Origin: Tannockella kyphosi
Lineage (GTDB): Bacteria; Bacillota_I; Bacilli_A; Erysipelotrichales; Coprobacillaceae
Direction of reading: 5' to 3'
Assembly: GCF_021054785.1 (NCBI RefSeq)
Contig: NZ_CP088239.1
Span: forward strand, 1,620,001-1,652,000
DNA: 32,000 bases
Shown: in pieces, positions 1 through 32,000 of the stretch
Numbering within the stretch: the first letter of the stretch is position 1
Layout of the letters: each line of letters begins with the position of its first letter
Program-made: the position numbers and the translations under genes
Notes under the pieces: model-generated
Database searches by the model: none
Told to the model about the DNA's origin: nothing
Seen by the model: the letters and a program-made list of their open reading frames with translations, nothing else

Positions 1-2
1 AA

Positions 3-182
3 CCTAGTATTAAAAAATCATTTAAAGCACGAACTACAGGCAAAGCAAAGAGAGCAGTAAAAAAGGCTATTATTCCAGCTTATGGTAAAAAGGGTACTGG
101 TATTATTAAGAACCCCAAAAAAGCTGTATATAACAAGGTATACAACAAAACTAGCTTTAGTATTTTTAAGTTTTTTAAATAA
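3..182 (+). CDS. C-terminal end of an unidentified protein (gene begins left of the window)
   Basis: The frame is open from the window edge to TAA at 180-182. Manual translation: PSIKKSFKARTTGKAKRAVKKAIIPAYGKKGTGIIKNPKKAVYNKVYNKTSFSIFKFFK*, a Lys-rich tail. 59 aa is too little for a family call. Confidence 0.45.
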   Translation, partial: PSIKKSFKARTTGKAKRAVKKAIIPAYGKKGTGIIKNPKKAVYNKVYNKTSFSIFKFFK

Positions 183-295
183 ACGTATTTAATAAGATAT
201 ATAGAAAGGAATAAAAACAAAATATTTATCTATAATAATAAAGAGCGGTAGAAGTACTCTAAGTGAGCCTACTCGTGCATATGACGAAATAAGTG

Positions 296-324
296 TTGAC
301 TTCAAAATCAATTTACTGTATATT
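296..324 (+). promoter_or_regulatory. Sigma-A type promoter between the two hairpin units
   Basis: TTGACT (296-301), a 17 nt spacer, then TATATT (319-324), with TG immediately upstream of the -10. The predicted start near 331 would give an RNA of about 80 nt containing unit B and the terminator. Confidence 0.5.
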
Positions 325-380
325 TGTTGTATGGAAAGCGACCGTAGTATTCTAAGTGAACCGTGTGACGCGCAAACAAA

Positions 381-412
381 CTCTTTATCGTTATGATAAA
401 GGGTTTTTTGTT
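381..412 (+). terminator. Rho-independent terminator ending 12 nt before the Abi start codon
   Basis: Stem CTCTTTATC (381-389) pairs with GATAAAGGG (395-403), 9 bp including one G-U. The loop is GTTAT, followed by TTTTTTGTTT. Confidence 0.7.
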
Positions 413-423
413 TATAATAATAT

Positions 424-1383
424 ATGAAACCATTTAAAAGCATAGACGAGCAAATTGAAATATTAAAAGAACGTGGATTAATTATCGATGACTATGAATT
501 CGCTAAAAAGTATCTCTTGCATAATAATTACTATAATGTTATTAATGCTCACTCACACTTTATTTACAAAAATAATAATAATAATTTTATTGATAATTTG
601 ACATTTAAAGAGATAGTAGCAATTCATTATTTTGACAAAGAAGTTAAGAGCATCCTGTTTAAACATCTACTTGATTCAGAGAAGAGATTTAAATCTATAG
701 TCGCTTATAAATTTTCCGAAAAGTACGGCTCTAATGATTATCCATATCTTAATGTTAATAATTACAATCCAAAATCTATTTTCGAAGTAACTAGTACTAT
801 TGCAAAAATTTCGCAAATTATACAAAGGAAAAAATCAAAACCCGGCAATTCCATTAGTCATTATTTCCAAATATATGATAATATTCCATTTTGGATAATT
901 ACTAACGAATTAACATTCGGTCAAACACTCCATCTATATGATCATTTTGATATATCCCTACGAAATAGTATAGCTAAGGAATTTAGCCTGATTTTAGAGG
1001 ATAACTTAGAAGTTGAAGGGGTTCGAATAACACCTGACGACCTATATACAACGTTAAATAATTTATTAGAAATAAGAAATATACTAGCCCATAATAATCT
1101 TATGTACTACTTCAAATGTAGAAAGAACATTCCTTATATAACAGAATTACATAATCTCTTCGACATGAAACATGATTCCCCTAAGAATGCTGTATATGAC
1201 GTGTTTCTTGCACTATATTGTACTTTATCCTATAACCAATATGTCGAATTGCACAATACAATTAGAAAAAGAGCGAGGACACTTAACAGAAATCTAGTAG
1301 TTATTGATGCAAATGTGGTTATGAACAGCTTAGGTTTTCCAGACGATTGGTTTAATTGCCCTGCCAAACCTACCAGAAATTAA
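424..1383 (+). CDS. Abi-like protein, AbiD/AbiF (Abi_2, PF07751) family, HEPN-type putative RNase (abortive infection)
   Basis: 319 aa. The N-terminus MKPFKSIDEQIEILKERGLIIDDYEFAKKYLLHNNYYNV is typical of the family. A HEPN R-x4-H motif (EIRNILAHNN; R218 at 1075-1077, H223 at 1090-1092) is present. No Shine-Dalgarno sequence is visible upstream. Confidence 0.85.
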   Translation: MKPFKSIDEQIEILKERGLIIDDYEFAKKYLLHNNYYNVINAHSHFIYKNNNNNFIDNLTFKEIVAIHYFDKEVKSILFKHLLDSEKRFKSIVAYKFSEKYGSNDYPYLNVNNYNPKSIFEVTSTIAKISQIIQRKKSKPGNSISHYFQIYDNIPFWIITNELTFGQTLHLYDHFDISLRNSIAKEFSLILEDNLEVEGVRITPDDLYTTLNNLLEIRNILAHNNLMYYFKCRKNIPYITELHNLFDMKHDSPKNAVYDVFLALYCTLSYNQYVELHNTIRKRARTLNRNLVVIDANVVMNSLGFPDDWFNCPAKPTRN

Positions 1384-1416
1384 AAAAATAAAAAACATCC
1401 CGCGCCAACGAGATGT
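1382..1416 (-). terminator. Minus-strand-specific intrinsic terminator facing the 3' end of the Abi gene
   Basis: On the minus strand the hairpin reads ACAUCUCG-UUGGCG-CGGGAUGU (8 bp with one G-U) followed by UUUUUUAUUUUUUU. On the plus strand the G-U becomes a C-A mismatch and no U-tract follows. Confidence 0.45.
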
Positions 1417-1436
1417 AAAATAAAAGCACATTTCAA

Positions 1437-1479
1437 GTCCTTTTATGCGCTAATTTTAGCATAAAACGGACCTTTTCAC
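1437..1479 (+). terminator. Possible terminator of the Abi gene
   Basis: GTCC-TTTTATGC pairs with GCATAAAA-(C)-GGAC around a 10 nt loop. Only a short tract (CTTTTC) follows. Confidence 0.35.
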
Positions 1480-1517
1480 AGTGCCAATAAGAAGGGACTA
1501 TTAAATTTATGTAATTA

Positions 1518-2040
1518 ATAAAAGTAGCTGCCTATTGCAGATTTAATAGTGATAATCAAAGGACAGAAAGTATCGATGCACAATTGTGTGCAATAAAAGA
1601 ATACTGTAAAAGAAATAAATATATACTAGAACGCATTTATTTTGATGAGGCAAAGAGTAGAACTAATGATGATAGAGAACAGTTCCAGGCAATGATCAGT
1701 GACAGTAATAGAGCTTATTAGAGAGGCATTCTTTACACCTGGTAATATTGATGTCATTGCAAATGAAATCTATGCTTATGTAGAAAATAATTCTAAAAAC
1801 AATAATAAAATAGTAACTGATTTGATAAATGAAGTTAAAACCCTAGAAAGCAATATCCTAATGCTTATGCCAAGGAAACTATTATCTTTAATCTTGAAGA
1901 AATAAAGGATTATTTAAACGCTTTAGAAAAACAAAATAAAAGAATGCTCATTGAAGCATTCCTTTATAAAGTAATAGTATATGACAAACGTATTTTGGTT
2001 CAATTGCGCTCTGACAATCTACTAAAAAAACGTGCTATAG
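1518..2040 (+). pseudogene. Large serine recombinase (resolvase/invertase-type integrase) pseudogene
   Basis: The N-terminal catalytic fragment IKVAAYCRFNSDNQRTESIDAQLCAIKEYCKRNKYILERIYFDEAKSRTNDDREQFQAMISD (1518-1718) has ATA where ATG is expected and ends at TAG 1719. Most of the catalytic and recombinase domains are missing. C-terminal coiled-coil/tail fragments follow in frame 1 (1699-1905) and frame 3 (about 1851 onward: ...EEIKDYLNALEKQNKRMLIEAFLYKVIVYDKRILVQLRSDNLLKKR). The last frame reads on into the ssrA 3' end. Confidence 0.6.
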
Positions 2041-2041
2041 C

Positions 2042-2389
2042 TGGTGGAGATGAGGGGAATCGAACCCCTGTCCAAAAACAGTCCCTCCAAAACGTCTACA
2101 GTTTATCTTATTGAATAGATTTAATTAGGCTACAATCAATAAGCAATTTTACACCTAACGAGCTTATAAAATTTTCGAGATAACCATCTAAGCTCTAATT
2201 ATCCTTAACCTATGGTTATGATACCAATTATTCAGTAATAGGTATACTAAATAGTGGCACTTTCAAGTCTATGTCGACTAAGCGAAAGAATAGTTTGTTC
2301 TGTTTCCAGTTAATTTTGTTTACGTTTTAACGGCCGTCACCGACTGCAGTTAAGGTCAGACTTGCCCCTGTCGAATCCAAGACATCCCC
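2042..2389 (-). ncRNA. ssrA: tmRNA (transfer-messenger RNA)
   Basis: The minus strand reads 5' GGGGAUGUCUUGGAUUCGACAGGGGCAAGUCUGACC ... AGGGGUUCGAUUCCCCUCAUCUCCACCA 3'. The internal tag frame ends ...GGA AAC AGA ACA AAC UAU UCU UUC GCU UAG (G N R T N Y S F A *). It lies directly downstream of smpB. Confidence 0.95.
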
Positions 2390-2430
2390 ATAATAGTCTA
2401 ACAAGTTAGACTAGATTATTATACTACTTG

Positions 2431-2877
2431 TTAATAGTTTTTTAAAGCTTTTTCAATATCTCTTTTTGCATCTTTTTCTTTTAAATCTTGTCTCTTATCA
2501 TAAAGCTTTTTCCCTTTAGCAAGAGCTATTTCTACTTTCACTTTACTACCATGACCAAAATACAACTTAGTAGCAACAATTGTTAAACCATCTTCTTTTA
2601 ACTTTTGAGATAATTTAAGTATTTCTTTTTTATGTAATAATAGTTTTCTAGTACGCAATGGTTCATGATTAAAACGATTTCCTTGTTCATAAGGAGAGAT
2701 ATGCATATTTTCAATAAACGCTTCTTCATTTTTAATACGTACAAAGCTATCTTTTAAATTAACACTACCCAAACGAACAGACTTAATCTCTGTTCCCAAT
2801 AATTCAATTCCTGCTTCATAAGTATCTTCAATAAAATAATCATGATAAGCTTTTTTATTATTAGAAATAATTTTCAT
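2431..2877 (-). CDS. smpB: SsrA-binding protein SmpB
   Basis: [34 protein letters not shown]...[12 protein letters not shown] matches SmpB throughout. I chose the ATG at 2877 because AAAGGAG lies 9 nt upstream of it; the ORF-track ATG at 2886 sits directly against the SD. Confidence 0.93.
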
Positions 2878-2882
2878 AATTA

Positions 2883-5069
2883 TCATCTCCTTTTGTTAGG
2901 TTTCCCTTTAGAATGAGCATTTCTTTTCATAACAGGTTTCTTCTTTGTTTTTCTTTTAAAATCACTTTTCATATCTGCAATTACAAAGTCAATCTTCTTT
3001 TCTTTTTTACTTGCACTACTTACACGGATACGAACATGATCAGACATCTTAAACTTCTTACCAGTTCTTTGTCCTACATATTGTAAATTCAATTCATTAA
3101 AGAAATAGAAGTCATCCGATAACTCACTAACATGCACTAGTCCTTCAATCGTATTTTCTAATTCAACAAAAAATCCAAAATTAGTAACCGAACTAATAAC
3201 TCCATCAAATTCTTGACCTACATATTGCTCCATAAATTCAGCTTTTTTCATATCTTCTACATCACGTTCTACTGTAATTGCAATTCTTTCACGATTTGAA
3301 GATTGATACGCTAAATCAGGAATAACCATTTCATAATGATCTAATGTTTTTTCACTAACATCCTTTTCAACTAAATACGTACGAATCAAACGATGTACTA
3401 ATAAATCAGGATAACGACGAATTGGTGAAGTAAAATGTGTATAATATTCATCTGCTAAACCATAATGCCCTAAACATTGTTCATCATATCTTGCTTTTTG
3501 CATGCAACGTAATAAAAGAGTTGCGATTAGTTCATGATTTTCTGTTCCTTTTGATGATTCTACTAATTGACTTAATACAACCGGTTTAATATCTTCTAAA
3601 GATCCTTCAATCCCATATCCTAGAATACTAGCTATTGATTGAAATTTTTGTAGTTTTGCGACTTTTGGATGTTCATGAACACGATAAATAAAAGGTAAAT
3701 CTAATTGTTCAAAGTGTTTTGCTACTGTTTGATTAGCAAGTAACATAAACTCTTCAATAATACGATCACTAGTTCCTCTGGTTCTTAAAACAATATCTTT
3801 TACTTTTCCTTTTTCACTAACTAATACCTTTGCTTCTTTCACATCAAAATCAATAGCACCTCTTCTAGCTTTACTATCTTCTAATATCTTAGCAAGCTCT
3901 TGCATTAAGAAAAATAAATCAATTACATCATGATACTCTTCTTGTAAAAGCTTATCTCCGTCTAATATCTTATTCACATTATGATATGTCATACGATAAT
4001 TCGAATGAATTACACTATCACTAATCTTATGATTCACAACCTGTCCATGATGATCTATTTCCATAAAACAAGATAATGTTAAACGATCCACTTGTGGATT
4101 CAAAGAACATATTCCATTCGATAACTTATGTGGTAACATTGGTACAACACGATCCACTAAATAAATAGATGTTCCCCTAGCAACCGCTTCTTTATCCAAA
4201 GCAGAACTTTCGGTTACATAATGTGACACATCTGCAATATGAACCCCTAAATAATAATTCCCATTCTCTAATCTTTTTAAAGAAATAGCATCATCCAAAT
4301 CTTTTGCATCATCCCCATCAATAGTAACAATAACTTCCTCTCTTAAATCTAATCTACCAACCAAATCCTTCTCTAGAACAACATCTTCTATCTTATCAAT
4401 TTGTTGATAAACATCCTTAGGGAAAGCAATATCAATATCATGTTCCTTTAGTATTGCCAGAATATCAATTCCAGGATCACTTTTATGACCCAACACTTCT
4501 ACAACAGTACCTTTTACATTTGACTTAAATGCCTTAATTTCCACTACCACCATATGCCCAACTACAGCTCCATGAAGATGTGCTTTATCAATAAATACTT
4601 CTTTATCCAAACCTAAAATAGTACTCTCAACATAACAATCACGTTTTCCTTTTTTCAACAAACCAACGATCCTTGTTTTATTTCTTTTCACTAATTTTAA
4701 TACTTTTGCTTCTTTTTTACTTTCATAAGGAGCTTGGAAGATTTGTATAAAAACAGTATCTCCATCAATACTTCCTTTTAAATTATCAACAGAAACAAAA
4801 ACATCTTGTTCCATTCCTTCTATTGTTACAAAACCATATCCTTTTTTATTCAAAGATAAATTACCTATATAACAATTAAAATGACTAGATAAATAATACT
4901 TATTATCATCATCTTTCATAATAATACATTGTTCTTCTAATTCATTTAACTCTTTTAACAACTCTTTTACTTCTTGGCTAGTACTTATTTGTAAATGAGT
5001 ACTAATCTCTTCATCTAAACGTTCTAAGAAGTTCTCATTTTCTAATAATTCTATTATCTTTTCTTTCAT
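2883..5069 (-). CDS. rnr: Ribonuclease R (3'-5' exoribonuclease, RNB family)
   Basis: 728 aa with cold-shock-like N-terminal region, an RNB core ([25 protein letters not shown]), an S1 domain ([20 protein letters not shown]) and a basic tail. AAGGAGG lies upstream of the ATG. Confidence 0.95.
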
Positions 5070-5081
5070 TTTTTCCTCCTT

Positions 5082-5109
5082 AAAACAAAAAATAGGACTA
5101 CGTCCTATT
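5082..5109 (-). terminator. Intrinsic terminator after secG
   Basis: AATAGGAC / GTCCTATT stem followed on the minus strand by TTTTTGTTTT. Confidence 0.6.
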
Positions 5110-5113
5110 TCTT

Positions 5114-5344
5114 TTATCCCATTCTAAGCATAATTGCTATCACGAAGAAAGCAATCGCTAATCCCATTGTAAGTCTTGAAATTACTAACTCCATTCCACG
5201 TTCTTTTGTTTGTGCAAACAAATTTGAACTTTGTCCCGAAAGAGCATTCACAATTCCATCAGATTTACCACTTTGTAATAGACATAAAATAATAAGCGCG
5301 ATAGCATCAATAACTAATGCGATATTTAATATATTTTCTAACAT
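5114..5344 (-). CDS. secG: Preprotein translocase subunit SecG
   Basis: MLENILNIALVIDAIALIILCLLQSGKSDG...KERGMELVISRLTMGLAIAFFVIAIML fits the SecG pattern (LLQSGK, two TM segments). The start was moved to the internal ATG at 5344, which is preceded by GAGGAGG. The 27-codon extension in the ORF track has no RBS. Confidence 0.85.
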   Translation of the reverse strand: MLENILNIALVIDAIALIILCLLQSGKSDGIVNALSGQSSNLFAQTKERGMELVISRLTMGLAIAFFVIAIMLRMG

Positions 5345-5446
5345 TTTTATACCTCCTCGATGTTTTTTTATACATTGCTTATACATAATATCATAAACAA
5401 AGAAAAAATACAACAAACATTTCACTACATATATTCAATAGAATTC

Positions 5447-5477
5447 GTTAAAAAAAGAGAAAGAAAACTTTCTCTTT
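5447..5477 (-). terminator. Intrinsic terminator after the deacetylase gene
   Basis: AAAGAGAAAG / CTTTCTCTTT 10 bp stem with a 4 nt loop, followed by a T-tract on the minus strand. It overlaps the stop codon. Confidence 0.65.
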
Positions 5478-6231
5478 ATATCTGTGATCCTTCTACAAAA
5501 CAATGCATATGCAAACTACTCATTACGCGAATTGCTTCTCCTAACGAATACTCTTTATCTGCTGCTAATTGCATTCCACGCATCGAAAAGTAAGTACGAT
5601 AAAGATCTAATAATTGAGGTGGCATTTGGCTACGATGAGCAGCCATTGCTTCAAATTTAGTATCAAATGTATCAGTAACATCAATAACCGTATTGGGATT
5701 ATTTGTAAAATAGAATCCAATTGCAAAGGGTGCACATGGAAGTGTATTTGTACCTTTTGGGTATTCCACTAATGAACAAGAGATAAATGCTTGTGCTGTC
5801 GCTTTTCCAGTAACAACATGATCATAATGGGCTTCATAAGATAGCCATGGATCAGGACAGAAAATCATATCATATTGTCCTTCTCTTATCACTTCAGCAA
5901 TCTTCCCTGCTAACATTGGAATATTATCTAATGTACCATCAACCAGTCCCAAGTTATGATAATTACTTACTCCTAGAATGGCTCCAGAATCTTTTATTTC
6001 TTGATTACGTACAAACGCTAATTTATCTCCTGTTAATTCTGGTGATAAAGCGCCTAAAGACCCATCTGTCATCGTAAGATAATCTACTTGACAACCATCC
6101 AACGTTAGTTTTTTAATAATACCTCCCATCCCTACTTCATTATCATCAGGATGTGGTTGGATACATAATGCTTTTTTCCCTTTTGTAATATCTGGTGGTA
6201 AAAATAATGCTTGTATTTGTTCTTGATTCAT
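5476..6231 (-). CDS. PIG-L/LmbE family N-acetylglucosaminyl deacetylase
   Basis: 251 aa with the PHPDDNEVGMGG signature near the N-terminus and later HYDH. Confidence 0.8.
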   Translation of the reverse strand: MNQEQIQALFLPPDITKGKKALCIQPHPDDNEVGMGGIIKKLTLDGCQVDYLTMTDGSLGALSPELTGDKLAFVRNQEIKDSGAILGVSNYHNLGLVDGTLDNIPMLAGKIAEVIREGQYDMIFCPDPWLSYEAHYDHVVTGKATAQAFISCSLVEYPKGTNTLPCAPFAIGFYFTNNPNTVIDVTDTFDTKFEAMAAHRSQMPPQLLDLYRTYFSMRGMQLAADKEYSLGEAIRVMSSLHMHCFVEGSQI

Positions 6232-6232
6232 T

Positions 6233-7579
6233 TTATTTGCCTGCTTCCTTTCTTTTTGCTTCTAACTCTTCATGGATTTCTATTCTTTGTTGATCTGTTA
6301 AATTATAGAACATCATTGGAATCATCGCGATAATAAAGCTAATTGCTGGTATTACATACATCATAGAACTGAATCCTGTTTGTATAAGTGGTGTTACTGT
6401 TTGGTTATCTACATAACACATCATTATTAAACCTACTCCTAAAATAAGCTTTGCAATCGTTGCACTTAATTTAGTTAGCAGTGTGTTAATAGAAAAAATA
6501 ATTCCTTCCCCTCGATAACCTAACTTCCATTCCGAATACTCAACTGCATCTAATAACATCGTCGAACAAACAATACTAATAACACCAGTGCATGCAAAAC
6601 TAAATCCCAAAAAGATAAGTCCTAACATCACATCTTCTCTTCCCCCAAAGAAAGGAACAATACTAGTAATCGATCCAATGATTGAAAAGATAAAAAACAG
6701 TTTTTTCTTAGGAAACTTCTTTACTAACATTGGCGCAACAACCATCCCTAAAGTCATTCCAATAACTAAACTAAGTCCTACTGGAGTTACATAATTAGCG
6801 TCTCCCCAAACATACACTACAAAATATAATTGTACACTTTGTCTTATCCCATTCACCAAATTAGTAACTAATAAAGCCATCATTAATGCCATTAATGGTT
6901 TATTATGTGTTACTGTTTTCATGTTTTGTTTTATAGAGATTACTTCTTTATCCGGTTGAATTCTTTCTTTTACCTTCAACCCTGCAATAATCATTAAAAT
7001 AGCTCCTATGATTGCAATAATAGCTGCAGTAAATGTATAAGCACTTGCTACTCTTTCTCCTCCAAAAAGATTAAGAATATGGATACTTCCGACTGTTACA
7101 AGAACCGTTCCTATCGTACCGCCAATACGACCTAACGTAACCATAATATTACGTTCATCTGGTTCATGAGAAACAGAGGAAGTAATTGCCCATATTGGGA
7201 TATCGCAAATCGTATACGACATTCCCCATAAAATATAGCTAATAGCTGCTAGAATAATGGTTGTTGTTGGAGCAACATCATATTGCAAGAAACAAAAAAT
7301 AGTCGTACATGCAATAATCACTGGTCCAATAATCATATAAGGACGAAACTTACCCCATTTTGTTCTAGTACGGTCTGTTAATAATCCCATCATTGGATCA
7401 TTCATTGCATCCCATAAACTAGCAATAATCACAATAATTGTTGCTGCTTGCGTCGGTATCATAAGTAAATCTGTAAAATAAAACATAATGTACATTGACA
7501 TAAAATTATAAATCATATTTTGTCCTAATAACCCTCCACCATAGGCTATCTTTTCAGACTTCGGTACTTCATAATTCAT
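6233..7579 (-). CDS. Glycoside-pentoside-hexuronide (GPH):cation symporter family transporter
   Basis: 448 aa, about 12 TM segments. Carries the GPH signature DAMNDPMMGLLTDRTRTKWGKFRPYM. There is a 1 nt gap to the downstream deacetylase. Confidence 0.85.
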   Translation of the reverse strand: MNYEVPKSEKIAYGGGLLGQNMIYNFMSMYIMFYFTDLLMIPTQAATIIVIIASLWDAMNDPMMGLLTDRTRTKWGKFRPYMIIGPVIIACTTIFCFLQYDVAPTTTIILAAISYILWGMSYTICDIPIWAITSSVSHEPDERNIMVTLGRIGGTIGTVLVTVGSIHILNLFGGERVASAYTFTAAIIAIIGAILMIIAGLKVKERIQPDKEVISIKQNMKTVTHNKPLMALMMALLVTNLVNGIRQSVQLYFVVYVWGDANYVTPVGLSLVIGMTLGMVVAPMLVKKFPKKKLFFIFSIIGSITSIVPFFGGREDVMLGLIFLGFSFACTGVISIVCSTMLLDAVEYSEWKLGYRGEGIIFSINTLLTKLSATIAKLILGVGLIMMCYVDNQTVTPLIQTGFSSMMYVIPAISFIIAMIPMMFYNLTDQQRIEIHEELEAKRKEAGK

Positions 7580-7643
7580 TCATAAAACCTCCCTTTTTAC
7601 AAACTTTTCTACCCTTATTTTAGCACATTGCTAGTCATTAGAT

Positions 7644-7677
7644 AACAAAAAAAGAATAAAGAGACTCCTTTATTCTT
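7644..7677 (-). terminator. Intrinsic terminator after the MarR gene
   Basis: AAGAATAAAG / CTTTATTCTT stem followed by TTTTTTTGT on the minus strand. It overlaps the stop codon. Confidence 0.6.
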
Positions 7678-8107
7678 TTATTTCATTTATCAAATGATTA
7701 CTTTGTAGTTTTTGGATAAAGATAGCAAATATTTCTAATTCTTCATCAGAAAAATTTTGAAACAAATTATCTGCATATACTTCCATTTGTTTATCTATTT
7801 CCATTGCTTTTTCTAAGCCTTTCTCTGTTAAATAAACAATATTTTCATTATTAACTTCCCCTTGTTCCCTAGCTACATATCCCCTGTTTTCTAACTTAAC
7901 AACAATAACTGAAACTGCTTGTGCACTCATATGCATTAATTCAGCCATTCTTCTTTGATTCAATCGTTGTTCAATATATAAAATACAAAGTAGTTTTCTA
8001 GCAGAAGGATGCATTTTTTTATCTCTAGGAAGATCTTTCGATTTTTTGCCTGGTTTTACACCATTACAAATATCTAACAATTTAATTAATAAATATTTCT
8101 TATCCAT
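7670..8107 (-). CDS. MarR family transcriptional regulator
   Basis: 145 aa with a winged-HTH region MAELMHMSAQAVSVIVVKLENRGYVARE. It is the last gene of the exporter operon. Confidence 0.8.
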   Translation of the reverse strand: MDKKYLLIKLLDICNGVKPGKKSKDLPRDKKMHPSARKLLCILYIEQRLNQRRMAELMHMSAQAVSVIVVKLENRGYVAREQGEVNNENIVYLTEKGLEKAMEIDKQMEVYADNLFQNFSDEELEIFAIFIQKLQSNHLINEIKE

Positions 8108-8110
8108 ACA

Positions 8111-9946
8111 TTAACCCAACTTCTCTAATCCTGTATATAAATTAAAATACTTACCTTGTTTTTCTAATAATTGTTGATGTGTTCCACTTTCAATAATTTG
8201 ACCATCTTCTAATACAATAATCTCATCACAATTACGAACCGTAGATAAACGATGAGCAATAACAAATGTCGTTCTTGCTTTCATTAAACGATTTAAAGCT
8301 TCTTCTATATGACGTTCTGTTCTTGTATCTACTGAACTAGTTGCTTCATCTAATACTAAAATAGGTGCCTTTGATATCGCAGCTCTAGCAATATTTAATA
8401 GCTGTCTTTGTCCCCCACTTAAATTAGATCCATCTCCTGTTAATATCGTTTGATAACCATTTTCCAAACGATCAATAAACTTATCTGCATTCGCACTAAT
8501 ACAAGCTTCCATTACTTCTTTATCCGTTGCATCTAAACGACCATAACGTACATTTTCCATAATAGTACCAGTAAAAAGATGAGTATCTTGCAATACCATT
8601 GCAATATTTTCTCTTAATACTTTTTTATCAATCTCTTTCAAATCTTTTCCATCTATTTCAATTACACCAGATTGAATATCATAAAAACGATTCAATAAAT
8701 TAGTAATCGTTGTTTTCCCAGCTCCTGTAGACCCTACAAAAGCAATCTTTTGAGATGGCAATGCATGCAATGAAATATTTTTCAATACTTTTTTATCTTC
8801 TCGATATCCAAAATCAACATTCTTTAAAACTACTTCTCCTATAATTTCTCCTTGATATGTTCCTTCATTCCTTTCACTAGGATGATTCATTACTTCAAAC
8901 ACTCTTTCAGCCCCTGCTAAAGCACTAAAAACAGTATTTATTTGAGAGAATATTTCATTAATAGGACGAGAAAAGCTTTTTGAATAATTTAAAAAGATAG
9001 TAAATCCTCCAACATCAAAACGATTACCAACTACCATTAATCCTCCTACACAAGCAGTAAGAATATAACCTAGTTGTCCAATTGACCCCATAATAGGACC
9101 CATAATTCCTCCTAGAAATTGTGCCATAAATGACTTATCTCGATAACTAGTATTTAATTCTTTAAAACCATCAATAGTAGTTTGTTCATGATTAAATACT
9201 TTAATTACTTTTTGTCCAGTAACTTGTTCTTCAATATAACCATTTAATGCTCCAATACTAGCTTGTTGTTTTTTATAATAAACGATTGTTTTTTTCGATA
9301 TTACTTTGGTTACTATCGATAACAAAGGACTTGTTAACAATAAAATACTAGCTAATATCCAATTCGTATAAAACATGATTAAAATCGTAGTAGTTAATGT
9401 AAAGATACTAGATACCAGACTTACTGCCGTACTAGAAAGCATTTGATTTACAATATCAACATCATTTGTAAAACGACTCATAAGATCTCCATTTTGATGG
9501 TGATCAAAGAATCGAATTGGTAATTGTTGCATCTTTTCAAACAAATCTTCTCGTAATCGTGCTAATGAATTTTGGGCTATTTCTAACATAATACGTGATT
9601 GAATATAGTTACTACAAACAGCCACCGCATAAATGATTGCCATTAATCCTAATTGCTTTATTAATTGTGTCTTTTCCATGCCACTAGCTAAACCATTAAC
9701 AATCGGTCTTATTTGATAAGTAGCAAGTATTGAAAACACACTATTGATGACAACAAAGAATAAAGCAATTACTAATAGAAGACGATATTTACCTAAATAA
9801 GATAATAACCTAATAATTGTATCCTTTGTATTTTTAGGTTTAACCGGTTCTTGAAACCTTCCTTTAGGACCTCCAGGTCCTCTACCACCCTTAGGACCCA
9901 TCCCCATTGGTGGGGTTACTCTTGAAAAATCTCTTTTATCACTCAT
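8111..9946 (-). CDS. ABC exporter, fused permease/ATPase (heterodimer subunit B)
   Basis: 611 aa with 6 TM segments, Walker A GSTGAGKTT, signature LSGGQRQ and Walker B ILVLDEATS. Has a Gly/Pro-rich N-terminal extension. Confidence 0.9.
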   Translation of the reverse strand: MSDKRDFSRVTPPMGMGPKGGRGPGGPKGRFQEPVKPKNTKDTIIRLLSYLGKYRLLLVIALFFVVINSVFSILATYQIRPIVNGLASGMEKTQLIKQLGLMAIIYAVAVCSNYIQSRIMLEIAQNSLARLREDLFEKMQQLPIRFFDHHQNGDLMSRFTNDVDIVNQMLSSTAVSLVSSIFTLTTTILIMFYTNWILASILLLTSPLLSIVTKVISKKTIVYYKKQQASIGALNGYIEEQVTGQKVIKVFNHEQTTIDGFKELNTSYRDKSFMAQFLGGIMGPIMGSIGQLGYILTACVGGLMVVGNRFDVGGFTIFLNYSKSFSRPINEIFSQINTVFSALAGAERVFEVMNHPSERNEGTYQGEIIGEVVLKNVDFGYREDKKVLKNISLHALPSQKIAFVGSTGAGKTTITNLLNRFYDIQSGVIEIDGKDLKEIDKKVLRENIAMVLQDTHLFTGTIMENVRYGRLDATDKEVMEACISANADKFIDRLENGYQTILTGDGSNLSGGQRQLLNIARAAISKAPILVLDEATSSVDTRTERHIEEALNRLMKARTTFVIAHRLSTVRNCDEIIVLEDGQIIESGTHQQLLEKQGKYFNLYTGLEKLG

Positions 9947-9957
9947 ATTTAGCTCCT

Positions 9958-11706
9958 TTATTCATAAGTCACACTATCACATGCACCATTATCATTTTGA
10001 GAATAATAAATCTCTTGATACACTTTCGATTGTTCTAATAATTGTAAATGACTTCCAATCGCACTAATACTCCCTTGTTCCATTACAACAATCAAATCAC
10101 AATTTATTACAGAAGATAATCGTTGAGCAATAATAATCTTTGTCATATCTTTTAAATCATATGTTAAATGATGAATAATCTTTCTCTCTGTTGCCATATC
10201 AACAGCACTTGATGAATCATCTAACAACAATATCTTTGTCTTTTTCATCAACGCTCTTGCAATACACAACCTTTGTTTTTGTCCTCCCGATAAGTTATGA
10301 CCACCTTGATTAATAAAAGTATCAAATTGATCACTCATCTTTTCAACAAACTCTTTGGCAGCAGCAAACTCACTAGCTTCTACCATTTCTTCTAAACTTG
10401 CATTGGGGTTCCCCCAAAGTAAGTTTTCTTTTACAGTTCCTGAAAACAATAAATTATTTTGTAATACAACTGCTACTCCTTGTCTTAAATTAGTTAAAGA
10501 ATAATCTTTTACATTCGTATCATCAACATAAACGGCACCACTACTAACATCATACAATCTAGAAATCAAATGCACTAAACTAGTTTTACCACAACCTGTA
10601 GAACCAACAATCCCAATTGATTGTCCAGAAAGAATCTCTAAATTAATATTAGTTAATACATTCTCTTTGGCATTTTCAAAATAACGGAAATAAACATTTT
10701 CAAAACGAATAGAACCACTTTCTATTACTTTATTTGGATAAAGAGCATCTTGATCATGAATATCAATATCATCTTCTAATACCTCACGAATACGATTTGC
10801 ACTAACTGCTGAACGAGCACTTTGTAAAAAGACATTTGCAATCATATTTACAGACATCAATATCTGTGTTAAATACGTAATAAAAGCACTAATATCTCCA
10901 ATCAATAATTCTCCTGTTCCCAGCAAACTACTTCCAAACCATAAAATAGCAATTGTTGTCATATTTACTGTAAAAGTCATTAAAGGCATCTGAATAATAT
11001 TTACTCGATAAGCACTAAGTCCCGTATCTCTTAAATTTTCATTTACTTCTTTAAACTTCTCTTTTTCAAATCCTTCTCTAGTAAATGCCTTAATAACACG
11101 AACATTAATAAGACCTTCTTGCACGGTTGTGTTTATTGCATCAATACGATCTTGCAGTTTTGCAAAACGAGGATAAGACACTTGTAATACACAAAAAACA
11201 ATCATTGCTAAAACAGGTGTTAAAATAAAAAACAAAATAGACATCGATGGACTAATACGATAAGCCATAATAATAGCTCCAATTAACATCCCTGGTGCTC
11301 TAAACAACATCCGTAAAGACATCACAATAATTTGTCCTACTTGCGTTACATCATTCGTTAGTCTCGTTACCAAAGAACCAGTACTAAATTTATCTATATT
11401 ATAAAAAGAAAAAGCTTGAATCCTTTCAAATAGTTCTGCTCTTAAATCATGACAGAAATGAACCGATGCTCTAGTAGCACAAAAAGAAGACCCAATTCCA
11501 CCACCTAATGCAATGATTGCATATAGAAACATCTCTGCTACTGACATTAAGATTTCCCTGTTCGTTGTCCCAGCTATGGCTAGGTTAATAATATTAGCTG
11601 ATAAGGAAGGTATTTTTACATCACAATATACTTCAATCAACATAAATATTGGGGCTAATAAAAAGAAGCCTAAATATGGTTTAACATGTTTAAAAAATAT
11701 TCTCAT
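9958..11706 (-). CDS. ABC exporter, fused permease/ATPase (heterodimer subunit A)
   Basis: 582 aa with Walker A GSTGCGKTS, signature LSGGQKQR and Walker B ILLLDDSSS. Confidence 0.9.
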   Translation of the reverse strand: MRIFFKHVKPYLGFFLLAPIFMLIEVYCDVKIPSLSANIINLAIAGTTNREILMSVAEMFLYAIIALGGGIGSSFCATRASVHFCHDLRAELFERIQAFSFYNIDKFSTGSLVTRLTNDVTQVGQIIVMSLRMLFRAPGMLIGAIIMAYRISPSMSILFFILTPVLAMIVFCVLQVSYPRFAKLQDRIDAINTTVQEGLINVRVIKAFTREGFEKEKFKEVNENLRDTGLSAYRVNIIQMPLMTFTVNMTTIAILWFGSSLLGTGELLIGDISAFITYLTQILMSVNMIANVFLQSARSAVSANRIREVLEDDIDIHDQDALYPNKVIESGSIRFENVYFRYFENAKENVLTNINLEILSGQSIGIVGSTGCGKTSLVHLISRLYDVSSGAVYVDDTNVKDYSLTNLRQGVAVVLQNNLLFSGTVKENLLWGNPNASLEEMVEASEFAAAKEFVEKMSDQFDTFINQGGHNLSGGQKQRLCIARALMKKTKILLLDDSSSAVDMATERKIIHHLTYDLKDMTKIIIAQRLSSVINCDLIVVMEQGSISAIGSHLQLLEQSKVYQEIYYSQNDNGACDSVTYE

Positions 11707-11744
11707 TTTTTTCTCCTACTCCGTATCAAATATTGGATACCCTG

Positions 11745-11777
11745 ATAAAAAGAAAGCCCATCATTTAAGATAGGCTT
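11745..11777 (-). terminator. Weak candidate terminator after the iron-uptake operon
   Basis: AAGCC / GGCTT stem with a 14 nt loop, then TTCTTTTTAT on the minus strand. Confidence 0.3.
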
Positions 11778-11787
11778 ATTGTTTTTA

Positions 11788-12807
11788 TTAATCAATATAA
11801 TCATAACGTGCAGTAACTTGAGTTCCATCTAAAATGAAATCTCCTACATCGCTTACTCTCATTAAAGCAACCATTGAACCATTTGATCTGTTCCATACAT
11901 TATGAGCAAATTCAAATACGTTTCCATTTTGTACTGCAGTTAAATTTTGCCAAATTGGAGAAGCTTCATATGTTGCGAAATCTTCCCAACTTTCTACATT
12001 AATAAATAAATAATCTGGATCATATTCAATTAAGTTTTCTAATGCTAAATAACCACTTTCTGTCGGGAATCCTTCTGGTAAAGATAATCCTAATTGTTCA
12101 TAAACATGAGGATGAGAAGCAGCTAAACTATATTGAACACCTTTTGTTGAAATTTGTGTAACAATTGCAGTTTTTCCTTCTAAATCAATTCCAGCATCTT
12201 CAAAAGCAGCTTGATAACTAGCTACTGTTTCATCATAAGTTGCAATATTTGCAGCAGCTTCTTCTTCTTTACCTACTAATTGAGCTAAAGTTTCATGAAT
12301 TTGTTTCCAATCTTTGTTTCCATCTTCATCATAAGATAAACTAGAAGGTAAGAAATAAGTTGGAGCAATCGCATTTAATTTGTCTGAATATTCAATATTT
12401 GATTCACTAGTAATAATATAATTTAAATCTAAATCTAATAATTGTTCAAAATCAATACCATCATCTGTTGCATTAATAGGTTCAATCCCATCTAATACAC
12501 TACGATCAGGATATGTTCTTCCATAACCATCTAAATAAGAAACAATTTGTGCATCTGTTGCATCTTCTGCTGGTTCACTAGTAATAGGTGATGCTTTTGG
12601 AGCTGCATCTAAATGGATTAAATGATCTAAATAACCCCAATCTAAGATTGCATAATCACTAAATTCGCTTGGTAATGCTTGCTCTCCATCCGCCATTGTG
12701 ATAGTAGCTACTACTGTATCTTGTACTTCTTCTTCGTTGTTTGAACAACCTGTTAACATACTCACTACAAAAGTGAAAGCTAACATTAATGATGTAAATT
12801 TTTTCAT
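11788..12807 (-). CDS. Iron-siderophore/heme type ABC substrate-binding lipoprotein (Peripla_BP_2-like)
   Basis: 339 aa with a signal peptide and lipobox LTGCSN. The C-terminal motif region is YLFINVESWEDFATYEASPIWQNLTAVQNGNVFEF. It lies in an operon with FecCD permeases. Confidence 0.75.
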   Translation of the reverse strand: MKKFTSLMLAFTFVVSMLTGCSNNEEEVQDTVVATITMADGEQALPSEFSDYAILDWGYLDHLIHLDAAPKASPITSEPAEDATDAQIVSYLDGYGRTYPDRSVLDGIEPINATDDGIDFEQLLDLDLNYIITSESNIEYSDKLNAIAPTYFLPSSLSYDEDGNKDWKQIHETLAQLVGKEEEAAANIATYDETVASYQAAFEDAGIDLEGKTAIVTQISTKGVQYSLAASHPHVYEQLGLSLPEGFPTESGYLALENLIEYDPDYLFINVESWEDFATYEASPIWQNLTAVQNGNVFEFAHNVWNRSNGSMVALMRVSDVGDFILDGTQVTARYDYID

Positions 12808-12836
12808 TTTTCTCTCCTTGAAATATAGTTGATAGA

Positions 12837-13853
12837 TTATCTATCTTGTGTAAATAGTAAATATAATAAATAAGGTGCGCCTAATATAGAAATCGTGATT
12901 CCTACTGGTACATATAAAGCACCATTAATATCATTTACTAAGATTTTTGCCACGATGTCAGCAAACATAACTAAGCCAGCACCAAAGCACATTGAGATTG
13001 GTAGGAATAATTTGAAATTAGATCCTACGATTCTCTTGGCAATATGTGGGGCAATTAACCCAACAAATCCAATCGTACCTGCAACATAAACAGATACAGA
13101 TGTGAGTAGGATGGTAATACATAATAACTTATTACGTTCTTTACGTAAATCCAACCCTAATCCAATTGCCAAATCATCATCTAAGTTCAATATATTTAAA
13201 CAAAATGTACTATAGAAAACATAGATAAGACATGGAATTGCAACTGCAAATCCAATAAAGATCATTTTCCAACTAGCAAAAGTTAAATTACCAGCTTGAG
13301 AAAGTGTCAACATTAAATAAGCATCATCACTTAATTTTATTGTCAACAGTAATGAAACTGCTCCAATACAAGAATTAACTGCAATACCGTTTAAAATCAA
13401 TTTCGTTGGTGATAAATCATGTTTTAGAGCTAATCCATAGACTATCCCAAAAACAAGAAATCCACCAATCACGGCTGCAATAGGATAAGGCATTAGCATC
13501 GGTAATCCTTTATCATACATAAATACAACAAGTAAAATACCAAAGCTTGCTCCAGAAGAAACTCCAATCATATTAGGAGTAGCTAAGGGGTTACGTGTAA
13601 CTCCTTGCATAATCGCACCCGATGCTGCTAAACACATTCCTACAAAAATAGCAACTACTGTTCTAGCAATTCGAATGTCCCAAATAATAAAGTTTTCTTT
13701 TGCATCTCCAAATCCAAAGATGGTTGCAATAATACGATCAATTGATAGTGGGGTATACCCAATATTAATAGACCATATTAAGCCACAAAATAAGAAACCA
13801 ATAAAGATAGGAAGAAGTATTTTTGTACGTTGTTTATTTGTTAATTTCGCCAT
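12837..13853 (-). CDS. FecCD family iron-chelate ABC permease
   Basis: 338 aa, polytopic, with typical GxxQGVTRNPLATPNMIGVSSGASFG and C-terminal GAPYLLYLL motifs. Confidence 0.9.
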   Translation of the reverse strand: MAKLTNKQRTKILLPIFIGFLFCGLIWSINIGYTPLSIDRIIATIFGFGDAKENFIIWDIRIARTVVAIFVGMCLAASGAIMQGVTRNPLATPNMIGVSSGASFGILLVVFMYDKGLPMLMPYPIAAVIGGFLVFGIVYGLALKHDLSPTKLILNGIAVNSCIGAVSLLLTIKLSDDAYLMLTLSQAGNLTFASWKMIFIGFAVAIPCLIYVFYSTFCLNILNLDDDLAIGLGLDLRKERNKLLCITILLTSVSVYVAGTIGFVGLIAPHIAKRIVGSNFKLFLPISMCFGAGLVMFADIVAKILVNDINGALYVPVGITISILGAPYLLYLLFTQDR

Positions 13854-14881
13854 TAGAATACTCCTTTCGCTTTTTTAGAATTAATTAAATAAAGGAAGAT
13901 AGGTATTCCAATAATCGAAGTAACAATACCAACTGGTGTTTCTACTGGCATATTAATTAATCGACTAATCACATCAGCAATAATCAATAACATACTTCCA
14001 AACAATGCTGAATAAGGTACTACCTTACGGTAATCCTCTCCAACACCCATTTTTATAATATTCGGGATAATTAGACCGATAAATCCTATATTACCAACAA
14101 CACTTACACACGAAGCTGATATGAAAACAACACTAATTACTCCCAGTAATTTTGTTCTTTTTACATTTTGTCCTAAACTAATAGCTGTCTCTTCACCCAT
14201 TGATAACACAGTTAACTTCCCTGCGATACAAAAAGCAATAACAACACCCACTAATCCAACACATAAAACTCCAATACCAATCCAACGGATCCCTAACAAA
14301 CCAGAGTTATTCCATAAATAAATACCTGCTCCTTGTTCTGTATAAGACCAAAGAGTAATAGCTGTACTTATAGAAGAAAATAACGTTCCTAAAGCAGTTC
14401 CTGCTAGTAACAACTTCACGCCTGATTCTCTACCACGAATTCTAGAAGAAATAGCAAAGATAATACAAGTAGAAATAGCTGCTCCAATCATAGAAAATGT
14501 TAAATTAGTAAGATAAGTATTTGTACCTAAACTAATGGTATAAGCAATTGTTAAACCTAGGTTTGCACCACTACTTACCCCAACAACATCAGGACTTGCT
14601 AAATAATTTCTAGTAATCCCTTGCATTACTGCCCCACCTACTGCTAGTGATCCACCAACAAGAAGAGCGCCTAAAATTCTAGGGAATTTAATTGTTACAT
14701 TGACATAATGAATCATATCATTTGGATCATAATGAAGGACTGATTGAATCACTTGTTCTATTGAAGAAGCTGGTGCTAAATAGGTTAACGTAACAAATGC
14801 ACAAACAATAAACAATGTTAGAAAACTAATGACCCAAATAGTAAGGGTTGATTTTTTCACTCTTCTATTTACTTCCACCAT
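13853..14881 (-). CDS. FecCD family iron-chelate ABC permease
   Basis: 342 aa, paralogous to the neighbouring permease (MQGITRNYLASPDVVGVSSGANLG). Confidence 0.9.
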   Translation of the reverse strand: MVEVNRRVKKSTLTIWVISFLTLFIVCAFVTLTYLAPASSIEQVIQSVLHYDPNDMIHYVNVTIKFPRILGALLVGGSLAVGGAVMQGITRNYLASPDVVGVSSGANLGLTIAYTISLGTNTYLTNLTFSMIGAAISTCIIFAISSRIRGRESGVKLLLAGTALGTLFSSISTAITLWSYTEQGAGIYLWNNSGLLGIRWIGIGVLCVGLVGVVIAFCIAGKLTVLSMGEETAISLGQNVKRTKLLGVISVVFISASCVSVVGNIGFIGLIIPNIIKMGVGEDYRKVVPYSALFGSMLLIIADVISRLINMPVETPVGIVTSIIGIPIFLYLINSKKAKGVF

Positions 14882-15674
14882 GAACCTCCCTATCCATTAG
14901 TTCATAAGAAATACAAACTGGGATTTCACTATCTGGTAAATTAATAATATTTGCTTCTATCTTAAATACTTCTCTAAGATTTTCTTTATTCATAATTTCT
15001 TTAGGAGAACCTTGTCTAATTACTTCTCCTTTTTTCAACATAATTAATTCATCAGAAAATCTACTTGCTTGATTAATATCATGAAGTACCATAATAACAG
15101 TAATCCCTTTATCTTTATTTAAAGATTGTACTAATTGTAATACTTCTAATTGATAAGCCATATCTAAATAAGTGGTTGGTTCATCTAATAAAATAACATC
15201 TGTTTGTTGAGCTAAAACCATAGCTACCCATACACGTTGTCTTTGACCACCAGATAAAGCATTAATATTACGGTCTTTAAACTCTAACAAATCTGTTTGT
15301 TCTAAAGCCCAATTAATAATGTCATGATCTTCTTGATTAAAACGTTCACGTTTCTTTTTGTGTGGAAAACGTCCATATTCAACAATTTCTCCAACACTTA
15401 AACCACTAGGTGCTTTAGGAGATTGTGGTAACATACCAATGATTTTTGCTATTTGTTTGGTATTTGTTTTATGAATATTCAAATCTTCTACAAATACTTC
15501 TCCATGTTTTGGTCTTAAAATACGACCAATTGTTTTTAATAAAGTAGACTTCCCACAACCATTTTCTCCAATAATGGTAGTTATTTGTCCTTTTTTAATA
15601 GAAAGTGATAAATCATCAATGATAATATTTTTCTCATATCCTACTTTCACTTCATTCATTGTAATAATGTTCAT
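14865..15674 (-). CDS. Iron-chelate ABC transporter ATP-binding protein (FepC/FhuC-like)
   Basis: 269 aa with Walker A GENGCGKST, signature LSGGQRQR and Walker B ILLDEPTTYLD. It overlaps the permease start by 17 nt. Confidence 0.9.
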   Translation of the reverse strand: MNIITMNEVKVGYEKNIIIDDLSLSIKKGQITTIIGENGCGKSTLLKTIGRILRPKHGEVFVEDLNIHKTNTKQIAKIIGMLPQSPKAPSGLSVGEIVEYGRFPHKKKRERFNQEDHDIINWALEQTDLLEFKDRNINALSGGQRQRVWVAMVLAQQTDVILLDEPTTYLDMAYQLEVLQLVQSLNKDKGITVIMVLHDINQASRFSDELIMLKKGEVIRQGSPKEIMNKENLREVFKIEANIINLPDSEIPVCISYELMDREVHGGSK

Positions 15675-15685
15675 TTAGTTCCCCT

Positions 15686-16474
15686 TTATTTGCTTTTTTT
15701 AAATGTTAATGCTACTAAACCAGTATTCTCTTTAAAATAAGCATTGTTGGTAGCAACTAATTTTTGGAAAATTTCTTCTTTTTTATCATCAACTATTTCA
15801 ATAACAGTTTCAAAATGATTATCTTTTCCATCATAGATCATACAAGTATTTCCTGCTTTAATATGTTCCATCTTAAATGAATCACTTTTAGCAAGACAAT
15901 AATAAGTATCTCCTTCTACCAAAACACTAAAAATAACATTACGATCTAAGTATGTCATTAATACTTGACGACTGTTTTCAAAACGTTCTCTACCATTTGG
16001 TGCAAAGCGAGCAAATGTTGGTTGTAAATCATTTTTGATGTTATATACTTCACTGTGACTTAATGAAATAGTTGCTTCCAGAAAATTAAGTTGGAAGAAC
16101 TTAGCACGGTGTGATTTCATTTTTGATATCATGTGGTTAGTTTTGGCTAACTCGTTGATAAAATTTTCATCTCCTGTTAAACGATTGCACTCTATTTGTC
16201 CGTAAAACTTTTTAGCACCTTTTCCAAAACCTTCTTGAATAAATCCAGAAAATACTGATTTATCTTCTAAATAGTTAGCAAGTTTTGACATTGGTGGAAC
16301 TATTGCAATATGTTGATCCATAAAATAAAAATAATCAATACTATCAATAACAGCAAAACCATCTTGCCCTAAAACTGCTACATTCATTATTCTTTGTTGT
16401 TCTAAAAACTCAACAATAGCACTTCTAGCTTCATGAATGGGTAATCTATTTTTAAACTGTTCATGTTGTTTCAT
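15686..16474 (-). CDS. Pyridoxamine-5'-phosphate-oxidase-like split-barrel protein; possible HugZ/HutZ-like heme-degrading or iron-release enzyme
   Basis: 262 aa, first gene of the iron ABC operon. Two halves have a PNPOx-like pattern (…RIMNVAVLGQDGFAVIDSIDYFY… and …VLMTYLDRNVIFSVLVEGDTYYCLAKSDSFKMEHIKAGNTCMIY…). The family call was made by eye and is tentative. Confidence 0.35.
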   Translation of the reverse strand: MKQHEQFKNRLPIHEARSAIVEFLEQQRIMNVAVLGQDGFAVIDSIDYFYFMDQHIAIVPPMSKLANYLEDKSVFSGFIQEGFGKGAKKFYGQIECNRLTGDENFINELAKTNHMISKMKSHRAKFFQLNFLEATISLSHSEVYNIKNDLQPTFARFAPNGRERFENSRQVLMTYLDRNVIFSVLVEGDTYYCLAKSDSFKMEHIKAGNTCMIYDGKDNHFETVIEIVDDKKEEIFQKLVATNNAYFKENTGLVALTFKKSK

Positions 16475-16492
16475 CTTGTTCCCTCTTTCTTG

Positions 16493-16508
16493 GTTAGCAA
16501 AGGCTAAC
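16493..16508. promoter_or_regulatory. Candidate metalloregulator operator in the 5' leader of the iron operon
   Basis: Perfect palindrome GTTAGC-AAAG-GCTAAC about 15 nt upstream of the RBS. A weaker TGATGA-N5-CTATCA lies at 16509-16525. Confidence 0.3.
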
Positions 16509-16595
16509 TGATGACCATACTATCATAGATATTTATTGTATGCAACAAATATTATAAGCATTTTTACGAGAATTCTATTTTTTATAGACAATATC

Positions 16596-16629
16596 AACAA
16601 AAAAAGAATGCAAATTTTTTTGCATTCTT
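16596..16629 (-). terminator. Intrinsic terminator after the tagO-like gene
   Basis: AAGAATGCAAA / TTTGCATTCTT 11 bp stem with a 4 nt loop, then TTTTTTTGTT on the minus strand. Confidence 0.7.
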
Positions 16630-16630
16630 T

Positions 16631-18334
16631 TTACTCTTCCACTGTATTCAAGCTATTTTCCGTTAATGTTTGTTCAAATTCTGGTTTTAATAAATCCATC
16701 CCTACCACATAATAACGATCACTTTCATAAACTACGATAATTGTTCCAAACCCTGTTAATTCTTTTACTTCTTGATTTAGTGTATATTCAATATAAACAC
16801 GATAATATTTAGTACTATCAATTCCTTCATAAGTTAAAGAAGTTGGAGAACTAGAAATAATATCATAACTTGTAACTTCTAAATCACTATACTCACTTTG
16901 TAAAAAACCATAATTTTTTCCAAAGTATTCAATAAATTCTTCTTCCACTGTCTCATGTAAATAACCATCACCTTCTAATAAACCAGTATCATCATAGGTT
17001 GTTAATATATCAGCCATAAAGTAACTAGCAAATAATTTATATTCTGTTTCTCTTTGTCCATTACTAAAAGCATCACTTAAATCAAGGTATAATTCACTTA
17101 ATAATGTTGTTTGGTTATCTAAAGCATCATAAGGCACTTCTATTTCTTCTTGTTCTACGACAGAAGTTAGTTCTTCTTGATTTTGATAAATTAAAAAACA
17201 AACTACAAATGATAATATAATAATGGTTATTATTTTCATTCTTTTTGTATAACGATATTTTTCAATCATTCTTATTTTAGGTAAATCATCTCTATTTAAG
17301 AAAATATTAGCAATAGTAACAACCGGTTTGTATTTTCTAGATATCATATTCGATAACTCAACAAATAGTTCTGTTAGAAGCATCATTATTAAAAAACAAA
17401 ATACTCCAAAACTAGGATTATAATAATATAAAATAGAAATAAAAGAGAAAATAAGTGTTATTACATACAACACCAATACACTTCTTTGATGAGATAAGTT
17501 AAACTTATACATCAAACGATGATGAATATGTCTTTTGTCTGCTTCATTAAATTTTTTATGTCTTACTTTTCTACGAACAATCGCTATTAATGTATCCATA
17601 ATAGGTACCATTAATACAACAATAGGTGCTCCTAATGTAAAGAAAGTAGAACTATTATATCCAAACCCTAATAAAGAAATAGATGCAATCATAAAGCCGA
17701 TAAACAACGCTCCACAATCTCCCATGAAAATCTTAGCTGGATGGAAATTATATAACAGAAAGCCACTAATAGCTCCTGCAAGTATTAAAGATAAAGAAGC
17801 AATATCTACTCTTCCTGATAAATAAGAAGTATAAGAAATAGTAAATAAAACAATAACTGATATACCTCCTGATAAACCATCTAAACCATCTATTAAATTA
17901 ATTGCATTTGTTATTCCTACAATCCAAAATAAAGTAATAACTTCTGCAAAATAAGGAATTTCTTCTCCAAAGTTTTGGAGATGAATATCTCCATAAAAAA
18001 TAACAATACAAGCAGCTACAATTTGTCCTATCAACTTTAATCTAGGTGATATATCATGAACATCATCATATAACCCTACCATAAAAGTAACAAATCCACC
18101 TAATAAAATAGCATTCACCTGTGTATCTGTTTTCAAGAAGATCAAAGCTGCAATCAAAAAAGCAATATATATCGTATATCCCCCAATTCTTGGTATCTCA
18201 TGAGTATGTACCGTACGTTCATTCATCTTTGCAACAACCCCAAAATAAGTTCCTGCCTTCATTACAAAAGGCATAAATAGAGCTGCAATAATAAACGCTA
18301 CTACATAATACAAAGCTATCTCAAGCATCTTCAA
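16631..18334 (-). CDS. Glycosyltransferase family 4 (MraY/WecA/TagO-type undecaprenyl-phosphate HexNAc-1-P transferase) with a roughly 190 aa C-terminal extracytoplasmic extension
   Basis: 567 aa. Family motifs present: GLYDDVHDISP, NAINLIDGLDGLSGG, FMGDCGALFIGF. After the last TM segment (about aa 365-385) comes an acidic soluble domain with no family I recognise. Confidence 0.8.
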   Translation of the reverse strand: MKMLEIALYYVVAFIIAALFMPFVMKAGTYFGVVAKMNERTVHTHEIPRIGGYTIYIAFLIAALIFLKTDTQVNAILLGGFVTFMVGLYDDVHDISPRLKLIGQIVAACIVIFYGDIHLQNFGEEIPYFAEVITLFWIVGITNAINLIDGLDGLSGGISVIVLFTISYTSYLSGRVDIASLSLILAGAISGFLLYNFHPAKIFMGDCGALFIGFMIASISLLGFGYNSSTFFTLGAPIVVLMVPIMDTLIAIVRRKVRHKKFNEADKRHIHHRLMYKFNLSHQRSVLVLYVITLIFSFISILYYYNPSFGVFCFLIMMLLTELFVELSNMISRKYKPVVTIANIFLNRDDLPKIRMIEKYRYTKRMKIITIIILSFVVCFLIYQNQEELTSVVEQEEIEVPYDALDNQTTLLSELYLDLSDAFSNGQRETEYKLFASYFMADILTTYDDTGLLEGDGYLHETVEEEFIEYFGKNYGFLQSEYSDLEVTSYDIISSSPTSLTYEGIDSTKYYRVYIEYTLNQEVKELTGFGTIIVVYESDRYYVVGMDLLKPEFEQTLTENSLNTVEE

Positions 18335-18345
18335 ACCTCCTTTTC

Positions 18346-18374
18346 AACAAAAAAAAGATATGGACCCATATCTT
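18346..18374 (-). terminator. Intrinsic terminator after mreB
   Basis: AAGATAT / ATATCTT stem with a 6 nt loop, then TTTTTTTTGTT on the minus strand. It runs directly into the tagO-like RBS. Confidence 0.55.
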
Positions 18375-18375
18375 T

Positions 18376-19365
18376 TTATCTTAAATAATGTAAATTTTCT
18401 AACATAATACCAGTTCCATTCGCCACACAGTTTAATGGGTCTTCTGCAATAAACACAGGAACATTAATTTCTTGTTCAATTAACTTATCTAATCCTTTTA
18501 ATAATGCTCCACCACCAGTGATGAATACTCCACGTTCCACAATATCAGCAGATAACTCTGGAGGAGTTTGTTCTAATACACGTTTTACTTCACGTACAAT
18601 TGTTTGACAAGATTCTCTTAGAGCTAATTCTGTCTCATCAGAAGATAATGTAATAGTATGAGGTAATCCCGTAACTAAGTCACGACCACGTACTTCAATA
18701 GAACTATCGATAAATCCTTTTAAAGCACAACCAATTTCCATTTTTACTCTTTCAGCAGTACGATCTCCAATTAATAATTTATATTTATCTTTGATAAATT
18801 TAATTAATTCTTCATCCATTACATCTCCTGCAATCTTTAAAGAACTACTAGTTACAATATCACCTAATGATAATACTGCAATATCAGTAGTACCACCACC
18901 AATATCAATTACCATATTACCTGTTGGTTTAGAAATATCTAAACCAGCTCCAATAGCTGCTACTTTTGGTTCTTCTTCAATATATACTCTTTTTGCACCA
19001 CAACGTTCTGCTACATCTTTAATCGCACTTTTTTCGATTGATGTAATATTAGTAGGACAACAAATTAATACCGTAGGACGAGAGAAAATTCCTTTTAAAT
19101 GTAATTTATTAATAAAATGTGTTAATAAAATTTCAGTGATTTGGAAATCAGCAATAACACCATCTTTTAATGGACGTACTGCTACAACCTTTCCAGGAGT
19201 TTTTCCTAACATTTCTTTTGCTTCACCACCGACAGCTAACGCTCTTTTTGTTTCTTCATTGATTGCTACTACTGAAGGTTCATTTACAACGATACCTTCT
19301 CCTTTAATATAAATTAATATGTTTGCAGTACCTAAATCGATACCTATTTCTTTTGACAGTGCCAT
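18376..19365 (-). CDS. mreB: Rod-shape determining actin homologue MreB/Mbl
   Basis: 329 aa. IGIDLGTANILIY...NEPSVVA...DIGGGTTDIAV...ITGGGALLKGLD matches throughout. Confidence 0.93.
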   Translation of the reverse strand: MALSKEIGIDLGTANILIYIKGEGIVVNEPSVVAINEETKRALAVGGEAKEMLGKTPGKVVAVRPLKDGVIADFQITEILLTHFINKLHLKGIFSRPTVLICCPTNITSIEKSAIKDVAERCGAKRVYIEEEPKVAAIGAGLDISKPTGNMVIDIGGGTTDIAVLSLGDIVTSSSLKIAGDVMDEELIKFIKDKYKLLIGDRTAERVKMEIGCALKGFIDSSIEVRGRDLVTGLPHTITLSSDETELALRESCQTIVREVKRVLEQTPPELSADIVERGVFITGGGALLKGLDKLIEQEINVPVFIAEDPLNCVANGTGIMLENLHYLR

Positions 19366-19391
19366 ACTTTACCTCCTATTTAACTTTACTA

Positions 19392-19419
19392 ATTGTATCA
19401 TATTTTTTGATGTTTACAA
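19392..19419 (-). promoter_or_regulatory. Sigma-A type promoter for mreB
   Basis: The minus strand reads TTGTAA, a 16 nt spacer, then TACAAT, with TG one base upstream of the -10 (TGATACAAT). Confidence 0.45.
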
Positions 19420-19467
19420 GGTAAAAAAAACAAATAGTGCAATCTTTTAGCGCTATCTGTTGATTGT

Positions 19468-20085
19468 TTAAGATATCTTATCTAGAGTTAAACCAATTAC
19501 GGATTCAGGATTAATAATAATATTGTCTATTTCCACTACATAATGCAAATGATTCCCTAAATCTGCTTCATATAAGTTTTCTCCACTTGTTCCAATTACT
19601 TCTCCTTGACTTACTTTTTGATCTTTTTCAACCATTACTTCACTTAAAGATTGATAAGTTGTTTCTATTCCATAATCATGTTCTATCGTTACCAACCATC
19701 CTAATAATGCATCATCACTAACCTTTGTTATCGTACCACTAGCACTAGCTAATACATCAAAGCTCTCTCCATTATTGCTATAATCAATGCCTAAATTAGG
19801 ACGATAGACACCCTCAAAATATACTAATGCATTTTCTAACTTACTTTGATCTCCATTAATATCATAATAATAACGAACAATAGATGCTTCTTCTACTGGT
19901 GCAACCAATGTTTCCACCACTATTTCTTGTGCTACTTCTTGTTCTTGGTTTTCTACTACTGGTATCTCATTATATACTACATTTGAATCCACTGCAGTCT
20001 GTATAAAACCAACCCCAACCAAAAACAACAAAACCACACTACAAAATAAAAATAACTGACGATTTTTCGTTAAAAAGCTTTTCAT
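19468..20085 (-). CDS. Membrane-anchored M23/LytM-domain protein with a degenerate active site (SpoIIQ-like)
   Basis: 205 aa with an N-terminal TM segment. In the LytM domain the HxxxD motif reads N-L-G-I-D (RPNLGIDY), while HxH is retained (GNHLHYVV). It sits between spoIID and mreB. Confidence 0.7.
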   Translation of the reverse strand: MKSFLTKNRQLFLFCSVVLLFLVGVGFIQTAVDSNVVYNEIPVVENQEQEVAQEIVVETLVAPVEEASIVRYYYDINGDQSKLENALVYFEGVYRPNLGIDYSNNGESFDVLASASGTITKVSDDALLGWLVTIEHDYGIETTYQSLSEVMVEKDQKVSQGEVIGTSGENLYEADLGNHLHYVVEIDNIIINPESVIGLTLDKIS

Positions 20086-20124
20086 TTTATCACCTCGAAA
20101 CTATTGTTACCAAGAAATAAAATT

Positions 20125-21003
20125 CTATGCTTCTATTTTTACAATTTCTACCCCACTATAATAATAACTTACTATCTCCTCATAATCATACCCTACTAAT
20201 GCCATTCCTTGTGCTCCATATTGCGACATTCCAACCCCATGACCATATCCACTACATATAAATTGATACTCTAAATTCCCTTCGTCAATAATAAAATCAC
20301 TAGAATCTAAACCCAATAACTCCCTTACTTCTCTTCCTGTATAGAGCTCTCCACTCACACAAATACTAGCAACCCTACCACTATCATAATAACTTATCTC
20401 ACTAAATACAATTTCACTTACATTAAAAATACTTACTAACTCATCCTTACTAAAAGATACTGTTGTTTCTAAATCCCTTACACTACTATCATAAGGACTT
20501 TCTACACTTCTTAAATAACTAACAGCTTCTCCATTAAAATAATCCTCATTATTTTCAGTATATCCATTACTATAAGAAAAAAACAAAGCACTAATATAAT
20601 CCCCTTCATACATCAAAACAACACCCTTTGTTTCTTCTATTGCTTGTTGTATTTTTGTTACATACAACTCATAATTATCTCCCCACTTAACTTGTTGATC
20701 TTGGCTATCTAAATACACTTGTGATAAAGTCGTTGCATCCACTTGCATCTCTCTAGAATAAACATAAGTTCTACTTGCAACCACCTGTGCCTTTAAAGCT
20801 TCTAATTCAAAAGATGCCGGCATTTCTCCTGCTACTACCCCTAACAAATAATCATCCAATAATATCTCTTGATCATCACAATACACCATCTCTTCCACTT
20901 CTATTTCTTCTACAAAAAACTCTTCCTTATCCTGTTTGTAAAACAAACAGGATAAAACAAAGAGAATGAGAAGTATGCTTATTTTTATTGTTATTTTTTT
21001 CAT
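20125..21003 (-). CDS. spoIID: SpoIID/LytB domain protein (stage II sporulation protein D-like lytic transglycosylase)
   Basis: 292 aa with an N-terminal TM segment, ALKAQVVASRTYVYS, FFSYSNGYTEN and HGVGMSQYGAQGMA motifs. Confidence 0.7.
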   Translation of the reverse strand: MKKITIKISILLILFVLSCLFYKQDKEEFFVEEIEVEEMVYCDDQEILLDDYLLGVVAGEMPASFELEALKAQVVASRTYVYSREMQVDATTLSQVYLDSQDQQVKWGDNYELYVTKIQQAIEETKGVVLMYEGDYISALFFSYSNGYTENNEDYFNGEAVSYLRSVESPYDSSVRDLETTVSFSKDELVSIFNVSEIVFSEISYYDSGRVASICVSGELYTGREVRELLGLDSSDFIIDEGNLEYQFICSGYGHGVGMSQYGAQGMALVGYDYEEIVSYYYSGVEIVKIEA

Positions 21004-21030
21004 TATTTTCCCTCTAGGAAAATATATGTT

Positions 21031-21228
21031 TTATAATCGTATTAATGCGAATGTTAAAATAAATTGTGCAAATAAATATCCTAAAGCAAAAGAAGTAACT
21101 AAATAAAACACATAAAATTCTTTTGTTCTTTCTTTACGTATATATTTTTCAAAATGAAAAGCACTTAATCCATACATAGCAAGTAAAACAGCTAAAATAT
21201 ATACAACCATTTCTATAATAGAACTCAT
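21031..21228 (-). CDS. Small two-TM membrane protein (DUF1146/YwzB-like)
   Basis: 65 aa with two hydrophobic helices separated by EKYIRKERTKEF. Its position next to spoIID matches Bacillus ywzB, as far as I recall. Confidence 0.45.
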   Translation of the reverse strand: MSSIIEMVVYILAVLLAMYGLSAFHFEKYIRKERTKEFYVFYLVTSFALGYLFAQFILTFALIRL

Positions 21229-21255
21229 TTTATACCCTACTTTCTATCAAATCCA

Positions 21256-21264
21256 TGTTATAAT
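21256..21264 (+). promoter_or_regulatory. Extended -10 promoter of the aldo/keto reductase gene
   Basis: TGTTATAAT at 21256-21264, AAGGAGGA at 21272-21279 and ATG at 21286. Confidence 0.45.
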
Positions 21265-21285
21265 AAATAACAAGGAGGAATTTAT

Positions 21286-22203
21286 ATGGAATATTATACA
21301 CTACCACAAACAAATTTAAAAGCTTCTAAAATAGCTTTAGGATGTATGCGTATCGCATCCAAAAGCGTAGAAGAAGTAGAAGAATTAGTACTTACTGCCT
21401 TGAATCATGGAGTAAACTTCTTTGATCATGCGGATATTTATGGAGCAGGACAATCAGAAGTAGTATTTGGAGAAGTATTAGCAAGAAATCCTAATCTAAG
21501 AGAAACAATGATTATTCAATCAAAATGTGCTATTCGTCCAGGTATCTGTTTTGACTTTTCAAAAGAGTATATTTTAAAAAGTGTAGAGGGATCACTAGAA
21601 AGACTACAAACAGATTATTTAGATGTTTTATTATTACATCGTCCTGATGCTCTAATGGATCCTAAAGAAGTAGCAGAAGCATTTAATGAGTTATATGAAT
21701 TAGGGAAAGTTCATTACTTTGGTGTTTCTAATCAAAAACCTAGTCAAATAGAATTATTAAAAAAATATTGTAAACAACCTATTGTTATCAATCAATTACA
21801 ATTTGGCCCTGCTCATGCTAGTATGATTGATCAAGGCTTCTATGTAAACATGGAAGTACCTACTGCTATTGATTATGATGGTGCTATCTTAGACTACTGT
21901 ATGTTAAACGATATTACAATACAACCCTGGTCTACCATTCGAGAAACATTAAACAGTGAAACATTTATTGATAATCCTGAATATCCAGAATTAAATGTTG
22001 TTCTAGAAACATTAGCTACTAAATATAAAGTATCAAAAGTAGCTATCGTAACAGCATGGATCTTACGTCATCCATCTAATATGCAACCTATTGCAGGTAC
22101 TACTTCTATTAAGAACTTATTAGATACTTTAGATGCAATTAACGTATCTCTTACTAGAGAAGAATGGTATCAAATATATACTGCAAACAAAGTATTACCT
22201 TAA
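21286..22203 (+). CDS. Aldo/keto reductase family oxidoreductase
   Basis: 305 aa. LGCMRI...FFDHADIYG...LLLHRPD...FGVSN shows the typical AKR catalytic scaffold. Confidence 0.88.
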   Translation: MEYYTLPQTNLKASKIALGCMRIASKSVEEVEELVLTALNHGVNFFDHADIYGAGQSEVVFGEVLARNPNLRETMIIQSKCAIRPGICFDFSKEYILKSVEGSLERLQTDYLDVLLLHRPDALMDPKEVAEAFNELYELGKVHYFGVSNQKPSQIELLKKYCKQPIVINQLQFGPAHASMIDQGFYVNMEVPTAIDYDGAILDYCMLNDITIQPWSTIRETLNSETFIDNPEYPELNVVLETLATKYKVSKVAIVTAWILRHPSNMQPIAGTTSIKNLLDTLDAINVSLTREEWYQIYTANKVLP

Positions 22204-22220
22204 CTAAAATCCTTATAATT

Positions 22221-22258
22221 AAAAAAGTATCTAGTTATTAAAGTCTAGATACTTTTTA
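22221..22258. terminator. Bidirectional terminator between the convergent AKR gene and the FecR-repeat gene
   Basis: AAAAAGTATCTAG / CTAGATACTTTTT 13 bp stem with a 10 nt loop. A-tract and T-tract flanks serve both strands. Confidence 0.7.
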
Positions 22259-22274
22259 TATGTTTAAATCTAAA

Positions 22275-25200
22275 TTACCAAAGATGCCAACTCCACGTTG
22301 TCTCCAACGTAATAAGCCATCTTCCATCTTCTTGTAATACTGCTCCTTCGACAAGTTCACTAATTAGTACTTTATCACCTCTTGAATAGGTTATTCCAGT
22401 TGCAGGATTATACCATTTTGATAATACATATCCATTCGAATACCAACTGCTATTTAGTTCAACTTCTAGTGTATCGGAATAAGTATAATTACCAGCAGTA
22501 TCGATAATTGTTCCATCATCATCATCAACATAGTTAATATAATATGTATTAGCTTGCCACTTAGCATAAACATTTAAAGATACTCCTGATTCTTTTTTCC
22601 AAGTACTTAACTCTTCTTCATCAGTACAGTCCTCGTCAAAATACCAACCAACAAATGTATAGCCTGTTTTTGTAGGTGTTGTTAATTTATCAGCGACCAC
22701 TTCTCCAGTTTCCACATATACAATATCTAATACATCAGAACCATCATACATATATACTGGAGATGCAGAAGCTACATAGTAAGCATATAACGTAACATCC
22801 TCGTTACCCATTACTGTACCTATTTTATGTTGATCCCCACTAGCATCATACCAGCCAACAAAAACATAAGTATTCTCTGGATCACCTGTTGTGTCAATAT
22901 AGTTAGATAATACTGGCAATAACTCATACGTTTCACCTGCTAAATATTTGTAATCATATTCTGCCGTATCTGCATATTCCGATACAAACGTAATCGTATA
23001 CAGTCTCGACCATATTGCTGTTACTGTCAAATCAGATGCTGGCATTGTTGTATAAACTGTGCCATCATCATCTTTCCATCCACCAAATACATATTCAATG
23101 GTAGTAGTAATATCGTTCGTCGTATTTGTCGTCGTACTATTTTCTATACCTGTGGTAATTGATTCAGGAAAAGATTCTCCTTCAATTAGATAAATAGTAC
23201 CACTTTGCTTCTCTGTAAAATAGTATGTTAATGCGTACGTTTGTTCCCACTTACCATATAATTCAACTCCCTTTGCTGGCATTGTATCATCTACTAATAA
23301 AGAATTCGCATACTCTGCATCATAATACCAACCTACAAATTTGTAATTAGTTTTTTCTATTTCATTAGCAATACTATCATCAGCCAAGATAGCTGTTACT
23401 ACACTTTCTCCATATGTTACAGATAACGTATCAATTACCTTATTATCAGTGTCATATAGAGTAACTTCATACTCATTTATTGTGAATGTTGCTGTTAGTG
23501 TTAGATCTTTAGCAGGCATTGTATCACCTGTTTGCCACTTATCTTTATCCTCATCACACCAACCATTAAATTCATAACCTTCTTTTGCATCACTTAAATC
23601 CGAAAGACTAAGTTCTGTTCCATAAACAACTGTAGTTTCTGTTGTTTTTGTTCCGTTATCATCTTGTTCAACCAAAGCCAACCTATATGAATTTGTAGTC
23701 CAAACAATATAAACTGTAATTCCACCTTCTGGTACTGTCACTTCGCTAAGGTCATCGATTGTTGTTTTCGTCTCACCTACGTAGTAATAGTAACTTTGGA
23801 ATGTCACATATGTTTTTTCATATAATGTTGCTACTGTACCTACATAATCACTTATTGTTGTTCCATAAGTCATATTCGTACTTGATGTATTTTCATCTTT
23901 TGTTCCATCAAGAACATTGACGACAGTAACTTCATACTCATTTATTGTGAATTTTGCTGTTAAGGTTAAATCACTTGCAGGCATTGTATCACCTGTTTGC
24001 CACTTATCTTTATCCTCATCACACCAACCATTAAATGTATAACCTTCTTTTGCATCACTTAAATCCGAAAGACTAAGTTCTGTTCCATAAACAACTTTAC
24101 TTTCTGTTTTTTCCTCATTTTGATCAACTAAAGTTAATGTATATGATTTTGTAGTCCAAACAATACAAACTGTGATTCCACCTTCTGGTACTGTCACTTT
24201 GCTAATATCATCGATTGTTGTTTTCGTCTCACCTACGTAGTAATAGTAACTTTGGAATGTCACATATGTTTTTTCATATAATGTTGCTACTGTACCTACA
24301 TAATCACTTATTGTTGTTCCATAAGTCATATTCGTACTTGATGTATTTTCATCTTTTGTTCCATCAAGAACATTGACGACAGTAACTTCATACTCATTTA
24401 TTGTGAATGTTGCTGTTAAGGTTAAATCACTTGCAGGCATTGTATCACCTGTTTCCCATTCAACATCTCCGCTGTACCAACCATTAAATTCATAACCTTC
24501 TTTTGCATCACTTAAATCCGAAAGACTAAGTTCTGTTCCATAAACAACTTTACTTTCTGTTTTTTCCTCATCTTGATCAACTAAAATTAATGTATATGAA
24601 TTTGTAGTCCAAACAATATAAACTGTAATTCCATCTACCGGTACTGTCACTTCGCTAAGGTCATCGATTGTTGTTTTCGTCTCACCTACGTAGTAATAGT
24701 AACTTTGGAATGTCACATATGTTTTTTCATATAATGTTGCTACCGTACCTACATAATCACTTATTAACGATCCATAAGTCATATCCTTACTTGATGTATT
24801 TTCATCTTCTTTTCCATCAAGAACATTGACAACAGTAACTTCATACTCATTTATTGTGAATGTTGCTGTTAGTGTTAGATCTTTAGCAGGCATTGTTGTA
24901 TATTGATTATCATTTGAATCACACCAACCATTAAATGTGTAACCTTCTTTTTCTAACACTTCTAATTCTAACGTTTCATTATATGCTACTTTTGTTATTT
25001 CTTCACTCTCACCATTAATCAGTGTTAATGTAAACTCTACACGTTTCCAATTTACAAAAATTACAATTCCACCTTCTGGCATCGTTAGATCTTTTATATC
25101 TATTGCTTCTGTACAATCAACATCTGTATAATAGCCTTCTATATAATACCAATTAGCATAAGCATAACTATTTCCATGTGAATCTGCATAAGATTCAATT

Positions 25201-26834
25201 GTTGTTGTTAATGAAGATGCATAATCAAAATTACCAACGCTGTTAAATGCATTTGATCCAAAATTACTTATAACATTTAATTGATAACTATTAATTGTCC
25301 ATGATGATGTTAATGATAGGTTAGATGCAGGCATTGTATCACCTGTTTCCCATTTAACATCTCCACTGTACCAACCATTAAATGTATAACCTTCTTTTGT
25401 AAGACTAGGTAATGTTAATGTTGTACCATAATCTACATCTTGTGTTTCACCATCTAATGACAATACATAACTATTAATTGTCCATGATGATGTTAATGTT
25501 ACATTAGATGATGGCATTGTTGTATATTGATTATCATTTGAATCATACCACCCATTGAATGTATAACCTTCTTTTGCAAGAGTAGGTAATGTTAATGTTG
25601 TACCATAGTCTACATCTTGTGTTTCACCATCTAATGACAATACATAACTATTAATTGTATATGATGATGTTAATGATAAGTTAGACGCAGGCATTGTATC
25701 ACCTGTTTTCCATTGCGTATCGTTACTATACCAACCATCAAAAGTATAACCTTCTTTTGTAGGAGTAGGTAATTCTAACGTATCTTGATAGTTTAAAGAT
25801 AGTGAAGATGTTGTTTCTTCATCTTTTAGGTTTACAGTATAATTGATTTTTTCAAATTTAGCATAAACTACAATATCTTCACTAGGCATTGTGTTTAACT
25901 CAATGCTTGTTTGATATTCATTATCACTATACCAACCTTCAAAAGTATATCCTGTAGCTGTTGGAGTAGTAATTGATAATTCTTCATTTTCGTTATAAAC
26001 ATAACTAGTTTGTTGTTCAAATACAACCGTTGTTAAATCATAACTTACTACTAAACGATTTTCTTGTTCTTGTTCAACTTCTTCCACTGCAAAGATAGTT
26101 TCTTTTTCACCTGTTGAAGTTTGTTTTTGTAAAAGTGATAACATACTATCAGAAATAGCGTCTAGCTCTATTTCCCATAACTCTTCTTCTCCAATAGGAG
26201 TTAGTACATATTCAACATAGACAGCTTCTTCACTTTCTACTTTAACTGAATATCCAGCTTCAACAAATACTTCTTGTTCTAAAGTACCATCATCCTTCTT
26301 TAAATAAGAAGCAACAGTCCCTTCAAAAGTCAATAAATCCGTATAATATAATCCATCTTCCATATAAACATCTATACCAAATACTGTTCCACGAACAGAC
26401 ATACTAGCATTAGGTGTCGTAACTTCATAAGTAGATTCATCAGAAAGTGCTGCTGTTAATTCATTAACAATTGATCCTGTTTCAACAATGATCTCTGTTT
26501 GTGAATTTTCTTCATCTCCTGATGCAACAATAGATAAAACAGTGTTTGCTTCAATATAAATATATTTATCTTCATCTAACACTAAACGTACATAAGAATC
26601 TTGATCAACTGTAATTTTGTCCCCGCTTACTAGTTGCATTCCATCATAGATACTTATCTCTCCAATATCTTCTCTATCAATTGTTGCTGTCCCGTCATAT
26701 TCTAGCACTTTTATAGTACGATAACTTTCCTGTGAATCATTGTTAGTTGATGTAGAATTACTAAAGAAGTAAACTCCTACACCAGCACCTATTACAATAA
26801 GTATCGTTAGTAATGCTAGAAATTGCTTTTTCAT
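22275..26834 (-). CDS. Giant membrane-anchored surface protein: signal-anchor + FecR-like domain + about 17 Listeria-Bacteroides (Flg_new, GYTFxGWY) repeats
   Basis: 1519 aa. The N-terminal TM segment is LALLTILIVIGAGVGVYFF. A FecR-type module spans about aa 38-200 (…GDKITVDQDSYVRLVLDEDKYIYIEANTVL…YEVTTPNASMSVRGTVFGI). About 13 canonical GY(T/E)FxGW repeats and about 4 variant repeats follow. There is no LPXTG or C-terminal anchor. Confidence 0.85.
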   Translation of the reverse strand: MKKQFLALLTILIVIGAGVGVYFFSNSTSTNNDSQESYRTIKVLEYDGTATIDREDIGEISIYDGMQLVSGDKITVDQDSYVRLVLDEDKYIYIEANTVLSIVASGDEENSQTEIIVETGSIVNELTAALSDESTYEVTTPNASMSVRGTVFGIDVYMEDGLYYTDLLTFEGTVASYLKKDDGTLEQEVFVEAGYSVKVESEEAVYVEYVLTPIGEEELWEIELDAISDSMLSLLQKQTSTGEKETIFAVEEVEQEQENRLVVSYDLTTVVFEQQTSYVYNENEELSITTPTATGYTFEGWYSDNEYQTSIELNTMPSEDIVVYAKFEKINYTVNLKDEETTSSLSLNYQDTLELPTPTKEGYTFDGWYSNDTQWKTGDTMPASNLSLTSSYTINSYVLSLDGETQDVDYGTTLTLPTLAKEGYTFNGWYDSNDNQYTTMPSSNVTLTSSWTINSYVLSLDGETQDVDYGTTLTLPSLTKEGYTFNGWYSGDVKWETGDTMPASNLSLTSSWTINSYQLNVISNFGSNAFNSVGNFDYASSLTTTIESYADSHGNSYAYANWYYIEGYYTDVDCTEAIDIKDLTMPEGGIVIFVNWKRVEFTLTLINGESEEITKVAYNETLELEVLEKEGYTFNGWCDSNDNQYTTMPAKDLTLTATFTINEYEVTVVNVLDGKEDENTSSKDMTYGSLISDYVGTVATLYEKTYVTFQSYYYYVGETKTTIDDLSEVTVPVDGITVYIVWTTNSYTLILVDQDEEKTESKVVYGTELSLSDLSDAKEGYEFNGWYSGDVEWETGDTMPASDLTLTATFTINEYEVTVVNVLDGTKDENTSSTNMTYGTTISDYVGTVATLYEKTYVTFQSYYYYVGETKTTIDDISKVTVPEGGITVCIVWTTKSYTLTLVDQNEEKTESKVVYGTELSLSDLSDAKEGYTFNGWCDEDKDKWQTGDTMPASDLTLTAKFTINEYEVTVVNVLDGTKDENTSSTNMTYGTTISDYVGTVATLYEKTYVTFQSYYYYVGETKTTIDDLSEVTVPEGGITVYIVWTTNSYRLALVEQDDNGTKTTETTVVYGTELSLSDLSDAKEGYEFNGWCDEDKDKWQTGDTMPAKDLTLTATFTINEYEVTLYDTDNKVIDTLSVTYGESVVTAILADDSIANEIEKTNYKFVGWYYDAEYANSLLVDDTMPAKGVELYGKWEQTYALTYYFTEKQSGTIYLIEGESFPESITTGIENSTTTNTTNDITTTIEYVFGGWKDDDGTVYTTMPASDLTVTAIWSRLYTITFVSEYADTAEYDYKYLAGETYELLPVLSNYIDTTGDPENTYVFVGWYDASGDQHKIGTVMGNEDVTLYAYYVASASPVYMYDGSDVLDIVYVETGEVVADKLTTPTKTGYTFVGWYFDEDCTDEEELSTWKKESGVSLNVYAKWQANTYYINYVDDDDGTIIDTAGNYTYSDTLEVELNSSWYSNGYVLSKWYNPATGITYSRGDKVLISELVEGAVLQEDGRWLITLETTWSWHLW
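23461..24950 (-). repeat. In-frame tandem DNA repeats (3 units of 453, 456 and 465 bp plus partial flanks) inside the giant gene
   Basis: The marker GTAACTTCATACTCATTTATTGTGAAT recurs at 23461, 23926, 24382 and 24835. Units 2 and 3 share an identical stretch of more than 200 bp (…ATCGATTGTTGTTTTCGTCTCACCTACGTAGTAATAGTAACTTTGGAATGTCACATATG…). Each unit encodes TFTINEYEVTVVNVLDG…YYYYVGETKTTIDD…KVVYGTELSLSDLSDAKEGYxFNGW. Confidence 0.9.
25288..25700 (-). repeat. Three highly similar consecutive Flg_new repeat units (periods 183 and 177 bp)
   Basis: CTATTAATTGT(C/A)(C/T)ATGATGATGTTAATG recurs at 25288, 25471 and 25648. GTTTCACCATCTAATGACAATACATAACTATTAATTGT recurs at 25444 and 25621. The units encode SYVLSLDGETQDVDYGTTLTLPxLxKEGYTFNGWY. 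Confidence 0.85.
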
Positions 26835-26905
26835 AATTCATCCCTTCTTCCCGTGTTTTAAGATTTTTCTACTGCTTTATAATTAATAAAACTTAATAAA
26901 TATTT

Positions 26906-28771
26906 TTATTCAGAAACATTGACCCATTTGATATAGATACCAAATGTACTACTGTCAGGTACTGTTAATGTTGATATATCTAACTTACTAGATTCTTCAT
27001 ACGTACTCGTTGAATAATAACCTTCTACTACCATATCATATTCTGTATCTTGATCTGGATTTTTATCTAAATAGCTATAAAATGATGCCAAATGTGATTG
27101 TGCAGCACTCTCTACGTCACTCTCTAAACTAGTTCCATAGTTTTTGATATCCGGACTTGACATACCAAAAAATCCTGTCATATTGGAAATAATCACAACA
27201 TTGCAAGTGTGGATTTCCCAGCTTGCAGTCAATGTTAAATTGGATGCAGGCATGGTTGTATATTCATTTCCATTTGCATCATACCAACCGTTAAATGTAT
27301 ATCCTGTTTTTGTTAAAGTCTCTAGTTCTAATGTTTCTCCATAATTTACTTTCGATGTTGTTTGGGTATCATCTACTAAAGTTAATGTATAACTATTGAT
27401 TGTCATCTTAGCAGTTAATGATAAATCATTGTTTGGCATTTTATCTCCACTTACCCACTTTGTACCACTGCTATCATACCAACCATTAAATGTATATCCT
27501 GTTTTTGTAAGTGTTGTTAAGGATATCGATTCTTGGTAAGAATAGGTTGTTTGTGTTGTATTTGATCCATCATTTGTTGTTAGTGTGTATTTGCCAACTT
27601 CATTTTCCTTCCAAGATGCATATAAAGTAATGTCTTTCATTGGCATTGTGTCACCACTTTGCCACTTTGTACCACTGCTATCATACCACCCTGAAAATGT
27701 ATACCCTGTTTTAGTTGGACTAGACAATTCTATTGTATCACTTTGAGCCAAGGATACAACATCTTTTATTCCCTCGTTATCAAGAGTTAATGTGTATTTT
27801 GTCTTGTCATACTTAGCATAAAGTGTAATATCACTAGCTGGCATAGAGGTCGAAGTATAGGCCGTTTCATAGCTATCTTCTAGGTACCAACCTATAAATG
27901 TATAACCTGTTACTTCTTCTATATCAATCTCCATTATTTGATTTTCAGTTAACGTATATTCCGTTTCTTCATCAAATATAACTGTTGTTAGTATATATTC
28001 TTCTGGTTCTTCTCTTCTTTGTAATTCCGAAGTTAGTGATTCACTAGAAATGATAATTTCATTTGTACCTACTGCTAAGTATTCTGTTAGTAAATCTAAC
28101 ATATCTTGACTCATTGTAGTAAGATCAATTTCCCACAATTCACTTTCATTGTTTGATTCAACAACATATTTTACATATTCTTCTTGAATACTTTCTATTT
28201 TTACTACATAACCAGCATCTACTGATAATTCTTGTAGATAATTATCTTGTTCATCTACTAAATAACTAGTTACTGTTCCTTCTAAAGTTGTCATATTGGT
28301 ATAATACAATTCTCCTACTTTATAAACTTCTACAGCAAATGTAGTTCCTCTAACAGATAAACTAGCATTTGGTGTTGTTACTTCATAAGACTCTTCTTCT
28401 TGTAAATCTACCATTATTTCATTAATAATTGTTCCTTCTAATAATACTAATTCCATACTATCTTGTGCTGGTTCTAATTGTAGGGTTGTATTTGGTGATA
28501 CATAAATATATTTATCTTCATCTACTAACAACCTAACATAACCATCACTACCAACTGTTAATACATCTCCACTTTCTAATAACATACCTGCATATAATTC
28601 GAGATCATCAATTTCTCCACGTTGGAGTAAAGCATCACCAGTTATTTCTGTTACTTCTATTCTTTGAACAACTTCTTGTTCTTCATTAGAAATAGATGCA
28701 ATAAGCACTATTGCTATGATAAAGAGTATAGAAACAACACCTATAATTACATATTTTCTATTTTTCATCAT
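26906..28771 (-). CDS. Membrane-anchored FecR-domain protein with about 5 Listeria-Bacteroides repeats
   Basis: 621 aa. The TM anchor is YVIIGVVSILFIIAIVLIASI. The FecR module reads (…GDVLTVGSDGYVRLLVDEDKYIYVSPNTTL…YEVTTPNASLSVRGTTFAV). Repeats: GYTFIGWY, GYTFSGWY and two GYTFNGWY. Confidence 0.85.
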   Translation of the reverse strand: MMKNRKYVIIGVVSILFIIAIVLIASISNEEQEVVQRIEVTEITGDALLQRGEIDDLELYAGMLLESGDVLTVGSDGYVRLLVDEDKYIYVSPNTTLQLEPAQDSMELVLLEGTIINEIMVDLQEEESYEVTTPNASLSVRGTTFAVEVYKVGELYYTNMTTLEGTVTSYLVDEQDNYLQELSVDAGYVVKIESIQEEYVKYVVESNNESELWEIDLTTMSQDMLDLLTEYLAVGTNEIIISSESLTSELQRREEPEEYILTTVIFDEETEYTLTENQIMEIDIEEVTGYTFIGWYLEDSYETAYTSTSMPASDITLYAKYDKTKYTLTLDNEGIKDVVSLAQSDTIELSSPTKTGYTFSGWYDSSGTKWQSGDTMPMKDITLYASWKENEVGKYTLTTNDGSNTTQTTYSYQESISLTTLTKTGYTFNGWYDSSGTKWVSGDKMPNNDLSLTAKMTINSYTLTLVDDTQTTSKVNYGETLELETLTKTGYTFNGWYDANGNEYTTMPASNLTLTASWEIHTCNVVIISNMTGFFGMSSPDIKNYGTSLESDVESAAQSHLASFYSYLDKNPDQDTEYDMVVEGYYSTSTYEESSKLDISTLTVPDSSTFGIYIKWVNVSE

Positions 28772-28773
28772 AA

Positions 28774-29925
28774 CTATTCACTAGTTTTAGCATAAATTGT
28801 ATAAAAATCAATTGCAGGCATAGAAGCTTCTTCTAAGAACAATGAAAACTCTCCTAAAGAAACATCAGCATAGAATTCTTCTACACTTATTCCACTACGA
28901 TAATCTAATAATTCACTAAAAAGTGTTCCTTCAGCTACTGCTACTTGTAATTTAACACCATCTTGGTAAACAATATTAAGCATATATCCATCCCATGCTT
29001 TTTCTAATAAAGCATAAACAGATGAATCTTGTTCTGGCATTGTTGTTAAAGAATATTCTTCTTCACAATTCCATGTTGTATACCAACCTAAAATATTATA
29101 ATTTTCAAAAGTAATACTATCAAAATCTATTTCTTCTCCTGCTCTAAAGTAATAATATCTTACTTCTACATCGGTTGAAACAAACAATAAATAATAATCA
29201 CCTTTATCTAAGTTTCTACTTTGTGCTTCTAATTCTATTTCATAACTAGTAAAACACATTCCTTGTGCTCCACTCATTGTTGCTTGATAAATGAAAGCAA
29301 ACATTTCTTCATTTATATCTTCTATCACTAACTCAGATTTAGTAACTGTATCACTGGTAATTTCTAAACTATATCCTTGACCAACATAAGTTTCTTCTGT
29401 TACACCATTGATCGTATAACTAGCTAATACATATCCTTCTAAAGCATATAACGTAGAACATGTTTCTCCTTGTTCTTCTACTACTTCAACACCATAAATA
29501 GTACCTCTAACACCAAAACTAGCATTAGGAGTAGTTACTTCATAACTAGAATCATCACTTAAATCTTCTTGTATTTCACTAATAATAGTTCCTGATGATA
29601 ATACTATTTCTGTATTTGAATCTGTTTCATCTCCACTACTATTTAAACAAAAAGATGAATTTTCTTTCACATAAATATATTTATCACCATCAATTAATAC
29701 ACGTAAATAAGAATCACTAGATACACTCACTTCATCTCCTGATTCTAGAAGCATACCTTCATACGCTTCTAAATCATCGATATCATCTCTTTGTACAAGG
29801 ACATCTCCTGATACTTCTATTACTTCCATTGTATAAACAAATTCTTCTGTTTCTTCATTTGATGAACAAGCTACTAAAAATAGAACTACTACAAGCATTG
29901 TTGTTAGTTTTATTATTTTTTTCAT
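28774..29925 (-). CDS. FecR-domain lipoprotein with one degenerate Listeria-Bacteroides-type repeat
   Basis: 383 aa with lipobox LVACSS. The FecR module reads (…GDEVSVSSDSYLRVLIDGDKYIYVKENSSF…YEVTTPNASFGVRGTIYGV). One repeat, NYNILGWY. AGGGGAG RBS lies 9 nt upstream of the ATG. Confidence 0.8.
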   Translation of the reverse strand: MKKIIKLTTMLVVVLFLVACSSNEETEEFVYTMEVIEVSGDVLVQRDDIDDLEAYEGMLLESGDEVSVSSDSYLRVLIDGDKYIYVKENSSFCLNSSGDETDSNTEIVLSSGTIISEIQEDLSDDSSYEVTTPNASFGVRGTIYGVEVVEEQGETCSTLYALEGYVLASYTINGVTEETYVGQGYSLEITSDTVTKSELVIEDINEEMFAFIYQATMSGAQGMCFTSYEIELEAQSRNLDKGDYYLLFVSTDVEVRYYYFRAGEEIDFDSITFENYNILGWYTTWNCEEEYSLTTMPEQDSSVYALLEKAWDGYMLNIVYQDGVKLQVAVAEGTLFSELLDYRSGISVEEFYADVSLGEFSLFLEEASMPAIDFYTIYAKTSE

Positions 29926-29930
29926 AAAAA

Positions 29931-31712
29931 TTACTCCCCTAAAGAAACTACTTCATAAAGTAATGTTTCTTCTTGTTTCCCTTTTAATTTTTTATATCCT
30001 AAAGCATTAAAAATAACTCTATTTCCTAGGGCATCTACTACTTCTTGACTTACTAGTATTTGATTTGCTTGCGCATTTGATTCTAAACGAGATGCAGTAT
30101 TTACCGTATCACCAATAGCCGTATAGTCTAAATGCCTAACACTACCAATATTACCAACGACTGCTTCTCCTATATGTACACCGACACCTACCATAAAGGG
30201 ATGTCCGTATTTTTCTAACGTATATTTATTACTTTCTTTACATGCTTCTCTTAGTTCTACTGCACATTTCACTGCACGATAGATATAATCATCTACATCA
30301 AATGGTGAATTAAAGACAGCCATTGCTGCATCACCCATAAACTTATCTACTGTACCTAAGTTATCAAAGATAACATTGGTAATAATATTGAAATGACCAT
30401 TTAATATGTCTACTACTTCTTCTGGTGATAATCTTTCAGATAGTGTAGTAAATCCTCGAACATCAATAAATAATACAGCTATATGTTTTGTTTGACTATT
30501 TACTTGTTCTAAGTCTTCTTTGTTTGCAATTACTTTTTTTACTACTTGTGGAGATACATAAGTTTCAAACATTTGAATCGTTTCTCTTTGTTTTTTTCTT
30601 ACCACAAAGTAACTAAATACTGTATAAAGTACCCATACTAAAAAGCTAATTACTGGTAGTACTAATAATGGAATACTTAATCCATTATTATATAAAGTCT
30701 TACAAGCTATAAAATAAATAATATTAATAACAACAGTAGTCATTGCTCCCTTAAGAACAGTGAAACTCATTACTAAATAACTAGAAACAAATATGAAAAC
30801 AAACAAAATCAAACTATGTAACCAACTATCTATTGTTAATACTGTACTTCCATTTAAAATAGATTCAGCAATATTAATATGAATCTCTACTCCATACATC
30901 TGCGTATCCATTTCTATTGCAACATTATAAGCATCTTGCATCCCTGATGCATGTGCTCCAACTAATACATAACAATCTTTAAAACTACGAACATCTACTG
31001 TTCCATCTAATACATCAATTAAAGATACTTCTTCATAGGTACAACTCTTAGCAACATAAGAAAAACCAAATACATTACTACTAGACATATTTATTTCTGG
31101 AATTTCTACTCCTGTATTTTCAGCAATTTGATTAGCTAAAATAGCTGCAAAACTATAATAAGTACTATCTTCATAATCAATACTATATAAAGATCTACGA
31201 ACTACAGAATCATCATCAATAATAGCGTTAGAAAATCCTTGTAATGTTACTTCTTGTAATGCACTAAAAGGTTCTTCAATAAATTCTACAGACATATTAT
31301 CTACATTAATAACTGCTTCTTCTACTTCTGTTATCGTATCTTCAAAAGATATTAAATTAACTACAGCAACATTACCAAAATCCTTAGCAGCATCTACAAA
31401 CGCTTGATCTCCATCTTCAGAAATAGTTCCTGAAAACAAAATATCGAAACCAATAAAATAAGGTGCATATTCTGTATCTAATATTTCAATTAACTGAGCA
31501 TATACACTACGATCCCAAGTACCAAAGGTACCTAGTGTATCTAATGTTTTTTGATCAATTTTAATTACTTTTATATTTGTATTAATAGCACTTTCTTCTT
31601 GATATACAGCATCTTGAACTTTTTGATCAAAATAGTAAAAAACATTACTATAAGAACAAAAACTTCCAATCAAAGCTATAAAAACACAAACAATTAGTTT
31701 TTGTATTCTCAT
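29931..31712 (-). CDS. CHASE2 sensor domain-containing class III adenylate/guanylate cyclase (predicted adenylate cyclase)
   Basis: 593 aa. Architecture: TM1, an ectodomain of about 260 aa (CHASE2-like), three TM segments (aa ~298-370), then a cyclase domain VLFIDVRGFTTLSE…VDKFMGDAAMAVF…VGVGVHIGEAVVGNIGS…DYTAIGDTVNTASRLES with both metal-binding Asp residues, Asn and Arg present. Confidence 0.88.
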   Translation of the reverse strand: MRIQKLIVCVFIALIGSFCSYSNVFYYFDQKVQDAVYQEESAINTNIKVIKIDQKTLDTLGTFGTWDRSVYAQLIEILDTEYAPYFIGFDILFSGTISEDGDQAFVDAAKDFGNVAVVNLISFEDTITEVEEAVINVDNMSVEFIEEPFSALQEVTLQGFSNAIIDDDSVVRRSLYSIDYEDSTYYSFAAILANQIAENTGVEIPEINMSSSNVFGFSYVAKSCTYEEVSLIDVLDGTVDVRSFKDCYVLVGAHASGMQDAYNVAIEMDTQMYGVEIHINIAESILNGSTVLTIDSWLHSLILFVFIFVSSYLVMSFTVLKGAMTTVVINIIYFIACKTLYNNGLSIPLLVLPVISFLVWVLYTVFSYFVVRKKQRETIQMFETYVSPQVVKKVIANKEDLEQVNSQTKHIAVLFIDVRGFTTLSERLSPEEVVDILNGHFNIITNVIFDNLGTVDKFMGDAAMAVFNSPFDVDDYIYRAVKCAVELREACKESNKYTLEKYGHPFMVGVGVHIGEAVVGNIGSVRHLDYTAIGDTVNTASRLESNAQANQILVSQEVVDALGNRVIFNALGYKKLKGKQEETLLYEVVSLGE

Positions 31713-31714
31713 TT

Positions 31715-32000
31715 CTATAATTTGTCACAAATTAATTCAACAATATCTCTACAAATAGAAATATCTTTTTCTGTGAAATCACCTTCAGTTTTGTTTAATA
31801 ATTGCACACAACCATAAACTTCTTCTTGAACAATAATAGGTAAACAAATAATATTTTTACTAACAAATCCAGTAGCACTATCTGCTTTTTGATACCATCT
31901 AGGATCATTCACTAAATCATTGCTTATAATTTCTATATTTTCTGCAACACATTTACCACATAACCCTTGTCCTATTGGTAATTCTAAATCTCTTAGACCA
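31715..32000 (-). CDS. GAF domain protein, C-terminal part (gene continues beyond the right edge of the window)
   Basis: The frame stays open upstream of the GTG listed in the ORF track. Manual translation from the window edge: GLRDLELPIGQGLCGKCVAENIEIISNDLVNDPRWYQKADSATGFVSKNIICLPIIVQEEVYGCVQLLNK…, a typical GAF core. The stop lies 2 nt before the cyclase ATG. Confidence 0.7.
   Translation of the reverse strand, partial: GLRDLELPIGQGLCGKCVAENIEIISNDLVNDPRWYQKADSATGFVSKNIICLPIIVQEEVYGCVQLLNKTEGDFTEKDISICRDIVELICDKL

Follow-up and report, generated by a model that had tools for sequence, protein, structure and literature searches.

A covarying RNA hairpin family upstream of an AbiD/F-family HEPN gene in Tannockella kyphosi and its relatives: a probable type III-like toxin–antitoxin module

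The abi gene and its product

The window, by which we mean the whole 32,000-nt stretch of Tannockella kyphosi DNA that was analysed, carries near its start an intact, full-length abi gene that keeps all invariant residues of its family. Directly upstream, on the same strand, lies what reads in silico as the anatomy of a non-coding RNA gene, with its own promoter and terminator (Table 1). A decayed serine recombinase gene, broken into fragments (a pseudogene), sits beside a tmRNA gene and this module.

The predicted protein is 100 per cent identical to a T. kyphosi 'Abi family protein', and its next relative is 49 per cent identical. It matches Pfam Abi_2 (PF07751) across residues 29–228 with 111 bits (E 1.1e-31; cut-off 25.6), the only significant Pfam family found in it, and AbiD is its sole PADLOC match (E 4.4e-47, residues 1–312); no NCBIfam model matched. 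The earlier note's description of a 319-aa Abi_2 protein bearing the HEPN motif RNILAH is thereby borne out. R218, N219, A222, and H223 are invariant among 44 homologues. RNILAH (R-x4-H) aligns with RNSCCH of PbAbiF (8vz6_A), which was reached from the single sequence at E 2.1e-10 and from the profile of the clade (alignment A1) at E 4.3e-24, with query residues 2–311 aligned to chain residues 9–295. By these profile comparisons the Abi clade is homologous to PbAbiF (PDB 8VZ6) across its full length. An R/H pair equivalent to R218/H223 is needed for the toxicity of AbiFCd and for the activity of PbAbiF (PMC12373285). The relationship to AbiF of Clostridioides difficile phage phiC2 is only distant (29 per cent identity), and no tblastn match to the window protein was found in Lactococcus plasmids at E <= 1e-5. 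The protein is sister to an Erysipelotrichaceae-type clade whose genes are preceded by two to three RNA cassettes.

Table 1. Features of the abi locus, in window coordinates.
Feature	Position	Strand	Basis
Putative -10 box (TATAAT) of promoter P1	231..236	+	Read from sequence; conserved position
RNA hairpin unit 1, long class	244..279	+	R2 42.7 bits, E 2.9e-9
Promoter P2, TTGACT-17-TATATT	296..324	+	10/12 matches; conserved position
RNA hairpin unit 2, degenerate copy	337..374	+	R2 24.7 bits, E 1.8e-4
Rho-independent terminator T2, stem-loop 378-406 plus T-run	378..412	+	Folding, conservation
Spacer before start codon, without Shine–Dalgarno, TATAAT at 413-418	413..423	+	Alignment A6
abi gene, 319-aa AbiD/F-family (Abi_2) HEPN protein, presumed RNase toxin	424..1383	+	Pfam, PADLOC, profile
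HEPN motif codons R218-N-I-L-A-H223	1075..1092	+	Invariant residues, alignment with PbAbiF

Two hairpin units upstream of abi

The two units begin 180 and 87 nt upstream of the abi start codon, on the same strand. Positions 244–269 and 337–362 form a 26-nt direct repeat of 77 per cent identity with a start-to-start spacing of 93 nt, and the units share TCTAAGTGA(G/A)CC. In unit 1 the basal stem pairs 245–251 with 269–272 and 274–276, followed by a 5' internal loop at 252–256 (AAGUA), an inner stem at 257–259/265–267, and a UAAGU loop at 260–264; 10/10 of the family pairs can form, and the unit is near-identical to those of a relative, locus L023. Unit 2 has basal pairs at 338–340/369–371, 341–342/365–366, and 343–344/362–363, which leave two bulges, an inner stem at 350–352/358–360, and again a UAAGU loop (353–357). 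The family fold amounts to -6.5 kcal/mol in unit 1 and to only -2.6 kcal/mol in unit 2, against -8 to -13.5 kcal/mol in relatives, and the 24.7 bits of unit 2 compare with 40–55 bits there. The inner hairpins, CUC-UAAGU-GAG and UUC-UAAGU-GAA, differ by one compensatory change, so that the common loop and compensated stem claimed for this region earlier are both present; the compensated pair is moreover one that covaries across the family (CG:9, UA:5).

Folding energies do not single these hairpins out. The isolated units fold no better than shuffles (z -0.14 for unit 1 and +1.58 for unit 2), the minimum free energy (MFE) structure of unit 1 shows an inner helix different from that of the family fold, that of unit 2 does not take up the family fold, and single-sequence folding of 225–423 was uninformative (z -1.66). 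The support for the two window hairpins is comparative, drawn from aligned relatives, and not thermodynamic. When the covariance model R2, described below and built with the window excluded, was run on both strands of the 32-kb window with filters off, the two units were the only matches below E 1; the GC-rich units placed earlier at 245–278 and 338–373 are accordingly real.

Promoters, terminator, and spacer

The putative -10 box of P1 stands 7 nt before unit 1 and has no recognizable -35 element, and because its -35 is poor P1 is missing from the list of the consensus scan. A -10-like hexamer (TATAAT, TAGACT, or TATACT) precedes the first unit in L023, in L012 and L019, and in other relatives, from which we infer that P1 is a promoter. 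P2 lies 12 nt before unit 2, and no promoter-like site in positions 1–1700 scores better. The AT-rich stretch holds no excess of such sites (13 against 9.7 +/- 2.7 expected), and TTGACA-17-TAnAAT occurs at the equivalent position in 12 relatives; it is this positional conservation that gives P2 its real support. The promoter that the earlier note had placed between the units thus stands as the best site of the region, but it is the second of two, the P1 -10 box preceding unit 1.

T2 is a strong terminator, as had been claimed, with a 13-pair stem of -12.2 kcal/mol (z -5.4; 0/200 shuffles as good), and the ATG follows it after 11 nt. No promoter was found by the consensus scan in the interval between T2 and the ATG. 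In relatives a terminator follows every unit; in the window one lies within a few nucleotides of unit 2 and none so follows unit 1. Alignment A6 accounts for the difference with a window-specific gap by which terminator 1 is deleted, leaving unit 1 without a terminator of its own. The other window-specific gap, of ~16 nt, falls where L023, L012, and L019 have GAAAGGAG or GAAAGGTGG: a Shine–Dalgarno sequence is present in 12/12 two-unit relatives and absent before the window abi gene, while GGAG-like sites stand at most other long ORFs of the window. Read from this alignment, the window copy is a derived one, in which small deletions took terminator 1 and the Shine–Dalgarno sequence and unit 2 was weakened.

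A hairpin family upstream of homologous genes

Hairpins of this kind were first spotted by eye upstream of homologues, and two covariance models, R1 for the short class and R2 for the long class (16 hairpins of other genomes, none from the window), were used to scan 80 homologous loci comprising 524 kb. R1 gave no match in the window, and the long-class R2 was therefore built without window sequences; R2 also detects short-class members. Throughout the 524 kb all R1 and R2 matches with E < 0.01 lie on the strand of the gene and within ~220 nt upstream of its start, and the motif precedes 51 of the 80 homologous genes. Hairpins of this CUCUAYG-loop family have a basal stem of 7 bp, an internal loop of 3–5 nt on the 5' side, a 3-bp YUC/GRG stem, a UAYG(U) loop of 4–5 nt, and a 3' bulge of only 1 nt.

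The alignment of upstream regions that the earlier note had proposed as a check returns conserved, covarying hairpins. In ungapped, sequence-anchored alignments 98.9 per cent (A2) and 98.1 per cent (A5) of cells pair, against 18–53 per cent once the registers are slid by 1–3 columns. Four pairs in each alignment have changed on both sides, compensatory changes are seen at four basal pairs, and the observed covariation score was reached by 0/500 shuffles. A mixed MAFFT alignment of both classes (A3) was left out of these pair counts because its 3' half shifts by one column between the classes. G-U pairs are frequent (column pair 4–27 is G-U in 16/18 sequences, and 13–20 is U-G in 9/18), and the fold is therefore specific to RNA of the plus strand.

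Genes preceded by the motif belong to a Bacillota clade that takes in Erysipelotrichaceae, streptococci (with pneumococcal prophages), lactobacilli, and Selenomonadales; in the pneumococcal prophage IPP38 the hairpin upstream of abi scores 45.3 bits. The 12 Erysipelotrichaceae-type relatives carry 2–3 promoter-hairpin-terminator cassettes followed by a Shine–Dalgarno sequence and the ATG, and their upstream regions are longer or shorter by whole cassettes. The Shine–Dalgarno sequence of many Streptococcus and Selenomonadales loci is contained in the terminator's 3' arm. When viral contigs were scanned for patterns of two motif variants, 21 stretches came up, which we regard as chance, none of them falling below an R1 E of 0.2 or having an Abi gene; these matches carry no information on the distribution of the motif. 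A likeness of AGUAC..GAGCC to the sarcin–ricin loop was also dropped, as AGUA is unconserved in the family and the 3' strand is too short.

Comparison with Rfam RF03085

The earlier note had pointed to a reported abiF motif and proposed a scan for it in Rfam; the RNA found here is a different motif. RF03085 gives no match in the window at its gathering level (37 bits) and none in 150–500 at E <= 10; it is likewise absent from 20 homologous loci, and from L043 2860–3010 at E <= 10. The Rfam searches gave only terminator look-alikes (PyrR, Thr leader). Positive controls scored 37.6, 59.1, 44.0, and 40.1 bits, among them phiC2 (37.6 and 19.5 bits) and the Bacteroidota relatives of PbAbiF (59.1 and 40.1 bits), so that RF03085 fails here at every threshold tried while the controls match. 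The pattern AAGC.{3,18}GCTCAAA, which captures the RF03085 apical stem and CAAAUC, occurs twice in phiC2 and is absent from the window and from 80 homologous upstream regions; conversely, neither R1 nor R2 matches the RCd22 region of phiC2. The earlier note had named the lack of both an Rfam match and a conserved structure upstream of orthologues as grounds for giving up the module: there is no Rfam match, but the structure upstream of orthologues is strongly conserved.

The two RNAs share a general plan. Both are short hairpins of similar size (31–38 nt against 36–37 nt) with a basal stem of 6–7 bp and an apical stem of 3 bp, both lie upstream of Abi_2 genes, and CUCU opens the apical region in each (CUCUCAAC against CUCUACGG), a shared feature that may hint at remote common ancestry. 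In RF03085 a single nucleotide bulges on the 5' side, the loop is 11 nt long, and the 3' internal loop is a conserved stretch of 6 nt (CAAAUC), whereas the motif described here conserves other nucleotides, has the opposite internal-loop asymmetry, and is without the 6-nt 3' internal loop. On this comparison of sequence and pairing, the hairpin family is a motif distinct from RF03085 and uncatalogued in Rfam.

Interpretation and alternatives

The locus is best explained, with a probability that we would put at roughly 0.7, as an AbiD/F abortive-infection module, a type III-like toxin–antitoxin pair whose RNA is an uncatalogued variant and which may be attenuated in this copy. The reading of the earlier note, an AbiD/AbiF-like HEPN gene with an RNA-antitoxin module, gains support from the homology to PbAbiF, from the layout of RCd22, and from the covarying hairpins, its functional part being drawn from related systems. 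Upstream of abiF in C. difficile, RCd22 has two hairpin motifs between a promoter and a terminator; it represses abiF in cis and neutralizes the product of that gene in trans through direct binding (PMC12373285). In the PbAbiF dimer each monomer is bound by one ncRNA, which blocks the HEPN site (PMC12737573; PMC13064643). By analogy with AbiFCd/RCd22 and PbAbiF/AbiFr, binding, neutralization, toxicity, and a phage trigger would be expected here too.

The module might then operate as follows. Two constitutive promoters, P1 and P2, would drive short RNAs, each bearing a 35–38-nt hairpin of the conserved family (unit 1, unit 2), and transcription would mostly end at T2. P1 should give rise to an RNA of ~170 nt that carries both hairpins and P2 to one of ~80–90 nt that carries a single hairpin, and rare read-through of T2 would be the only evident route to abi mRNA. 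Abi would be a HEPN RNase, presumably dimeric, held inactive by bound hairpin RNA, which would serve as a transcription attenuator in cis and an antitoxin in trans. Phage infection would upset the balance of RNA and protein and free the RNase, leading to growth arrest or abortive infection. Given that the 6-nt 3' internal loop of RF03085 is absent here, carrying over the inhibition mechanism is an assumption.

Thermodynamically weak hairpins, the missing Shine–Dalgarno sequence, the deletion of terminator 1, and the recombinase pseudogene together mean that the module may be silent or decaying, and a non-functional remnant, for which the biology of the family would hold and only present-day activity would differ, is a serious if rather unlikely alternative. 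The two A6 gaps remove terminator 1 and the GAAAGGAG site of all close two-unit relatives, a Shine–Dalgarno sequence precedes most other long ORFs of the window, unit 2 falls well below its relatives in score and folding energy, and the adjoining recombinase lies in fragments next to the tmRNA gene. Yet the ORF runs to its full 319 aa and keeps every residue that is invariant in the family, and unit 1, P2, and T2 are intact. There is, moreover, no pressure on a toxin gene to decay while its antitoxin persists, low translation may be tolerable or perhaps selected, and, speculatively, the TATAAT of the spacer could yield a leaderless mRNA. In the window genome the toxin is probably made in very small amounts, and the module may be an attenuated one.

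It is improbable that the hairpins act solely as a cis leader, by attenuation or in a riboswitch-like manner and perhaps through autoregulatory binding of Abi, with no antitoxin role in trans. Such a leader would account for the terminator directly after each hairpin, for the promoterless interval between T2 and the ATG, and for the Shine–Dalgarno sequences embedded in terminator 3' arms in many Streptococcus and Selenomonadales loci, and RCd22 does repress abiF in cis (PMC12373285). Relatives, however, have 2–3 complete cassettes, every one of which has a promoter and a terminator to itself, and the upstream ones cannot attenuate abi but fit a dosage of free small RNA; RCd22 neutralizes in trans as well, by direct binding (PMC12373285), and the PbAbiF structure has RNA bound (PMC12737573; PMC13064643).

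That the repeats are no RNA elements at all is very improbable: isolated units that fold no better than shuffles, the frequency with which two-copy short repeats arise by chance, and an 84-aa minus-strand ORF (189–443) spanning the region might suggest a chance repeat, a DNA operator, or part of that ORF, but R2, built without the window, finds both units (Table 1), the helices covary, promoters and terminators of the relatives are all in plus orientation, and the ORF and operator are rejected on account of strand-specific G-U pairs, which the opposite strand or a palindrome in DNA would turn into A-C mismatches, and of variation in cassette number, since length changes of whole cassettes would be intolerable for a conserved ORF.

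Significance

Few phage-defence genes are as common as those of AbiD/F (Abi_2) type, and since 2025 these have been seen as RNA-antitoxin systems ancestral to Cas13. To our knowledge RF03085 is the only catalogued partner RNA of AbiF, and only pairs of the RF03085 type have been tested. Measured against this background, a large clade uses a different hairpin, well supported by covariation, often as multiple self-contained cassettes, and at least two further upstream RNA types occur in other Abi_2 clades. We tentatively suggest, at somewhat less than even odds, that the hairpin is a second, structurally distinct, and uncatalogued class of cognate RNA for AbiD/F toxins in this large Bacillota clade. 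In RNAs of the RF03085/AbiFr type single-stranded nucleotides of a 3' bulge are reported to block the HEPN active site of PbAbiF. The present motif has no such 3' single-stranded bulge, and another contact would therefore be needed, for example through the 5' internal loop or the UAYG loop.

If the suggestion is right, then together with the further RNA types it would indicate that toxin and RNA co-diversified into mutually specific pairs, a shift in RNA–protein specificity of the kind that is held to have given rise to Cas13 direct repeats. The motif would also be an annotation handle, by which many 'orphan' Abi genes could be recognized as two-component systems, and would offer natural orthogonal RNA–toxin pairs for probing how HEPN RNases recognize, and are silenced by, RNA. 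For the window genome the message is more modest: a recognizable, probably attenuated defence locus of a known kind, within the decayed remains of a mobile element by the tmRNA gene.

Relation to known systems

Abi systems named AbiD share their protein superfamily with the window locus, PADLOC calling the window protein AbiD, and in them function or clonability depends on a short stretch upstream that holds a strong promoter and a terminator. One lactococcal and one enterococcal plasmid locus carry yet another upstream element (..UUCCCUG..GAGUCUUUUUUU), which by eye and by Rfam is neither RF03085 nor the window motif and which R1 does not match.

Type III systems such as ToxIN offer a second comparison. 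ToxI and antiQ are head-to-tail arrays of ~36-nt repeats that are processed by the toxin. ToxIN and AbiQ resemble the window locus, as it is read here, in pairing a protein RNase toxin with an upstream RNA antitoxin, in their abortive-infection role, and in the terminator that separates the RNA from the toxin gene and limits toxin expression. They differ in the toxin, which has the ToxN/AbiQ fold in the one case and the Abi_2/HEPN fold in the other, and Tandem Repeats Finder found 0 arrays in 150–500. The analogy with ToxIN drawn by the earlier note is a loose one: the repeats form no head-to-tail array, and the toxin is of HEPN rather than ToxN type.

The closest parallels are the AbiF/ncRNA systems, namely AbiFCd/RCd22, which belongs to the C. 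difficile prophage phi027/phiC2 (PMC12373285), and PbAbiF/AbiFr (PDB 8VZ6; Zilberzwige-Tal et al., Cell 2025, as cited in PMC12373285 and PMC12737573). They have in common with the window locus a homologous Abi_2/HEPN protein with the R-x4-H motif, one to two hairpins of ~35 nt upstream on the same strand and then a rho-independent terminator, a toxin gene reached by read-through only, and carriage on mobile elements. AbiFCd and PbAbiF, however, use an RNA of the RF03085 type where the window clade uses a different motif, and the relatives of the window locus have separate promoter-hairpin-terminator cassettes in place of two motifs on one transcript.

Descent of CRISPR-Cas13 from AbiF has been proposed (PMC12737573; PMC12373285). 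The window locus differs from CRISPR-Cas13 in having no CRISPR array, spacer, second HEPN domain, or RNA guide segment; what the two share is a HEPN RNase that is restrained and specified by a short hairpin RNA, and the hairpin family described here may serve as a point of comparison for the shift in RNA specificity on the way to Cas13.

Upstream region of abi

The earlier note read a HEPN-type Abi gene and its upstream repeats as a toxin with an RNA antitoxin, and comparison with relatives supports that reading, although the motif is neither the Rfam abiF RNA nor ToxI-like and two promoters are present. The repeat units, TTGACT-type promoter and strong terminator that had been described are all there (see table). 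The units contain a 26-nt direct repeat of 77 per cent identity (244–269 and 337–362), and the promoter stands where it had been placed (P2), but a second one (P1) accompanies it. Single-sequence folding gave the two hairpins no support (z −0.14 and +1.58), so comparison was needed as their basis.

Features of the abi locus and its surroundings (window positions)
Feature	Position	Strand	Remarks
Promoter P1, −10 box	231–236	+	Position conserved; −35 not clear
Unit 1 (hairpin)	244–279	+	R2 42.7 bits, E 2.9e-9 (whole window, filters off)
Promoter P2	296–324	+	TTGACT-17-TATATT, 10/12; best promoter-like site in first 1700 bases
Unit 2 (hairpin)	337–374	+	R2 24.7 bits, E 1.8e-4 (whole window, filters off)
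Terminator	stem 378–406, then T-run	+	−12.2 kcal/mol, z −5.4
abi ORF	424–1383	+	319 aa; Pfam Abi_2, E 1.1e-31; PADLOC AbiD, E 4.4e-47
HEPN motif RNILAH	codons 1075–1092	+	Residues 218–223; read in sequence
Serine recombinase gene fragments	1520–2040	+	Between abi and tmRNA
C-terminal-like recombinase fragment	near 1900–2040	+	
tmRNA, SmpB-like, RNase R-like cluster	2042–5069	−	
tmRNA	2042–2389	−	Rfam, 143 bits
SmpB-like ORF	2431–2886	−	151 aa; name from reading of translation
RNase R-like ORF	2883–5069	−	728 aa; name from reading of translation

A hairpin family among relatives

The upstream regions of 80 genomic loci with homologues (28–49 per cent identity) were read, and a hairpin of the same design lies just upstream of the gene in nearly all of them down to ∼34 per cent identity. 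Its 5′ side consists of A-GYG, a variable 4-bp stem, a 3–5-nt 5′ internal loop and YUC, which lead into a loop, UAYG or UAHGU; on the 3′ side come GRG, a single unpaired base, the partner strand of the 4-bp stem and (Y)UGC-G, and a rho-independent terminator comes after the hairpin. There is a short class (31 nt, UACG tetraloop) and a long class (35–36 nt, 5-nt loop), and the window units belong to the latter, with the loop UAAGU against the commoner UACGU. Under the family fold unit 1 reaches −6.5 kcal/mol and unit 2, which requires two bulges, only −2.6 kcal/mol, to be set beside values for the relatives (−8 to −13.5 kcal/mol) that are minimum free energies rather than family-fold energies.

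Pairs were counted in ungapped, sequence-anchored alignments made without fitting to structure. Cells are paired at 98.9 per cent in the short class (18 sequences; 36–49 per cent in slid registers) and at 98.1 per cent in the long class with the window excluded (16 sequences; 18–53 per cent). Four pairs are changed on both sides in each alignment, and the C-G to U-A change seen between the two units recurs at its inner-stem pair in the long class (CG:9, UA:5). None of 500 shuffles reached the observed covariation score in either class; this control gives no probability because the sequences are related, and the slid registers and the varied pair types (AU, GC, CG, UA and GU at single positions) agree with it. 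The abundance of G-U pairs makes the fold specific to plus-strand RNA.

R2, a covariance model of 16 long-class hairpins all from other genomes, matched both units; with filters off, the rest of the window yielded no match under E 1. A weak match at 30867–30906 (+; 9.1 bits, E 2.6), within a 593-aa minus-strand ORF (29931–31712), was set aside as chance. Across 524 kb of homologous loci with 3 kb of flank on either side, every match at E < 0.01 by R2 or by R1, the short-class model, was on the gene's strand and at most ∼220 nt upstream of its start, and 51 of the 80 loci carried one. Since R2 also detects short-class members, the two classes are linked. The motif extends to pneumococcal prophage IPP38, where it lies 40 nt upstream of an abi gene (45.3 bits) placed between repressor and integrase genes.

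The Abi protein

The 319-aa Abi_2 protein with its RNILAH motif, as the earlier note had it, is confirmed by Pfam and PADLOC and by the invariance of R218 and H223, together with N219 and A222, across 44 aligned homologues. It is 100 per cent identical to a Tannockella kyphosi 'Abi family protein' (Erysipelotrichaceae), the next relatives being at 49 per cent, and its sister in a neighbour-joining tree is an Erysipelotrichaceae-type clade. The clade profile aligns over its full length, catalytic motif included, with the solved PbAbiF (8vz6_A, E 4.3e-24), and by homology the window protein is a predicted HEPN RNase.

Cassettes, deletions and decay

The twelve loci examined in this Erysipelotrichaceae-type clade contain two cassettes apiece, except L006 with three. 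Every cassette is self-contained, with a promoter and a terminator to itself, and the last one leads to a strong Shine-Dalgarno and then the ATG. In L006 the tandem promoter-hairpin-terminator cassettes occupy 1–260 with a period of 117 nt, which suggests that cassette number changes through unequal recombination. Because relatives carry independent cassettes, the arrangement favours a small RNA that acts freely in trans over one that serves only as a leader. Short direct repeats flanking the two-unit block of the window (AAACAAAATATTTATC / AAACAAACTCTTTATC and TTTATCTATAATAATA / TTTGTTTATAATAATA, 215–240 versus 374–389 and 407–422) may record an earlier duplication of cassettes, or may have arisen by chance in this AT-rich DNA.

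Alignment with L023, L012 and L019 identified two deletions private to the window, one of ∼35–40 nt that removed terminator 1, after unit 1, and one of ∼16 nt that removed the GAAAGGAG ribosome-binding site. With terminator 1 lost, P1 would be expected to give a ∼170-nt RNA with two hairpins, as in RCd22 (the RNA partner of a C. difficile prophage AbiF), and P2 a ∼80–90-nt RNA with one; these are the sizes predicted earlier. The abi start codon lacks a Shine-Dalgarno (413–423), whereas most other long window ORFs have one. A TATAAT at 413–418 with a poor −35 ends 5 nt ahead of the ATG and, speculatively, could yield a leaderless abi mRNA.

Downstream, the N-terminal part of the recombinase (VAAYCRFNSDNQ...; Pfam Resolvase, E 0.0018) is interrupted by stops. 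Region 1520–2040 resembles the remnant of an integrative element at ssrA, and since recombinase fragments and then tmRNA follow abi, the module would be cargo at its edge. A tmRNA also adjoins the abi locus in L007, and tRNA genes do so at several others. The missing Shine-Dalgarno, weak unit 2 and recombinase fragments are signs of decay, and the window copy is a derived, possibly attenuated member. At the left window edge, 3–179 (+, frame 3) encodes the last 59 aa of a protein rich in lysine (..GKAKRAVKKAIIPAYGKKGTGIIKNPKKAVYNKVYNK..), which is cut off by the edge and for which there was no Pfam match.

Other upstream RNAs

RNA type tracks protein clade on the protein tree. In a more distant Abi_2 clade (L064–L073, ∼30 per cent identity) a different conserved element lies ∼50 nt upstream of the start: a promoter, then a hairpin UCUUCGGU-AUCCCGUGUGGA-CCGAAGA whose U-tract runs straight into the ATG, the conserved AUCCCGUGUGGA loop being part of this terminator-like hairpin. 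Plasmid loci of Lactococcus lactis (L082, 1250–1345) and Enterococcus faecalis (L083, 745–850) have a UUCCCUG...GAGUC element (..UUCCCUG..GAGUCUUUUUUU) matched neither by RF03085 in Rfam nor by R1, and upstream of the latter locus, at 291–388, there is a drum RNA (RF02958, 50.2 bits). In Streptococcus and Selenomonadales (L028–L039, L015, L025, L042, L043) the last 40 nt ahead of the start codon, which is often TTG or GTG and directly follows the U-tract, place the Shine-Dalgarno (GGAGG/GGGGGAG) within the terminator 3′ arm, and for that reason the hairpin could block both transcription and translation.

Comparison with known systems

AbiD/F toxins with an upstream ncRNA, type III-like and tied to Cas13 ancestry, were published as a kind of system in 2025. 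In tested systems the RNA ends most transcription ahead of abiF and binds the toxin directly, neutralizing in cis and in trans; what counts is an intact stem rather than its sequence, and the R/H pair is required for toxicity (PMC12373285). PbAbiF forms a dimer in which each monomer has one RNA, and bulge nucleotides of this RNA block the active site (PMC12737573; PMC13064643), and lactococcal AbiD1, AbiF and AbiD-like systems need their upstream promoter-terminator region (PMC11381338; PMC13064643). The anatomy of the window locus and its conservation are direct observations, and there is reason to think, at a probability of roughly 70 per cent, that the tested scheme would apply to it: the upstream RNA would stop most transcription before abi and would bind and neutralize Abi in cis and in trans. 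Binding, neutralization, toxicity and a phage trigger here are thus proposed by analogy.

The Rfam abiF motif (RF03085), to which the earlier note pointed, did not hold for this locus. At gathering level Rfam 15 found only the tmRNA in the window, positions 150–500 gave no abiF match even at E ≤ 10, and no Rfam family was reported for the homologous upstream regions examined. The RCd22 region of the C. difficile phage phiC2, as positive control, gave two RF03085 matches (37.6 and 19.5 bits) and none by R1 or R2, and two Bacteroidota plasmid loci, with proteins 51 and 39 per cent identical to the solved PbAbiF chain, show RF03085 immediately 5′ of the coding gene (59.1 and 40.1 bits). The two AbiF systems studied by experiment therefore belong to the RF03085 type, and the window locus does not. 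A Phocaeicola massiliensis plasmid (L109; 527–563 and 1554–1613) has RF03085 upstream of a PbAbiF-like gene and a second copy, with a 25-nt loop insertion, just downstream.

Within the coverage of Rfam 15 and the literature searched, what is new is a second motif, widespread and well supported, and its organization in multiple cassettes, though a 2025 Cell paper may already describe this diversity. The concept itself is known; for specialists the interest lies in the class of RNA and in the evidence that RNA and toxin have diversified together. Some divergence is to be expected, given that the PbAbiF RNA and RCd22 themselves differ somewhat in structure (PMC12373285). RF03085 has a 6-nt 3′ internal loop and the window-type motif has none, so the silencing nucleotides must be elsewhere; candidates are the 5′ internal loop and the apex, YUCUAYG, which hardly varies. 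The apical region starts CUCU in both (CUCUCAACGAU in RF03085 versus CUCUACGG / CUCUAAGUG in the window-type motif), and the two may be remotely related.

Follow-up and report, generated by a model that had tools for sequence, protein, structure and literature searches.

A CHASE2-domain adenylate cyclase, three surface proteins with FecR modules and a small GAF protein are encoded side by side in the window (the whole stretch of DNA that was analysed, 32,000 nucleotides), which comes from a host of the order Erysipelotrichales (Bacillota). The locus is a real, conserved system, and we give a probability of about one half to its being the Gram-positive form of a two-part extracytoplasmic sensor found widely in bacteria. 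Neighbourhoods of CHASE2 and FecR genes are already in print, with no mechanism given (PMC5192318, PMC9239204, PMC5498481, PMC4439547). What is already known is the pairing, as an uncharacterised one; what is new is the Gram-positive variant.

Gene arrangement

Five co-directional genes were read in the window (Table 1). The intergenic gaps of 2, 5, 2 and 71 nt listed in an earlier note on this DNA were confirmed from the open reading frames, as was the operon-like arrangement of tightly spaced (-) strand genes; the 5-nt gap separates the cyclase gene from gene 3, the first FecR gene. A promoter inside the AT-rich 71-nt gap between genes 4 and 5 is possible. Pfam searches upheld all domain calls (CHASE2, Guanylate_cyc, FecR, Flg_new and GAF). 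The gene 3 protein has a 100% identical counterpart at NCBI, from Tannockella kyphosi.

Table 1. Coordinates of the features in the window
Feature	Position	Strand	Description
Gene 1, stand-alone GAF protein, putatively of cyclic-nucleotide type	31715..32000	(-)	3' 95 codons; 5' end past the window; Pfam GAF_2/GAF
Gene 2, receptor adenylate cyclase, 593 aa	29931..31712	(-)	TM1, CHASE2 ectodomain, three TM helices (predicted), class IIIb catalytic domain; Pfam, alignments, AF2
Gene 2, CHASE2 ectodomain, residues 17-308	30789..31664	(-)	Pfam PF05226, 1.6e-38
Gene 2, class III cyclase catalytic domain, residues 406-583	29964..30497	(-)	Pfam PF00211; conserved columns
Gene 3, 383-aa lipoprotein, LVAC lipobox	28774..29925	(-)	FecR module residues 31-200 (29326-29835); one degenerate Flg_new-like repeat (28978-29220)
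Gene 4, 621-aa signal-anchored protein	26906..28771	(-)	FecR module 28022-28687; 4 Flg_new repeats and degenerate tail (27194-28021)
Gene 5, 1519-aa signal-anchored protein	22275..26834	(-)	FecR module 26067-26741; ~16-17 Flg_new/Flg_new_2 repeats (22350-26066)
Gly141-Thr142 of gene 3	29500..29505	(-)	Positional equivalent of the FecR G181/T182 self-cleavage site
Gly142-Thr143 of gene 4	28343..28348	(-)	Same Gly-Thr motif as gene 3
Gly149-Thr150 of gene 5	26385..26390	(-)	Same Gly-Thr motif as gene 3
Intrinsic terminator after gene 5	22217..22257	(-)	13-bp stem (22222-22257), 10-nt loop, T-run

CHASE2 adenylate cyclase

CHASE2 is one of the commonest bacterial extracytoplasmic sensor domains; cyclases, kinases, diguanylate cyclases and phosphodiesterases all carry it. 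To our knowledge, no ligand has been established for it since the domain was defined in 2003. The description of gene 2 as a TM helix, CHASE2, three TM helices and a class III cyclase with an intact catalytic set agreed with Pfam (CHASE2 133.2 bits, cut-off 26.3; Guanylate_cyc 104.5 bits), an AF2 model and alignments. Residues D417, D461, K457, T531, N538 and R542 were invariant or nearly so in alignments of 14 and 50 sequences and make up the class IIIb set of two metal-binding Asp, substrate-specifying Lys and Thr, and transition-state Asn and Arg. The Lys/Thr pair indicates ATP specificity in class IIIb cyclases, and the enzyme is predicted to make cAMP. The AF2 model (mean pLDDT 88.5; helices 2-22, 296-316, 319-342 and 351-385) predicts an N-terminal TM helix, the CHASE2 ectodomain, three further TM helices and a cytoplasmic cyclase domain. 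The catalytic domain matched PDB structures, and a sequence-profile search of the PDB found no CHASE2 chain. Foldseek with the full-length model returned matches to the catalytic domain only.

FecR-module proteins

The order described for genes 3-5, a lipobox or signal-anchor followed by a FecR-type module and then by repeats, was found in all three. Genes 4 and 5 carry N-terminal hydrophobic anchors in place of the gene 3 lipobox, as read from the sequence; 6-8 residues precede the hydrophobic segment, and the FecR module starts ~10-20 residues past the lipobox or anchor. Pfam FecR (PF04773) scored 36, 30 and 32.9 bits in genes 3, 4 and 5, respectively (cut-off 24), and Flg_new, the Listeria-Bacteroides repeat (PF09479/TIGR02543), scored 137 bits in gene 4 and 264 bits in gene 5. 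Repeats of ~70 aa were counted with a custom repeat HMM, giving one degenerate repeat in gene 3 (i-Evalue 3e-7; not called by Pfam), four strong repeats and a degenerate tail in gene 4 (4-5 in all), and 12 strong and 4-5 weak repeats in gene 5 (about 16-17), in line with the 1, about 5 and about 17 counted earlier.

The gene 3 AF2 model had a pLDDT of ~90 across the FecR module, and its top Foldseek matches, at probability 1.00, were the PupR CCSSD (6OVK) and the anti-sigma factor BDI_1681, both periplasmic signalling domains of FecR-type regulators. A Gly-Thr dipeptide (RGT) that the earlier note had overlooked aligns with G181-T182 of E. coli FecR, the self-cleavage site of that protein (PMC12036975). 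The dipeptide was invariant or nearly so in the module alignments and present in 143 of the 147 closest representatives; Gly-Thr stands at this position in many, not all, members of the FecR domain family. The modules in the window may cleave themselves there.

A PDB search with the gene 3 sequence found nothing, and the module profile gave weak partial matches to 5IX9, to the N-terminal region of MtxA (E = 0.006) and to OmpU, the last probably spurious. In its first part the module bears a weak likeness to modules that retain or anchor adhesins, with a local structural match of 62 residues to 5IX9; assignment to the LapA-type retention module (NCBIfam NF033682) was rejected at 22.6 bits against a cut-off of 50. 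A single-sequence search with gene 3 found 9 relatives only, and the profile search was then dominated by ~347-aa FecR-TPR proteins. Among 5,306 cluster representatives, the 150 best all have the module at residues ~30-250, directly after the leader. The C-terminal parts of relatives vary and consist of Flg_new, TPR, LysM or nothing recognisable. Such a layout is what would be expected of a docking module joined to a variable sensing or anchoring part. The earlier note knew of no long Flg_new arrays fused to FecR and triplicated behind a cyclase in a Gram-positive; the combination of FecR with Flg_new is itself uncommon without being unique, with 12 cases among the 100 closest cluster representatives.

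GAF protein and upstream continuation

Gene 1 had been described as ending in a GAF domain. The full-length gene was read in three near-identical contigs, where the whole protein is a GAF domain of 132 aa and nothing else; the fragment in the window scored 45.9 bits with Pfam GAF_2. Best PDB matches were to cAMP-binding GAF domains, namely Anabaena CyaB2 (PDB 1YKD; 3.5e-14), PDB 5W10 (7e-14), which we take to be the GAF domain of L. interrogans Lcd1, and GAF-B of PDE2A/PDE10A, and the protein resembled ligand-bound cAMP/cGMP GAF domains best. The NKFDE-type signature reads NK-x4-F-x3-D-I, with the final Glu missing, and a 'TGF.[ST]' stretch is present in the sequence. The protein resembles the cyclic-nucleotide-binding type by sequence and may bind cAMP, which activates the Lcd1 GAF domain (PMC8846402). 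The CyaB2, Lcd1 and PDE domains are fused to an enzyme, whereas the GAF domain of the window stands alone, so that any output must pass via another protein. A free methionine-sulfoxide reductase of the YebR type was considered and rejected, with a match of 1.3e-4 against 1e-14 for cyclic-nucleotide-binding GAF domains; the conserved catalytic motif of that family could not be seen in the protein.

Near-identical contigs show the cluster extending upstream past the window edge with genes overlooked in the earlier note, a tail-anchored surface protein of ~3,577 aa and then a DUF3307 protein, followed by the GAF gene; the genes are co-directional, with gaps of 14, 16 and 2 nt in one of these contigs. 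Relatives with 72% and 52% identical cyclases share the gene order giant protein, DUF3307, GAF, cyclase, next gene; in some of them the gene downstream of the cyclase is cut by the contig end. In Faecalibacillus (cyclase 42% identical) the same genes are clustered in a slightly changed order, followed by a single FecR-Flg_new protein. Neither a 2,901-aa stretch of the giant protein nor a 136-aa Faecalibacillus ORF had a Pfam or NCBIfam match, and a literature search for DUF3307 returned nothing but an unrelated phage paper.

CHASE2-FecR pairing across bacteria

The statement in the earlier note that CHASE2 receptors and FecR-domain genes tend to be neighbours in several phyla was substantiated by a locus survey, which found the adjacency conserved in relatives and across phyla. 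The survey covered 80 CHASE2-cyclase loci in species genomes from many phyla, which are not phylogenetically independent; 45 had a FecR-module ORF within 10 kb, as did 33 of the 46 loci whose two flanks each reached at least 5 kb. FecR ORFs were densest next to the cyclase, at 0.47 per kb within 300 nt compared with 0.012 per kb at a distance of 5-10 kb, 50 of 52 FecR-module ORFs were on the cyclase strand, and all 37 sampled modules matched Pfam FecR. FecR was the commonest family among immediate upstream neighbours (11/70) and the second commonest among downstream neighbours (11/70), after AP_endonuc_2 (13). In the reverse direction, six of seven FecR relatives examined were within two genes of a CHASE2 gene, and one lay far from any. 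Genes for reading or degrading cyclic nucleotides are found repeatedly next to the pair. Chance does not account for the pairing. Roughly 30-45% of CHASE2-cyclase loci had no FecR gene within 10 kb, and CHASE2 can therefore work without an adjacent partner.

The FecR partner follows CHASE2 and not the output domain. A Variovorax plasmid carries a response regulator, then a LysM-FecR protein, then a CHASE2 histidine kinase, and in a metagenomic contig a CHASE2-HD_5 (HD-GYP) gene overlaps by 4 nt a FecR gene, the module of which shares 41% identity with the gene 3 module. A survey of Burkholderiales reported the same FecR pairing with a histidine kinase (PMC5192318).

Natural CHASE2-FecR fusions were sought as 'Rosetta stone' evidence, and none turned up in the 80 loci or the 100 closest representatives. 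Mirror-tree analysis gave r = 0.79, with a partial r of 0.45 for CHASE2 against 0.34 for the catalytic domain; the signal is barely stronger for CHASE2, so that it shows only joint inheritance of the genes and cannot separate a model in which the FecR proteins are inputs from one in which they are outputs.

Comparison with known systems

The Burkholderia 'BiofilmReg' operon and P. aeruginosa PA4035/PA4036-type pairs consist of a response regulator, a LysM-FecR protein and a CHASE2 histidine kinase (PMC5192318). They share with the window a secreted or anchored FecR protein immediately beside, and co-directional with, the CHASE2 receptor, with FecR fused to an envelope-binding module. They differ in using a histidine kinase and response regulator, LysM and one partner in a Gram-negative cell, whereas the window has cAMP, Flg_new arrays and three paralogues without an outer membrane.

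In S. meliloti, smc02177 and smc02178 presumably lie at the cyaD1/clr locus. The CyaD1/CyaD2/CyaK-Clr-SMc02177/SMc02178 system combines CHASE2 cyclases and a FecR-domain extracytoplasmic protein in the same biological function (PMC5498481, PMC13001267); it differs from the window in that cAMP is read by the Crp-like Clr and in having neither repeat arrays nor a GAF protein. PMC5498481 gives smc02177 and smc02178 as neighbouring genes and smc02177 as a cAMP-Clr target, and reports that disruption of SMc02177 left plant-signal activation of the CHASE2 cyclases unimpaired, the protein being needed for the downstream phenotype.

Clusters of Campylobacterota, Desulfuromonadota and magnetospirilla encode a CHASE2 cyclase, a FecR(-TPR) protein and a phosphodiesterase (PMC9239204; MtxA, PMC4439547, PDB 4Z29). 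As in the window, the FecR-module gene abuts the CHASE2 cyclase and genes for cyclic-nucleotide turnover or reading are nearby, an arrangement also seen in Trichlorobacter. They differ in the C-terminal part of the partner, which is TPR or Big domains, and in proteins that are periplasmic or associated with the outer membrane. Deletion of mtxA gave no phenotype (PMC4439547).

FecA-FecR-FecI (PMC12036975, PMC7186176) shares with genes 3-5 the beta-solenoid-like FecR fold, Gly-Thr at the self-cleavage position, and a membrane-proximal FecR domain followed by a distal partner-binding part. It relays by regulated proteolysis to a sigma factor, whereas the signal in the window would pass sideways to CHASE2. 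The system of the window lacks an ECF sigma gene, a TonB-dependent transducer and an outer membrane, and its proteins carry no cytoplasmic anti-sigma domain; no sigma-factor or TonB-dependent receptor domain was found among ORFs of at least 90 aa in the 32-kb window. A FecIRA-type anti-sigma module was rejected, its defining features being absent in the window.

The Leptospira lipoproteins LipL45 and Lsa33 (NCBIfam NF033165, NF047849), described as adhesins or antigens, have an N-terminal FecR-type module that aligns over ~150-170 residues with genes 3-5. Genes 3-5 scored 47 against a cut-off of 420 bits for these families, far below it, and are therefore not orthologues.

Proposed mechanism and alternatives

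In the reading that we prefer, the CHASE2 ectodomain would act together with the membrane-proximal FecR modules, which stand directly behind the lipid or TM anchor of the three paralogues, and the Flg_new arrays (1, about 5 and about 17 repeats) would point outward as antennae or wall-spanning tethers. An altered state of a partner, whether from ligand or wall contact or from fragments leaving after Gly-Thr self-cleavage, would be passed laterally to CHASE2 and on, via the 3-TM bundle, to the catalytic domain of class IIIb, yielding cAMP that the co-encoded GAF protein would read in the cytoplasm; relatives may use GAF-HD-GYP, MBL-GAF-GGDEF or cNMP_binding-SpoIIE proteins as the reader. Contact between FecR modules and CHASE2, with information flowing from partner to receptor, would suit the earlier proposal of co-receptors or gatekeepers, with which the conserved pairing is compatible. 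The one genetic test found speaks against it, SMc02177 having been dispensable for signal perception, and the co-receptor reading is therefore supported only in part.

A narrower version, drawn by analogy and in our judgement doubtful, would have CHASE2 read the state of a self-cleaved protein partner and not a small molecule. FecR modules would nick at the invariant Gly-Thr, as FecR and FoxR do, and the Flg_new arrays would stay non-covalently on the anchored stub until pulling, ligand binding or wall remodelling dislodged the distal fragment; the exposed stub would then switch the receptor, much like Notch or the GAIN domains of adhesion GPCRs. Arrays of such different lengths might probe different depths of the wall or surface, and CHASE2 kinases, cyclases and phosphodiesterases with LysM or TPR partners could follow the same logic in bacteria at large.

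The strongest competitor to the two-part sensor, possible and still unlikely, is that the FecR-Flg_new proteins are outputs or cargo, that is, surface adhesins or wall proteins that share expression with the cAMP pathway or come under its control, perhaps along with the giant protein encoded upstream, while CHASE2 senses another signal such as a small molecule or the state of the membrane or wall. SMc02177 fits this account as a Clr/cAMP target needed for the phenotype and not for signal perception. So do the Leptospira adhesin Lsa33 and lipoprotein LipL45 as nearest named NCBIfam relatives of the modules, the Flg_new repeats typical of internalin-like surface proteins, the conserved tail-anchored protein of ~3,500 aa in the same cluster, and the weak likeness of the first part of the module to adhesin retention modules. 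Left unexplained are the presence of FecR beside CHASE2 in cyclase, histidine kinase and HD-GYP receptors alike (including PMC5192318) and a conserved membrane-proximal module joined to a freely exchanged distal part; co-transcription with a sensor also differs from regulation by it.

We think it improbable that the FecR proteins act on the cyclase as negative regulators or chaperone-like stabilisers, which would hold CHASE2 inactive or shield it from proteolysis until removed, as the C-terminal fragment of FecR protects its N-terminal fragment. Protection and dissociation do drive the FecR cleavage cascade (PMC12036975), TonB-dependent transducers are reported to shield anti-sigma factors against proteolysis (PMC11637429), the Gly-Thr motif is conserved, and several loci carry multiple paralogues by one cyclase. 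Against this, the S. meliloti smc02177 mutant resembles a cyclase-null strain and is not constitutively active, with reporter induction unchanged; no conserved protease gene was found nearby, M48 peptidase occurring in 3 of 70 downstream neighbours.

It is very improbable that the adjacency reflects inherited gene order between functionally unlinked genes: some neighbours do recur apparently by lineage inertia (AP_endonuc_2 in Lachnospiraceae) and the 80 loci are not independent, but the pairing spans Bacillota, Desulfuromonadota, Campylobacterota, Alpha- and Betaproteobacteria, Chloroflexota, Thermotogota, Saccharibacteria and others, gene order (upstream or downstream) and fusion partners vary, strand concordance is 96% and starts often overlap.

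Significance

The locus offers a lead on CHASE2 in the form of a candidate dedicated partner, with a conserved membrane-adjacent FecR module and self-cleavage dipeptide, that follows CHASE2 whatever the output. If the two-part sensor is correct, the search for CHASE2 signals would move from small molecules to envelope and surface proteins, FecR-type relay would reach beyond iron signalling in Gram-negatives to include second-messenger control in gut bacteria that are Gram-positive, and cAMP signalling would be tied to very large surface proteins in Coprobacillaceae. If the FecR proteins are outputs, the locus would still be a compact case of surface-protein genes associated with cAMP, from a gut lineage that has been little studied.

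Terminator and further features

The terminator reported behind the last gene was recovered as a stem and T-run with a fold z of -3.0 (0/200 shuffles as stable). A pattern scanner did not detect it because of its 10-nt loop, and two weak intragenic matches from the same scanner were no more than shuffles give. An A-run on the opposite side of the stem makes the terminator usable by the convergent aldo-keto reductase gene too. A tmRNA missed by ARAGORN was matched by Rfam.

Gene cluster and its upstream continuation

The gene 3 protein has a 100% identical counterpart at NCBI, from Tannockella kyphosi (Coprobacillaceae, Erysipelotrichales). All domains that the earlier note had named in the minus-strand cluster (genes 1–5: GAF, CHASE2 cyclase and three FecR-module proteins) were borne out by Pfam search, and the gaps it had measured between the genes (2, 5, 2 and 71 nt) were recovered. 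Listeria-Bacteroides (Flg_new) repeats were matched by Pfam in the two longer proteins (genes 4 and 5). A repeat HMM built from these two gave 1 repeat in gene 3, 4 plus a degenerate tail in gene 4, and 12 strong plus 4–5 weak repeats in gene 5, nearly equal to the 1, about 5 and about 17 counted previously. The translated sequences carried an LVAC lipobox in gene 3 and N-terminal hydrophobic anchors in genes 4 and 5, with no recognisable C-terminal wall-sorting signal in any of the three. The proposed terminator was found as a 13-bp hairpin followed by a T-run and was more stable than all 200 shuffles; a pattern scanner gave no match there because the loop is 10 nt.

Gene 2 encodes a genuine class IIIb cyclase of the CHASE2 type. 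Six catalytic positions (D417, D461, K457, T531, N538 and R542) were conserved in alignments of 14 and of 50 relatives, in agreement with the intact catalytic set read earlier. The Lys/Thr pair of class IIIb cyclases specifies ATP as substrate, and its presence in gene 2 points to ATP as the probable substrate here. An AF2 model (mean pLDDT 88.5) placed an alpha/beta ectodomain between a single N-terminal TM helix and a set of three, with the catalytic domain behind them.

Gene 1 had been taken for the GAF-bearing tail of a larger protein, but metagenomic contigs near-identical to the window showed a complete 132-aa GAF-only protein. On these contigs the tightly spaced cluster extended upstream past the window (gaps of 14, 16 and 2 nt), in the order giant protein (~3,577 aa), multi-TM DUF3307 protein, GAF. 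The giant protein had a C-terminal TM anchor and neither a Pfam nor an NCBIfam match. The order giant protein, DUF3307, GAF, cyclase was unchanged in relatives with cyclases 72% and 52% identical, in which the contig end cuts the gene after the cyclase. In Faecalibacillus (cyclase 42% identical) the same genes formed a cluster with a minor change of order, and one 1,659-aa FecR-Flg_new protein came after them; the Faecalibacillus giant protein was 32% identical over 2,471 residues. The giant proteins of Tannockella, its relatives and Faecalibacillus were homologous (32–65% identical across >2,400 aa), and GG[LIVA][IVAL]G motifs were seen in the giant protein. In loci of Elusimicrobia and Fervidobacterium, too, DUF3307 genes adjoined CHASE2 cyclases, and DUF3307 is a candidate partner of the stand-alone GAF protein. 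A literature search on DUF3307 returned next to nothing (one unrelated phage paper).

Features of the cluster, related loci and the rest of the window (positions refer to the window unless a contig, L-number, is named; L001 is near-identical to the window, other L-numbers are related loci)
Feature	Position	Strand	Description	Basis
Five-gene cluster	22275-32000	minus	co-directional	ORF reading
Gene 1		minus	GAF fragment at window edge	Pfam
Gene 2		minus	593 aa; CHASE2 133 bits, class III cyclase domain 104 bits	Pfam
Gene 3		minus	383 aa; FecR domain over cut-off	Pfam
Gene 4		minus	621 aa; FecR domain over cut-off	Pfam
Gene 5		minus	1519 aa; FecR domain over cut-off	Pfam
Terminator hairpin	22222-22257			
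Gene 3 residues 34-103	29617-29826		first beta-rich part of module	
Giant proteins	L001 1-8864; L004 1-7771; L091; L093		~3,500-3,700 aa; head of cluster	
DUF3307 protein	L001 8879-9583		between giant gene and GAF; also L047, L063, L033	
L099 locus	1924-8722		FecR, cNMP_binding-SpoIIE, CHASE2 cyclase, AP_endonuc_2, HATPase_c_2, STAS, GGDEF	
L096 locus	1735-9478		Sphingobium plasmid	
L100 locus	4220-5988		one metagenomic contig	
Abi_2 gene	424-1383	plus	abortive-infection-like	
tmRNA gene	2042-2389	minus	directly downstream of smpB	Rfam, 143 bits
smpB	2431-2886			
ABC transporter cluster	11788-15674		iron-siderophore-type	
262-aa ORF	15686-16474	minus	adjoins ABC transporter cluster	

Adjacency of CHASE2 and FecR genes

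A scan for cyclase relatives in one genome per species, from which 80 loci were kept, covered Bacillota and numerous further phyla; the ORFs of these loci were searched with an HMM grown from the FecR-type domains of genes 3–5 (modules). A FecR-module ORF lay within 10 kb in 45 of the 80 CHASE2-cyclase loci, and in 33/46 of those with ≥5 kb of sequence to either side. The neighbourhood across phyla named in the earlier note held. The cyclase strand carried 50/52 FecR-module ORFs. In 22 of the 80 loci the distance was ≤300 nt, and the density of FecR-module genes was ~40-fold lower at 5–10 kb than in the first 300 nt. All sampled modules (37/37) matched Pfam FecR, which was the top family among immediate upstream neighbours of CHASE2 cyclases and the second among downstream ones. 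In the reverse direction, six of seven FecR relatives with inspected contigs lay ≤2 genes from a CHASE2 gene and one did not.

The partner tracks the CHASE2 sensor, not the output domain. On a Variovorax plasmid the order was response regulator, LysM-FecR, CHASE2 histidine kinase; on one metagenomic contig a CHASE2-HD-GYP stop codon overlapped the start of a FecR protein by 4 nt, with 41% identity between the module of this protein and the gene 3 module. A published survey reports kinase-type pairs from across the Burkholderiales and from P. aeruginosa, and describes the CHASE2-FecR neighbourhood in Burkholderia without mechanism (PMC5192318). Likewise given without mechanism are the grouping of cyclase, phosphodiesterase, FecR outer-membrane protein and TPR protein in Campylobacterota (PMC9239204) and the position of a CHASE2 cyclase after mtxA in magnetospirilla, where mtxA deletion had no phenotype (PMC4439547). 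The MtxA N-terminus weakly matched the module profile.

In L096 a 1,028-aa CHAT (caspase-like) protein stood in the place of FecR before the CHASE2 cyclase, and behind the cyclase lay a two-partner-secretion transporter (ShlB/FhaC) and a very large protein, a different partner set for CHASE2. In L100 the CHASE2 part (433 aa) and cyclase domain (154 aa) were called as two adjacent genes before a FecR gene, which may reflect a frameshift, a misassembly or a true split.

Anatomy of the FecR partner

Genes 3–5 carry bona fide FecR domains. An AF2 model of gene 3 had pLDDT of about 90 over module residues 31–200 and was poor further on; its best structural matches were periplasmic domains of the FecR-type regulators BDI_1681 (4M0N) and PupR (6OVK), at probability 1.00 each. 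Assignment of genes 3–5 as FecR-type anti-sigma factors was rejected: they come without a cytoplasmic domain, and the window ORFs of ≥90 aa include no ECF sigma gene or TonB-dependent transducer.

Searched against 1.84 billion proteins, the profile of the three modules found 5,306 cluster representatives (E ≤ 0.001), and all of the best 150 had the module at about residues 30–250, directly behind the leader. Among the 100 closest representatives, the C-terminal part was Flg_new in 12 and had no recognisable domain in most; TPR occupied it in FecR proteins of about 347 aa, which form a large family, and LysM was fused in Betaproteobacteria.

A Gly-Thr pair inside an RGT motif was invariant or nearly so in alignments of 65 and 37 modules and was kept in 143/147 closest representatives. 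When E. coli FecR was aligned to the module HMM, Gly181-Thr182 fell exactly on this pair. FecR cleaves itself at that bond, and dissociation of the fragments drives its signalling (PMC12036975). Since the motif is not universal among FecR-type regulators (PMC7186176), its retention in CHASE2 partners is notable. Genes 3–5 keep a putative self-cleavage dipeptide (at Gly141, Gly142 and Gly149, respectively), whose recognition in this partner family is new as far as could be found. Gene 3 residues 34–103 weakly resembled the surface-anchoring or retention module of RTX/LapA-type giant adhesins, with 22.6 bits in NCBIfam and a Foldseek TM of 0.70 across 62 residues (PDB 5IX9).

Cyclic-nucleotide readers

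A cyclic-nucleotide reader adjoining the CHASE2-cyclase/FecR pair is the rule. Neighbouring positions in other Bacillota loci held GAF-HD-GYP, MBL-GAF-GGDEF, cNMP_binding-DUF2225, a small cNMP-binding protein or cNMP_binding-SpoIIE, the last followed in one case by RsbW-like and STAS genes; a Trichlorobacter locus had PilZ and a class II phosphodiesterase close by. The 132-aa GAF protein best matched GAF domains of Anabaena CyaB2 (3.5e-14), PDB 5W10 (7e-14) and PDE2A/PDE10A GAF-B. 5W10 is the L. interrogans Lcd1 GAF domain. Activation of the Lcd1 GAF domain by cAMP has been reported (PMC8846402). It is reasonable that, as the earlier note had it, the GAF protein may be a cNMP-binding output or feedback element; a GAF domain without attached output is what is unusual in Tannockella. 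The gene order of L099 suggests cAMP feeding a partner-switching cascade.

Role of the FecR partner

There is good support for a functional link between FecR modules and CHASE2 receptors (probability about 0.85). The strongest argument that the module's counterpart is the CHASE2 ectodomain, and not cAMP itself, is that the partner stands beside cyclase, kinase and HD-GYP alike. We give roughly even odds to the FecR proteins signalling to CHASE2 as inputs or modulators; this best explains both the tracking of CHASE2 across output types and the conservation of the membrane-proximal part beside an exchangeable distal part. A placement downstream of CHASE2 and cAMP, or co-expression with that pathway, is rather unlikely by comparison; it draws on the adhesin-like relatives Lsa33 and LipL45, the giant surface protein next door and S. 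meliloti genetics. In S. meliloti, the FecR-domain protein SMc02177 is encoded beside smc02178 with no mechanism given; its mutant hyper-infects, as do cyclase and Clr mutants, reporter induction by the plant signal is unchanged, and smc02177 is itself a Clr target (PMC5498481). Unchanged induction and Clr control are real evidence against the simple co-receptor role proposed earlier, at least for the plant signal. Inhibition or stabilisation of the cyclase by the FecR proteins is improbable, and pure gene-order inertia can be all but dismissed; a mirror-tree test indicated co-inheritance of the genes, nothing more.

The Tannockella locus belongs to this known, so far uncharacterised pairing. 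New in it are the Gram-positive setting, Flg_new arrays in three graded lengths, a stand-alone cNMP-type GAF protein, and the conserved DUF3307 and giant-protein neighbours.

Remainder of the window

The remaining window is ordinary chromosome, with tmRNA, SmpB, RNase R, SecG, MreB, M23 peptidase, SpoIID and transporters, among them an iron-siderophore-type ABC system; an aldo-keto reductase gene is convergent with the cluster. The 262-aa ORF had no Pfam match. ARAGORN gave no match for the tmRNA gene, whose 3' end adjoins the Abi_2 gene; the lower G+C region of the latter (0.28) may have entered at ssrA as a small island.
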